The position numbers and the translations under genes were made by a program. A stretch of DNA of 59,846 nt, counting the filler. It is 4 parts of 4 records of this genome, joined end to end, with 100 filler letters (N's around TTAATTAATTAA, not from the genome) between each part and the next. Parts side by side here need not be neighbours in the genome. Positions count along the whole stretch, not along the records: positions 16,603 to 42,420 come from SRR31147125_14462; 3 more parts are not named here. The stretch is one strand, 5' to 3'. The notes below the pieces were generated by a model that worked only from the letters and a program-made list of their open reading frames with translations, searched no databases and was not told the DNA's origin. Numbering within the stretch: position 1 is the first letter of the stretch; each line of letters starts with the position of its first letter. Shown piece after piece: positions 1-59,846 of this stretch.

Positions 1-2520
1 CGCTTTTTTCTTAAAGCAAACTGTTGCATGAGTATTATGAGGTATTTTCAAATCCATTGTAATTAGTTCTGCGTTTCTTTCCCAATTGCACTTAAGTAGA
101 CCGTACATTGTTTTAATCTCTGTCTTTACAAAATCAAATTCTTTTGCGAAAAGGGGAGAAATTACAATATGTTTATATCCTGGTTCTTCTTCATCAATAT
201 TTATCCCGCCTAAAACAGAATACATCCACTCGCCTATTGATCCAAACGCATAATGGTTATACGAACAATTTCTTTTATCATTATCCCAATATTCCCATAT
301 TGTTGTTGCTCCGTTTACAACTTCATAAAGCCATGAGGGACATTCTTGCTGTAATAGTACTTTCATAGCTATATCCTGTTTGCCGTTTTCGCTTAAAGCA
401 TAGCAAAAATAAGGTGTACCCAAAAAGCCGGTATTTATCTTATAGCCATTTCGCCTTATAAGCTCCTCTAATCTGTCAACTGTTTTTTGTCTGTGTTTTT
501 CTTCAACTAAACCAAAATGTAAAGCTAAAACCTGAGCCGTTTGAGTATTATCCGTCACTCGTCCTGTGTTTGTAATAAATTCATTTCTGAATTCTTTTAT
601 AATATTTTGATGCAAAAGATGATATTCATCATAATCTTGTTTTTTGCCCAAAATTCTTGCTGCGCGACTTAATATTTCGGTTGAGTTCGCATAAAAAGCT
701 GTTGCTACAAAATCATGTGATGTTCCTCCAAAAACATTTTCCGTATTTGTATCCAGAGAAAGCCAATCTCCGAAATGAAATCCGGTGTTCCATAAAAACT
801 CGTTTTCCCCTTGCGCTCTTATGTATTCCACCCATGCTTTCATACTATCATATTGTTTTTCTAAAATTGTTTTATCTCCATAACACATGTATAATACCCA
901 TGGAGCTATTACTGCCACATCACCCCACCCTGCAGATGATGGAATTTCCTGACCTGTACCTTCTAGCCATAGTTTTGGGTACATCTCTTTTTCCATAATA
1001 TTGGGTACAACCCACGGAATTAATCCATCTGACTCTTGGTCTGCTTTAACATCGCCCAACCATTTTGTGAAAAAAGATGCACACGCCATATTAAATGCTG
1101 CAGTTTTTATATATATCTGCACATCCCCAGTCCACCCCAATCTTTCGCTTCTTTGAGGGCAGTCTGAAGGGATATCCACAAAATTTCCCTTTTGGCTCCA
1201 CATTATGTTTTCCTGCAGCTTATTTATAAGCTGATCCGATGTTTCAAAACATCCTGTTGTTTCCATGTCCGAATACATCACTAAACCAGTAAATTGATTA
1301 AGATTTGCTTCATAAGGAAACTCTTCAAGGTATATATATCTAAAACCATGGAAAGTAAAACGCGGTTGAAGACAAACAAATCCATCACTGCTAAGTATAT
1401 ATTCATCCTTTTGCTGAGCATGTACCAGATTATCAAGAGACACATTTCCTTCATCACTCAACACTTCAAAATGCCTTAGTACAATTTTGTCTCCCGCTTT
1501 ACCTTTAACTTCCAACTTAACAATACCCGCAATATTTTGCCCCATATCAACTACAACTTCACCTTTTGGTGTTGTAAAAATTTCTATAGGTTTAATTTCC
1601 TCCATTATCCTTACCGGTGTATTTATTTGTCCAATTAGCTTATTTGGATAATTCTTGCAAATCACAGCCTTCTTCCAATTGCTTCCTTCATAGCCTGGTC
1701 TGTCCCAACCTTCTTTTGCTCGCCGTAAATCCATGTGTTCTCCATGATAGATTTCTGCTGAGAGTATCTCGCTTTCCGACCACTTCCAACTGTAATCTGA
1801 GGCTATTATTTTCGATTCTCCATCTTCATATGTTATATTCAGCTGCACCAAAGCTGCATAATTGTCACCGTATAGATTTTCCTTATTATTCCATGTCATA
1901 TACTTTATACCATCCATCTGCTAGAATTATTCCAACAGCATTTTTTTCTTGGAGCATATTAGTAATATCATAAGTCTGATACTGAATTCTTTTATGATAA
2001 CTTGTCCAGCCAGGAGTAAGATAATCATTGCCTACTTTTTGACCATTTATCCTAAGTTCATAAAGACCAACACCGCTTACATATGCTCGAGCGCTAGATA
2101 CAGTCTTTTTAAGTTCAAATTCTTTTCTAAGAATAGGACATGCAGAAGTTTTGTTGGATGGTTCTATCCATTTAGCAACCCAATCATTTGGGTTCAACAA
2201 ACCTGTTTGCAAATACATAGTTTCACTAACTGCGCTCTCCATGCTGTTTGTGCGTATGTTTACATTCCAATAATAAAAAGTATCCGGCTTAAGTTGAGGT
2301 CCTTCATATTTCACATGCACTGACTGGTCGGATTTTACTTCACCAGAGTCCCACAGCGGACAATCAAAATCATTCTCATCCAAAGATACCTGTATCCTAT
2401 AGGCTTCCTGCATAATATTACGTCCGTCAGACTCGATTTCCCAGCTGAATCTAGGATGCATAATGTCTATCCCTATTGGATTTTTTTGTACTCACATTTC
2501 AAATTTATAATCTTAATCAT
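1..2520 (-). CDS. GH78 alpha-L-rhamnosidase, 3' end runs off the window; apparent frameshifts at ~2484 and ~1904
   Basis: ATG at 2520 behind AAGGAG (MIKIINLKCEYKK..NPIGID). It joins ORF 1886-2461 (PRFSW, LTPGWTSYHKRIQYQTYD), then a frame reading VVDMGQNIAG, FTFHGFRY, GNFVDIPSDCPQRSERLGWTGD, which are GH78 hallmarks. That frame is open at position 1. Confidence 0.9.
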
Positions 2521-2555
2521 AGTTGGTCTCCTTCAATTTAATAATTCTATATTAC

Positions 2556-2590
2556 AAAAAAACAGGCACCTAATGCATTAGTGTCTGTTT
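2556..2590 (-). terminator. Rho-independent terminator after the YesN-like gene
   Basis: Minus strand AAACAGACAC-loop-GTGCCTGTTT followed by a T run. Confidence 0.6.
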
Positions 2591-2619
2591 ACTTTAACTT
2601 GACTTTTAATAACCAATCC

Positions 2620-4275
2620 TTATTTATGCGTTTCCCTGTATTCACTGGGAGTTATCTTTTCATGACGTTTAAAAAATCGTGTAAAGTAAGCATGATCAGA
2701 AAATCCCAAAGCTGAGACAATATCACGTATCTTCATACTATTGCGTTTAAGCATCGTCTTTGCTGTATAAAGCCTTATCTCCGTAACATATTCGCTGATA
2801 CTCTTCCCTGCCTGCTTTTTATAAAGTCTAGAAAGATAAAAAGAATTAAAATGGACATGTTCAGCTATTGCCGTAAGGGATACATCATTGCCCAAATTGC
2901 CCTTAATAAACTCATTAACTTCTAAAACTATATTTTTTTCTTCCTCAGTGTTTTTCTTATACTTAAGCTCAATTATTAGTTTCCCGGCTTGCTTAAAGCT
3001 ATTTTTAACATCATCCCACGATTTGTAAAGATTTATGTTTGTAAAGCTGTCAATATCTACATGATTTTGAATGTCATCCCATAATCCATATAAATTTATA
3101 TACGACATTAATTGAGAAGATATCTTGAAAAAAATATTAATCCCTATACCTGAGTTAATTTCATTTACACTTGCTTTATATATTATGTTATCAATGATAT
3201 CTACATAATTATCATAGTTGTTATTATCTAAACATTCTTCTATAGTATAAATTTCGCTCCCTAGCTGCTCTAGTTTTAATATTTCCTTTTCTCTCCTATT
3301 TTTTTCACCAACAATATATTTTTCATTAATAAGAATCTCTTTATTAAACCCAAATCCATAGTTTAATGCATTTGTGAGTTTGAAATATATTTCAGAGATT
3401 TCCTGCCATCCATAAGGCTTTTTAGACAATGCAAATGAAATTGATTCTTTAAACAGCTCCTTGCAAACAGACTGTACTATCTCCAAAGTACCAGAAACAA
3501 ACGAATGCATATCCATCCATATCTTATCGTTATTTTGTTCATTGTCTTTGGGTTGGATAAAGCATACGACCTCGTTTGACTTATTTATCAGCGAATAAAT
3601 CTTAGTGTTCGTACTTATATATTCCCGAAGCACTTCTTTTATCATGTATATACCGCTGTCACCGCCCTCTCTTTTTGCTTTACAGTTTGAATCTTTCCGA
3701 GCGATAAGTAAAAGCACCGGCATTTTAGCATCAAGTTCAATATTTAGATAATCAAATCTATGCTCTAAATCCATCTTCCCCAGCAAGTTGCCGTTTATAA
3801 GATTTATAAAGAAATCATTACGTATCTGTGGTATTGCATCTTTTAACTGCTTATTTATCTTGCTTAATATTTTTTTATCCTTTTTCTCACTTTCTATAAT
3901 ATTCATTGCTTTTTTTACAGATTTTATAACCATTTCATCTTTGCTGGTTTTTAGTATATAATCAACAGCATGGTTTTGAAGCGCTGTTTTCACATAATTA
4001 AAATTATCATAAGCCGTCAGGAAAATTACTTTGCAGTTTGGCCACTTCTTGACTATTATCCTGTGAAGCTCTATACCGTTTATATCCGGCATCTTAATGT
4101 CCAAGATAAAAATATCTATCCTTACCTTTTCCATTATCTTTATTGCATCATATCCATTGTAAGCAAAATATATTTGAAGCTCTTCACTAAACTCCTCCTG
4201 CATAAGGATGTTTAATCCATCAGCAATATAAGGTTCATCATCAACTAAAAGTAAATTATACATAATTTCCCCCAT
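2620..4275 (-). CDS. YesN-type response regulator (REC + AraC HTH)
   Basis: LLVDDE, LDIKMP, FLTAY receiver motifs; C-terminal YLSRLYKK...LGFSDHAYFTRFFKRHEKITPSEYR. Confidence 0.93.
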   Translation of the reverse strand: MGEIMYNLLLVDDEPYIADGLNILMQEEFSEELQIYFAYNGYDAIKIMEKVRIDIFILDIKMPDINGIELHRIIVKKWPNCKVIFLTAYDNFNYVKTALQNHAVDYILKTSKDEMVIKSVKKAMNIIESEKKDKKILSKINKQLKDAIPQIRNDFFINLINGNLLGKMDLEHRFDYLNIELDAKMPVLLLIARKDSNCKAKREGGDSGIYMIKEVLREYISTNTKIYSLINKSNEVVCFIQPKDNEQNNDKIWMDMHSFVSGTLEIVQSVCKELFKESISFALSKKPYGWQEISEIYFKLTNALNYGFGFNKEILINEKYIVGEKNRREKEILKLEQLGSEIYTIEECLDNNNYDNYVDIIDNIIYKASVNEINSGIGINIFFKISSQLMSYINLYGLWDDIQNHVDIDSFTNINLYKSWDDVKNSFKQAGKLIIELKYKKNTEEEKNIVLEVNEFIKGNLGNDVSLTAIAEHVHFNSFYLSRLYKKQAGKSISEYVTEIRLYTAKTMLKRNSMKIRDIVSALGFSDHAYFTRFFKRHEKITPSEYRETHK

Positions 4276-6019
4276 GATATATTTTTACAGCAACACACAA
4301 GCCACCTAAAAGGCTTTTTGATACATATATTCCACTATCCCAATTATATTTAATTTTGAGCCTCCTGTGCACATTTTCAATTCCTGTAGTTTCACTGTTT
4401 TCACTGGATGTCTCAAGCTTGTTTTGAAGGTTTTCAATCTCCTTATCGCTCATTCCCTCACCATTGTCTTCCACTGTTATTATAATATATTCTTGCGTCT
4501 TTTTTATATCTATCTTTATTTCACCCTTACCGTGGATGTTTTCAAGCCCATGTTCATATACATTTTCAACAATAGGCTGAAGTACCAGGTAAGGCACCCT
4601 GAAACCGCTTACCAATTCCTTATCATAGTTTAAATCAAGGCTTATACGATTTTTAAAACGAACAGATTGTATTTTAATGTAATTTATACAGTGCTGGATT
4701 TCGTCTGTCAGGTCTATCTCGTTTGCTTCACTGTTATTTATATACTTGTAGTAATTGCTTAAGAGGTTAACAAACTCTGCAATACTTTTAGAGTCATCTA
4801 TTTTTGCCATTCTATATATTATATAGAAACTGTTATAGAGAAAATGGGGATTTATCTGATATTGTAGTTGCTTTAAAATAGTGCTTTTAAGCCGTATCTC
4901 ATTTTCATATTCATCAGTTATCAGCTTTTTCAACTTAGCTATCATGTTGTTAAATTGCAGATATAAATAGCTGAATTCACTTGCAGACTTATCATCAATA
5001 CGTACTTCGAGCTTACCTGTCTCAAGCACCTTAAATGCGTTTATCAGCCTATCAAGAGGAGTCTTAAACATGCTGTATATCCAATATGATATGGCGAACA
5101 AAAAGGACGCAGCTATAATGAAAAGCAACACAATAATATTTTTATAGTGGGATAAGGGCTCTAGAAGATCATCTTCTGAAAGGTAGTAAAACATCTTCAT
5201 ATCCAAGGTTTCAAGCTCTCCATAAAACAAAAAATAATTTGTTTTGTTATACTCAAACTCAATTGGTAGGTTCTCTTGCAAACTAATACTTTTATCAAGG
5301 ATAACACTTCCAATTATATCTTCTGTGTTTTGCCCAGAAGCTATATTCCAGCCATATTGTGAACTTAACAACAGAACATTTGCTTCATGTTCTCCTGTAA
5401 TATTTGAAATGTATTGCTGAACAGTATCATGCGATAACTTAATGGACATATTATAAGCTATGGGCTTTACATTCTTGCCATAGCTTGCAGGATAAATAAT
5501 ACTTAAATAGTACTCCCCCCGATATTCAATTATCGGAGCATCTATATAAGAATTAAACTTGCTTAAATCTTCAAACTCATATAAAACAATGCTAGAAATG
5601 CCACTTTTAGTATTTATAGTTTTACTGATTGCCGGTATGTGAACTCGCACCTCATCAATAAGCGAACTTGAGCTCTTTAACACCATAAGCTTTTCCAACA
5701 CATCCTTCATAGATGCTTGCTTTTCATAATTACTCATGGTTTGTGCAGCGACACTAAGCATCTGCAAATCCCCATCGTTTAAATACTCTTTTTGAGTATT
5801 TAATATGCGTGAAATCTCATCTTCAAACTCTACAGCAAAGTATTCAAGCTTTGAGTATTCCGACTTAATAATTTCATTGCGAACATTCTTTAATGCAATA
5901 ATATTATAAACAATAAGTACTGATGAAAACGCAGTAAGCAATATAAATAGAGCCAGAAAGATTTTGATATATATTGATATGCTAACCGACCTTTTTGTGT
6001 TATCTGCTGTTTTTTCCAT
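4256..6019 (-). CDS. YesM-type sensor histidine kinase
   Basis: Two TM segments, HAMP, LQYQINPHFLYN H-box, LQPIVENVYEHG, VEDNGEG, TGIENVHRRL. Confidence 0.93.
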   Translation of the reverse strand: MEKTADNTKRSVSISIYIKIFLALFILLTAFSSVLIVYNIIALKNVRNEIIKSEYSKLEYFAVEFEDEISRILNTQKEYLNDGDLQMLSVAAQTMSNYEKQASMKDVLEKLMVLKSSSSLIDEVRVHIPAISKTINTKSGISSIVLYEFEDLSKFNSYIDAPIIEYRGEYYLSIIYPASYGKNVKPIAYNMSIKLSHDTVQQYISNITGEHEANVLLLSSQYGWNIASGQNTEDIIGSVILDKSISLQENLPIEFEYNKTNYFLFYGELETLDMKMFYYLSEDDLLEPLSHYKNIIVLLFIIAASFLFAISYWIYSMFKTPLDRLINAFKVLETGKLEVRIDDKSASEFSYLYLQFNNMIAKLKKLITDEYENEIRLKSTILKQLQYQINPHFLYNSFYIIYRMAKIDDSKSIAEFVNLLSNYYKYINNSEANEIDLTDEIQHCINYIKIQSVRFKNRISLDLNYDKELVSGFRVPYLVLQPIVENVYEHGLENIHGKGEIKIDIKKTQEYIIITVEDNGEGMSDKEIENLQNKLETSSENSETTGIENVHRRLKIKYNWDSGIYVSKSLLGGLCVAVKIYHGGNYV

Positions 6020-6024
6020 ATTTT

Positions 6025-7283
6025 CTACGCCGTAATAATAAGTCCTTTTGTGTTATATTTTTTTAATTCACTCAATTCAGGATTTTCCGCAAAATGTTTT
6101 AGCATCACAAGAGGTTCTGATTGGGATAAATTTTCTATTATAACACCTTGCTTTGCAATGTCGGAAGTTACAAAGTACTCATCGTAGGTAAGTTGTCCAT
6201 ATCGTATCACTGTGGGAGTTTCTAATTTATGTACACCCATTATACCATAGCCCTGAAGCAGTATCAAACCGTAGGCCGCACCATCTCGTATATTAACTTT
6301 TTGACCGGGAAGCACAGTCAATCTCTTCGCACTCACAGCATCGCACTTATAACATATCCACTCTTGTATATATCCCTCCATTTCTTCTAGAGGTTCGCAC
6401 GGAATAGGAGCCATAAATCTGTTTTCATAAAATTTAGGATCTATATTAATTCCCCAATCTATAACATCAATTAAATAATCAAAGTTTCCAAATTTATCTT
6501 CAGGTGTGTTCTTCCACAAAAGTTCTGAAGGAACACAATGACCTCCATCCAATACAGATTGATACATCGCATATACATCCGATGCTACTTGAGGTTCATA
6601 TGTACAAAGACTGCCTGGCGCATGCAAAACGCCCGGCGGTACATCAAATCCAGTATCTAATGCAAGAGAGTAACACCTAGATAAATCTAAGATTTTATTA
6701 TCGCCTTTTGTGAAATTCATCAAACATTCTTTCACTTGATCTTTAGTGGTACCTGGATTAAGCCCAAAAAAAGTATAGCCGAATTCGCCTGGATGATTAT
6801 TATATTGGGAAGGATAGTAATACATTTCCGGCTTGCCCTTCTCGCCTACCATAGCCGCATGTTTATCATCATGGTGTATATGAAAAGGAAGAGGCCAAGA
6901 TTGTCGAAAAACTTAGAGTACATAGGCCATTTTTTATGCTTTTCCCATATATCATCACCAATAGCTTGACCTTTGAGGTGATCAATCATTTCAATAAGAG
7001 TCACTTTTTCTTTGCCTTTGCTATCTGAGACAACATAACTTAATCCTTCGTCTTCAGGCGTATTGGATTCATTATCTGCACGGGTTGTAGAAGAAAGCCA
7101 TCTTTCATCTATTCCTCCCCTTTCAATACCCAGCGTATAATAATCCTCATTATGCAGACGAATCCTTTTTCCAGGTCTGCAAAAAGCTCGCGGTACCCAA
7201 GAGGGTGCTAGTCTCAATATTCCTTTTCCTTTTTCTATAGTTCTTTCTATCAGAGATACTTTATTCATTGTATTCCCCTTCAT
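6025..7283 (-). CDS. Phosphomannose-isomerase-like bicupin, split by one frameshift at ~6895
   Basis: ORFs 6846-7283 and 6025-6852 join with one added C to give KFFDNLGPLPFHIHH...GKPEMYYYP; downstream VPPGVLHAPG and YEPQVASDV cupin motifs. Confidence 0.75.
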
Positions 7284-7596
7284 CTATAAATTGATTTGTG
7301 TCAATCTCTTTCAGATCGCATACTTTTACAGTACCTGCAATTTTAAACCAAACATTTCTCACGTACTCCTCATGCAGAGGATGCGAGTTGTAGTTTTCAT
7401 AAGTTTTTATGTCATTAAACTCCATATAGATATAGTAGGTATTTTCGTTTTTAATAGCTTCATATATATGAAAATTCTGCACGCCATCTATTTGAGGAAG
7501 CATCCTTACTGTTTCTCGCAGAAAAAGTTGTAATTCTTTAAAGCTTGCTTCCTTTTTAGGACATAATGAAAAAAAATGTACTATTTTCTCATTCAC
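7261..7596 (-). CDS. Dabb family (stress-responsive alpha/beta barrel) protein
   Basis: IVHFFSL...IDGVQNF...MEFND...YNSHPLHEEYVRNVW pattern. Confidence 0.7.
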   Translation of the reverse strand: MNEKIVHFFSLCPKKEASFKELQLFLRETVRMLPQIDGVQNFHIYEAIKNENTYYIYMEFNDIKTYENYNSHPLHEEYVRNVWFKIAGTVKVCDLKEIDTNQFIDEGEYNE

Positions 7597-7600
7597 TTAA

Positions 7601-8563
7601 TTAACCTTCCAAATATTTAATATCGTCCTGTGTAAGTTTCAAGCCCACATTCTGCAAAAGAAGTTTCATCTGTTCGCAATTTTCAAACCCTGCTGTTGGA
7701 ATAACGGTAAATTCTTGGTTCATAAGATATGATAATATAACGGTAGGTATAGTAGTATCATATTTTATTGTAATCTCCTTTATCTTTTTATAGCGCATCC
7801 TATTTGTGTCATTGTCATATTTATCCATCACTTCTCTCGGGATATCTGAAACATTATTTTTGTCTAGCAAAGAGAAATATCCATTTGCCTGTGATGAATA
7901 AGGTACTGCTGCAATTTTCGTCCTAGTGTGTAACTCCTTCATAGAACCAGTCATTTTTTTCATGTTTTTATCAAACATTGCTTCCCTGTTCGGCTCTGCT
8001 ATGCTCCACATCATTTGGTTTGCAACAAAACCATCCGCTTTATTAATTTTGGCATATTCTAGCGCTTCTCTGATTCTCTTTGCGCTCCAATTGGAACAAG
8101 CATAGTACCGTATCTTGCCTTCTTTAACAAACCTCTCAAGAATATCTATAATCTCTCCAACACTCCTTGATTCATCATCTCTGTGTAGCCAATATAAATC
8201 TATCGTATTCACGTCCAGGTTGGTGAGGCTTTCCTCCAAGTCATTAATTATCTCTTCCTTAGATAGCCTTAGTTTGTCCATAGTACTCAATTCAGGATGA
8301 GCACCCTTGGTAGTGACAACAATGTCTTGCCTAATACCTTTTTGTTTTATCCACTTTCCTATAGTTTTCTCGCTTAAACTTTCACCACCCGGCATCCATT
8401 TGCCATAGACATTTGCTGAATCTATAAAATTACCCCCCATTTCATAGAATGCATCCATCATTTTAAATGAAGACTTTTCATCGATTGATGCACCCAGATG
8501 TGCACCGCCTAAACATATGGCTGAAACATTTAAATCAGTGTTATTTATTATCTTCTTATTCAT
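7601..8563 (-). CDS. Aldo/keto reductase
   Basis: GGNFIDSANVYG, VVTTKG, IDLYWLHRDD, GKIRYYACSNW. Confidence 0.93.
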   Translation of the reverse strand: MNKKIINNTDLNVSAICLGGAHLGASIDEKSSFKMMDAFYEMGGNFIDSANVYGKWMPGGESLSEKTIGKWIKQKGIRQDIVVTTKGAHPELSTMDKLRLSKEEIINDLEESLTNLDVNTIDLYWLHRDDESRSVGEIIDILERFVKEGKIRYYACSNWSAKRIREALEYAKINKADGFVANQMMWSIAEPNREAMFDKNMKKMTGSMKELHTRTKIAAVPYSSQANGYFSLLDKNNVSDIPREVMDKYDNDTNRMRYKKIKEITIKYDTTIPTVILSYLMNQEFTVIPTAGFENCEQMKLLLQNVGLKLTQDDIKYLEG

Positions 8564-8573
8564 AAATATTCTC

Positions 8574-10628
8574 CTATTCGACTTCTATTTCTATCATTTC
8601 AAATATATCAAGCTTTGAAAGTGTAAAATTAATTTTATTTTCTTCTCTTGTATAATTTAGATTTGAGCCTTTAGGCAGCAATCTAACAGCTTTAGCAATT
8701 TTCTGTAAATTCAATTCAATATTTATATCATAAACGGGAATCGGCGGCATATTTTGCTGAGCGTTAAGCACGCTTACTGTATAGCGATAATTTTCAGGTT
8801 GATAGTGAACAATTATCTCCACAGGCTTTGGCGCATCCGATTCAAAAACAAATGGTTTTTTAGTAAGAGATTTTATCAGTCTGACAAATACATCACGATG
8901 CGGCTGTGTTGAGCTTTTTTCAAGAGCTGCAGGAGACCATATTACTTTACCCAAGCCGTACTTTTTTCTTATTATTGCTGGGTAATCGGTGGATTTACCT
9001 GGCGGATTAGAATGTATGGATGCAAACTTGCAGTCATTAGGATTAGTATAAGGCAGCATTATTTTTGCAAGAACCTCATCTTCATTCAATCCATCACCTT
9101 CCATTATTACCTGGGCAGACTCAAACATTAACGGACTATCCAAATTTATTCCTTCAAAATAAGCTATGCCACTTTCTGCAGGAACCATATACGTAACATT
9201 TTCTTTTGTTATTCCCGATACATACATTCCAGTAAGTTCTTTTAAAAGCTCCGGTAGATTTCCTCCGCTAATATATAAGCTTCCGCCCCTTTTAACAAAA
9301 TCTAATAAGGCCTTTCTCTCATTTTCACTAATAATTTTTACATCAGGCATCATAATAATCTGATATTCGTCAAGAATTTCAAGATTATTTTTAGTTAGAA
9401 CCCAAAATGGTATGTTGTTTTCCTTCATTACACGTGTCGCACTGTGCAAACCGTCCAAGTGAGGCTTAAGTCCAGGCTTATAGAATGCACTCAGCTTAGA
9501 AAAATCTGTATCGCTTTCCTCATAGTCGGATTCCATGCTAAGATATAACCCAACATCTTTTTGAGATATTCCACCCGCATACTTTTCATAGCTTTCAATT
9601 TTTTGAAATACTTCACCCATCATCTCATATACTTTTGGATTCAAAGTGCCTTTTGGGTCTATAGCATCAATAAATAAAAAGGCTCCGTTATGTACAAGCG
9701 AATAAAAAGCATTAAGCTCCAATAGCTCCTTTGGTTTTGTGGTTGTGTGATTGGCAAGCTCAGGATCACATCTTGATGTCATATATTCAAACGGTTTATT
9801 AGGCGTTATCGCATCAAAGTACTTACATGTAAGTGACTGTTCTATCGGTTCGCCGTAAATATCTCCGCCTATATAATCATTCGCATTTACTGTTTCTATT
9901 GAGCATGCCATTCTCCAATCGATAAGTCTAAATGGAGAGCTGTTATGTTCAACAGTGATTTCAGGGTCATACTTTTTTGCAGTGTCGTATGCAAACTTCG
10001 CGAACTCAGTTACCCATTTTTTGCGTATGTCCTGATATTCCACCCAATCTGGATTATTCCAGTTTACTTCTGTAGGGATTACATCTTTTCCTGTTTCTTT
10101 TTTGTATTTATCTACACAGTTTTTGCAATAGCAAGGTCCTCCGCTAGATGCCATGTCAAAAAAAATGCCTTCTCCGCCATAGCGTGTAATTATCTCTTTT
10201 ACTTGAGTGTCCACAAACTCTCTATATCCAGGTGAGTTTATACAGCATGTTCCCATTCTGCTATTAAGCTCTTTTTGGTATTCTCCATCAGGTCCGCTCT
10301 GTCTCCAATCGGGGTGTTGTTTATACGCCCAGTTATTAAAGATAAGACTGTAGTATAAAATGATGTCCATCCCATAAGCTCGGCAAAGCTCAATCACCTT
10401 GCCCATTTTTTCTCCCCTCATCTGTTCATGTTCATATCCAATTTCTGTCGGATAATAGCAGTAACCCACATGTGAATTAAGATACACCATGACTGATTTA
10501 ACATTTGCAGTTTTCATAAGACCCGCATATTCTTCAGCATCAAATTTTGATAAAAATTCCGGGTCCCAGTTTTCTATGTGCATATCTACAAGATTTCTCC
10601 TGTAGCTTCGTTTATACCATTGATTCAT
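8574..10628 (-). CDS. GHL6/GH151-like glycoside hydrolase (TIM barrel + GH42-type trimerisation domain)
   Basis: RRNLVDMHI, SHVGYCYYPT, GIFFDM, CYCKNC Zn motif, PFEYMTSR, AFLFIDAIDP; GATase-like middle domain. Confidence 0.7.
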   Translation of the reverse strand: MNQWYKRSYRRNLVDMHIENWDPEFLSKFDAEEYAGLMKTANVKSVMVYLNSHVGYCYYPTEIGYEHEQMRGEKMGKVIELCRAYGMDIILYYSLIFNNWAYKQHPDWRQSGPDGEYQKELNSRMGTCCINSPGYREFVDTQVKEIITRYGGEGIFFDMASSGGPCYCKNCVDKYKKETGKDVIPTEVNWNNPDWVEYQDIRKKWVTEFAKFAYDTAKKYDPEITVEHNSSPFRLIDWRMACSIETVNANDYIGGDIYGEPIEQSLTCKYFDAITPNKPFEYMTSRCDPELANHTTTKPKELLELNAFYSLVHNGAFLFIDAIDPKGTLNPKVYEMMGEVFQKIESYEKYAGGISQKDVGLYLSMESDYEESDTDFSKLSAFYKPGLKPHLDGLHSATRVMKENNIPFWVLTKNNLEILDEYQIIMMPDVKIISENERKALLDFVKRGGSLYISGGNLPELLKELTGMYVSGITKENVTYMVPAESGIAYFEGINLDSPLMFESAQVIMEGDGLNEDEVLAKIMLPYTNPNDCKFASIHSNPPGKSTDYPAIIRKKYGLGKVIWSPAALEKSSTQPHRDVFVRLIKSLTKKPFVFESDAPKPVEIIVHYQPENYRYTVSVLNAQQNMPPIPVYDINIELNLQKIAKAVRLLPKGSNLNYTREENKINFTLSKLDIFEMIEIEVE

Positions 10629-10642
10629 CGGTTTCTCCTTAG

Positions 10643-11718
10643 CTAGTAATTTAGTTTTGGATTAGGAATGTATGTTTCGATATCAGCAAGCTCCTTTTCC
10701 ATCCTGAGAAGCAAATTGTCCTGTACTTTGTCAATCGGTATATCTATTCTAGTATTATTTAGTGCACTCTGATAAATGGCTTCCAGTATCTCATACCCAT
10801 GGTAGCTAATATTTACATTGCACGGATGTACATTTTTTTCGTCATCCATCCACAAAGCAAAATCTTTTATATAGTCTGATTGCATGCTATCCATATAAGA
10901 TACCCAATCTGCAAACTGTCCTTGCTCCATTTCTCCTTTTGGTTCTATCTTCTTCCATGCACCATTTGCTTCCGCCCAGACAAATCCATTTTCACCATAT
11001 ACAGTTAGTCTGTCGTCCAGCCAAAATTCATCGTCTGAAAGATTTTGTTCGGACAAATATCCGCTTTCAAGATATATTCTGGCTCCGCTTTCAAGTAATA
11101 TTACAGCACTTGTATAGTCTGGGGAAGGGTGATTGCTTTTAAGCTTGCTTTTCCCATTTATATGCCCCGCCGCCCATTTAGCCTGCGCTCCATCCGCCGC
11201 CCAAAGAGCATAGTCAATATAGTGAGTGGCAAGCTCTGCCGCCCATGCGCGTGTGTTTATATGTATCTTTTTAACTTGACCTATACTTTTTGAATCAATG
11301 GTTTCTTTCAGCCTTCTCATAGACGGTAGGTATTTATGCTGGTGACAAACCGTAAGTTTTATACCCTTTTCCATGCAAAGATTACGTATGGCTCTTGCTT
11401 CACTCAGAGAATTAGCCATCGGTTTTTCTATCAATATACCCTGTACACCATATTTCGCTCCTAATTCAACCAAATTAAGGCGTACATCAGGGGGTGTAAC
11501 AAAGCAAAAAACATCCGGTTTAGTTTTTTTAGCATCTCCTCAGCATCTGAGAATAAGGCAGTCTCTATTTCATACCGCCTTACTGCATCATTCATTCTAT
11601 CTCTATTTAAATCACAGAGTCCTACATACTCAAATCTGTCAGAATTAGAAAGAAAGCCTTTTATATGCACTTTTCCTCTTTCTCCGCAACCAACTTGAGC
11701 CAATTTATATTTCTTCAT
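10643..11718 (-). CDS. Gfo/Idh/MocA oxidoreductase, frameshift in T8 run at ~11526
   Basis: MKKYKLAQVGCGERG Rossmann start; the other frame reads KPDVFCFVTPPDVR..IEKPMA..THYID. Confidence 0.88.
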
Positions 11719-12750
11719 ACTTATCGCTTTCCTCCCATGGATGCAATATAACTTTACCAGTCTCACCCTTCATAAATAACTCAAACGCTCTATCCGCCTG
11801 TGAGAGCGGAAACTTATGTGTCACTACGCAGCTAACATCAAGTCCTTTATAATACTCAGAAACAATATCTTTAACATCATTGGGAGAATAATAAAATGCT
11901 CCGGTAAGATGAACCTCTTTATGGATTATATGTTTTGAAGGCACTATTTTTATCTCTCTGTAATTTTCGCCGGCAAAGCATACGCTGCCGCCGCATCTCA
12001 CATGCTCAAGGGCTGCCATTTCACCATTCACCGTTCCAGAGCATTCAAAAACATAATCAGCACCAATACCTTCGGTTTCTTTATAAAGTTTCTGAACAGC
12101 ATCATCAGTTAAAGGATTAATAGATATATCAGCTTTTACTGTATCTACAGCAAAATTGCGCCTATATTCTGAAGGTTCTCCTACTATTACATTCACATCC
12201 AAGTGTTTTAGATAAGCTATAATCCCCAATCCTATTGGCCACATGCACCTATCACATATGCTGTTTTGCCTGACTGCACCTTGCATGACTTTAGCGCTCT
12301 GTGCGCAACGCCCACAGAGTCGCCGTATAAAAGCACAGCTTGGTCAAAAGGGATATCATGTTCTATTTTTATGCAATTTATATCCCGGCAAACTGTATAT
12401 TCAGCATGTCCGCTATTAGATACTCCTTGAATAGATGTGCAAAACTGATAGTCGCCCTTTTTGCACCAATGGCACTCTCCGCAGCCGTAAAGGGCATATA
12501 AAGCAACTCTGTCACCCTCTTTTACAACAGCTGAACCATTGGCATCCGCTACAATTCCTACGGTTTCATGTCCTGAAAGTGTTTGGGTTTCACGTGTATT
12601 GATATAATCAGATCTTTCGCTCCCACATATTGCAGAAGCGTATACCTTCACAAGTACTTCACCCTCTTTTGGCTTTGGTATTTGTGTTTGTTCAACAACT
12701 GTCTTGCTATTTCCTAAAAGCTTAAGCGCCAGCATTTTATTGCTTTTCAT
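11705..12750 (-). CDS. Zn-dependent alcohol/sugar dehydrogenase (MDR), frameshift at ~12238
   Basis: ICGS, GHETVG, CGECHWCKKGDYQFC Zn ligands; GACG(P)IGLG restored by one C; VTHKFPL..TGKVIL. Confidence 0.9.
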
Positions 12751-13625
12751 CCTTTTACGCTCCCTATAGTCATTCCTTTTACAAAATACTTTTGAAGGAA
12801 TGGATATACAACAAGCACTGGAAGTGCTCCTATAAAAATTTGCGCAGTAATTATTGTCCTTTGTGAAAGCTCCATCATTCTCTTTGCTTCCTCTACACTT
12901 TTGCTAACCATTGAAGATAAGTCATTGTTAATAACAATGGTTCTCATATATGTCTGCAACGGATAGTTGTCAATACGATTCATAAATATCATGCCGTCAA
13001 ACCAGCTGTTCCAGTTAAAAACCGTAACAAAAAGCACAAGTGTTGCCAGAGCTGTTTTTGAAATTGGCACATATATTTGCCACAAAATCCTCCACTGCCC
13101 AGCGCCATCCATAATTGCCGCCTCTTCTATTTCTTGCGGTACTCTTCTGAAAAAGTTTAATAACAGCACTATGTTAAATACCTGAACTGAAAACGGCAAG
13201 ACTAAAGATAATATATTGTCTATTAGTCCAAGCTGGCTAACTGTCATGTATAAAGGTATTAAACCTCCAGAGAATAGGATTGATATCATAAAAAACCATA
13301 CTATGAGCGTCCTTCCCTTTAGCTTTGAATCAGGCTTTGAAAGAGGATATGCAGCCAAAATAACCACTGCCATACTAACGCCTATGGATAATACTGTTCT
13401 TTGAACTGTTATCCACAAAGCTTTCCAAAATCTCGCGTTTTCTAAAACATAAGTATATGCAATTACAGTAGGTTTTACAGGCCAAAGCGTAACTTTGCCC
13501 GCCACAGCCATTTCTTTTGCACTGAGTGAAACAGCCGCTATATGAATTATGGGAAGCACGCACGAAAGCGCTGCAAGTCCTAAAATAATAAAATTAAATG
13601 TGTCAAAAGCGTTTATCTTTTTCAT
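12747..13625 (-). CDS. Carbohydrate ABC transporter permease (CUT1)
   Basis: EIEEAAIMDGAG EAA loop, YPFLQKYFVKGMTIGSVKG. Confidence 0.95.
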   Translation of the reverse strand: MKKINAFDTFNFIILGLAALSCVLPIIHIAAVSLSAKEMAVAGKVTLWPVKPTVIAYTYVLENARFWKALWITVQRTVLSIGVSMAVVILAAYPLSKPDSKLKGRTLIVWFFMISILFSGGLIPLYMTVSQLGLIDNILSLVLPFSVQVFNIVLLLNFFRRVPQEIEEAAIMDGAGQWRILWQIYVPISKTALATLVLFVTVFNWNSWFDGMIFMNRIDNYPLQTYMRTIVINNDLSSMVSKSVEEAKRMMELSQRTIITAQIFIGALPVLVVYPFLQKYFVKGMTIGSVKG

Positions 13626-13634
13626 GTTAGCCCC

Positions 13635-14552
13635 CTAAAATATCCTGTAATCTGTGTATTTAACAGCAAGGAAATACGATAATGAAATAATTAAAAATGA
13701 TACAATCGATTTGGATAAACCGATAGCCGTCGCTAAGCTGTATTGTGCCTCCACAATTCCCAGCCTGTAGACAAATGTATCTAGAATATCACCGCTTCTG
13801 TAAACAATAGGGCTATAAAGGTTAAATATCTGGTCAAATCCAGCATTTAAAATATTTCCCAAGCTTAGCACTCCCACTAAGACTATTATCATCTTCATTC
13901 CCGGGAGGGTGATATAGCGTATCCTCTGCCACCTGTTGGCTCCATCAATGTAGGCCGCCTCGTAAAGCAAAGGGTCGATGTTCGATATTGCCGCTAAAAA
14001 AACTACAGTTCCAAAACCGAATTCTTTCCATACGTGTGTTACTGTTATTGTTATTGGAAACCAAGTATTGTTTCCTAAAAAGAATATCGGTTCCATGTTA
14101 AAAACATTAGTTAGAATGTTGTTCACAATCCCATTTTCTGTAGATAAAATATCCTTAAAAATCCCGCCTAAAACTACCCATGATAAGAAAAATGGAAGAT
14201 AGATGGCTGTTTGAACTATTCTTTTTAAAGATTTTTTCTTTACTTCATTTATTAATATTGCAAATATAATAGGTACTATAAATCCAAGAATTATTTTCAT
14301 TAGAGCAATAAATAAAGTATTATAAATAACCCTCTCTATATCTGGATATTTCATTATTTTTATAAAATTAGTAAAGCCAACCCATTCTTGATTACCAAAC
14401 ATACCTTTTGCAGGTATAAATTTCTGAAAAGCTATAATTATTCCTGCCATAGGTATGTAATTGAAAATTATAACAAGTGTAACAGCAGGAATTAACATTA
14501 AATACAATGGCAATGTTGATTTAAAGCTTCTATTTGCTTTATTGATTGTCAT
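13635..14552 (-). CDS. Carbohydrate ABC transporter permease (LplB-like)
   Basis: YLPFFLSWVV, LYEAAYIDGANRWQRIRYITLPG. Confidence 0.95.
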   Translation of the reverse strand: MTINKANRSFKSTLPLYLMLIPAVTLVIIFNYIPMAGIIIAFQKFIPAKGMFGNQEWVGFTNFIKIMKYPDIERVIYNTLFIALMKIILGFIVPIIFAILINEVKKKSLKRIVQTAIYLPFFLSWVVLGGIFKDILSTENGIVNNILTNVFNMEPIFFLGNNTWFPITITVTHVWKEFGFGTVVFLAAISNIDPLLYEAAYIDGANRWQRIRYITLPGMKMIIVLVGVLSLGNILNAGFDQIFNLYSPIVYRSGDILDTFVYRLGIVEAQYSLATAIGLSKSIVSFLIISLSYFLAVKYTDYRIF

Positions 14553-14608
14553 TTGAATCCTCCGAATAATCGTTCTTTCGCCGATTTTGAGTCAAAAAAT
14601 AGATGATA

Positions 14609-14638
14609 GGAATCTATAAAGTATTATATATAGATTCC
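14609..14638 (-). terminator. Stem-loop between the SBP and permease genes (partial terminator or mRNA stabiliser)
   Basis: GGAATCTATA...TATAGATTCC inverted repeat. Confidence 0.5.
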
Positions 14639-14667
14639 ATACATCAATTATTAAAAGTTAAAGTTAT

Positions 14668-16455
14668 CTAATTATTGCTTTGATACCATTCGTTTACTTC
14701 TTGGCTTATCTCTTCACCGCCAATTGCATTGATATCTTCTACAAAAGTGTCAAACGCTGATATATCATCTTCACCCATAATAATTCTTGTGAATGCCTCA
14801 TTAATCATCTTTTGCTGGGTACCCATAAATTCGCTCATTGTCTCAGTTACCGAGTATGAATAGGCATCCTGCAAGACAGTGGTATCAAAGTTTTTCCAAT
14901 AATATGTCAGTATATGTTCTGAACCTTCAGGATAAAGACAATATACCATGGGTAAGCATCAGCCGTATTTTCTTCAATATAAGGTGTTACCAGATTATAT
15001 ATCATGTTTTCGGTTTCATTGGCATAAATTTCTTTTAACACCTCTTGATCTTCTTCAGGGAAGAATTCTTCAATAGATTCGTCTCTCGCTTCAACGATGT
15101 CACTTCCTTCAATCATTTTCTTTGTCTGCAAAGCCATAAACAGGTTTGACATAGGCAAATGAGGATATTTTACAGGAATCACAAAGTTATGACCGTCAGT
15201 TACATAATAATCCTTTGTTTCTGCATCTGACATCAAAGCATCATATTCGTTGGCAAGGTTCATTATTTTCACAACCGCCTCGGGATGTTCACAATCTTTA
15301 CTTATAACAACACCTTGAATAGAAGTTGAAGTTGAAGGAACATCTACTTTCCCCACCAGGTATGGGAACTGCCACCCAATCAGCGTTGGGGTCATTTGCC
15401 TTTGACGCACCAAAACCAAATAAGAGAGGAGTTGCGTGTACACCATAAATCATACCAATTTTTCCGTTAGCAACGTCTTCAGAAATCTGCTCAGTCCCTT
15501 TAATACAAAACTCTGTATCAATATAGCCTTTTGAATACATATCTTGAAGTTTTAAGAGTGAATCCTTAACTTTATCTGTACCCATGCCGCTAACAAGTTC
15601 TCCATCAATTTCCTCCCATATTAGGGGATGTGCATCATTGGTATTAAAATATCCGATTAAAGAGGAAAGTGTCGAACTCATTAGGTTATCCCCTCCGAGA
15701 ATACCAATTCCTAATGTATCATCTTCGCCGTTTTGATCCGGATCATCTTCTGCAAATGCTTTTATTACTGCATCTAATTCCTCTGCTGTTTCAGGAATTT
15801 CTAGGTCTAAGTTATTAAGCCAGTCACGCCTTATCCAAAGCATTTTAGCCTCATCGAGAATATCTCCTTCACCAACATTCGGTATAGCAGTTTCTTCGCC
15901 ATCACCAAAGTCAAATGCTGTCCAGTTTAAGTATCTGTTTACATTGTGAAAAGCTTTGTTTACATCCGAAGCCCATGTGTCAAAAAGGTTGCGGACTGGT
16001 ATAATAAGTTCCGCATCATGCAGCTGTTTTACTGTAGTTGCGTTTATTTGTGAAATAAAATCGGGGATTTGCCCAGAAGCCATCATAATGTTTAATTTCT
16101 CAAGGTACTGAGATGAATCAACTATAGCAATATACTCGATTTCAATATTAAGCTTTTCCTTAATCAATCTAGTCCATCTGTTATCCTCAATTGTTTCTCC
16201 ATCAAGACCTGCAATCATTTCATCTATTGCCGAGTTTGATGCAAATATAGTAGTCAGTTTTACTGTTTCTTCGTACCTTCCATATGGGTCTACTGTTACT
16301 TCTTCAGTGGCTGTCGACTCATCTGTCCCTTGTTCTTGTGTTTGCTCTGTTTCATCAGAATCAGTCAATTCTGTATTTGTACATGAGCTTAGCGCTAAAA
16401 CACTCAAAATAAGCATTAACGCAACAATTATAGAGAATATTCTTCTCAATTTCAT
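14668..16455 (-). CDS. Extracellular solute-binding lipoprotein (LplA-like), frameshifts at ~15352 and ~14934
   Basis: Signal peptide with LSSC lipobox, WIRRDWLNNLDLEIPET, DPDQNGEDDT, CEHPEAVVK, RIIMGE...GGEEISQEVNEWY; three ORF pieces tile one SBP. Confidence 0.88.
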
Positions 16456-16502
16456 AATACTTCTCCTTCATCAATAAATTACTTAATCCTATCTGAAAAA
16501 CA

Positions 16503-16602
16503 NNNNNNNNNNNNNNNNNNNNNNNNNNNNNNNNNNNNNNNNNNNNTTAATTAATTAANNNNNNNNNNNNNNNNNNNNNNNNNNNNNNNNNNNNNNNNNN
16601 NN
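16503..16602. other. Artificial contig linker
   Basis: N-run / TTAATTAATTAA (stops in all six frames) / N-run. Confidence 0.98.
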
Positions 16603-17237
16603 TTTTCCTGTGGTCTTTCAACGGGTGCTGGAGGGACTGGTGGTGGAGGTGGTGCCGGTAAGACCTCTGAAGGTGATTCTGGTATTGGTGGCTGTGATGG
16701 TGGAGAAGGTTCCTCAATATCCACTTCTGCTGATCCAGTTCCTACCCCGGTTGCATCTTTGATCATGTCTAAAACACCGTATGGAGGTGAATCTTTCACG
16801 TCTTCTGGTTGCTCGGAAGAAATTGGTTCCTCATCTGGTCTAGTCTCAACCTGCTGGTGCGGCTCCTCCTCAGGTGCTGCAGGAGGAGGTGCTGGCGGAG
16901 GTGGTTGCGGTTTGAACTCTACAGGTAATTCAGATATCGGTGGTTCTGATGGAATTGAGGGATTTTCAATATCATCTTCCGCTGATCCTGTTCCCACTCC
17001 ATCTGCATCTTTCACGATGTCTAAAACACCGGATTGAGGTGAATCTTTCACATCTTCTGGTTGCTTGGAAGAAATTGGTTCCTCATCTGGTCTGGTCTCA
17101 ACCTGCTGCGGCGGTTCCTCCTCTGTTGCAACAGGTTCAAGTTTTGCATTTTCCCCTGACTGACAATTTATAAGGAAGCATGCCCCGGCAATCATTAGCC
17201 ACATGGCATAAAGCCATTTCGGGCATTTATTTTTCAT
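16603..17237 (-). CDS. Pro/Glu-rich putative lipoprotein with two 84-aa repeats, truncated by the contig end
   Basis: MKNKCPKWLYAMWLMIAGACFLINC signal/lipobox; acidic Pro-rich body; ORF runs into Ns. Confidence 0.7.
16620..17123 (-). repeat. Intragenic tandem direct repeat, 2 x 252 bp
   Basis: QQVETRPDEEPISS.QPEDVKDSP..GVLD..KDA.GVGTGSAE occurs twice; near-identical DNA at 16872-17123 and 16620-16871. Confidence 0.92.
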
Positions 17238-17412
17238 GACAAAACTCCCACCATTGCAATAACCAGGTATTCCGTCTGGCAAATTTATTATGTTTTTACC
17301 AGAGAAAGCCTGGTCCACATTTATTTATAAAACATACTTTTAGTAAATTATTCCGGGAGCTTTAATGTTTGTGATAATTTCTAATTGGTAACAGTGGAAA
17401 TTTGTATGTTGT

Positions 17413-17447
17413 AAAAAAATACCCTGCACTTAACAGGATGCAGGGTA
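17413..17447 (-). terminator. Rho-independent terminator after the receiver gene
   Basis: TACCCTGCA-loop-TGCAGGGTA followed by T7 on the minus strand. Confidence 0.75.
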
Positions 17448-17493
17448 AATAAAGCTAGTATTTAAAGTTATAAAAGATTCTGTATCTATTTTC

Positions 17494-17976
17494 TCATACA
17501 AATGCCTTTACGATTTCGTTTTGAATAGATTGGAGTTCTGAATAGGCAGAGTTGATTTGAGAAATTTTTTCGTTTAATTTTTTCATTAGTTTTTTTCTTT
17601 CCAGGCCATTTCTGAGAATAATTAAGAGATCGTCATTATCCCATGGTTTTTCAATATACTGGAAAAGGCCGACGTCGTTGATGGCTTTAATGGCATTTTC
17701 CTTATCCGCATAACCCGTGAGGATGATGCGTGGCACTTCTGGCCTGACATCCCGAACCCTGGCCAGGAAGCTGATTCCATCCATTTCCGGCATTAAATAA
17801 TCTGAAATGACCAGATCAACATCATTTCCTGAGATGAAATCCAACGCTTTCTCAGCAGATGTAAAAGTGTGAACATTGTAATGAGTTTCCAAACTAAGAA
17901 AAGAATTCAAACTTGTAAGTACAATATCTTCATCGTCGACAATGACTACTGTTTCTTTTTCAGAAGATGTATCCAT
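17494..17976 (-). CDS. Receiver-domain response regulator with short C-terminal coiled coil
   Basis: VIVDDE, ISDYLMP, ILTGY, IEKPWD; ATG at 17976 behind GGAG. Confidence 0.92.
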   Translation of the reverse strand: MDTSSEKETVVIVDDEDIVLTSLNSFLSLETHYNVHTFTSAEKALDFISGNDVDLVISDYLMPEMDGISFLARVRDVRPEVPRIILTGYADKENAIKAINDVGLFQYIEKPWDNDDLLIILRNGLERKKLMKKLNEKISQINSAYSELQSIQNEIVKAFV

Positions 17977-18313
17977 CTCTCTCTCCTGCAATATTGAATA
18001 AGGTCTATTGATGTAAATGTGATCTTGACGCAATTAAAATAACAATATTATTAATAAACCTCAATAGATAAATATAATATTTATATGATGGGTGCCTTTT
18101 TAAAAAAGATCATTAGTTTTACGAAAAATATATCCCCTGGTTTCATTACGTTTCTTTATTAAAGACCGGATTACAGCAAAAAGTATCTGGCCCTGGTTTT
18201 TATTGTAGACCAACAGATAAGGGCATTCTATTATTCAATATAGTTTTATAAATTTAGGGAATTTGTGGAATATCCCATTGAGTTGGAGGTTGAAGAGAAA
18301 AAGAAAAAAGCGG

Positions 18314-18757
18314 TTAAACGTTTTGCTTGAGATCAACTCTTACACGTCCTACCAGATTACGCAATCGTTTTGACATTGTTTTTAATACACCCTGGGTTAT
18401 CCGGGTGTGATCTGCAAGTAGATCGTAAAAATCTTCCCGGTCAATTTGCAGTAAAGTAGATTCTTCCATGGTTGTTGCTGTTGTTATTCGTGGTTCATCA
18501 TCAAAGAGAGCCCAGGTACCAAAAGCATCTTTCGCCTTTGCAATCATGACCTGTTGATCGTGATGGTGCAAGCGGACTTGCCCTTCAATGACAATATACA
18601 TTGAATCCGATACCTGGCCTTCATCATAAATTTGCGTGTCTGCTTTAATTTTTATTTCATCTGTCACTGCAGCAATATGTGCCAAATCTTCTGTCGTGTT
18701 GTTTTCAAATATATCTACTTCTTGTAAAAACAATACTTTTTCCACTATAGTTAACAT
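18314..18757 (-). CDS. Stand-alone cyclic-nucleotide-binding domain protein
   Basis: VEKVLFLQEVDIF, IYDEGQVSDSMYIVIEGQV, FGTWALFDDEPR; no HTH. Confidence 0.9.
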   Translation of the reverse strand: MLTIVEKVLFLQEVDIFENNTTEDLAHIAAVTDEIKIKADTQIYDEGQVSDSMYIVIEGQVRLHHHDQQVMIAKAKDAFGTWALFDDEPRITTATTMEESTLLQIDREDFYDLLADHTRITQGVLKTMSKRLRNLVGRVRVDLKQNV

Positions 18758-18781
18758 ATTAATGGCCCCGTTTTTTTCGCT

Positions 18782-21594
18782 CTATGAAATTGATTTTAAG
18801 CGTTTTAATGCATAATTTGCAGTTTCTCTGGTTGCCCGATCCGGCTCTGTCATTAGTTTTTTTATCATCCATTTGGGTTCTGAAATTCCGGCTTCTGCCA
18901 TAAAATATACAGTACATATTTTAAGCCATTTGTCGTCTTCCTCTAAAATTATCTGTATGGTTTCTGCCACTGAATTTGCCGATTTATTGGAATATGTTAG
19001 TGATTTCTCCAATTGAGCAGAAGAGCTTCTTTCAATGAGTGGGATGATCATTTTTTTTAAGGATGGATCTAACAGATTATCCAAAAACTCGATGGCATTT
19101 GCACGTTGGTCCATGTTTTTACTTGTTACAGCCTGATAGGCATTAATTATGTCGTTTGGTGGATATTTTAACTCTAATAACCTGAAAATTCGTTCGAGAG
19201 TGTTTTCGAGTTTTTCTTCCAACGTTTTCACAATTAATTGGTGAGCTTTAAGAGCGTTGTTGTTCGTATCCTGGATCACATCCAACAAACTGTCTTTTGT
19301 GTATAGCAGGGATAGCGTTTTGAAATAGTTATCAGCCTCTTTGATGATTCTTTTTCCAATTTTTTGATTTTCAAACTTGAGCAAAGGAAAGTTTGTTCTC
19401 AATTTATTGAGGGACTTTATCATTTCATAACGCAACATCAGGTCTTTATGGTCAAGATTTTTAAAAAGCAGGTCTACAGAATACTGGGTTCCAATTAAGG
19501 CGAGAACCTTGGAAATTCCCAGCCGGATGCGTGTATCTACATCCGAATTGGTTATATAATCCTCAAGAGTGTCGATAATATCATCGCCATACTCTGCCAG
19601 GGCATTTCGAGCTTCCCTTTTAACGAAATTTGTATTCAAATGTCTTATTAAAACAGGAATGAACATTGGATCGCGACTATTGCCTGCATTTGTAATTGCA
19701 GCGAGAACTACCTCAGGGGATTCATCATTTAACAGATTTTGTAAAAATGGATAGAGTTCCTTTTCTCCTGCAATTCCAATAACATTGGCGAGATTAATCT
19801 TAAGCAAGGTTTTATCCACCTCACTATCATTATAATCAGCCCATTGTTCGACAAAAGAATCAAATATGTCTTTAAAATGAATAGATTTACGAACATCGCT
19901 TCTTTCACGATTTGCGTGCGCCGCGCATAAAAGTGCGGCGCTTTTAATTCTATAATCTTTATGAGAGAGATAATGATGTAATACGTCAATACTGTCATTG
20001 CTTGTCTGGGCCAGATACCTAATAGCCTCAACTTTAACATCATAGTTATCATCATCTATTAATTCGGTAGCTTCCCGGGTAAAATCAGCATCATAGTTGA
20101 GTAAATTGCCCAAGATTTGTATTTTTATATCTGGCGAAGAATGTGGTAGCAATTCTCTGAAATATGGAAGGAAATTTTCATTTTTTACATTCTCAATTAA
20201 CTTGAGTACATAGAGAATTTGTCGTTCATTTCTGCTGTTAAAAATCTTGACCAAACTTTCAAATACTGAAGCATCTTCGAGATTGACATTTTGATCCTGG
20301 AGGTCAATAGAACGTTTCTCAATAGCCTGGCGAAATGAGTTTATATATTCCTGCCTCGTCGTAGTAATCAAATAATACCAGATGGCAATAATAAATATGA
20401 TGACAAAACTGATATTTTGAACGGAAAAGTGGAACTGGGTTGTAAAAATAATTAACAGAAAGCCGCCAATGCCGGTTGCAAGGCTATCTATAAACACATC
20501 GATAAAAGTTTTACTCTGGTTTTTGATGTTGCCGGGAAGCGGCAAGTATAATAACTCAAGCCCTGCCTTGTTTATGGATTGTTTAAACCCTCCATCACTC
20601 ACCTTTATAATAATAGCTGATAAAAGACCTGGATTGAAGAGAATGCAAAAAGCGCCTATAAGAATACCTGTTGGCAGGAAAAACAGGGAGGTGGTGACAC
20701 CAAAGTATTTTAAAACCCGGCTGGTTAGGAGCAGCTGAATCAACAAGGAGGCGATGCTAAAATTCGAAGACCAGAATCCAAAAAAGGCAGTGAGTTGGTC
20801 TTCATCTTTGATCAGGTCACTGGCGATGGCACTATATTGATAATCTACCAAATTTGCAATGATGACACTTATACCTACGAGAGCAGCGATTAACGTTAAA
20901 TAACGTGATTTGAGGATTAGTTTCAGAGGGCTATCTTCTGAATATTGTTTTCGAACTCTTTTTCTTGTAATAATTTTTCTGTATAAGTAAATCGCGCGCT
21001 TTTTTTCCATATGATTCCCATAATAAAGATACAAAGGGTGAGAAAACTCATACAAAGAAATATCAAATTTTCCGTACCAAAGACGGGAGCAAGGAAATTT
21101 GTTGTAAAACCACCAAAGATACCACCAGAAATTCCTCCCGCACCAATAAAGCCAAATAATCTTTTTGCTTCACGGGCGTTGAATACATAATTGGCAAATA
21201 ACCAGAATTGAGATGTTGAAATAACCCCAAATATGGCAACCCATATGTAAAAAGCATAGTAAAACCAGCCTGAATCAAAACCTATAAAAAGTAAAATCCA
21301 AAATACAAAGAAAACACTAATGGAAATAAGAGTCGTGTAGAGGATCAACAGATTTAGCCGGATTTTATTCGCATATTTTGAGTGAATATGGATTATGAAA
21401 ATCGCTGAAACTGCAACAAGTATAAAGGCATAGGGAAGTTGGGAAATACCGAACTTTGTCAGAAATAGAGAGTTGCGTACCGGTTTTACTATAAGAAGAG
21501 ATGCGATGATTAAAAAGATATAGCTAAACATCAGCGTGGCTTTTAAACCCTCACCTTCACGAATATCAAATATTTTGCGAATAAAGTTTTGCAT
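18782..21594 (-). CDS. NTT/TLC-family nucleotide transporter fused to HEAT repeats, frameshift at ~20960
   Basis: KPVRNSLFL, SQFWLFANYVFNAREAKRLFGFIG, DYQYS, SINKAGLELLYLPLP, KTFIDVF; then helical HEAT repeats and RANAIEFLDN. Confidence 0.88.
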
Positions 21595-21656
21595 TAATAT
21601 ATGCTATAATTCTTCCCGATAATAGTTTACATATCAAAGATAAAAATGTTTAGGTC

Positions 21657-21885
21657 TTATTTTGCTTCTGACTGAGGAGATGTCAATTTTTTATGTTCAA
21701 TTCCGATAACAACAGCCAGACCTATCCAAACAAGAACCAGTAAAAGATTAAAAAGAGCAAATTGTTTTGTTTGAAAAGCCAGGATATGTGTACCAATATA
21801 AACCATTAATGCAGACAGGACATCTCCGGTTCTGACAAAGAATGTATCAATAGCTTGCTTGGCTTTTTGTTCTCGCGTGGTTGCA
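21657..21885 (-). pseudogene. C-terminal remnant (last two TM helices) of another NTT-family carrier
   Basis: TTREQKAKQAIDTFFVRTGDVLSA aligns by eye with PTSKDEKYKAKAFIDMFVQRFAKVLA of the neighbour; upstream sequence is non-homologous. Confidence 0.8.
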
Positions 21886-22136
21886 AATACAGTTCTTGTT
21901 TTATCAGAGTCTGTAATAAATAATCTGTTATGTTTTCGATTCATGCATTATAATGGAAGTCGTTAATCCACAAACGCCTCATATAAAAATTATTATGAAA
22001 CGAATTGTATACTCGAAATTGTTGAACTCGAGCTATTCTGTCCCACACGATGAGTGTAATCTCTTGAAATTAAGCATTTTTTGGTTTTAATATATTAATG
22101 GCGTTTAAAATATCCATTTCGTGCTAAATAAGTACA

Positions 22137-23450
22137 TCAAGTTGTCATATTTTGAAATTTTTTACCAGCATATCGGGCAGCATAAATCCATACAGAAACA
22201 ATCGCGATTGTAATAAGAGAAAGCCATCTTTTGCTGGAGAAATCTGAAAAATAGCTTGTAATTCCAAGGCTCACACCAATAGCCAGTACCTTTGCAAATC
22301 GTTGTACAAACATATCTATGAATGCCTTTGCTTTGTATTTTTCATCCTTACTTGTCGGCACATATAAAGCTTCCTTTGCCGATTGGTTAATTCCATAGCT
22401 GAATCCACTGTCAACTGTATTTAAAAGACTCCCCGCCCATAATATTGGCACAGCTAAAAATCCTGCTGAACCGAGAACAATTGCGATAGGAAGAACCAAC
22501 AAAGCTGTTTTAATCCCCAATCGGGTCATTATAAAACTTGTGAGAAAAATCTGCACGAACATAGAGGTGATATTGCTAATCGCGTAAACAGTTGCAAACT
22601 GTTTGCCAATATCGGGTCCATCTAAGAAATAGGATACTGTTGCTTTAAACTGAAAATCCAAAATTTGTGATGTTATTTCATATAGCCCAACAATGGCAAC
22701 AATGGAAAGTAAATATCGTGATTTAAAAACTAATTTTGCGCCCTCAAGCGCAGGATTTCCTTTTTGTTCAGAAGCTATTTCTTCTTTCGGTTTAATTTGC
22801 TCTGGTGGTGGATTTTGTTCCACGATCTTACCCGCAGCCACAGCGATAATAAAAATTGCCATTCCAATGAAGAAACATATCCATAACCAGGCTGAATTGG
22901 TAAAGTAAGTGATCATTCCACGGAAGAAAGTAGCACCAATTGCTCCACCCATAACACCACCCAAAACGATTAATCCATACAAACGCTTTGCCCCATCCGG
23001 CGTGACACTGTCATTCAGGAAAGCAAAAAAAGTAGCGACCATGAGGGTAGTGAAGAGATCTCCAAACAAATAAAAAGTCCAAATAGTGAGATCATTAGGA
23101 TTGTTGATAACAAAAGTATACACCACATAGCAAACCATAAAGAATCCGGTAAAAATAAAAGTCAGCTGCTGGCGGCGAAATTTTCTCACAAGCAAAGTAA
23201 ACACAACTACCCCGATAAAGGCGACAAACATATTCAGCACCTTTGCAAGGAGCTCAGCTTGTGCGGCATCCATATGCCATGAAAATAGATTAAATCCGAT
23301 TTGATCATAATATTCGATGAAAAGTTTCGATTTTAAGGGTTTTAGTACCCAAAAGCTTGTGATAACGAGAAAGAAATACCCAAACATCAACAACGAGAGT
23401 GGTAACTCCTCTCGTTTGATATTCATGATTGCTTTTAATGGATTTGCCAT
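22137..23450 (-). CDS. NTT/TLC-family (ATP/ADP translocase-like) carrier, intact
   Basis: About 12 TM; LKPLK, FFAFLND, AKRLYGLI, DFQFK, NQSAKEALYVP, KYKAKAFIDMFVQRFAK. Confidence 0.9.
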   Translation of the reverse strand: MANPLKAIMNIKREELPLSLLMFGYFFLVITSFWVLKPLKSKLFIEYYDQIGFNLFSWHMDAAQAELLAKVLNMFVAFIGVVVFTLLVRKFRRQQLTFIFTGFFMVCYVVYTFVINNPNDLTIWTFYLFGDLFTTLMVATFFAFLNDSVTPDGAKRLYGLIVLGGVMGGAIGATFFRGMITYFTNSAWLWICFFIGMAIFIIAVAAGKIVEQNPPPEQIKPKEEIASEQKGNPALEGAKLVFKSRYLLSIVAIVGLYEITSQILDFQFKATVSYFLDGPDIGKQFATVYAISNITSMFVQIFLTSFIMTRLGIKTALLVLPIAIVLGSAGFLAVPILWAGSLLNTVDSGFSYGINQSAKEALYVPTSKDEKYKAKAFIDMFVQRFAKVLAIGVSLGITSYFSDFSSKRWLSLITIAIVSVWIYAARYAGKKFQNMTT

Positions 23451-23609
23451 AACGTTTTCCAGTTATAATTTGATTTTTAAGACGAAAGCGAAAAAGGTCG
23501 CTTTTAAGAGTCTAGGATTTTAGATGCCTTGTGCAGAGCCCAAAATTGAGTAATTTTTATTAAATTAAAAATGTCAACATAAAATAAAAAATGTTACCGA
23601 ACGGAACCT

Positions 23610-23720
23610 TTATAGTTGCCAGAAAATAAGAGCCAGAAATCCAGTGAAAAAGATTGTAATGATACTATAAAACTGACGTCGTGGAAACCGACTTGTCAGG
23701 TAACTGTACAAGGGTACGGC
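23610..23720 (-). pseudogene. N-terminal (TM2-TM3) remnant of an NTT-family carrier, not in the ORF track
   Basis: Minus strand translates AVPLYSYLTSRFPRRQFYSIITIFFTGFLALIFWQL*, resembling VVFTLLVRKFRRQQLTFIFTGFF of the intact NTT. Confidence 0.6.
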
Positions 23721-23978
23721 TTCTATTCTCCTCAAAGGTGCTATTGTGTTTACTTTGTCACTAAAATAATAATTTAATAGGATTTTGCAATGGTTAATAT
23801 TGTTTTTTTTAATGGTTGCATCTATTATGATAATATTGTATTGAGCACCACGTCTTCAAGTGGCTTTTAATGATCTTTTAAAAGTCTATTTTTCATTATT
23901 CGTATACAACTGATGAAAAAGAAAGGGTTACGAGTCTTTCCAATTTAAAATCAGGAAATCCCAAAGATTCCTTATTCG

Positions 23979-25190
23979 CTATGGGATTTTAGGTATTTTA
24001 ATTTCATAGACCAGGTTGGTCTTCTTGCTTTCCTGATCTGGAATATTTATAATATCAACAAGTATCTCTTCTTTCTTTACATTCACTTGACAGTAATGGT
24101 ATATTTTTTCCCGACGAAGGTGCCTGACGTCTAAATTTTCTTTTCGGAAATTTTCAGTATACTGTGCGATGGTGCTCTCATCCACAAGATCTCTTACCGG
24201 TACACCTCCTCCACCACTAATAATAATGTGAATCTCTGATTGTTGATCCCTGTTTTGTAAAATATTATGTTCATAATAATGTTCATGTCCTGAAAAAACA
24301 AGCTGAATATTATATTTAAAAAAGAGCTCGATCAGAGCTTTTCGTTTTTGTAATAAATTTTTACCATAGCTTGTATTAAGCCAATCGCTATGATGTTTTC
24401 CAAATGAGACAATGGGATGATGCATGATCAGGATTTTAAATGGTTGATTGTGGGATCCAAGCTCTTTTTCCAGCCATGAGTCCTCGCTGCCTGTAAACCA
24501 TTTTTCAAAAAGCTTATCCTGTTCCGAATCATCAATGTCCTGGTATTGGTCAATGATTATATCAGAATCCACAACAAAAATAGACACATCAGGGAAATCT
24601 AATACATAAAACGGGGGATAGTCAAAGATTGCCTGAAAATTAGGTGATCCATAATTCGGATCATTGGCATGCTCATGATTGCCTATGACAGGAAGATAGG
24701 GTGATTTTAACACCAATGGCTTTTCGTGCTTATTAATCTTTAAAAATGAAGCCCAATGAGACGGATAACGTCCGTCTGTTGGCATATCTCCTATGTTCAT
24801 CAAAAAATCAATTTTGTCCTGCATGACTTTATAATAAAGAGCATCCCGAACACGTCTCTGCTCTTTAAAACCATAGTCCGGTACGGATCTTAAATAATTA
24901 ACTGCCCCAACAAGACCATTGCCCAAAAGATAAACCTGATAAAAAGGAAAGATCACCATTTTCCAGTTGAGCCAATTGTTTTTTCTTAAAAACGTTTCCT
25001 GCAGACGGTAACCGGTTCTGTTATCTCCATAGATAATGAAATTGGGATTGCTTTTAAATGGCTCATCAGCACGTAATGTGGGGATTTTATAAAAGTCCGG
25101 GGCATAATGATCGGGGATGTAACCATGTCGCGCGCAATTGATTGTGATCGTAATAAAAAGAATGGTCTGAATAGCTAAAAGTTTCTTCAA
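23979..25190 (-). CDS. Calcineurin-like / purple-acid-phosphatase-type metallophosphoesterase, probable lipoprotein
   Basis: YGDNR, NIGDM, VIGNHE, MHHP, SGHEHYYE metal motifs; signal MKKLLAIQTILFITITINC. Confidence 0.9.
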   Translation of the reverse strand: MKKLLAIQTILFITITINCARHGYIPDHYAPDFYKIPTLRADEPFKSNPNFIIYGDNRTGYRLQETFLRKNNWLNWKMVIFPFYQVYLLGNGLVGAVNYLRSVPDYGFKEQRRVRDALYYKVMQDKIDFLMNIGDMPTDGRYPSHWASFLKINKHEKPLVLKSPYLPVIGNHEHANDPNYGSPNFQAIFDYPPFYVLDFPDVSIFVVDSDIIIDQYQDIDDSEQDKLFEKWFTGSEDSWLEKELGSHNQPFKILIMHHPIVSFGKHHSDWLNTSYGKNLLQKRKALIELFFKYNIQLVFSGHEHYYEHNILQNRDQQSEIHIIISGGGGVPVRDLVDESTIAQYTENFRKENLDVRHLRREKIYHYCQVNVKKEEILVDIINIPDQESKKTNLVYEIKIPKIP

Positions 25191-25317
25191 TCTATTGTAT
25201 GCCTCAACATTACTTTATATTCTTTAGTGGTGAAGATAAAATGGATGTGAGCTTTTATCCATTTCCCTCCAAATTTTAACATGTTAATATCGTCTTTTGT
25301 TACTTATTTTTTTATAA

Positions 25318-27060
25318 CTAATCTTCTCTTTTCAAGCCGATTATTTTAAGACTGGTGTTAAAAGTCTCTGATTGAAGGTAAATTTTTACTGGTTTACTCC
25401 AATTCGTGTTCGTATTTCTTTTCATTTCAAAAGAAAATTCAAGTTGCTTTTGTGATGAAGTGTTTATTGACAATAAATTAGAAAGATCTGATTTGTCTGG
25501 CAGAACGGGGATACACGTTTTGTTTTCGATATTTTTAAAAGGTTGTATGGTTTTATCATCAGGTAAAAGTCTGATTTGGTATCGATACTCAGCATAGTTT
25601 TCTGTCTTTAGACCGGTTTTGACAGCCATATCTTCAAAACAGATTTGTTGCCCGCCCATATGGTTCTGTTGTAATTTAAAATTATCCAGGCAATTGACAT
25701 GAGTGAAAAAGAGGTGGCCAATTTTATCCCGTCTCTCAATGATGGTTTCTAATAGATATGCCTTTGCATCTGCTGAAGAATATTGTCCCTGTTCTACGGC
25801 TGTTTTTAATTGTTCGTCTGTAAAGGACATAACAATTTTGGCAGCCCAGTAACCATCCAGCCAGGTCATATTGTCAAAAGCAGGATTCGGGGCCTGAGGT
25901 TTGTAATCCAATGGATTAAACAACCTGGATTCAAATAATCCTATTGATGGATACTTGACACCATCCTGCTTTTCCCATGGCCTGACATACAAGCCCTGGG
26001 TAAGGACATTGGATGCGATAATGGTCGGATCAAAATCATATTGGTAGCCACGCCATAAATGGTTTGGGCTATGTGATGCACTTCCCAATGTGGCTCCAAA
26101 GTCTATTAAATAATGTTTTACGTAACTTTTGCCATTTTCTGTGATATACATATCCAATGTGTTATTGTCTTTTGTGTCAAAATGATTTAACCAGGCGGCA
26201 ATAATTCGCAACCCTCTTAATTCGCGGCGGTGGTGGTGCGGGATAATGTCATTAAAATCATCCTTGCGGACTCCATCATATTTAAAAGGTCCAATTGGAA
26301 CCCCTGATAAATATTTGCTTGCAAGAGCACGTACAAGACCATTTGGACCAATTTCAACCCTTTTCAGGATGTTTTCTTTGTCCTGTTCAGTCATAAACCG
26401 TTTGCGTCCCTTTTCATCGGTAAATTTGACTTTTTCACCCATTTTTAAAATCCTGGGATCAAAATAGACGATGTAATTTTCCGGGACGTTAAATCCAGCC
26501 GCGTAAAATAATTTTGTAGAGACAACTTCCGCACCGGATGCAAGTTCTGCATAGCCTGGTGGATCAAATTTGATGACATAATGACCCCCTTTAGCATCTT
26601 TAATATTAAAGCCTGGAGTGACGCCCTCTGCTTTGGCACGTGTAATTATCCAGGTGCTGCTTGTGTCCGGCCCGGTTCCTGTATTAGGTCCTTTAGCAAT
26701 ATTTTCAAGAGAGAGTTGTTTTTCGTTACGGTTTGTATACCAGGCAGAATTATCCACGCCATCAAAAGCGTTTACGTTTTTGGCCTGTTTGCGATTTCCA
26801 GAAAGATTACGGAACTGTCTGGATAAATCAAGAGTCTCCCGTAATGGTAATATGACCTGCTTTTGAAAGTATTCTCCATAGACATTAATATCTCGTTCCT
26901 TTGGGGGCGCCACATGGTATCGATCATCCGGAACAGGATCCGGTGCTTTGAATAATTTTGTACTGCTACTGCAGCCCATCACCACAATGAGCAAGGATAA
27001 AAGAAAATAAACTGGAAACATTTTTTTGTTTATATCATTATTGTTTTGTGTCATCATCAT
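25318..27060 (-). CDS. Exported lipoprotein with a HipA/PI3-4K-like atypical kinase fold
   Basis: Lipobox VMG-C; KAEGVTPGF, YVIKFD, AEVVSTKLFYAAGFNVP, WLNHFDTKDNN, YLIDFG in kinase order. Confidence 0.7.
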   Translation of the reverse strand: MMMTQNNNDINKKMFPVYFLLSLLIVVMGCSSSTKLFKAPDPVPDDRYHVAPPKERDINVYGEYFQKQVILPLRETLDLSRQFRNLSGNRKQAKNVNAFDGVDNSAWYTNRNEKQLSLENIAKGPNTGTGPDTSSTWIITRAKAEGVTPGFNIKDAKGGHYVIKFDPPGYAELASGAEVVSTKLFYAAGFNVPENYIVYFDPRILKMGEKVKFTDEKGRKRFMTEQDKENILKRVEIGPNGLVRALASKYLSGVPIGPFKYDGVRKDDFNDIIPHHHRRELRGLRIIAAWLNHFDTKDNNTLDMYITENGKSYVKHYLIDFGATLGSASHSPNHLWRGYQYDFDPTIIASNVLTQGLYVRPWEKQDGVKYPSIGLFESRLFNPLDYKPQAPNPAFDNMTWLDGYWAAKIVMSFTDEQLKTAVEQGQYSSADAKAYLLETIIERRDKIGHLFFTHVNCLDNFKLQQNHMGGQQICFEDMAVKTGLKTENYAEYRYQIRLLPDDKTIQPFKNIENKTCIPVLPDKSDLSNLLSINTSSQKQLEFSFEMKRNTNTNWSKPVKIYLQSETFNTSLKIIGLKRED

Positions 27061-27094
27061 TTGGCAAACCTATCACAATAATAAAGAGAATCTA

Positions 27095-28411
27095 TTAATT
27101 TAAAGAAAGGTACAGACGATACCCATCTTTGCTTTTACCAAGTTGTATGCTGGCTATAAGACCACGGCTATTCCAGATACGGACGCCTCCACCAAATGTC
27201 ACCTGAATATCATCTAAAGAATTGAATATATCATGAGAAACTTGTCCGGCATCAACAAACAACATTCCATTAAGCATTCTGGTTAATGGATAGCGGTATT
27301 CCAGCGAGCCGAGTAAATAATCCTGATCCCGGTATCGACCTCTTTTAAATCCCCGGATGGAATTCCATTGCCCCAGTTCACTCAGATAGAAGAAGGGAAC
27401 GTTGTGATCCTTAAAGGGTTCTGTTATCTCTGAAGCAATTCTAAAAACGAGGACACGGTTGTAAAATAAGTTCATATAGCGGCTCACATCTGCAGAGAAT
27501 TTCCAAAACCCGAATTGTGTGTCTCGAACCTGTTGAAAAAAACCGCCACTGATTAAATACTCTCCACCGGAGGTCGGATTGCCAGGGTTATTTTTTGTAT
27601 CATGAGCCAATTGCAGCTGAGTAGAAAATAGTTTGATTTTAGTGCCGAGTCCTGGAAGAGAACCTGGTTGATAATATTTATATATTGCATACTCTATATC
27701 ATCTTTGCCATCAAAAATATTATTAATATCGTAATCCATCAATACATTTAGATCTGTCTTGTCACTAAAACGGTATCCAAAAGAAGCGTGTATATTTCCT
27801 TTTTCGTGTGAATATTCGGTTCTGCCAGATTTTTCGGTGTTTGGTCCAATACCAAAGAAAGCTTCAGCTGATAAAAGTTGATAGCCAACCCGAAAATCGG
27901 ATTGTACAGAGTTGTTAAATAAACGAACACGTTGGAATTTTAATTCATAACGTTGTCGTTGATGTGCCCCCATGGTTGTTGTTAAGGAGAGTTTGGATTC
28001 CGGATTTAAAAGTCCTCGTTGCACCAATTGTACTCCAGCTCCGGTACGGGATTCATAAGTTGGTAATAAACTCCTGCGTCCATCATCAGAATTCAGGTAA
28101 TCATAAACACGAGCGGTAATTTTGGTTTCGTTCGTAAAGATAATAATATTTTTTGTTGTTTCGGTGATCAGCATAATGGGTAGATAGACGAGATCTCCCG
28201 GAAAGGAAACCATTTTTTCAAAAGCTGATTTACTTTTGTAATTTTTTCGTAGCTCTTTGGCGGTTTCTTGATCTCTTTTTTCATTTTTTTCATCCTGGGC
28301 ATGTATTTGTTGAAATGAATCCAATGAGAAAATGATTATAAAAAGGAATACCCACAGGGCCATGACATTGTTGGGTAATATTTTAACAAAATAGTGCACA
28401 TTTACCTCCAA
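27095..28411 (-). CDS. Omp85 (BamA/TamA superfamily) beta-barrel without evident POTRA domains
   Basis: Signal peptide, amphipathic strands, HDTKNNPGNPTSG, FYLSELG..SIRGFKRGRYRD loop-6 motif, LEYRYPL, LFVDAGQV, FGGGVR. Confidence 0.82.
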   Translation of the reverse strand: MEVNVHYFVKILPNNVMALWVFLFIIIFSLDSFQQIHAQDEKNEKRDQETAKELRKNYKSKSAFEKMVSFPGDLVYLPIMLITETTKNIIIFTNETKITARVYDYLNSDDGRRSLLPTYESRTGAGVQLVQRGLLNPESKLSLTTTMGAHQRQRYELKFQRVRLFNNSVQSDFRVGYQLLSAEAFFGIGPNTEKSGRTEYSHEKGNIHASFGYRFSDKTDLNVLMDYDINNIFDGKDDIEYAIYKYYQPGSLPGLGTKIKLFSTQLQLAHDTKNNPGNPTSGGEYLISGGFFQQVRDTQFGFWKFSADVSRYMNLFYNRVLVFRIASEITEPFKDHNVPFFYLSELGQWNSIRGFKRGRYRDQDYLLGSLEYRYPLTRMLNGMLFVDAGQVSHDIFNSLDDIQVTFGGGVRIWNSRGLIASIQLGKSKDGYRLYLSLN

Positions 28412-28564
28412 TGAATATACAAAGCAAAGCAGAATTTTATACCTCTGAGAAAAGCAAGATGTGTAACAAAATCCTTTAACGAATAAAAATAAGCTTTTAA
28501 TCCACTTAACATAATAAAAATGTTTGAAATTGCCAAGTTTCTCGATTCATATCAGACTGTTTAG

Positions 28565-31500
28565 TTAAACAGGATTTTGTCTAATCGGCAAAATAATGGT
28601 GAGAGTTGTTCCTTTACCAACGATACTTTTGGCTTTTATTTCACCATTATGTTTTTTAATAATGTTAAAACTAATTGAAAGGCCAAGCCCTGTTCCGACG
28701 CCAACACCTTTGGTTGTAAAACCAGGATCAAATATTTTATTGAGATGTTCCTGTGGTATTCCGATTCCAGTGTCAGAGATGTCAATATATACATTATCAT
28801 CATCAGATGTGGTTGTAATTTCTAACTCACCTTTTTCTTTAATTGCATGTGCGGCATTAACAAAGATATTCAGAAATACCTGATTTAACTGGTTTGGGTA
28901 ACAGTTAATCTGAGGTATATCACCATACTTTTTAATGACATTTACTTTATTTTTCAACTCGTGGTGGACGAGGGTTAGCGTCGTGTCTAAACCCTCATGA
29001 ATGTCCGCTTTTTGAAATTCTGCTTCATCCAGGCGTGCAAATCGTCGTAATTTTCTGACAATATTGGTTACTCGTTCTGTCCCGGATTTTATCACCTCGT
29101 TTGCATCATCAATTATTTTAAGGGTTTGAAGTATATCTTGAGGATTTTTTTTGTCTCTGTTTTCGGTAGGCTTGATTTTAATTTAAATATGGCTCGCATA
29201 AGTGTATTGTGCATGCTATATACGGCCCCCAGGGGCGTATTGATCTCATGCGCCACACCCGCTACAAGATTACCCAGGGCAGCCATTTTTTCAGATTGAA
29301 CCAGCTGTGCTTGCGTTTCACGTAGTTCCTTATTCGTTGTCTCCAGATTCTGCAGAACATTTTTCATGTCAGTTATATCGTGCGCCACACCGATTCTTTC
29401 AATGATTTTTTTATTGTCATCCCTGATGTTCGTTGAATGGGTAATGATCCATCGCCATCCACCATCTTTTTGTTTTAGCCTGAATTCGCGTCCATGCAAA
29501 AAGCCTACATAGCGACTAGGGTCTGATTGTGGTGAGGCGAGCGTTTCAGCCTTGTCATCCGGATGTAACAATGGTTCAAAGGATTTTCCGAGAAATTCCT
29601 GTACATTATAACCCGTGTATTCATAAAATTGCGGTGATAAATAGGAAAATGTTCCATCCGGTTTCATGGAATAAATGATATCATGGGCGTTTTCCACCAG
29701 AGAACGAAATCGTTGTTCACTAAAACGTAATGCCTTGTCTGACTTTATTTTAGCAATATATCCACCCAGCATTTCTGCTGCTGTTTTTAACAGCTGAATA
29801 TCCTGGTCGCCCCATTCACGTTTAATTTTAATATCATCAAAACCAATAAATCCATACCATTTACTGTCAACCCACAAAGGAAGAATGAGCACGGATAATA
29901 TTCCCTCTGACTCTAAATAGACTCTCTCATTTTTAGGAAAATTTGAGGTTGGTCCTGATATGGCTTTTCCCTGAGAGAGATTTTTTGCCCAACGTTGATA
30001 CCCTTTCTTATAGGGTATATAGTGTGATTCATGAGATTTAATTTTAGACGTAAGATGTTGATCACACACTTCATAAGCCAGACGAGTACAGAGTCCTTCG
30101 GTCTGATCTTCAAAGTTTTCAAAAATGTAAACCCGACCTACAGTTGCCGCTTTTTTTAATTCCCTCAGGGCGGCCGGTATGGTTGTGTTGAAATCAACTC
30201 CCGTGAGTAAAGCTTGAATGCAATTTGCCAAACCCTCTTCATAGCGTAGCCGCGTCGCCAGTTTTTGCTCAGCTTCTATACGGTCTTTAATTTCTTCCCT
30301 CAAGGTATCATTTACCTGGACAATTTCAGCTGTTCGCTCCTGAACCCGGATTTCCAATTCATCGTGTGCTTTCTGGAGTGTTTCACGTGCCTGTTTTTGT
30401 TCTGTGATATCACGAACGATTGTCATGACCTCATTTTCACCACTCACGACGATACGAGCTTCAAAGTCGTGTATCTGTCCTTTATGAGGGAGTTGATACT
30501 CCAGAACCTGGGTTTCGTTTGTGGCAAGGGCTTTATTTATTGCTGTTTTCGCTTTTCGTGCAATATTGGGAGGTAATGTCTCATTAATATGTTTTCCAAT
30601 AACAGTTTCTTTTGGAACTTCCAAAGTACTCCACTTCGGAGCCTGATAATCCAGATAGATACCTTTTTTATTTATACGAAACATGAGATCCGGAATAGCG
30701 TTTAAAAGAGCTCTGTTTTTCGCTTCACTTTCCCTTAAGGCAATTTCTATCTGTTGTCGTTCAGCTATTTCATCCCTTAATGATTCGTTTAACGTGGCCA
30801 GTTCTGCTGTGCGTTCCTGAACCCGGATTTCCAATTCGTCGTGAGCTCGACGTAAGGCTTCTTCCGCTTTTTTGCGTTCTTCGATATCTCGTGCTATCCC
30901 AACATAGCACTGTAATAGTCCCTTGTCATTATATAATGAAAAAACAGAGAGATCGATATGTTTTTCTTCGTTTCCTTTATTATAGGCAATAGCCTCACCC
31001 CGATAACTGTCTCCTGTAGCGAGGGCTTTTTCAATTTCCTGACCAAAGACAGAATCCATAAATTGAGAAATAGGCTTCCCGATCATTTCTTTATCTGAAT
31101 AACCCGAAAATTCTCTGTGAGCTGGATTACGGTCCTTGAGCTGTCCCTTGTTGTCTAATATGAGTATGCCATCCTTGGAATTAAGAAAAACTTCCCTATA
31201 GAGGCGAAGTTTTTCTTCCGCCTCTTTGCGTTCTGTAATATCAATTCCTGTTGCAATAATATATTCAACCTGCCCGTTCTCATTAAACAGGGTCGAATTG
31301 GACCATGTTATTAAACGTCGGCTTCCATCATAGGCTGTCCAGTAATTTTCCGCCGTTCCCGGTGTCCGCCCAGCTTTTAATTTTGAAAAAACGCCTTTAA
31401 CAAATTCTATCTCTTCTGGTACTATAAATAAATCCCAAACCTTTTTACCTTTTACTTCATCAAATGTTTTACCTGTTATTTTTTCACAGGCTCTGTTATA

Positions 31501-33876
31501 GCGAACAAAACGGCCTTTCGGATCAAGCACGACGACAAGAGCCCCGGCTGTATCCAATATTGCCGAAACAAAATTACGTTCCCTTTTTAATTCTTCCTCT
31601 GCTTTGCGTCTTTCATTAATATCATAAAGTGCACCGATGAGAACAGGTTCGCTATTAATTTCTGTTTTAACTATGGACATAATCATCCAGAAAATGCGAC
31701 CATCTGCTTTTTTTATTCTTACTTCGTGATTATAAAGAAAACCATGTTCCTGAACTTGTTTGACGACATATTGTCGGTCATTAGAATCCGCATAAAAGTC
31801 CGGAGTGTATTGGCCAATAAGTTCATGTGATTCCAGGCCAAGAAGTGAAGCCAGGGGTTCATTCGCAAAAAGTATATGCCCATCCGAGATCCGACTGATG
31901 ACAAAGGGAATAGGGGACACTCTGACAATGGCTCGAAGTTGTTCATCCGCTTCCTTCATCTTTGTAATATCCACAAATGTCCAGACTCTGCCCAGAGTCA
32001 CCTTGTTTTTCGTATCCTGTACCGGTGTTGTGAAAATTGACAAATATCGTGGTGTCGGCTTTAGCAGTAGGCAGGAACGTTTGTAAATTTCCTCCTGAAA
32101 AATTCTTTGAGCTTTCTACGTCCGGTTTATCGGTTAACTCTTGAATGATTTTTTCAAAGTGATCATTTTTTTGAAAAGAGTTGGTGATTTTGGATAAAAA
32201 TGTTTGGAAAGGTTGATTAAGGAGCTCTTCACTGGTTAAACCGAAAAAATTAGCGGTCTCTTTATTTACAGCTGTTATTTTTCCTGACGGATTCACCATG
32301 ACAATCACACTGTATGATGAATCCAATATTGCCTGTAATTCATCCTTGCTCTGGGATATTTCGTAAAGTAATCTTTGCATTTCTGCGTTTTTCTTTTCCA
32401 ACTGTTCCTGTATGGAGAGCAAAGCCACATTGGCATTGGCCATTTGGTAATTGGCATGTTCAAGTTCTTTTGCCTTTTCATTCAAGCTATCATTGGCGAA
32501 CTGAAGTGAATGTGTTCTTTCAGCTACTATTTTTCCCAGGTTTTGGTAGGAACGGATATTATCGAGAGCAAGCCCAACCATATTGGCGAACATTTCCACC
32601 CGGGCGACATCCTGTGCATCCATTTCTCTTTCATGGTACTGCATGTCACCCTCTATAAATCCAATGGTTTTCCCTTTGACAGTTATGGGTGCGGCTACAA
32701 GGGATTTTATAGGTATTGTTTGTGTGAGTTCTTTGGGAAAATGTGGATCTTTGTCGATATCCTGAATAAATATGGTTTTGTTTTTCTCAATGCATTCCAA
32801 AAGGTGTACAGGAAGTTGGATCGTTTTTTTGTTTAAAAGGCTGAGATACTCCTCAATGACCTTAGGTGAATCTTTTTCAAAATGGAATGAGCGTAAGCTG
32901 AAAAATTCGTCCGTTTTTAAGATCAGAGCAGCTCTGTCAAAATCAAGGCTTGATGTTAATAATGAGGGAACTTCATCAAAGAGAGTTTCTTCATCAAAAA
33001 TTCGTGAAAATCTGTTTGCCGCTCCATTCAAAGCCGCTAATTGCCGGTTGGCGTTTGCTAGACGTTTGGTTCGCTCTTCTACTCGTTTTTCAAGCAATTG
33101 GGAATACTTTTGTTTCTCTATTTCACTTTTTTTTCTTTCAGTAATGTCCAGTGCAATTCCAATATTGCGGACAATTTTACCATTTTCAAAATACAGGCGT
33201 CTTCTGATTTCAAAGTCTTTTATCTCACCGGATTTACAGATCATACGAAATTCAATACTTTTCGATTGACTTTCACCCGTTTTTATTGCGTGGGCAAGTC
33301 CTGCTTTTATTCTGTCTCTATCATCAGGATGGATAATGTCAAAAACCGAACGGCCGAGAAGCTCGAGCTGAGTATACCCCAGAATGCTTTCAACTCCCAG
33401 GCTCAGGCTTGTAAATTTACCATCCGGGCTTAGAGAATAAAGAATGTCCGGCATGGTTTCCATGATCATTCTTAATGTATCTTCAGAGCTTTTCAGTTTT
33501 TTTAATAGTTGAACATTCTCGACCGCATGTCGGATCGTAATATCTATTTCATTGATTTCAAGTGGCTTGAGAACAAAATGATCGGCTCCTTTTTTTATAG
33601 CATCCACTGCGAGTGGAATGGAACCGTGAGCTGTCAGGAGAATAACCGGGACTAGTGGACTTGTTTTTCTGACATGATTAAGAATTTCTAAACCATCCAT
33701 GTCAGGCAAGTTTAAATCACAAAGAAGAATGTCAACATCATTTTGCGCAAACAGGCTTAATCCTTCCTCGCCCGATTGCGCTGCCAGTACCTTATAATTT
33801 TTTTCTGTAAAAGTTTACTGAATTCCTGGCGTTGCCGGATGTCATCTTCTATATAAAGGATTTTTGTTCTTTCCAT
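28565..33876 (-). CDS. Giant hybrid sensor kinase REC-PAS-GAF-PASn-GAF-PAS-HisKA-HATPase (~1770 aa), frameshifts at ~33801, ~32100, ~29148
   Basis: ATG 33876 MERTKILYIEDD; LCDLNLPDMDG; several PAS/[54 protein letters not shown]; the pieces join at A/T runs. Confidence 0.85.
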
Positions 33877-34373
33877 GATATACCTGATATTGTTATTTTC
33901 AGTAGATTGTTTTAATAATAATAGGATTTTATTTTAAAAACAACATAAAAGCGTTACTAAATAAACATAAAATAAATCAATGAATGGCTGTTCGTAAGAG
34001 ATACATGCTTTGGACGGACTGTTTTTTAAAATATAAGGGGCCTGTGAATATAAATATTTAATAATTAAATTATAAAAGCTGTTTAAAAATGGAAAGATAT
34101 TATTTTTAAGATCATTTTTTTATAAATATGTGTGCGATTTCCCGTACCTTTAAAACAATATTTTTGTAATAAATGAGCAAGTTTCAAAAAATGTGTGGTC
34201 GTTTGGTTAAAACAAAATACAGCATTGAAAGTTTTTAAAAAAAGTGTATATTATAATTTTTTATGCTCTTTTTGTAATTTTATAAATATTATAGGAATCA
34301 TGACGTTATTAATTAAGGTTAAATAAACAGATTTTTGTGGTTCTATAAGATAAACCAGAAAAAGGTGAGTAAA

Positions 34374-35168
34374 ATGGAGAAAAATGTAGCAATAGTGACA
34401 GGTGGTAGCAGAGGCATTGGACGTGGGATAGCGTTAAAACTGGCTCAACTGGGGTTTAATGTTCAAATCGTACATTATGATTTTGATAAAGATGGAAAAC
34501 CAGATGAGAGTTGGGCTTTAAGAACCCAAAAAGATGTAGAAGCGTTGGGCTGCCAGTGTGAAATACAACGGGCAGATATAAGCCAGGGGCCAGATAGATT
34601 TGCAATTAAGGATTTAGCTCTAAATACTTTTGGACGCTGTGACTTGTTAGTAAATAACGCGGGAGTTGCCCCTTCAAAACGAATTGATATTTTGCAGGCC
34701 AGCGAAGAGAGCTTTGACAGGGTTTTAGGTATCAATTTGAGAGGACCTTATTTTCTGACCCAGCTGATCGCAAACTGGATGATTGAACAGAAAAAGAGCT
34801 TTCCGGAGCGAGACTTTAGAATTGTTAATACCGGTTCCTTGTCATCTTATGCCAGTTCACCTGCGCGTGGTGAATATTGTGTCAGTAAAGCTGGTGTAAG
34901 TATGATGACAACTCTTTATGCCGACAGACTGGCAGAGTTTGGTATTGGTGTGTTTGAAGTCAGACCAGGTATTATTGCAACAGATATGACCAGTGTGGTG
35001 AAAGAAAAGTACGATAAACTCATTGCCGATGGAATTACCCCTATAAAACGATGGGGACAACCTGAAGATATTGCCAAAGCTGTTGCTGCCATAGCGGAAG
35101 GGAATCTTGATTTTTCAACAGGTCAGGTTATTAATGTAGATGGTGGATTTCATCTACGCAGGTTATAG
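34374..35168 (+). CDS. SDR oxidoreductase (3-ketoacyl-ACP reductase-like)
   Basis: [37 protein letters not shown]. Confidence 0.92.
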
Positions 35169-35240
35169 AGGTTTTACACTGGATTTTTTTAATGTGGTAT
35201 AGCAAGATTTGAAAACAGCATTCTTTTCAGGAGTACTATA

Positions 35241-37277
35241 ATGGAAATCAGAAATATTGCAGGTCAAGAAGTAAGGATCCATCGATACAACACGATTATT
35301 GTCGGTGCGGGAGCTGCAGGAATGAACTGCGCAAAAAAGCTTTATGAATTTATGAACCAAAAAGGAGTTAAAGAGGCAGAAAATCGTATTGCCGTTGTTA
35401 CAACAGGTCTACCTCTTGGAGCCTCACGCATGAGTGGTTCTGATAAGCAGACATATTATAAGATGGGTACAAGTCCGGATGTGGCGGATAGTGCTGAAGA
35501 GTTTGCTAAAAGTCTCACTGCCGGAGGTTGTTGCCATGGTGATCTGGCTTTGGCTGAGGCTATTGGCTCCTTACGTGGATTTTATAATCTTGTTGAGGCT
35601 GGTGTGCCATTTCCACATGATGCCATGGGCAGTTATGTTGGCTATAAGACAGATCACGATCCATATGAACGGGCCACGTCAGCGGGTCCGAAAACGAGCA
35701 AATTTATGAGTGAATGTTTGCAAAAAGTGGTCGAACGTTATGGTATTCCTGTTTATGATCACCAGGAAGCAGCAGAAATGATTACGGTAGAAGAAAATGG
35801 TTCAAAACGCATTGTCGGGCTTGTCACTGTATTTAAAAAGGCGTTAAAAGAAACCGATTTTGCGGTTCATGTGTTTCTTTTTGAAAATCTTGTTCTGGCT
35901 GCCGGTGGACCCGGAGGATTGTATGAAACCAGTGTATATCCAAAAGGACAGGTAGGTATGCATGGAATAGCGTTTCGGGCAGGTCTGGCAGCAGAAAATT
36001 TTACCGAATCACAGTTTGGATTGGCCAGTATTTCGTTTCGCTGGAATGTATCCGGTACTTACATGCAGGCGATTCCTCGTATCTTTAGTACCGACGCGGA
36101 TGGAAACGATGAACGTGAATTTTTAACGGACTTTTTCCCGACAATGAGTAAAATGGCCACCAATATTTTTCTCAAAGGATATCAATGGCCATTTGATCCG
36201 CAGCGGATTGAAAATTTACAGTCGTCTCTTGTCGATATTATTGTTTTTAATGAAACACAAAAGGGCAGACGTGTTTTTATGGATTTTTTAAAAAATCCGG
36301 TTGGTAATGCTTCCATGAAAACATTTGATCTCAATGATCTTGAACCGGAGGCCCTGGAGTATTTACAAAAAACCAATGCACTTCAATCAACACCGATTGA
36401 ACGATTGGCACATATGAACGAGCCTGCAATTGGTATTTATAAAGAACACAATATCGATCTGTTTAAGGAGCCCCTGGAAATTGCAGTCTGTGCTCAGCAT
36501 AATAATGGCGGATTTGGTGTGGATAGATGGTGGCAATCCAATATAAAGCATACGTTTATAATTGGCGAGATGGCTGGAACACATGGTGTGAAAAGACCAG
36601 GTGGTTCCGCGTTAAATGCCGGCCAGGTTGGGTCTATGCGTGCAGCCGAGTATATTGCGAATGTATATGGTGCGGAATTACCGGATTATACACATTTACA
36701 GACTGACATTGATACATTTTTACAAAATTTTATTAAAAAGCTGGACAAATTTGCCAATTCCAATGGAGAAAAAACGCCTCAGGATGTGGTTCGAGATATC
36801 CAGAGTCGAATGACTGTTTCTGGTGGCCATATCAGAGAAATTTCTGCCGTTCGGAAAGCTGTTACAGAAACTCTGAGAGTCGTTGAGTACATAAAAAATA
36901 ATGGATTTAAATTAAATAATAATAGAGATTTGATTGTTGCAATTCAAGCCGAACATCTGGCGCTGGCAAGTCTAGCCTGTCTACTGGCAATTAAAGCAAT
37001 GCTCGAACAGGGGGGCGGTTCACGGGGATCTTACCTCGTGCTTGCAGATGATGGCCTGGAGATTCATCCTGATATTTTAAATAAAACAACAGGACAGCCT
37101 TTGAAAATGAAGCCTGAAAAATTAGAGCTTCAGAAATCGATATTAGAGATAATATACAATTCTTCGTCTTCTGAGCTGTTTACATGCACGAGCAAAAAGG
37201 TTCGAAAGGCACCCTCTTTAAGAAAAGCATTTGAACCAGCCTGGTTGGATTACAGGCAGGGTAAAATATTCCAGTAA
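35241..37277 (+). CDS. FAD-binding oxidoreductase, SdhA/FrdA/NadB superfamily, function unknown
   Basis: IVGAGAAG, LAAGGPG, QHNNGG, IGEMAGTHGVKRPGGSAL, GSRGSY. Confidence 0.8.
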   Translation: MEIRNIAGQEVRIHRYNTIIVGAGAAGMNCAKKLYEFMNQKGVKEAENRIAVVTTGLPLGASRMSGSDKQTYYKMGTSPDVADSAEEFAKSLTAGGCCHGDLALAEAIGSLRGFYNLVEAGVPFPHDAMGSYVGYKTDHDPYERATSAGPKTSKFMSECLQKVVERYGIPVYDHQEAAEMITVEENGSKRIVGLVTVFKKALKETDFAVHVFLFENLVLAAGGPGGLYETSVYPKGQVGMHGIAFRAGLAAENFTESQFGLASISFRWNVSGTYMQAIPRIFSTDADGNDEREFLTDFFPTMSKMATNIFLKGYQWPFDPQRIENLQSSLVDIIVFNETQKGRRVFMDFLKNPVGNASMKTFDLNDLEPEALEYLQKTNALQSTPIERLAHMNEPAIGIYKEHNIDLFKEPLEIAVCAQHNNGGFGVDRWWQSNIKHTFIIGEMAGTHGVKRPGGSALNAGQVGSMRAAEYIANVYGAELPDYTHLQTDIDTFLQNFIKKLDKFANSNGEKTPQDVVRDIQSRMTVSGGHIREISAVRKAVTETLRVVEYIKNNGFKLNNNRDLIVAIQAEHLALASLACLLAIKAMLEQGGGSRGSYLVLADDGLEIHPDILNKTTGQPLKMKPEKLELQKSILEIIYNSSSSELFTCTSKKVRKAPSLRKAFEPAWLDYRQGKIFQ

Positions 37278-37420
37278 AATGAATACCTTTTTTTGAGGTG
37301 AGATTTTTTTCATATTTATAAATTTACAATTAGCAGGTATGGTTTCAGAGGATACTCTCATTTGTTTTCGGGAAAGGAGAGTATCCTTTTTGATCTTGAA
37401 TGTAAACGAAGGGAATAATA

Positions 37421-37987
37421 GTGAAGTTAAATAAAATTGGAAAACGTATCAAGATGCTCATGGAAGAAAAGGATGTCACCCTTGAAATGCTGGCCGAACG
37501 CACTGGTTTTGATAAGGATTTTCTTGTCTCCATGCAGGAAGATGATGTTGTCCCCTCACTGATGCCACTCTTAAAAGTTGCAAGAGCTCTGGGGATCCGC
37601 CTGGGCACTTTTATTGATGATCATATTAGCAAAGATCCTCTTGTTGTTCGCAAGGATTCTCACAAAGAAGAGCTGGATATACACAGAGGTAAAAATAAAC
37701 CGATATCACTAAAGTTTTTTTCGCTGGGTGCTGGCAAAATTGACCGGCATATGGAACCCTTTTATATTGAAGCTTTACCTGAATCTGCCAAAGAAAAAAA
37801 ATTATCTTCTCATGAAGGGGAAGAATTTATGGTTGTTTTGACTGGCCAGCTGGAAGTCATCTATGGCCAGGAAACACATATGCTTAATCCCGGAGACAGC
37901 ATATATTACAATTCTATCGTACCTCACTATGTCAGTTGTAAAGGGGATGTCAAAGCGACTTTTTACGCGGTATTGTATTTTGCCTAA
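37421..37987 (+). CDS. XRE HTH + cupin transcriptional regulator
   Basis: IGKRIKMLMEEKDVTLEMLAERTG; HEGEEFMVV..GDSIYYNSIVPH. Confidence 0.92.
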   Translation: MKLNKIGKRIKMLMEEKDVTLEMLAERTGFDKDFLVSMQEDDVVPSLMPLLKVARALGIRLGTFIDDHISKDPLVVRKDSHKEELDIHRGKNKPISLKFFSLGAGKIDRHMEPFYIEALPESAKEKKLSSHEGEEFMVVLTGQLEVIYGQETHMLNPGDSIYYNSIVPHYVSCKGDVKATFYAVLYFA

Positions 37988-38008
37988 CAGAAGAATGAAA
38001 GAGATATA

Positions 38009-39655
38009 ATGAAGAAAAACACATTACGTGATATTACAATGGGTCAAATGCTGGATGAGATAGTAGCAAAGTATCCGGATAATGAGGCGCTGGTTTACGT
38101 CGATCGTGATTTTCGTCTTACTTATAACGAATTTGGACACGTCGTGGATCAATTGGCAAAAGGTTTGATGAAATTGGGTGTTAAAAAGGGAGAAAAGGTA
38201 GCTATATGGGCGACGAATATTCCATACTGGGTGGCTCTGCAGTTTGCTACAGCAAAAATAGGAGCTATTCTTCTCACAGTAAATACACTATATAAAATCA
38301 GCGAGCTGGAATATTTACTCAAACAATCAGAAGCTGAAAATATTTTTCTGATTGATGGCTATCGGGATACGGATTATATTCAGACCATCTATGAGCTTGT
38401 ACCCGAGTTGAAAACGCAGCCACGGGAGTATTTAAAAAGCTCACGTTTTCCACATCTGAAACGGGTCTTTTTTCTGGGACAGGAAAAACACAGGGGTATG
38501 TATACCATACCGGAAATAATGGCACTCAGCGATATGACCTCCGATAAGGATTATCAGGATCGCCAGGCTAGCCTTGATACGCATGATACGGTTAATATGC
38601 AATACACATCCGGAACGACCGGTTTTCCGAAAGGTGTTATGCTGACACATTACAATATTTGTAACAATGGTTTCTGGATTGGAGAAAATCAGCTGTTTAC
38701 GGCAGAGGATAGGCTTTGTCTGCCGGTTCCATTGTTTCATTGTTTTGGCTGTGTGCTAGGTGTCCTTGCCGCTGTTAGTCATGGTACAACGATGGTTATC
38801 CTGGAAAGTTTTAGTGCCATACAGGCTATGGCGTCTGTTGAACAGGAACAATGTACAGCGTTATATGGCGTTCCTACCATGTTTATCGCTATACTTGAGC
38901 ACAAATTATTTAAAAAATTCGATTTCAGCAGTTTAAGAACAGGCATTATGGCTGGTTCCCCCTGTCCCATTGAAGTGATGCGTCAGGTTATGGACGAAAT
39001 GAACATGCAAGATATTACCATTTGTTATGGTCTTACAGAAGCATCTCCGGTTATTACACAGACCCGTATTGATGATGATATTTCCCGTCGTGTGGAATCC
39101 GTAGGTCGTACAATGCCGGAAATTGAGGTGCGGATTGTTGATCCTGAAACGAATGAGGTTGTTAGACCCGGGCAACCAGGGGAAATCTGTTGCCGCGGTT
39201 ACAATGTCATGAAAGGTTATTATAAAAAACCAGACGAGACAGCCGATGCAATTGATAAGGATGGATGGCTTCATTCCGGTGACCTGGGAATCATGGATGA
39301 TGATGGTTATATCTCTATTACAGGCCGTCACAAGGATATGATTATCCGTGGAGGCGAGAATATTTATCCCCGGGAAATTGAAGAATTCCTTTATCAAATG
39401 GATGGTATTTCGGATGTTCAGGTCGTTGGTGTCCCAAGTCATAAATATGGTGAAGAAATAGGCGCCTTTCTTATTCTCAAAAAAGGATATGATCTTGTTG
39501 AAAGTGATGTGCAGGATTTTTGCCGAGGCAAGATTAGTCGTTATAAAATTCCCAAATATGTATTTTTCATTGATTCTTTGCCACTAACAGCAAGCGGTAA
39601 AATACAAAAGTATAAATTGCGTGAAATGGCACAGGAATTTCTAAAGTCTGATTGA
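38009..39655 (+). CDS. AMP-binding acyl-CoA synthetase
   Basis: [49 protein letters not shown]. Confidence 0.95.
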
Positions 39656-39721
39656 AATCTTGTTGTTTCTTTATAGCTTTCCATGCGGATCCGTAATAAG
39701 TAGGCTAGGAGGTCACATTGT

Positions 39722-39833
39722 ATGGAACGACGAGTTTATTACGATTGAACGTCATATCCTCGATTTTCAAAAATGGTTCCCTCATGCCAGTGGTGATCTG
39801 ACAAATATATTATACAATATAACTACGGGATGA
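39722..39833 (+). pseudogene. N-terminal remnant of a class I fructose-1,6-bisphosphatase
   Basis: AGGAGG then ATG; with one indel reads MERRV-ITIERHILDFQKWFPHASGDLTNILYNITTG*, resembling FBPase I N-termini. Confidence 0.55.
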
Positions 39834-39948
39834 TTGGCGTTACTATAAATCACAGTTTTCTAAAAAAGTGTTCTTGGATGATAATATCCACAGCTAATCC
39901 TGGCATACTGACTTTTAATGATCCGACACATAAATATGAGAAGGTAAG

Positions 39949-42330
39949 ATGAGAATATGTAAGCGCACAGTAGCTGTACTCGAATTTCTTTTTATCATTT
40001 TAGCTATATTTTTAGCTCCAGGTTTTGCACAGTTACCACCAGAGGATAGGAAAAATTCGAAATCCTTTATGGATTCAATACGTGTTGCTGTAAATGATAC
40101 AACTGTGGAACGTTATATTATTAACGCTAAAAGGCTTGATGCTTCTGAACGGATTTCAGTCAATGGTTTATTAAATGAATCTGTTTGGCAGGAAGCTGAG
40201 CATGCAACAGGATTACTTGAAAAAGAACCGTTCCCGCTTTACGACATGATTGAGCCTACCGAGTTTGCTATCCTTTATGATGATGAAAATATCTATATTG
40301 GTGTCTGGTGCTGGGACAGTGAACCAAAGAAAATTATTAGACAGATTAATCCTCGCGGCTCAGCCTCCCCGGATAATCTTTATCTCTTTTTGGATACCTA
40401 CCATGATCACCGCACAGGCTATAAATTCAACGTTTCTCCAACAGGTGTTCAGGCTGATGAATTGAGATATGATGATTTTAAACGGGACTTTAACTGGAAT
40501 GGAATCTGGTATTCCAAATGCTCGATCGATAATAAAGGATGGTATGCTGAGATAAAAATCCCCTTTTTCAATCTGAGATATCGTGATATTCCGGAGCATA
40601 TTTGGGGATTTAATATCATGCGAAACATATCAAAGAATGCATCAAGGGGGCAGTGGAAGCCTCATTTACCAGAGTGGGCGAATACAACACGCATGTCGAA
40701 AATTGGACATATTGTAGGTATAAATAATATTAAATCCGGAAGGCGATTCGAATTTATACCTTATAGTTTGTCAGGACTTTCCGAGCAAGCCCCGCAATCG
40801 GCCACAGGTCAGCTTAATTATGGTCTCGATTTTAAATACAGCCCGTCCACGAATATCACCACCGATTTGACAATAAATCCCGATTTTGCCCAGGTGGATG
40901 CAGATGTCCTCGATATTAATCTGACTCGTTTTCCAACAAGGTTTAAAGAACTTCGTCCGTTTTTTACCGAACGAACCAATGTTTTTAATACGCCAATAGA
41001 ATTGTTTTATAGCAGACGAATAGGCGCCAGAGGGGATATATTAGGCGGCGCAAAGGTCACCGGTAAACTTGCAAAAGGTGTTGAATTTGGCTCTTTGGCT
41101 TGTATCACAGGTTCTTCGGACATGTTTAATCTCGGTGGGACAAGCGTAAATCCGGAACAGGCTGATTATGCTGTTGTACGTCTTAAAAAGGATCTGTTCA
41201 AGACGAGTAGTATTGGGTTTCTTGGTGCAACAAGGGAAAAATCGGGCTCTTATAACCGTGTAATGGGTCTTGATGGTTCTTTTGTTCTACGTAATTTATA
41301 TTTGCTGGATGTTCAATTCGCCCGGGGGCAGACTGAAAAATTTGATACAAAGAATATGGCTTATTACGCACATGTGACCAGGACTGGCGATTTGCTTGGA
41401 TTGGAGGCGGAGTATAGTAAAACTGAGCCTTATTTCGAGATCAATGACATTGGTTATCTTCAGAAAGAATTGTATAGGGGATCAAAAGTTTTAAATGGTC
41501 AGTTATCTATTGGCCCTCGAATTAACAGACATCATGTGAGGCGTGTTACTTTTAATGTTGGCCTTGAACGTAATGCTGATTTGTTTACGGATCAGTATAT
41601 TAATGCCTGGTTGTCTGACAATGAGAATCATTCGGTTTCTTCCGAATTCGGCATTGTATTGGCCAATCCGGATGGCAAGCGGCAGATTTCAGGCGGAAAA
41701 CGAACATTCCAAAACTGGCGCCATGATGAATCATTAAAGTGTGAGTTTTTAAACGAGACGGAATTTTTGGTGGAATACTCGGGATTCAGGAATACGGAAC
41801 TCACGGATATCTTTACTGGTGATTTTTGGCAGGCTACCTATGCGACCAGAACCTTAAATAAAGGTAATCGATTTGCTGGTACGATAAGCATAAATAAAGG
41901 ATCCTTTTATAACTATAATCAAAAATATTATGGTAAACTGCAACGTGTTGAACTAACAGGAGAGGGCAGACTGAGATATAATATTATTTCCTCTCTCGAA
42001 GGTGAATATACCCAAACAAAAGATCCATATGACCAACGCGATGGTCGATTTTGGAGATTCTCATCCCGTACCTCCTTTATGTTTACAAAAGACTTTTATT
42101 TTCGAATTCATTTACAGGGCCATTTTGGTACCACCTATTATAATACGCGATTAATGAATAATAATTACCTGTTAAGTTCCTTGCTTAGCTGGCAATTTCA
42201 GCCTGGCAGTTTTTTCTATTTAGCCTATAATGAAGGGAGGCTTGATCAAGGTGATTCACTCCGTTCGAGATATTTTTTATTTAACGACAGGACTCTGGTT
42301 CTTAAACTGTCTTATCGGTTCAATATTTAG
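39949..42330 (+). CDS. Exported CBM9-like + DUF5916 protein (probable outer-membrane barrel)
   Basis: Signal peptide; VNGLLNESVW, FLDTYHD, GWYAEIKIPF, WGFNIMR, LTINPDFAQVDAD, ELRPFFTE, LFYSRRIG; ends LKLSYRFNI. Confidence 0.85.
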   Translation: MRICKRTVAVLEFLFIILAIFLAPGFAQLPPEDRKNSKSFMDSIRVAVNDTTVERYIINAKRLDASERISVNGLLNESVWQEAEHATGLLEKEPFPLYDMIEPTEFAILYDDENIYIGVWCWDSEPKKIIRQINPRGSASPDNLYLFLDTYHDHRTGYKFNVSPTGVQADELRYDDFKRDFNWNGIWYSKCSIDNKGWYAEIKIPFFNLRYRDIPEHIWGFNIMRNISKNASRGQWKPHLPEWANTTRMSKIGHIVGINNIKSGRRFEFIPYSLSGLSEQAPQSATGQLNYGLDFKYSPSTNITTDLTINPDFAQVDADVLDINLTRFPTRFKELRPFFTERTNVFNTPIELFYSRRIGARGDILGGAKVTGKLAKGVEFGSLACITGSSDMFNLGGTSVNPEQADYAVVRLKKDLFKTSSIGFLGATREKSGSYNRVMGLDGSFVLRNLYLLDVQFARGQTEKFDTKNMAYYAHVTRTGDLLGLEAEYSKTEPYFEINDIGYLQKELYRGSKVLNGQLSIGPRINRHHVRRVTFNVGLERNADLFTDQYINAWLSDNENHSVSSEFGIVLANPDGKRQISGGKRTFQNWRHDESLKCEFLNETEFLVEYSGFRNTELTDIFTGDFWQATYATRTLNKGNRFAGTISINKGSFYNYNQKYYGKLQRVELTGEGRLRYNIISSLEGEYTQTKDPYDQRDGRFWRFSSRTSFMFTKDFYFRIHLQGHFGTTYYNTRLMNNNYLLSSLLSWQFQPGSFFYLAYNEGRLDQGDSLRSRYFLFNDRTLVLKLSYRFNI

Positions 42331-42420
42331 ATTATTAATTTACGAAAGAGTCGACCCTGGTGTGTAAAGTTTTTTTATCTTTAATTATATGCGTAGTGTT
42401 TCCGTATAAATTTTAACAAG

Positions 42421-42520
42421 NNNNNNNNNNNNNNNNNNNNNNNNNNNNNNNNNNNNNNNNNNNNTTAATTAATTAANNNNNNNNNNNNNNNNNNNNNNNN
42501 NNNNNNNNNNNNNNNNNNNN
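42421..42520. other. Artificial contig linker
   Basis: N-run / TTAATTAATTAA / N-run. Confidence 0.98.
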
Positions 42521-42521
42521 T

Positions 42522-42824
42522 TTTGCAAAAGGTGAAGTTGATGCAATCTTAGCAAAAGATGATGTAATTAAATCAGTAAAAACTGATTATGCTATACCTG
42601 GATCAGATGAAGTGTTTAAATTCCAAATCCATTTAGATCAGGCAAAAGAGTATGAAGCAGGCTATGAAAAATTCCCAGAAGATAATAAAGTAGTAGTTGA
42701 TGGAAAAGAGCATGACCTGGAAGGTGTTAGAAGACAGCTTACTTGGATGTTTGGAAGACCAATTCCACAACAGAAAACAGAAGAAACACCAGTAGAAGAA
42801 GCAAGTGATCAACAAGTAAATTAG
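42522..42824 (+). CDS. 3' end of a hypothetical protein truncated by the contig start
   Basis: Frame open from the contig edge (FAKGEVDAIL...) to TAG, followed by a terminator. Confidence 0.65.
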   Translation, partial: FAKGEVDAILAKDDVIKSVKTDYAIPGSDEVFKFQIHLDQAKEYEAGYEKFPEDNKVVVDGKEHDLEGVRRQLTWMFGRPIPQQKTEETPVEEASDQQVN

Positions 42825-42829
42825 TATAT

Positions 42830-42864
42830 AAAAAGACAGCCTTTAAATTAGAGGCTGTCTTTTT
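42830..42864. terminator. Bidirectional terminator
   Basis: AAAAGACAGCCT-loop-AGGCTGTCTTTT between convergent genes. Confidence 0.85.
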
Positions 42865-42886
42865 ATTGAATTCAATTATTATTATT

Positions 42887-43414
42887 TTAAAATATTTTAA
42901 CTCCAACAACAAGGGAAATCATTGATTGGGTAAATTCTTCATCAGCTAATGTTAAGCCATGACTTGAATAAAGAAGTTCTCCCTGTAAATTCAAGATATC
43001 AATTCCAAGCCCAAAAGCTGTATAAGTTTCACCCTCGGAATCATCATGAGTATAACCTTCCAAATTCATTATTCTAATAGTTCCATACTTAGCAACAATA
43101 TATGGTCTAAACACAACAGGGAAAAGATTAAACTTAACATATCCATATGTTAAACGCTGCTGGAACTCAAAACCATCATCAGGTGCATATGAAGAGCCAG
43201 TATCCCATTGCATAGCAGCTCCAGCTTGAATTAAATATAAATCCTGCCCAACCTCGAATCCGTAAGAGTAAACTGTATCGGCTCCAGCCTCTAGCTCTCC
43301 ATCAGAGTCCTTATATGTCTGTGAAAGAGACATAGGAACTCTTAGAGTAATATCAAGTGCATATAATGGCATACTAATTATAAAAGCTGCGATAATAATA
43401 TATATTTTTTTCAT
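42887..43414 (-). CDS. Small outer-membrane beta-barrel protein
   Basis: GGAGG RBS, signal MKKIYIIIAAFIISMPLYA, alternating strands, C-terminal VGVKIF. Confidence 0.75.
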   Translation of the reverse strand: MKKIYIIIAAFIISMPLYALDITLRVPMSLSQTYKDSDGELEAGADTVYSYGFEVGQDLYLIQAGAAMQWDTGSSYAPDDGFEFQQRLTYGYVKFNLFPVVFRPYIVAKYGTIRIMNLEGYTHDDSEGETYTAFGLGIDILNLQGELLYSSHGLTLADEEFTQSMISLVVGVKIF

Positions 43415-43781
43415 AAATAACCCTCCCAAGATTAGTTTATCTTTATTTTAGCACATTTAGATAATGAAATTAAATTTTTATTATGATTTTTTACAAGTGG
43501 CAAACTACTCTATATCTATTATCGAAATAAAACAAAATTAATTTAGAGGAAATTTCGTAAAAAGGTGTAAATACCTATAACAACTAACTTTTTTATTTGT
43601 ATATAATATAAACTTGTTAGTTTAAAATCCCATGAAAGTTTTTAACGCTTCAAAGGCTTTGAAGGTTAATTAGTGAAAATGTTTTTTACTGTGTTGACAA
43701 AGCGCTTTTATATTTTGATCTGAAAAAATAATACGAGTTAATGTTTAGTCGTAACAGAACTGTATCGGAAAGGAGAAAGTT

Positions 43782-43943
43782 ATGTTAGTGAGTAAATTGA
43801 AGTTTTACGAAGATCTGTATAGGGAAGAGTTAGAGATAGTTGAGCAGGAGATGGAGAAACACCCTTTTGAAATGGAATATGTTGAATCATGGAAAATGTT
43901 GGCCGAATTGTTAAATCAAATTCAAATAGCTAAAAACAGATAA
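43782..43943 (+). CDS. Small acidic helical protein (53 aa), not in the ORF track
   Basis: AAGGAG RBS; MLVSKLKFYEDLYREELEIVEQEMEKHPFEMEYVESWKMLAELLNQIQIAKNR*; terminator directly after. Confidence 0.7.
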   Translation: MLVSKLKFYEDLYREELEIVEQEMEKHPFEMEYVESWKMLAELLNQIQIAKNR

Positions 43944-43968
43944 AACGACCTAATATTAGGTCGTTTTT
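43942..43968. terminator. Bidirectional terminator
   Basis: AAAACGACCTAAT/ATTAGGTCGTTTT palindrome with a T tail. Confidence 0.85.
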
Positions 43969-44919
43969 TTATATATTTAGCTTAATTATTATATCTAAAG
44001 TCATATCTTTATTAATGTATTTGGCTATATCAACTGCAAGGTTTTTAGCGAGTGGTCTTTTTGATTGTAAAACATACATATCATTTTCAAATTTAATAGT
44101 TGTATCAACAAACTGCATTATTTTCTTTTGTAAACTTTCACAATTTTTGATATCTTTATCCTCTTTAAAAATCATATTATAGTCACTAAACCACACAACA
44201 GTTCTCAAGTTATAAACCTTTCCTATCTTCTCAGCGACATCTTTTGCAATCTCCTCGGAGAAGGTCTCTTTACTAAATAGTCTATAATACTCACCTAATA
44301 GAATAGTTTCAGTGTCAATAACGTCTTTTAGGATGTTTTTAATTCTTTCAGAATCATTAAAATTTTTGCTAGATCTAAATTGAATCTGATATTTTTCAGC
44401 TGAAATTCTATAAGCAAGAGTATTATTTTCTTTATTTTCAAGAATAGTTATTTTTCCTTTTTTGACTACTTTTTTAGGAGAAGTCTTTTTAGCTACAGTT
44501 TTAGCTTTTTTTTCAACTTTTTTCTCTTCTGTTTTCTTTTCTTCAGTCTCAACATTTGTTTCGTTTGTTAGATTAGCTTGCTCTTCTTTAGTAGTTTCAG
44601 CCTTTGCAACAGTTTCTTTCTCAGCTAACTTTACTTTTTCTTTAGCTATTTTCTTCTTTTCAAGCTTTGAAGAATCAGCATCCTCTTCATTATTTTTTTC
44701 AGAGTTTTTAGGCTCATCTTTATCATCTTTTAAACTTTCAATCTCTTTAAGGAGTTTTTTAAACTCCTCTCTCTCAACATTTTCCTTTTCTTCAACTTGT
44801 GCAAATTCAGTTTTTGGCTTGTCTGAAGTTCTCTCATTTTTGTCAGAAAACGCCCAAAACAATGAACCAGAGATAATCATACCTATTCCAAGTCCAAGGA
44901 AAAAATAGCTTTTAAACAT
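43969..44919 (-). CDS. Membrane-anchored protein, Lys/Glu linker, two SPOR-like C-terminal domains
   Basis: N-terminal TM FFLGLGIGMIISGSLFW; YQIQF...YYRL and YNMIF...MYVL beta-alpha-beta units. Confidence 0.55.
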   Translation of the reverse strand: MFKSYFFLGLGIGMIISGSLFWAFSDKNERTSDKPKTEFAQVEEKENVEREEFKKLLKEIESLKDDKDEPKNSEKNNEEDADSSKLEKKKIAKEKVKLAEKETVAKAETTKEEQANLTNETNVETEEKKTEEKKVEKKAKTVAKKTSPKKVVKKGKITILENKENNTLAYRISAEKYQIQFRSSKNFNDSERIKNILKDVIDTETILLGEYYRLFSKETFSEEIAKDVAEKIGKVYNLRTVVWFSDYNMIFKEDKDIKNCESLQKKIMQFVDTTIKFENDMYVLQSKRPLAKNLAVDIAKYINKDMTLDIIIKLNI

Positions 44920-45225
44920 ATAGCCTCCAAATTTTATAATAATCATAAATTTTTATGTATCGTAACAAAGTATAATTTTTTTACTTTGCTATATAATTAA
45001 GTTGTAATGCTTTATTCCTTTACAGGTCTCAATCATTATACAATAAATTACTACTTTTTTCAATTTTTATCACAAGTGCTTTGCATAATTCAATAAATAA
45101 TCTAAAATATTTTAAATTTAACTTTTCTAGTTAAAAGAATTATAAAAATACTCTTACGCAAAAAATTCATCATATGTTTGGCCTTAAAAAAGCAACAGAC
45201 ATTATAAGCCTGTTGCCCAATTAAA

Positions 45226-46636
45226 CTATTTTTTTCAATTAATTTCATAAGTGGGAACGTAAGGATAACCTCTGTACCAACATTAACAATACTATTAATA
45301 GTAATATTACCGTCATGAAGCTCTATAATAGATTTTGCTATGGATAAACCTAATCCAGTTCCACCTGTTTTTTTAGTACGAGACTCATCAACTCTATAGA
45401 ATCTATTGAATAGGTTTGGAATAGCTTTTTCAGGTATACCAATTCCACTATCCTTAACACTAAGGGATACATGGTTATCACTATTTTCGCATGAAATTGA
45501 GATAGTTCCCCCTCTTCAGTATATTTGATACTGTTTTCTAGTATAATTCTCAAAAGTTGAAGTATAAGTTTCCCATCACCAAAAACAACTGCATTGTCAT
45601 TTTTTAAGATTTTAATATTATGAACATTGTTATCGATTAGTTTTGAATCTTTAAATAATTTATCCATTATGAGATTTAATTCGATATTCTCAAAATTAGT
45701 TTTGAGTTTATTATTCTCTTCTCTAGCTATAAATAGGAGTCTCTCAATAAGATTTTTCATATTACTAACTTCATCAGTAATTGATTCAATGGATTCATCT
45801 AGGATTTCAGGATTATTTTTACCCCAACCTCCTAAAATTTCAACATATCCCTGAATAACAGAAAGTGGTGTTCTCAGTTCATGTGATGCATCAGATATAA
45901 ATTGATTTTGCATATCAAATGATATCTCCAGACGCTCAATCATGTTGTTAATTATATTAATTAGATCACTTATCTCATCATCGTTTTCTGGCACAGGTAT
46001 TCTTTTATCAAGGTTTTTAGCAGTAATCTCTCTAGTGGTAGCAGTAATATGCCTAACAGGAATCAAGATACTTCGAGTGATTATTTTACCTAAGAATATG
46101 GATATACTTAGTGCAAAAATGGATGTAATGGTTAGTGTAAAATTAAGTGTCTGATAAAAGGCGTTAAAATCAGATATATCCTTGATTAACTGAACATTAA
46201 TAAGCAGGTCATCTTGTTCAAGTTTTGTATTAAGATACAGATAAACTTGACCTTTTTCATGTAATTCATAAACTTTAATTTTATCTAAATTTTTATCCAT
46301 TGGAATATTTAGTGAGATATTATCAAAGTTCCAATAGTATGAACCCTTCTCATATCTAATATTTGCAAATATAAATTTTCTTTCTCTACTAAGACTCATT
46401 AGTAGTGTTTTAAGCTCATTTGCATTATTATTTGCATTATATCTCTCAAGTTGTGCAAAGATATAATTTTTTTGAGTTTGAATATCTTTTTTCATGGTAT
46501 TTACAAGTAAAATAGAGGTTAGATTACTTACTAAAATACTTATAAGAATTAAAATAGCTAAAAAGAAAGCCGTATAGATAAGCGTTATTCTATAGGAAAT
46601 TTTCATTTCAGAAATTTTATTTAATAAATTTTTCAA
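45226..46636 (-). CDS. HAMP sensor histidine kinase (ArlS-like), frameshift at ~45510; exact stop uncertain
   Basis: FISDASHELRTPL; ENSIKY; the shifted frame continues VKDSGIGI..FYRVDESR..GGTGLGLSIAK. Confidence 0.9.
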
Positions 46637-46680
46637 AATAATTCTCCAATCTTAAAGAATTTTATATTTAAAATTCTCTA

Positions 46681-47358
46681 TCAATTCTCCTCTTTGATTG
46701 TATATCCAACTCCACGTACAGTTTTGATTAATTTTTTATCAAAAGGTTTATCAACTTTATCTCTTAAATATTTAATATAAACATCTAAAATGTTATCACT
46801 ACCAAAATAGTCGTAACCCCAAATTCTATTTAGGATTTTTTCTCTAGTTAAAACTATTCCTTTATTTTCCATTAATAAGTATAAAAGGTCAAACTCAGTT
46901 TTTGAAAGTTCAATAATTTTACCATCACGTGTAACCTCAAAAGTTTCTTTGTTTAACATTAAATCATTTACTTTTATAATCTCTTTAGATTTCTCTTTTC
47001 TCTGTTTTCTTAAGTTAGAACGTATTCTAGCAGATAATTCCTCAAATACAAAAGGTTTAGTTAAATAATCATCAGCTCCCGTGTCAAGTCCCGAAACTTT
47101 ATCCCTGACGTCGTCTTTTGCTGTAAGCATAATAATAGGGATATCGCTAAACTGTCTAACTCTATTACACACCTCTATTCCATCAATTCTTGGTAACATT
47201 AAATCTAATAAAACTAAATCATAATTATTTTTTTCAATCTTTGTTAAACCTTCCGAACCATCAAACGCTGTGTCTGTGATATATCCTTCATGTTTCAACT
47301 GCAACTCTATTAGCCTAGAGATTTTTACTTCGTCTTCTACGATTAGAATTCTTTCCAT
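46681..47358 (-). CDS. OmpR-family response regulator
   Basis: LDLMLP, MLTAK, GADDYLTKPF, IKTVRGVGY. Confidence 0.96.
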   Translation of the reverse strand: MERILIVEDEVKISRLIELQLKHEGYITDTAFDGSEGLTKIEKNNYDLVLLDLMLPRIDGIEVCNRVRQFSDIPIIMLTAKDDVRDKVSGLDTGADDYLTKPFVFEELSARIRSNLRKQRKEKSKEIIKVNDLMLNKETFEVTRDGKIIELSKTEFDLLYLLMENKGIVLTREKILNRIWGYDYFGSDNILDVYIKYLRDKVDKPFDKKLIKTVRGVGYTIKEEN

Positions 47359-47559
47359 TTTGTAATCTCTCCTTCCAAATCTTCATACTAAATAGTATAA
47401 TAAATTTGTAAATTATTCAATACAAGAGTTCTGTATGTTCTCTTATAATATTAGGAGAAGTAGATTAAAATTATGTTAGAAATGTGAATACTATTTTAAT
47501 ATGATTATAAGTTATTATTTATATAATAGCTAAGTATCTGAAATTTTGGAGGTATTAAA

Positions 47560-49515
47560 ATGATTAAAAAGGTTAAATTAATTTTGATTTTACTATTGTT
47601 AACTAGTTTCCAAGTTTTTTCAATAGGGATAGAAGATATAATCAAATCAGGAAAAAAGGCAACTAAAAAAAATTATCCAAATGCACACTTTGTTTTGGTT
47701 AATGAGGAAAAAATCGTTGAGTATAAAGACGATGGAACATATATTTATGAAGATGAATATTATATAAAAGTATTAGATGAAAAAGGTAAAGAGTATCAAA
47801 GAGTGTTATCTCTTTCTTATGATAAAAACTATGAGAAAACGAATTTTGAATTTGTAAAATTGATTAAAAAAGATGGAACAGTTGTCAAAATAGATATAGA
47901 GAATAATATTCAGGATAAAGTTTCACCTAGTTCACAGAGTTCAAATATTTATAGTGAAAATGAAAGGATATTGACTCTTAACGTAGCAAATGTTGAAATA
48001 GGTGATGTTATTGGAGTTAAAGAGCGTGTAGAGGTGTTTAAACCACGAATGATAAGAGAGTTTGCAGACTATACATATGCTGAGAATGTTTATCCAATTA
48101 TGTCGCTAACATCAATAATAAAAGCGCCTACTTCAAATCCATTAGAAATCTCTAAAGTATTAAATCCAAAAGAGGGGAAATATACTCTGGATAGAGAGTA
48201 CAAGGGTGATCAGTTAGTCTATACTTTTAAGGCAAAAGACATAGAACAGATTGTAACGGAACCATTGATGCCTCCAATAAATGAACTTGCTATGAAATGG
48301 GGAGTGTCTACAACTGCTGAGTGGAAAGACGTATCAAAATGGTATTATTATCTAACAGAACCTAAGATGCAATTAACTAAAGAAATAAAAGATAAAACAT
48401 TAGAATTAACTAAAAATTTAGAAACTGATATGGAAAAAATAGAGGCTATATTTTTCTGGGTATCACGTAATGTTAGGTACTTAGGAATCACTTTAGAGGA
48501 TAATAGGCCAGGGCTTGAACCACATGATATTTCATATACTTTTGATAGTATGACAGGGGTATGCCGAGATAAAGCTGCTCTAATAGTTGCTATGTTACGA
48601 TACGCAGGTTATGACGCAGATATGGTGCTTATGAATGCTAGTAGAAAAATGGACAAAGAGGTGCCAACAACATTTTTTAACCATGCAATAGCTGGAGTAG
48701 ATTTTGGAGGGAACTATATTCTCATGGATCCAACTGATGAAACAACGAAAGTTATTTTCCCGGAATACTTAATGGATAAACCTTATTTAGCGGCAAAAAT
48801 AAAAGGTTACGATTTAGAGTACAGTTCAATAAAAACAGCAGAAGAGAATATTGTTTATGTTTCAAATAAAATAGATGTTAGAGATGATAAATATTTTGTA
48901 AATGCTTTAATTAGTTTTGAGGGAATAAACGACAGTGCATACAGAAACTATTTAATCAGTTTAAATGAAAAGCAGCGAAAAGATTTTATAAGAAGAGTAT
49001 TAAAGAGTATGTCTTCTGATATTAAACTTATCAATTATAAAATATACCCAAGAGATTTAGCAGATACAGATAAACTTGAAATTGTAATTGAGTATGAAGT
49101 TGATGATGTAATTACTGGAAACGAAGTAAAGATGCTTGAAATCTTGAAGATTGGAAATCATTTTGGGCTTTATAACTGGATATTGGGGGATTTATCTTTA
49201 ACAAGTAGAAACTATCCTATTAGGTTATCGTCAACAGCATCAATATTTGAGTTAACTGAAATTGTATATAATGGCGAAATATTAGCTTTACCAGATAGAT
49301 TAGAATATTCGATAGCTTCAGAAGATGATAAATATGATAGTAGGAAAAATAAATTTGACTATAAAGCTACTTATGAAGTTTTAGATGATAAAGTCAAAAT
49401 TATTAGATATAGAAAACTAAATAGTTTAGATTATAGTCTTGACGAATATTATAAGTTGAGAGAGATGTTTGCAACGATAGAGAATTATGAGCAAAAAGAG
49501 ATTATAGTTAAATAG
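47560..49515 (+). CDS. Exported DUF3857 + transglutaminase-like protein, intact Cys-His-Asp
   Basis: Signal peptide; NVEIGDVI; VRYLGI; GVCRDKA, FNHAIA, MDPT. Confidence 0.85.
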   Translation: MIKKVKLILILLLLTSFQVFSIGIEDIIKSGKKATKKNYPNAHFVLVNEEKIVEYKDDGTYIYEDEYYIKVLDEKGKEYQRVLSLSYDKNYEKTNFEFVKLIKKDGTVVKIDIENNIQDKVSPSSQSSNIYSENERILTLNVANVEIGDVIGVKERVEVFKPRMIREFADYTYAENVYPIMSLTSIIKAPTSNPLEISKVLNPKEGKYTLDREYKGDQLVYTFKAKDIEQIVTEPLMPPINELAMKWGVSTTAEWKDVSKWYYYLTEPKMQLTKEIKDKTLELTKNLETDMEKIEAIFFWVSRNVRYLGITLEDNRPGLEPHDISYTFDSMTGVCRDKAALIVAMLRYAGYDADMVLMNASRKMDKEVPTTFFNHAIAGVDFGGNYILMDPTDETTKVIFPEYLMDKPYLAAKIKGYDLEYSSIKTAEENIVYVSNKIDVRDDKYFVNALISFEGINDSAYRNYLISLNEKQRKDFIRRVLKSMSSDIKLINYKIYPRDLADTDKLEIVIEYEVDDVITGNEVKMLEILKIGNHFGLYNWILGDLSLTSRNYPIRLSSTASIFELTEIVYNGEILALPDRLEYSIASEDDKYDSRKNKFDYKATYEVLDDKVKIIRYRKLNSLDYSLDEYYKLREMFATIENYEQKEIIVK

Positions 49516-49563
49516 AAATATAATATGTTTAAAAAGAGATGTGACTCATATGGAGGAATAAAT

Positions 49564-51423
49564 ATGAAAAGAATAGTATTGTTTTTTCTACTAAGTATAT
49601 GTTCATTTGCAAATATATACGAAACTAAAATAGATATGGAGAGGTACCCCAATTCATCAATAGCAATCTTGCTGGATGAAAGTCAAATTAAGCTAAATGA
49701 AGATTATAGCTATGAGATGACTACAAGGGAAGTAAAAAAAATTCTTAATTATAAGGGGAAAAAAGAGCATTCAGAATACAAGCTTTATTTTGATAGTAGA
49801 TATGAAGAGATAGAGATAGTTAATGCCTTTACGATAAAGGAAAATGGCGAAAAAATAGAGGTAGTTAGAGATGAGATAAAGGTCTTAGATTCTCCGGATT
49901 CGTTTTGGAAAATGGAATTCGCCGTTGAGAAAGTAATGGTTCTATCCTTTAAATCAGTAGAGGTAGGCGATATAGTAGAGATAGAGTATATAAGGAAAAA
50001 CACTAAACGAGATAAGCTTGCTAGTAAAATAATTTTTACAAGTAGTGAAGCACTGTATAAGAAAAAAATAAGTATAATTTATCCTGAAAAATTAAAACTT
50101 CATATATTTGAAACTAATTTTACAGATGAAATTGTTAAATCAGAAGAAATGATTGACGGCAAAAAGAAAATTTCATACGAAATGAATAATTTGATACAGT
50201 ATATTTACGAAGAGAAGATGCCGCGTTTAAGCTATATTTTCCCAACGATTCACTATACAATGTATGATAACTGGAGAGAATATTTGGCTGAGATTAGAAA
50301 AATTTACTTAGATAATTTAGTTGGTGATATTGAAGTAGCCTATGAACTTCAAAAAGCTGTAGATATAAAGAAAGATAAATATACACAAATTGAGCAATTG
50401 AAGGATTATTTTGCAAAAAATATTGCTTTGATACCGATAAATGATTTAAGAAGTTTTGAATTACGACCAATAAAAGATATAATAGAGAAAAAATATGGAA
50501 CTTCTTTTGAGAGAACTCTACTATTTGGAATCATGCTTGATTATCTCGGTGTAGACAATAGACTAATAATATTAGGAGAAAATAAAAAATATTTTGATTT
50601 AGAAAAAGAATTTATAGATATTTCAGATTTCAACTATATGATAATAGAATTTGTATTAGATGGGAAGAGATATTATGTTGACCCAGTAAGTGAATTTATT
50701 AAGCTAGATGAATTTAATGAAGAAAATATTGTAGGTATGCCTCTAGGTGGAAAAGTTGATTTTATTGAAATAAAATCGGAGAAACCCAATGAAAAATCAA
50801 GCAAAACAGTAATTTTATTAGACGATGTAGGAGATGCAAAGATAGACAAAAAGTTATCTTATACAGGAATGAAGGCTTCAGCAATTAGAGAGAAATATAA
50901 ATATATGACTGAGATAGATAAAAATAAAGATTATGAATCGATTTTGTCTGGCATCTCTTTAAATGTGGAAAAAATTTCTGAAAAAAGAAATATTGACTTA
51001 GGAGAGACAGCTGAGATTTCTTATAGTTATTTGCATAAGAATTTTATTATTAAAACGGGAGAGTATGAGTATTTTAATTTACCAATCTACATGAATCCAT
51101 TTAGATTTAATCTTCCGCCAGATATAAGAAACTACCCAATTGAAAATAGAGGCGAGGATATATTTAAAAGAGAGATTCATTTGATAATTCCTGAAAATAG
51201 AGAATTTGTTGATAAACCACAAGATATTAACTTGGAAACGGATCTATTTATCATAGATAGAAAATGTAACGTTGAAAATGGAAAATTAATAATTAAAGAT
51301 TATATTAAGTATAAAGAGAATATTATAACTCAAGAAGCTTATGAAAATATCTATAAAATAAATTTAGAACTATCGAAGAAGAAGCAAACTAGAGTACTTT
51401 TGAAGAAAAAACAAGTAAAATAA
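49564..51423 (+). CDS. Exported DUF3857 + transglutaminase-like paralogue, catalytically degenerate
   Basis: GGAGG RBS, MKRIVLFFLLSICSFA; SVEVGDIVEIEY; YGTSFER, FNYMI, VDP at the triad positions. Confidence 0.8.
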   Translation: MKRIVLFFLLSICSFANIYETKIDMERYPNSSIAILLDESQIKLNEDYSYEMTTREVKKILNYKGKKEHSEYKLYFDSRYEEIEIVNAFTIKENGEKIEVVRDEIKVLDSPDSFWKMEFAVEKVMVLSFKSVEVGDIVEIEYIRKNTKRDKLASKIIFTSSEALYKKKISIIYPEKLKLHIFETNFTDEIVKSEEMIDGKKKISYEMNNLIQYIYEEKMPRLSYIFPTIHYTMYDNWREYLAEIRKIYLDNLVGDIEVAYELQKAVDIKKDKYTQIEQLKDYFAKNIALIPINDLRSFELRPIKDIIEKKYGTSFERTLLFGIMLDYLGVDNRLIILGENKKYFDLEKEFIDISDFNYMIIEFVLDGKRYYVDPVSEFIKLDEFNEENIVGMPLGGKVDFIEIKSEKPNEKSSKTVILLDDVGDAKIDKKLSYTGMKASAIREKYKYMTEIDKNKDYESILSGISLNVEKISEKRNIDLGETAEISYSYLHKNFIIKTGEYEYFNLPIYMNPFRFNLPPDIRNYPIENRGEDIFKREIHLIIPENREFVDKPQDINLETDLFIIDRKCNVENGKLIIKDYIKYKENIITQEAYENIYKINLELSKKKQTRVLLKKKQVK

Positions 51424-51483
51424 TGAATTATTAAAAATGAACTCTTAATTTTATAAGGGTTTATTCTTATTTACCCATTTTTT

Positions 51484-51583
51484 NNNNNNNNNNNNNNNNN
51501 NNNNNNNNNNNNNNNNNNNNNNNNNNNTTAATTAATTAANNNNNNNNNNNNNNNNNNNNNNNNNNNNNNNNNNNNNNNNNNNN
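51484..51583. other. Artificial contig linker
   Basis: N-run / TTAATTAATTAA / N-run. Confidence 0.98.
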
Positions 51584-52228
51584 AAAAAATATGATAAGTA
51601 TATGTTTGACAATGGGAATTACGTGCATGAATCAGTTGAAAAATTTAATAGACATGGTCAGATGAAGTTCCAAGCATTTTATGATGAAAATGGAGAATTG
51701 ACAGTTGGGAATTTCTACTCGCTTTGTAAAAGATCGTTTTACCCCTTTATAAATGTATCATGGAAAGATTATTGGGAGGATTATGTTTATGATGATGGCA
51801 CAGTTGCTGCTGTTAGAGAACAATATATGGATGTTTTTGGTAGATTGATATTACATAACAACTTTGATGAAAATGGAAATCTTGTCATCTGTGGTGATCA
51901 TGCTAAATGCTATACTGAATACTATAATCTTTCAAATCGAAAAAAGAGAAAAGTGTTTTTTCAATATAAATATGATGATGGAACTATAGTTGCAAAGAAA
52001 GAAATAACATATAGTGAATCAGGGCGGATTAAAACCGAGAGAAATTATGATGATGAAGATAACTTAATCGTAGGAGAAAACTTTTCTATGCGTGAAACAG
52101 AATACTATAAAAGAACAAACCGGATAAAAAAATAGATTCGGTATGATTATATTGACGATGAGGGAAATCTAATTGAAAAGTTTGAGGTTGCCTACGATGA
52201 AAACGGAGAGATAAAATTTTCAAACTAA
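51584..52228 (+). CDS. 5'-truncated protein of ~61-aa YD/MORN-like repeats; in-frame TAG at 52133-52135
   Basis: Repeated (Y/F)DENG..YDDGT units; the same frame continues IRYDYIDDEGNLIEKFEVAYDENGEIKFSN* after TAG. Confidence 0.6.
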
Positions 52229-52327
52229 TAATTTGATTATGGTTTTACGAGTTATTCTTGATGAATTCTAGATTTGCATGAATGAAACTTATTTTAATTC
52301 TATATTAAAGATAATATCAGCTATTAA

Positions 52328-52356
52328 TTGAAGAATAGCATAAATTATGCTAAAAT
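52328..52356 (+). promoter_or_regulatory. sigmaA-type promoter of yebC
   Basis: TTGAAG-17 bp-TAAAAT with extended TG. Confidence 0.55.
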
Positions 52357-52410
52357 AATTTTTACTAAAGATTAATTAAAAAAATGTATAAATGATAGAG
52401 GAGTTTTAAA

Positions 52411-53142
52411 ATGGCAGGGCATTCAAAATGGGCGAATATTAAACATAGAAAAGGCAAGGCGGATGCTAAGCGAGGGAAAGTATTTACGAAGCTTGGGAGA
52501 GAAATTGTAGTTGCTGTAAAGCAAGGCGGAAGCGGTGACCCTGATGTAAATTCTAGGCTTAAAGATGTAATTGCTAAATGCCGAGCGGCAAATATGCCTA
52601 ATGATAATATTCAAAGATCGATTAAAAAAGCGACCGGCGAAGGTGCTAACGTAAACTATGAATCTATAGTATATGAGGGTTATGGCCTTGGAGGGGTAGC
52701 TGTTATTGTTGAAGCGCTAACAGATAACAAAAACCGTACTGCTGGAGAAGTAAGATACGCATTTGATAAGATGGGTGGATCACTTGGAACAACAGGATGT
52801 GTTTCGTATTTATTTGATAAAAAAGGTGTTATTGCCATTGAACAAGTGGATGGAGTAGATGAAGAAGCTTTGATGATGCAAGCTTTAGAAGCTGGTGCTG
52901 ATGATATTGAAAGCAGTGATGGTGTATACGAGATATCAACAGACCCAGAAAGCTTTTCGGCTGTTAGCTCTGCGCTTATAGATGAGGGCTATGAGTTTTT
53001 GGTTGCTGAAGTTCAGCTTGTTGCTCAGACCAGTGTGGAAGTTACCGAAGAAAACACAGAAAAAACAATGAAAATGTTAGATTTGTTAGAAGATAATGAT
53101 GATGTTACAAATGTTTACCATAACGCTGTTTTTGCCGAATAA
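52411..53142 (+). CDS. yebC: YebC/PmpR family protein
   Basis: [40 protein letters not shown]. Confidence 0.97.
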
Positions 53143-53201
53143 GAATATCTAACATATATTTTACTTATAATAATCCCACAATCTTTTACGATATTTGTAA
53201 T

Positions 53202-53777
53202 ATGAGGAGGGATTTTTTGGTTATTTCAAAGAAATTCAAGGCGTTTTTTGTAATAGCATTTTTATTTGTTATACTATATTTATCTATAGTTACAGGTTAT
53301 AAATTAGGGTTAGAGCAAAGCAGCGAATCGGACACGCAGCTACAAGAGGTTTCGGTGCTTGATAGTAAAGATACTATAAAGCAAAACACAGTTATAAATA
53401 CAACAATTATTTTTTCAAAATGCGGTCATGAAATTAATAAAAGCAATATTCCAAGCCAAGATATGCTTGGGCTTAATGCGATAGATTTTAAGGAACGTTT
53501 TTCGGACTATACTATTATCAATTTTTCTTCTAAGCAAGTTGATATAGTAAAAAAAATTGACGCCTACTGTGATAAACATTATGTTCTTAAACTTTTAGGA
53601 AGTAAAGCGGTTATATACAATTATGATTTAGAGCTTGATGATTTTAGAATTATGAAAGAGACGGAATTGACAATAAACGAATTGAGTTCGGATAATATTG
53701 AGGTTTTAACAAGAGGAAAGCTCTTTAATTCGCTTGATGATATTGAAAACTATATTGATGGTATAAAAAACGATTAA
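53202..53777 (+). CDS. BofC C-terminal-domain-like membrane-anchored protein
   Basis: N-terminal TM, CGHE, YCDKHYVLK, GKLFNSLDDIENYID; follows yebC as in clostridial loci. Confidence 0.55.
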   Translation: MRRDFLVISKKFKAFFVIAFLFVILYLSIVTGYKLGLEQSSESDTQLQEVSVLDSKDTIKQNTVINTTIIFSKCGHEINKSNIPSQDMLGLNAIDFKERFSDYTIINFSSKQVDIVKKIDAYCDKHYVLKLLGSKAVIYNYDLELDDFRIMKETELTINELSSDNIEVLTRGKLFNSLDDIENYIDGIKND

Positions 53778-53824
53778 ATTCTGTTATAATGTATCAAAAT
53801 ACATTTTAGGAGCGAAAAAGTATT

Positions 53825-55069
53825 ATGATGCATGTAAAAAAACAAGCTGAGCTTGCAAAAGAAGGAAGCTTTGAGCTTGGTATAATGGGTACTAGCAAAA
53901 AAAACGACATTCTTTTAGCGATTGCTAATGCTTTGGTTGAAAATTCTGAATATATATTGGAACAAAATAATATTGACATAGAAAATGCAAAACAAGAGGG
54001 AATATCAGAATCGCTCATAGATAGGCTAATGCTTAATGAAAAGAGAATAGAGGGTATGGCTAATGGGCTTAGGCAAGTAGCTTCACTAAACGACCCTATT
54101 GGTGATGTTGTTTTTACTAACAAATTAGAAAATGGTCTTACTGTTGGTAAAAAGCGTGTTCCTATGGGTGTTGTTGGAATTATTTACGAAGCAAGACCAA
54201 ATGTTACTGCAGATGCTATTGGGCTTTGTATTAAAACAGGCAATGCGGTCGTGCTACGTGGTGGCAGAGTTGCTAACTTTTCTAACAGAGCTATAGTGAA
54301 GGTTGCTGATAAAGCGGCTACGGAGGCTGGTATGCCTTCTGGATGCATTCAGCTTTTAGAGGATATAAGCAGAGAAGCTGCTACATATATGATGACATTA
54401 AACGGACTTATAAGTGTGCTTATCCCAAGAGGTGGGGCTGGGCTTATTCAATCTGTTGTTAAAAACGCAACAGTACCTGTTATAGAAACAGGAGTAGGTA
54501 ATTGCCACGTTTATATTGACGATAGTGCTAAGGTAGACATGGGTGTAGATATTATTGTAAATGCTAAAGCACAAAGACCATCTGTATGTAATGCAGCCGA
54601 GAATCTTTTGGTTTCAAAATCTATCGCTAAAGAATTTTTACCTTTAGCAGTAAAAAAGCTAAGAGAACAAAATGTTGAAATTAGAGGTTGTGAAGAAACT
54701 CAAGAGATTATAAAGGATGCTATACCTACTACTGATGAGGATTATTATACAGAATACCTTGATTATATTATCTCTATTAAGGTAGTAGATGATGTTGATG
54801 AGGCGATTGAACATATCAATAAATATGGTTCATCTCATTCGGAATGTATTGTTACATCTGATTACTTCAATTCAAAAAAATTCTTGGATAAGGTGGATGC
54901 GGCAGTTGTTTATGTAAATGCTTCTACTAGGTTTACAGATGGTGAAATGTTTGGCTTTGGCGCGGAAATTGGTATATCAACTCAAAAACTGCATGCAAGA
55001 GGACCTATGGGACTTAATGAGTTAACGACTGTAAAATATGTAGTTGAAGGAAATGGGCAGATTAGATAA
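53825..55069 (+). CDS. proA: Gamma-glutamyl phosphate reductase
   Basis: GIIYEARPNVT, IPRGGAGLI, ETGVGNCH, RPSVCNA, NASTRFTDG, GAEIGISTQKLHARGPMGL. Confidence 0.97.
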   Translation: MMHVKKQAELAKEGSFELGIMGTSKKNDILLAIANALVENSEYILEQNNIDIENAKQEGISESLIDRLMLNEKRIEGMANGLRQVASLNDPIGDVVFTNKLENGLTVGKKRVPMGVVGIIYEARPNVTADAIGLCIKTGNAVVLRGGRVANFSNRAIVKVADKAATEAGMPSGCIQLLEDISREAATYMMTLNGLISVLIPRGGAGLIQSVVKNATVPVIETGVGNCHVYIDDSAKVDMGVDIIVNAKAQRPSVCNAAENLLVSKSIAKEFLPLAVKKLREQNVEIRGCEETQEIIKDAIPTTDEDYYTEYLDYIISIKVVDDVDEAIEHINKYGSSHSECIVTSDYFNSKKFLDKVDAAVVYVNASTRFTDGEMFGFGAEIGISTQKLHARGPMGLNELTTVKYVVEGNGQIR

Positions 55070-55116
55070 TAAACTTTTAATATAAGACAGAGTTTATTTA
55101 AATGAATATTTGAAAT

Positions 55117-55160
55117 AAAACAAGAGAGTATAATGTTTAGCTATACTCTCTTTTGGTTTT
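55117..55160. terminator. Hairpin between convergent proA and GGDEF genes
   Basis: AAGAGAGTATA...TATACTCTCTT with flanking A/T runs. Confidence 0.6.
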
Positions 55161-55175
55161 TCATAAAAAATAATT

Positions 55176-56135
55176 TTATATAACTGTATTCTTGCCAAAC
55201 TTTTTAGCTTTATATAGCCTAACATCTGCAAGGTTAAGAATGCCATCAATAGTATCAGATTCCTCGCACGAAGCAACTCCCGCACTCACTGACGATTTTA
55301 TTTCGTTATCCTCAATGTTGAATACATGAGAGCCAATAATTTTTATTATTCTCTCAGTAGTAGACTTACTTTGTTCTAGGTCTATGCCTTTATAACAAAT
55401 TACAAATTCATCGCCGCCGAATCTATATACAGAATCCATTGGTCTAATGGCACTCTCAAATAAAATTGCGACCTGCTTTAATACAAAATCTCCTATGCTA
55501 TGACCATAGGAATCGTTTATTTGCTTAAAATCGTCTAAATCTAAAAATGCAATGCAGAAAAAATCGCCACTTCTTTTAGAGTTATTATAAAAATGCATAT
55601 TTGAACTTAAATCTGCGTGCATTTTACGTTTATTATTGATTCCAGTTGTTTGATCCAGTTCTGATTTTGTTTGATAAGCATTTTTGGACTCTAAAAGTTT
55701 TCTGTTAGCTTCTTCTAATTGATATTCGATTCTTTTTTGATTATCGATATTTGAAGATATTCCCCAAACTCCAATAACCTCTCCACTCTTGTTTATTAAA
55801 GGATATTTTGAAACCTTATACCAAGTCACCTTGCCGTTGGCTTGTATTAATTTTTCTTCTTTATCTAAAAGAAAGGTTTTTTCATTGATGATTTTTTGCT
55901 CGTCTTTAAATGTTACATCAGCAAACTCTTTTGGGTAAAAATCATAATCGGTTTTTCCAATAACATCTTCAATATTTGTTTGATTAAATGCAGCTAATAG
56001 TGCATCATTTATATAAGCAAATTTACCATGAGTATCTTTAAAGAAAAAATATTCATGCGTACTAATTACTGTTTTAAATAAGTACTCATATTCAATATCA
56101 GAAAAACTAGAAAAAATAATATCTATCTTATGCAT
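55176..56135 (-). CDS. PAS-GGDEF diguanylate cyclase
   Basis: PAS (FKDTHGKFAYIN..GKTDYDFYP), DLDDFKQINDSYGH, RPMD I-site, RFGGDEF. Confidence 0.93.
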   Translation of the reverse strand: MHKIDIIFSSFSDIEYEYLFKTVISTHEYFFFKDTHGKFAYINDALLAAFNQTNIEDVIGKTDYDFYPKEFADVTFKDEQKIINEKTFLLDKEEKLIQANGKVTWYKVSKYPLINKSGEVIGVWGISSNIDNQKRIEYQLEEANRKLLESKNAYQTKSELDQTTGINNKRKMHADLSSNMHFYNNSKRSGDFFCIAFLDLDDFKQINDSYGHSIGDFVLKQVAILFESAIRPMDSVYRFGGDEFVICYKGIDLEQSKSTTERIIKIIGSHVFNIEDNEIKSSVSAGVASCEESDTIDGILNLADVRLYKAKKFGKNTVI

Positions 56136-56269
56136 TTTAAAACCACCCAAAGTTTTTACATAACTATAACAACATTATATCAATTAGAATAATAAATATC
56201 AAGACCACCAGTAGTTGTTTTAAAAAATGAAGTCGGCTGATTTGCTGCTATGTATATATTGAAAACACC

Positions 56270-57132
56270 TTATAACAACCCAGTAGTCTTTAGAATTTCA
56301 AGACTAGCTTCGTATGTGTTCATGGTATAAAGATGTATTCCGTCAACACCATTATCAACAAGCTTATTAACTTGATTAACAGCGTATTCAAGCCCGCGTT
56401 TTTTGAATTCGTCTTCGTCATTTCCATAAAGTGCAATCATTTTTGAAAGATTAGAAGGTATGCAACAACCAGAAAGTGAGACCATACGCAAGATTTGTTT
56501 TGATTGTAATACTGGCATAACTCCAATGCTTATTGGTATAGTTATACCAAAAGATTTTGCGTTGTCTAAAAATCTTAGTATTGTATCAGTGTCAAAACAA
56601 AGTTGAGTATTTAGTCTTGTAGCTCCAAGGTCCTGCTTTAGTTTAAGATACTTTAAATCATCCTGTTTGCTCTTGCTTTGGGGTGTGCTTCTGGATAAGC
56701 TGCTGCCATTACATGCAAGTCATCTTTTTTTTCGATATACTTAATCAAATCTGTAGCGTACGAAAAATGTGTAAAAGCACTGTTTTTTTCCATGTCTTTA
56801 GGAATATCACCGCGCAAAGCTAGTATATTCTGTATTCCGTTTTCTTTCATATCGCGTAATACTTCATCGATTGCTTTTTCATCAGCACCAACACATGTAA
56901 GATGAGCAAGCGGTTCGATGCCATATTTTGATTTTATCTTTGATGCAATATAGACGGTTTTATCTCTTCCGCTTCCACCAGCACCGTATGTAACACTAAT
57001 AAATGATGGATCGGCTTTTTTTAGTTGATCAATAGTCTTAAAAAGATTATCGATGGATGGTTGAGTTTTTGGAGGGAAAACCTCAAATGAGACCATTGTT
57101 TTTTTGTTTTTGTTTATTTCATTTATATTCAA
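56270..57132 (-). CDS. metF: 5,10-methylenetetrahydrofolate reductase, frameshift at ~56680
   Basis: SFEVFPPK, SVTYGAGG, AHLTC, LALRGD, AYPEAHP; shifted frame TQLCFD, GVMPV, GIHLYTMN. Confidence 0.93.
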
Positions 57133-57186
57133 AAGAAAAACTCCTCGATATTTTTGTATTAGGCATAATATTTATAGCAACAAAGA

Positions 57187-57215
57187 TTGAAAAAACCTTT
57201 GATATAGTATATATT
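57187..57215 (+). promoter_or_regulatory. sigmaA-type promoter of the methionine synthase genes
   Basis: TTGAAA-17 bp-TATATT. Confidence 0.45.
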
Positions 57216-57281
57216 AAACTTTAGCAATAAGCAATAACTAACAAAGTATTTTGAATGTATATTGATTGAAAGGTTTTCGTT

Positions 57282-57899
57282 TTGGAGTACATAGAGTTTC
57301 CTTTTATACCACAAAAACCAACAGAAAAATCTGTATACGCAAGGCTTGGTTATTCAAAGAATACGGAAGTATCCGAGAAAGAAATGCAAAGATTTAAAAA
57401 AGCCTTTGCAGTTTCCTCTAATCTTTGTAGACCAAAGGCTAGGTGTATGGTTTTGGATATCGTTTCGAAGAATATAGACCATGTGGTCGTGGATGAAAAT
57501 ATTGTACTAGAAAGCAAAATATTTAGCAAAATGGTTGAGAATTGTCAAAGCATATTGCTTATGGCGGCGACGATAGATAAAAGTGTAGCAGATAAGATTA
57601 GCTATGAAATTAAGGATGGCGACAGAGTTTTTGGCATAATACTTGATGCTTATGCGTCGGAATGTGTTGATGATTGTTTTGATTATATTATGAAATACTG
57701 TGCGTCATTGTTTAGCAGGCAGAATAAGAAAATAACCAAAAGAAGATTTAGTCCTGGATATGGTGGTATGGATATTAGATATCAAAAGGATTTTTATGAT
57801 ATTTTAAAGCTAGAACAGTTGGATGTGAAAATAATGGATAGTTTTATACTTTTGCCAGAAAAAACAGTAATAGCAATGGCAGGAATACAGGATATATAG
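57282..57899 (+). CDS. Stand-alone B12-dependent methionine synthase activation domain
   Basis: LMAATI, LDAYASECVD, RRFSPGYG, LLPEKTVIAMAGI. Confidence 0.88.
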   Translation: MEYIEFPFIPQKPTEKSVYARLGYSKNTEVSEKEMQRFKKAFAVSSNLCRPKARCMVLDIVSKNIDHVVVDENIVLESKIFSKMVENCQSILLMAATIDKSVADKISYEIKDGDRVFGIILDAYASECVDDCFDYIMKYCASLFSRQNKKITKRRFSPGYGGMDIRYQKDFYDILKLEQLDVKIMDSFILLPEKTVIAMAGIQDI

Positions 57900-57942
57900 A
57901 CATAAAAACATGTTGAAAATATGAAAGGACAAAAATATACAG

Positions 57943-59846
57943 ATGAAGCATAATAAGGTTATTGATTATATAAAAAATAATATTACATTTTTGGATGGAG
58001 CGACGGGAACGTTTCTTCAAAAAAACGGACTTAAAACTGGGGAATGCCCAGAACAGTTTGTTATTGAAAACCCAAGCGTAATACAAACTTTGCAAAAAGC
58101 ATATGTCGATGCTGGAAGTGATGTTGTATATACGTGCACTTTTGGTGCGAATTCTAAAAAGCTTAAGCAATACGGATTAGCGGATAAAACATATGAGATG
58201 AACAAAGAACTTGCGCAGATCAGTAAGCAAGTTGGAGCTAGATTTGTTGGTGGAGATATTGGCAGTATTGGAGAGTTTATAGAGCCGATTGGAGAGATGA
58301 CTTTTGAAGAAGCTGTTGATATATTTAAAGAGCAAATAAAAGGACTTGTTGATGGCGGGGTAGACCTTATTGCAATAGAAACTATGATGGATATAAGAGA
58401 AGCGCGCGCGGCAGTTATTGCGGCGAAAGAGGTTTCTGATATACCTGTTTTTGTTACTATGACCTTTGATGAAAACGGAAGAACGCTGACTGGTTCTAGT
58501 CCAAAGGCATGTGCAGTTACACTTCAAGCTGTTGGTGCGGATGCTGTAGGTATGAACTGCTCTACAGGACCAAAGGAAATGGTACAGAATGTTATAGACA
58601 TGAAATCAGTTTTGGATATTCCTCTTGTTGTAAAGCCTAATGCTGGCTTGCCTCAGCTAATAGATGGAAAAACAGTATTTAACCTTTCGGAAAAAGACTT
58701 TGCTGATGACATGCTAAAGCTTTGTGAGTTTGGTGTGGATATCGTTGGTGGTTGTTGTGGTACTGACGAGAGATACATTGATGCTTTAAAGAATATACTA
58801 AAGAATAAGGATTTAATTTCAAAAAAAGAGACCGAAAATTCAATGGTTTCATCTGCATTTGATGTATGCGAAATAAGCAATGATGATAAACTTTTTATTA
58901 TTGGAGAGAGAATTAATCCTACTGGAAAAAAGGAGTTGAAAGAAAAACTCAAGCAAAACGATATGTCAATTGTGATGGATTATGCTCAAGAGCAACTCCA
59001 AGCTGGTGCTGATGTTTTGGATGTAAACGTTGGTGCTGTTGGGCTAGATGAACAAAAGCTTATGAAAGAAGCGATTAACTCACTAAGTACGACAATAAGA
59101 CTTCCGTTATGTATTGATTCCTCTGATGTGGAAACAGTTGAAACTGCACTAAGGATTTATCCGGGCAGAGCAATAATAAATTCAATATCTTTAGAAAAAG
59201 ACAAGGCACAAAAGATGTTGCCGCTTGCTAAAAAATATGGTGCTATGTTTATTTTGCTTACGATAGGTAAAGAGGGCATACCCGAAACAGGTGAGGAAAG
59301 AATAGAGATTATAAAAGAGCTTTATGGGCTTGCAAAAACCCATGGTCTTACAAAGCAAGATATCTTAGTTGATGGTCTTGCTTTTGCAATATCCTCATCT
59401 AAGACAGCAGCAAGCGAAACCTTTAAAGTTATAAAGTGGTGTAAAGAAAACGGTTTTAAAACAGTGCTTGGGGTTTCAAATAGCTCATTTGGTTTGCCGC
59501 AAAGAAGATGGATTAATGCATCTTATCTTACTTGTGCTATGTCGCTTGGGCTTACTTGTGCTATAATAAACCCGTGTGAAGAACTTTTAATGAACACAGC
59601 ACTTTCTGCTGCTGCTGTACTGGGCAGAGATAAGGATTACAATAACTATATAAGTGGTGTTTCTGATACAGAAGTTAAAAACAAAGAGAAAGAGGAAGCT
59701 TTAACCATATACGATGCTGTACTAAAGGGTGCTGATGCGCTAAGTTTAGTCGATGAACAACTGAAAGATCGCAAGATTGAAGATATAATTAATGAAGATA
59801 TTATAGGTGCGCTAAACAAGGTTGGAGACTTGTTTGCAGAAAAAAA
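57943..59846 (+). CDS. metH: B12-dependent methionine synthase (Hcy-binding + pterin-binding + cap), runs off the window
   Basis: FLDGATGT, AIETMMD, GMNCSTGP, KPNAGLP, GGCCGT, IGERINPTGKK, LCIDSS, LGVSNSSFGLP; not in the track because it has no stop in the window. Confidence 0.93.
   Translation, partial: MKHNKVIDYIKNNITFLDGATGTFLQKNGLKTGECPEQFVIENPSVIQTLQKAYVDAGSDVVYTCTFGANSKKLKQYGLADKTYEMNKELAQISKQVGARFVGGDIGSIGEFIEPIGEMTFEEAVDIFKEQIKGLVDGGVDLIAIETMMDIREARAAVIAAKEVSDIPVFVTMTFDENGRTLTGSSPKACAVTLQAVGADAVGMNCSTGPKEMVQNVIDMKSVLDIPLVVKPNAGLPQLIDGKTVFNLSEKDFADDMLKLCEFGVDIVGGCCGTDERYIDALKNILKNKDLISKKETENSMVSSAFDVCEISNDDKLFIIGERINPTGKKELKEKLKQNDMSIVMDYAQEQLQAGADVLDVNVGAVGLDEQKLMKEAINSLSTTIRLPLCIDSSDVETVETALRIYPGRAIINSISLEKDKAQKMLPLAKKYGAMFILLTIGKEGIPETGEERIEIIKELYGLAKTHGLTKQDILVDGLAFAISSSKTAASETFKVIKWCKENGFKTVLGVSNSSFGLPQRRWINASYLTCAMSLGLTCAIINPCEELLMNTALSAAAVLGRDKDYNNYISGVSDTEVKNKEKEEALTIYDAVLKGADALSLVDEQLKDRKIEDIINEDIIGALNKVGDLFAEK

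What the first reader, a model, noticed from the sequence alone, without database searches (positions are those of the whole stretch)
18314..28411. Candidate undescribed envelope system: Omp85 + exported kinase + exported phosphatase + ATP/ADP-translocase pair + cNMP sensor
Seen: six co-oriented genes encoding a POTRA-less Omp85 barrel, a lipoprotein with a full set of kinase-like motifs, a lipoprotein metallophosphoesterase, an intact NTT, an NTT-HEAT fusion and a cNMP-binding protein. Established: NTT/TLC carriers exchange ATP/ADP or other nucleotides in Chlamydiae, Rickettsiae and plastids; NTT-HEAT(-cNMP) proteins of unknown role occur in free-living bacteria; the periplasm is generally considered to lack an ATP pool. 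Inference: the NTT exports ATP in exchange for ADP to fuel an extracytoplasmic kinase (writer), opposed by the phosphoesterase (eraser). The Omp85 would display or secrete the enzyme or its substrate, and HEAT/cNMP would gate export. Alternative: a nucleotide-scavenging chain. I know of no characterised system with this composition.
Basis: partly seen in the sequence, partly recalled or inferred. Interest (0 to 1): 0.88.

Follow-up and report, generated by a model that had tools for sequence, protein, structure and literature searches.

The report
Exported kinase, barrel, nucleotide-carrier cluster
Many uncultured bacteria keep together the genes for an outer-membrane barrel, an exported enzyme with a protein-kinase shape and relatives of ATP/ADP carriers, which suggests (but does not prove) that they phosphorylate something with ATP outside the cytoplasm, where textbooks say there is no ATP.

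Summary
The six genes are there, co-oriented on the minus strand. The cluster is real and strongly conserved. The 580-aa lipoprotein has no Pfam, NCBIfam or PDB sequence match. Its model is confident (pLDDT 93.3) and has a protein-kinase-like fold, closest to CtkA, Fam20C, PI4KIIalpha, CotH and HipA (Z 11-14). The catalytic Lys/Glu/Asp/Asn/Asp set is kept in 58-66 of 68 relatives, and every listed N-terminus has a hydrophobic, signal-peptide-like start.

A POTRA-undetectable Omp85 lies directly upstream in 20 of 21 genome loci and 57 of 60 metagenome loci. Single-domain NTT carriers occur in 33 of 42 kinase-positive genomes of one phylum but in 1 of 125 kinase-negative ones.

- NTT-HEAT is frameshifted in the window at a T5 run, but an independent assembly reads T6, which gives one 937-aa frame.
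- The "intact NTT" sits inside the remains of a displaced paralogue.
- The cluster extends to a response regulator and a PAS/GAF histidine kinase.
- NTT-HEAT/cNMP/REC also occurs without the kinase.
- The phosphatase partner varies: PAP-like lipoprotein, PAP2, or none.

ATP export feeding a periplasmic kinase is the best fit (about 0.4) but is untested. I found no published description.

The parts
28565..33709 (-). Upstream cytoplasmic sensor histidine kinase (partial REC, PAS, GAF, PAS x4, GAF, PAS, HisKA, HATPase_c). It is split into three ORFs in the window: 31943-33709, 29113-32043 and 28565-29095.
   Evidence: Pfam. PAS/GAF histidine kinases lie upstream of the cluster in L053, L054, L055 and L069 too. 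A histidine-kinase cluster is present in 20 of 121 loci. The splits may be assembly errors like the one shown for NTT-HEAT (not tested).
27095..28411 (-). Omp85-family outer-membrane barrel with no detectable POTRA (noNterm-like). The probable true start is 28363.
   Evidence: PF01103 at 77.5 bits. 0 of 69 relatives match a POTRA family at E<=1. The profile hits only the barrel parts of BamA, TamA and 9ccg. It lies directly upstream of the kinase-like gene in 20 of 21 loci and 57 of 60 loci.
25318..27060 (-). Exported lipoprotein with a protein-kinase-like catalytic domain (about residues 120-455) and a C-terminal FN3/Ig-like sandwich (about 455-570). It belongs to a new family, called KIN here.
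   Evidence: No Pfam, NCBIfam or PDB sequence hit. AF2 pLDDT 93.3. Foldseek and VIA-align matches to CtkA, Fam20C, PI4KIIalpha, CotH and HipA. K164 65/68, E178 58/68, D295 66/68, N300 64/68, D320 64/68, lipobox Cys 42/68. 2795 clusters at 50% identity.
23979..25190 (-). Lipoprotein metallophosphoesterase, weakly purple-acid-phosphatase-like. An optional member of the cluster.
   Evidence: PF00149 at 51.5 bits. Best PDB sequence hits are purple acid phosphatases, E 1.9e-4. By eye, the 9 full-length homologues of the 10 listed have a hydrophobic start followed by a conserved Cys.
23492..23726 (-). Decayed N-terminal remnant of a type-B single-domain NTT gene (about residues 74-153, spread over three frames).
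   Evidence: tblastn with NTT-B proteins of L036, L051 and L033. Unchanged in the X1 contig.
22137..23450 (-). Intact single-domain NTT/TLC-family carrier, type A (437 aa).
   Evidence: PF03219 at 63.3 bits and MFS_1. 64% identical to L046 and L042. The profile hits only the solved ADP/ATP carriers 9j3j (1.6e-16) and 9j3n (7.5e-15).
21657..21944 (-). C-terminal remnant of the type-B NTT gene (about residues 349-438; match at 21666-21914).
   Evidence: tblastn, 55-62% identity to the C-termini of NTT-B proteins.
18782..21594 (-). NTT-HEAT fusion (NTT domain plus HEAT repeats). In the window it is frameshifted at the T5 run 20959-20963 (plus strand).
   Evidence: Pfam TLC, HEAT_2 and HEAT. Two frames. 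The X1 contig has one more T after 20958. Reading through with N gives one 937-aa frame. Homologues are 934-998 aa.
18314..18757 (-). Stand-alone cNMP-binding-fold protein, 24 nt downstream of NTT-HEAT.
   Evidence: PF00027 at 64.5 bits. It follows NTT-HEAT in 8 of 21 loci and 11 of 80 loci. The phosphate-binding cassette reads FG[T/A]WAL...PR[V/I]xTA in 28 of 28.
17494..18033 (-). Stand-alone receiver-domain response regulator, the last gene of the co-oriented unit.
   Evidence: PF00072 at 93.9 bits. Homologues at E 1e-64 to 1e-80 follow the cNMP gene in L034, L035, L040, L046, L050 and L051, and in L053-L056, L058, L059, L064, L068 and L069.
17420..17447 (-). Terminator-like hairpin (10-bp stem followed by T7) after the response regulator.
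   Evidence: Pattern scan. A consensus match only.

Best explanation
This is an envelope phosphotransfer module.

Proposed parts and roles:
- A kinase-fold lipoprotein (KIN) is exported by Sec and works in the periplasm or at the outer membrane, together with its dedicated POTRA-undetectable Omp85 barrel.
- A single-domain NTT carrier in the inner membrane exchanges cytoplasmic ATP for periplasmic ADP, so KIN has a phosphoryl donor.
- Extracytoplasmic phosphatases, where present, remove or recycle the phosphate. These are the purple-acid-phosphatase-like lipoprotein here and PAP2 enzymes elsewhere. In two loci a Na/Pi carrier with PhoU would return the phosphate.
- NTT-HEAT, the cNMP-fold protein, the receiver protein and the PAS/GAF histidine kinase form a separate cytoplasmic control module that is often, but not always, placed beside it.

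Shown: the fold, the conserved catalytic residues, signal-peptide-like N-termini, the gene linkage and the NTT family membership.

Inferred: kinase activity, ATP as donor, outward ATP flow, the substrate (protein, lipid or sugar), and what the barrel does (anchor, export KIN to the surface, or present the substrate).
For: KIN fold and residues:
- AF2 pLDDT 93.3, pTM 0.92.
- Best structural matches are atypical kinases only: CtkA Z 13.8 (225 residues aligned, rmsd 4.0), DrFam20C 13.3, Hydra Fam20 13.1, PI4KIIalpha 12.7, CotH 12.2, HipA 11.4, actin-fragmin kinase 11.1 and MavQ 10.8. Unrelated rows stay at or below Z 8. Foldseek puts Fam20C first at E 1.6e-5.
- Catalytic set conserved: K164 65/68, E178 58/68 (plus 7 Asp), D295 66/68, N300 64/68, D320 64/68.
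- The listed N-termini of the 68 relatives have hydrophobic, signal-peptide-like starts (by eye); 42 of 68 have Cys at the lipobox column.

Linkage to the barrel:
- Omp85 lies directly upstream in 20 of 21 loci and in 57 of 60 metagenome loci that have at least 900 bp upstream.
- Divergent KIN2 loci carry a divergent member of the same barrel subfamily (hhalign 97.7-97.8%).

Linkage to NTT:
- An NTT or NTT-HEAT lies in 20 of 25 metagenome loci with at least 10 kb of flank, 28 of 39 with at least 6 kb, and 34 of 80 overall.
- In one phylum of 167 genomes, KIN is in 42. A single-domain NTT is in 33 of those 42 and in 1 of 125 KIN-negative genomes. It lies on the same contig within 5 kb of KIN in 26 of the 33 (my tally of the tables).
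- In the window a type-A NTT has replaced a type-B one in the same slot.
- NTT-A and NTT-B profiles hit only solved ADP/ATP carriers in the PDB.

Phosphatase theme:
- MPE in 19 of 121 loci and a PAP2 gene beside the barrel in 5.
- One KIN-PAP2 fusion protein, P0209.
- Na/Pi cotransporter plus PhoU between MPE and NTT in L036 (Pfam); L039 carries near-identical ORFs, named by eye.
Against: - No activity, localisation or expression data exist.
- NTT relatives also carry NAD, SAM or other nucleotides (established knowledge, recalled). These NTTs are distant: TIGR00769 scores 53.5 bits against a cut-off of 387.2.
- The outer membrane would let ATP leak out.
- 9 of 42 KIN-positive genomes showed no single-domain NTT with this query, although two of them have KIN next to NTT-HEAT.
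- Several genomes hold 2-4 Omp85-KIN pairs of which only one sits by an NTT. The coupling therefore need not be obligatory.
- 5 of 25 long metagenome loci have no NTT nearby.
- The genome counts are not phylogenetically independent. The genomes are of unknown completeness, and the loci include a few near-duplicates (L036/L059, L083/L084, L094/L108, L123/L125).
- The Na/Pi-PhoU and phosphatase neighbours fit a phosphate-scavenging reading equally well.
Confidence: 0.4

Rival explanations
1. Phosphate or nucleotide acquisition system. Exported phosphatases free phosphate from organophosphates. The Na/Pi carrier or the NTT-type carriers import phosphate, nucleotides or another organophosphate. 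KIN binds or processes the nucleotide substrate in the periplasm, and the barrel lets it through the outer membrane.
For: - A purple-acid-phosphatase-like lipoprotein is in the cluster.
- PAP2 genes lie beside the barrel in 5 loci.
- Na/Pi cotransporter plus PhoU lie between MPE and NTT in L036 (Pfam) and, by eye, in L039. A weak Na/Pi-like hit is also in L077.
- Characterised NTTs are importers (Major et al. 2017, PMC5381601, passages read).
Against: - Phosphatases are present in only a minority of loci: 19 plus 5 of 121. Na/Pi is in 1 of 80 metagenome loci.
- Full conservation of the phosphotransfer residues, including the catalytic-loop Asp (66/68), is not needed for a binding protein.
- Omp85 barrels are not known as nutrient channels (established knowledge).
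- No nuclease, nucleotidase or TonB-type receptor recurs in the unbiased clustering.
Confidence: 0.2
2. A two-partner-like export pair. The Omp85 moves the KIN lipoprotein to the cell surface or releases it. KIN then acts on external targets (other cells, matrix, environmental compounds) using external nucleotide. The NTT/NTT-HEAT genes are only co-regulated neighbours.
For: - The barrel-then-lipoprotein gene order is nearly invariant.
- noNterm Omp85 genes of Leptospira are likewise followed by lipoprotein genes, and lipoprotein flipping has been proposed for them (PMC11358297, passages read).
- The nearest folds include kinases that act outside their producer's cytoplasm: CtkA, Fam20C and CotH (their biology is recalled).
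- 9 of 69 barrels weakly match the ShlB/FhaC family.
Against: - It does not explain why single-domain NTTs are found almost only in KIN-positive genomes (33 of 42 against 1 of 125), or why they sit next to KIN.
- No POTRA domains are detected, although known TpsB transporters need them.
- The KIN-PAP2 fusion P0209 ties a KIN to an integral-membrane PAP2 domain. PAP2 enzymes are inner-membrane proteins with periplasmic active sites (recalled).
Confidence: 0.15
3. A sensing device for external or periplasmic nucleotides. KIN is a nucleotide-binding receptor or a slow enzyme. NTT-HEAT acts as a transporter-like receptor whose HEAT arm recruits the cNMP-fold protein and the receiver protein, with the histidine kinase (and in some loci a REC-PP2C phosphatase) passing the signal on.
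For: - NTT-HEAT, cNMP, REC and PAS/GAF histidine kinase recur together, also without KIN (L069).
- A REC-SpoIIE phosphatase lies beside the receiver in L056 (Pfam); similar 409-412-aa ORFs lie in L059 and L068.
- Hanks-type kinase genes: three of the ten members of one cluster were scanned, all have a Pkinase domain, and these three lie right after KIN.
Against: - A receptor does not need an intact catalytic set.
- It does not explain the obligatory barrel or the phosphatases.
- The single-domain NTT tracks KIN, while the regulatory module does not.
Confidence: 0.1

Closest known systems
Secretory-pathway kinases of eukaryotes (Fam20C, the Golgi casein kinase), with ATP imported into the ER/Golgi lumen
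   Same: A kinase-fold enzyme sits outside the cytosol, and Fam20 structures are among the best fold matches (Z 13.1-13.3; Foldseek E 1.6e-5). In logic, a membrane nucleotide exchanger would feed a non-cytosolic kinase (recalled biology).
   Different: There is no sequence similarity. The protein is a bacterial lipoprotein with an Omp85 partner. The candidate carrier belongs to the NTT/TLC family, not to the carrier type used in the ER/Golgi. Activity is untested.
Atypical bacterial kinases CtkA, HipA/HipT and CotH
   Same: They give the best or near-best structural matches: CtkA Z 13.8, CotH 12.2, HipA 11.4, HipT 10.7. The Lys / Asp-x4-Asn / Asp-Phe-Gly logic is shared.
   Different: No Pfam HipA, CotH or other kinase model matches. 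KIN adds a conserved N-terminal segment, family-specific invariant residues (D271, H275, R279, R282, D402, W405, R443) and an FN3-like tail. Those kinases have no Omp85 or NTT partners (recalled).
NTT-HEAT with an adjacent or fused cNBD (Major, Embley and Williams 2017, PMC5381601)
   Same: The architecture is the same: an NTT domain fused to HEAT repeats, with a cNMP-binding gene a few nucleotides downstream (24 nt here). Its function is unknown in that paper too (passages read).
   Different: In the passages read, that paper does not mention an Omp85, a kinase-like lipoprotein, a second single-domain NTT or a receiver protein as neighbours. Its supplements could not be seen.
noNterm Omp85 proteins (Heinz and Lithgow 2014, PMC4104836, search listing only; Leptospira study PMC11358297, passages read)
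   Same: An Omp85 barrel without recognisable periplasmic POTRA domains, with a lipoprotein gene immediately downstream.
   Different: The downstream lipoprotein there is a DUF1566 or Big-domain protein, not a kinase fold. DUF5982 was not among the Pfam matches of the 69 barrels here. No NTT linkage is reported.
Characterised ATP/ADP translocases of Chlamydiae, Rickettsiae and plastids
   Same: Pfam TLC membership. The profiles of both NTT types hit only the solved ADP/ATP carriers 9j3j and 9j3n in the PDB.
   Different: The relationship is distant: TIGR00769 scores 53.5 bits against a cut-off of 387.2. The hosts have genomes of 2-8 Mb, so they are probably free-living (an inference). The proposed direction is export.

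Membership tests
Protein-kinase-like (PKL) superfamily | Two-lobed kinase fold | tested here: met
   AF2 pLDDT 93.3. Residues 120-455 align to CtkA, Fam20C, PI4KIIalpha, CotH, HipA and actin-fragmin kinase at Z 11-13.8. Foldseek probability is 1.00 for Fam20C and CtkA.
Protein-kinase-like (PKL) superfamily | Catalytic residues: beta3 Lys, alphaC Glu, catalytic-loop Asp and Asn, metal-binding Asp of DFG | tested here: met
   K164 65/68, E178 58/68 (plus 7 Asp), D295 66/68, N300 64/68, D320 64/68. Assigning these residues to the named kinase elements rests on motif order, spacing and the model's secondary structure, not on a residue-level superposition.
Protein-kinase-like (PKL) superfamily | Nucleotide binding and phosphotransfer | not testable with these tools
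   Needs biochemistry.
Fam20 / CotH / HipA / PI3-PI4 kinase families (as sequence families) | A match to the family's sequence model | tested here: not met
   No Pfam family at E<=0.01, no NCBIfam at E<=0.1, and no PDB chain hit for the kinase domain by sequence or by profile. The Atlas lists bacterial Fam20C, HipA_2 and CotH clusters only at 0.78-0.79, which is lead level.
Bacterial lipoprotein (KIN and MPE) | Signal peptide ending in a lipobox Cys | tested here: met
   KIN: window ...VVMGC; Cys at that column in 42 of 68; the others have signal-peptidase-I-like ends. MPE: a conserved Cys after the hydrophobic stretch in the window and in the 9 full-length homologues of the 10 listed, by eye. 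This is pattern reading, not a dedicated predictor.
Omp85 superfamily | 16-strand barrel domain (PF01103) | tested here: met
   77.5 bits against a cut-off of 24. 68 of 69 relatives match. The profile hits BamA and TamA barrels.
Omp85 superfamily (canonical BamA/TamA/TpsB) | [quoted passage not shown] | tested here: inconclusive
   0 of 69 members match a POTRA family at E<=1. However, a conserved N-terminal stretch of about 100 residues exists, and the structure job could not be run.
NTT/TLC nucleotide carriers (PF03219) | Match above Pfam's gathering score | tested here: met
   NTT-A 63.3 bits; the NTT-HEAT pieces 27.3 and 44.5 bits; cut-off 21. The profiles hit only 9j3j and 9j3n in the PDB.
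NTT/TLC nucleotide carriers | NCBIfam TIGR00769 (NTP/NDP exchange transporter) cut-off | tested here: not met
   53.5 and 36.4 bits against a cut-off of 387.2. These are distant members.
NTT/TLC nucleotide carriers | ATP/ADP counter-exchange | not testable with these tools
   Needs uptake and efflux assays. The charged transmembrane residues known from AtNTT1 were not checked, because no paper on the solved structures was found in the library.
NTT-HEAT(-cNBD) of Major et al. 2017 | NTT domain fused to HEAT repeats, with a cNBD gene directly downstream or fused | tested here: met
   TLC plus HEAT_2/HEAT in one gene once the T5/T6 site is read through. The cNMP gene follows 24 nt downstream.
Cyclic-nucleotide-binding domain (PF00027) | Pfam match, and a canonical phosphate-binding cassette (Gly-Glu ... 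Arg-Ser/Thr-Ala) | tested here: inconclusive
   The Pfam match is met at 64.5 bits against 27.5. The Arg is kept, but the Glu is Thr or Ala in 28 of 28 relatives. The cassette motif is recalled, so the ligand is open.
Calcineurin-like metallophosphoesterases / purple acid phosphatases | PF00149 match and metal-binding motifs | tested here: met
   51.5 bits against 21.5. GNHE and GHEH are present in the window protein. GNH[ED] is in 9 of 10 homologues and GHxH in 6 of 10. Similarity to purple acid phosphatases is weak only, E 1.9e-4.

The most novel reading that the evidence does not exclude
Bacteria of several phyla keep a regulated supply of ATP in the periplasm. NTT-type ATP/ADP exchangers export it to drive a large, so far unnamed family of exported kinase-fold lipoproteins that work with dedicated Omp85 barrels. 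This would be a bacterial counterpart of the eukaryotic secretory-pathway kinases, with phosphatases as erasers. A still bolder variant that the data do not exclude is the reverse mode: the exported kinase makes ATP from an external phosphoryl donor, and the NTT imports it.
Probability: 0.35. Interest if true: 0.95.

Novelty: categorically new. Interest (0 to 1): 0.82.

Why it matters
It is a standard premise of envelope biology that the periplasm has no ATP. Outer-membrane assembly, lipoprotein sorting and envelope signalling are all explained around that premise.

A widespread cluster that joins an exported enzyme with an intact kinase catalytic set to relatives of ATP/ADP exchangers makes the premise directly testable. 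It offers defined genes to express, assay and delete.

It would also give a first functional context for three orphan groups:
- the NTT carriers of bacteria with multi-megabase genomes;
- the NTT-HEAT/cNBD proteins;
- the POTRA-less Omp85 barrels.

It adds a new family to the kinase-like superfamily, with 2795 clusters at 50% identity. Even if the ATP-export idea fails, the invariant barrel-kinase pair is a new envelope machine to explain.

Tried and rejected
Tools that gave nothing:
- Complex prediction for Omp85+KIN: queue full, then not available.
- AF2 of the Omp85: the job failed and later hand-ins were not accepted. The N-terminal region therefore remains unfolded.
- No whole genome is held for the window.
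- The genome-contig scan with the single protein gave only 1 locus.
- The 68-sequence alignment was too diverse for the metagenome scan, so a 13-sequence one was used.
- The Atlas lacked the window protein, so homologue P0028 was used.
- No RNA holder was listed for the stretch.
- No paper on the solved NTT structures is in the library (one search was a term-syntax error).
- The promoter scan is at chance level: 44 found against 44.7 expected.

Ideas considered and rejected:
- NTT-HEAT is a pseudogene. Rejected because the X1 contig reads T6 and the frame is then open.
- The 95-aa ORF is a gene. It is the tail of a displaced NTT-B.
- The carriers are generic MFS proteins. Their profiles hit only NTTs in the PDB.
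- KIN2 loci lack a barrel. hhalign shows a divergent one.
- L040 has a hidden barrel. It does not: hhalign probability is 1.3% or less.
- The 1160-aa KIN forms carry a second kinase copy. No second BLAST match was found.

Literature searches that found no description of this cluster.

Full report
THE OBSERVATION

Pfam results:
- 27095-28411: Omp85 only.
- 25318-27060 (580 aa): nothing.
- 23979-25190: Metallophos.
- 22137-23450: TLC plus MFS_1.
- 18782-21055: TLC plus HEAT_2/HEAT.
- 20923-21594: TLC.
- 18314-18757: cNMP_binding.

NCBIfam adds nothing decisive. The NTT model TIGR00769 scores far below its cut-off.

The unit runs on to a receiver protein (17494-18033) and a terminator-like hairpin (17447-17420). 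It is preceded by a long PAS/GAF histidine kinase that the window splits into three ORFs.

TWO CORRECTIONS TO THE ANATOMY

First, NTT-HEAT is in two frames in the window.
- Contigs of run X1, the probable source sample and so not independent DNA, cover 18304-24200 in one piece at depth 34.5.
- They differ from the window at a single place: one more T after 20958, so T5 becomes T6.
- With N at that place the gene reads as one 937-aa frame with no internal stop. Homologues are 934-998 aa.
- The window carries several other split genes: alcohol dehydrogenase 11705-12750, a solute-binding protein 14907-16455, a rhamnosidase 1-2461 and the histidine kinase. I therefore read the frameshift as a homopolymer miscall or a minor variant, not as gene decay.

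Second, the "intact NTT" (type A) lies between remnants of another NTT type (B).
- Residues of about 74-153 lie at 23492-23726, spread over three frames.
- Residues of about 349-438 lie at 21666-21914.
- Type B is the carrier that sits in this slot in most related loci. One single-domain NTT has therefore displaced another in place.

THE KINASE-LIKE PROTEIN (KIN)

No sequence match to anything named:
- It matches no Pfam, NCBIfam or PDB chain by sequence, and its kinase domain matches none by profile.
- The family is large: more than 3443 hits among 8000 scored candidates, at 49-60% identity among the best 120 and without a functional name or Pfam domain. It comprises 2795 clusters at 50% identity.
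- The few named source records carry names such as KSB1, Zixibacteria, Calditrichia and Latescibacteria. The Atlas's nearest clusters are commonest in Myxococcota and Acidobacteriota.

The fold:
- With 68 sequences, AF2 gives pLDDT 93.3 and pTM 0.92.
- Foldseek ranks Fam20C first (E 1.6e-5), then CtkA.
- VIA-align against 48,161 chains gives, for residues of about 120-455: CtkA Z 13.8 (225 residues aligned, rmsd 4.0), DrFam20C 13.3, Hydra Fam20 13.1, PI4KIIalpha 12.7, CotH 12.2, HipA 11.4, actin-fragmin kinase 11.1, MavQ 10.8 and HipT 10.7.
- The tail, residues 455-570, matches FN3/Ig sandwiches at Z 7-8.

Conserved residues in the 68-sequence alignment:
- K164 65, E178 58 (plus 7 Asp), D295 66, N300 64, D320 64.
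- Family-specific invariant residues: D271, H275, R279, R282, G326, D402, W405 and R443.

Export:
- The listed N-termini of the 68 sequences have hydrophobic, signal-peptide-like starts (by eye).
- 42 of 68 have Cys at the lipobox column.

So this is an exported protein with a kinase fold and an intact catalytic set. Activity itself is not shown.

THE NEIGHBOURS ACROSS GENOMES

Phylum survey. In the phylum of the one GTDB relative found (167 genomes of unknown completeness), KIN is in 42.

First batch of loci. I fetched 20 places out of the 76 matches listed. I chose them for good E-values and long contigs, one per genome, and added L001. I labelled naive ORFs with phmmer, using the window's proteins as queries.
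- Omp85 directly upstream of KIN: 20 of 21. The exception, L040, was checked by hhalign and truly lacks it.
- Single-domain NTT in the locus: 13 of 21.
- NTT-HEAT plus cNMP: 8 of 21.
- MPE: 4 of 21.

Second batch. This was a targeted set of 20 loci and is not used for rates.
- KIN paralogues that are 31-36% identical to the window's (KIN2) also sit beside (MPE)-NTT-B-NTT-HEAT-cNMP-REC in L053, L054, L055 and L058.
- The unnamed 451-475-aa genes in the barrel slot are divergent members of the same Omp85 subfamily: hhalign 97.7 and 97.8% over 365-373 columns.

Metagenome loci. Of 452 relatives found, the best 80 were kept.
- The barrel is directly upstream in 57 of 60 loci with at least 900 bp upstream. 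One of the three misses, L152, is an ORF-overlap artefact.
- An NTT or NTT-HEAT is in 20 of 25 loci with at least 10 kb of flank, 28 of 39 with at least 6 kb, and 34 of 80 overall.
- MPE 14 of 80; cNMP 11 of 80; receiver 9 of 80; Na/Pi 1 of 80.

Unbiased clustering. I clustered all ORFs of 120 aa or more from the 121 loci.
- The KIN cluster is in 114 loci, the barrel in 99, NTT/NTT-HEAT in 63, cNMP in 28, the receiver in 23, a cluster whose scanned members are histidine kinases in 20, and MPE in 19.
- Two further clusters, in 78 and 14 loci, look like antisense ORFs inside the KIN and barrel genes (by position).
- Smaller recurrent neighbours were named from the members scanned. A cluster in 10 loci had 3 members scanned, all Hanks-type kinases lying just after KIN. 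A cluster in 5 loci had 2 scanned, both PAP2 phosphatases; L033's lies right beside the barrel and L053's follows the histidine kinase. Another cluster in 5 loci had 2 scanned, both POTRA-bearing Omp85s.
- No candidate substrate protein recurs.
- A few loci are near-duplicates (L036/L059, L083/L084, L094/L108, L123/L125) and were not removed.

WHICH NTT GOES WITH KIN

I searched the same 167 genomes with NTT-HEAT and with NTT-B and tallied the tables by hand.
- An NTT-domain hit is in 40 of 42 KIN-positive genomes and in 15 of 125 KIN-negative ones. One of the 15, G163, is marked unpublished.
- Single-domain NTTs (open frame under 600 aa) are in 33 of 42 KIN-positive genomes: 21 of type B and 12 of type A.
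- They are in 1 of 125 KIN-negative genomes. That one is G009, where the gene starts at a contig edge.
- In 26 of the 33, the NTT lies on the same contig within 5 kb of a KIN gene.
- The KIN-negative genomes carry NTT-HEAT alone, with cNMP and REC in L069 and a beta-lactamase-fold gene upstream in L070-L072.

The single-domain NTT is therefore the KIN-specific partner. NTT-HEAT/cNMP/REC is a module with a life of its own. It was already noted as an operon of unknown role by Major et al. 2017 (PMC5381601, passages read).

Profiles of NTT-B and NTT-A hit only the two solved ADP/ATP carriers in the whole PDB:
- NTT-B: 9j3n 8e-14, 9j3j 5e-7.
- NTT-A: 9j3j 1.6e-16, 9j3n 7.5e-15. Its next hits are noise, at E above 0.04.

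They are therefore NTT-family proteins, not generic MFS. Their substrate is unknown. These counts are not corrected for shared ancestry.

THE PHOSPHATASE THEME

- The window's MPE is a lipoprotein. The Cys after the hydrophobic stretch is conserved in the full-length homologues listed.
- It has GNHE and GHEH motifs, and its best, weak, PDB sequence hits are purple acid phosphatases (E 1.9e-4).
- In L036, a Na/Pi cotransporter (PF02690) and a PhoU protein (PF01895) sit between MPE and NTT-B. L039 carries near-identical ORFs, named by eye.
- One family member, P0209, is a KIN-PAP2 fusion with the PSGH and SxxxHxxxD motifs.
- PAP2 genes lie near the barrel in 5 loci.

Exported or membrane phosphatases of two unrelated folds therefore recur with KIN, but in a minority of loci.

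THE BARREL

- None of 69 relatives matches a POTRA family at E<=1. Nine match ShlB weakly.
- The profile aligns only to the barrel parts of BamA, TamA and 9ccg.
- A conserved N-terminal stretch of about 100 residues exists. It could not be folded because the job failed and the tool then accepted no jobs.
- The closest described things are the noNterm Omp85 proteins. In Leptospira these are also followed by lipoprotein genes, and lipoprotein flipping was proposed for them (PMC11358297, passages read).
- Whether the barrel anchors KIN, exports it or presents a substrate is open.

THE cNMP-FOLD PROTEIN

It matches PF00027. In 28 of 28 relatives its phosphate-binding cassette reads FG[T/A]WAL...PR[V/I]xTA. 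The Arg is kept, but the Glu of the canonical Gly-Glu is replaced (motif recalled). Calling it a cyclic-nucleotide sensor goes beyond the evidence.

MECHANISM

Best reading (about 0.4): KIN is an active phosphotransferase outside the cytoplasm, paired with its barrel. The single-domain NTT exchanges cytoplasmic ATP for periplasmic ADP. Phosphatases and, in places, Na/Pi-PhoU close the phosphate cycle. NTT-HEAT/cNMP/REC/histidine kinase regulate.
- An exchanger that swaps ATP for ADP loses no adenylate. It would run outward by mass action when ADP is made outside. This is inference from the known reversibility of NTT exchange (recalled).
- The nearest folds phosphorylate proteins (CtkA, Fam20C, CotH, HipA), sugars (Fam20B, recalled) or lipids (PI4KIIalpha, MavQ), so the substrate class cannot be read from the fold. 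The PAP2 links make a lipid-linked or membrane-proximal substrate attractive.

Rivals:
- A phosphate or nucleotide scavenging chain (0.2).
- A two-partner-like export pair whose kinase acts outside the cell (0.15).
- A nucleotide-sensing device (0.1).

The evidence for and against each is given in the Rival explanations section. The main point against all three is the near-exclusive tie between single-domain NTTs and KIN, together with the intact catalytic set.

NOVELTY

Seven full-text searches found no description of this family or cluster. Supplements were closed, and those of Major et al. 2017 might list neighbours.

The parts belong to known superfamilies (kinase-like, Omp85, NTT, metallophosphoesterase). 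The conserved combination, and the idea it points to, have no described counterpart in bacteria. I therefore rate the system as categorically new while marking its function as inferred.

Interest is 0.82. The linkage is solid, and the hypothesis bears on the textbook statement that the periplasm lacks ATP. The hypothesis is directly testable.

Noticed in passing
window 21657-21944 and 23492-23726, flanking 22137-23450: A type-A NTT gene sits inside the decayed remains of a type-B NTT gene. This is an in-place displacement of one paralogue by another. L046, L056 and L064 have type A in this slot without remnants reported.
   Followed up: partly
window 1-2461, 11705-12750, 14907-16455, 28565-33709, 45350-46636, 56653-57132: Many genes are split or truncated: rhamnosidase, zinc alcohol dehydrogenase, solute-binding protein, the PAS/GAF histidine kinase, a HAMP-HisKA kinase without its ATPase domain, and MTHFR. 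The one such site that was checked (20958) is a homopolymer difference between assemblies, so the window probably carries indel errors.
   Followed up: partly
L070:2985-3947, L071:6758-7705, L072:10607-11539: In genomes where KIN was not found with this query, the gene just upstream of NTT-HEAT is a Beta-lactamase2-family (serine hydrolase fold) protein. This is a different recurrent partner of NTT-HEAT.
   Followed up: no
L088:3302-4447, L105:6627-8231, L133:2766-4532 (cluster present in 10 of 121 loci): The three members scanned are Hanks-type Ser/Thr kinases with an N-terminal region of about 220 aa, lying directly downstream of the exported kinase-like gene. Some members of the cluster lie elsewhere in their locus or on the other strand.
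   Followed up: partly
P0209 (782 aa); L033:12063-12983, L053:14366-15466 (cluster in 5 loci): PAP2-superfamily membrane phosphatases are fused to KIN (one protein) or encoded near the barrel gene (adjacent in L033; beyond the histidine kinase in L053).
   Followed up: partly
P0373-P0380 (about 1160 aa): A long form of KIN; the one source-named member is from Acidobacteriota. It has a C-terminal extension of about 600 aa with no Pfam match and no second kinase copy by BLAST.
   Followed up: partly
L056:2181-3410 (similar ORFs in L059 and L068): A REC-SpoIIE (PP2C) phosphatase gene lies next to the stand-alone receiver (Pfam on L056 only). This hints at a partner-switching type output of the NTT-HEAT/cNMP/REC module.
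   Followed up: no
L042:12478-14085, L044:4599-6296 (cluster in 5 loci): A second, POTRA-bearing Omp85 (535-565 aa) is encoded just upstream of the POTRA-undetectable barrel.
   Followed up: no
window 42000-52000: A low-GC stretch (0.26-0.31 against about 0.36-0.40 elsewhere). It holds a HAMP-HisKA kinase and an OmpR-type regulator, followed by two tandem DUF3857 genes of which the first also has a transglutaminase-like domain (47560-51423).
   Followed up: no
L083:11663-12250, L144:6735-7361 (cluster in 6 loci): A 195-208-aa protein without a Pfam match. In most of the 6 loci it lies just after KIN, and where MPE is present it lies between KIN and MPE.
   Followed up: no
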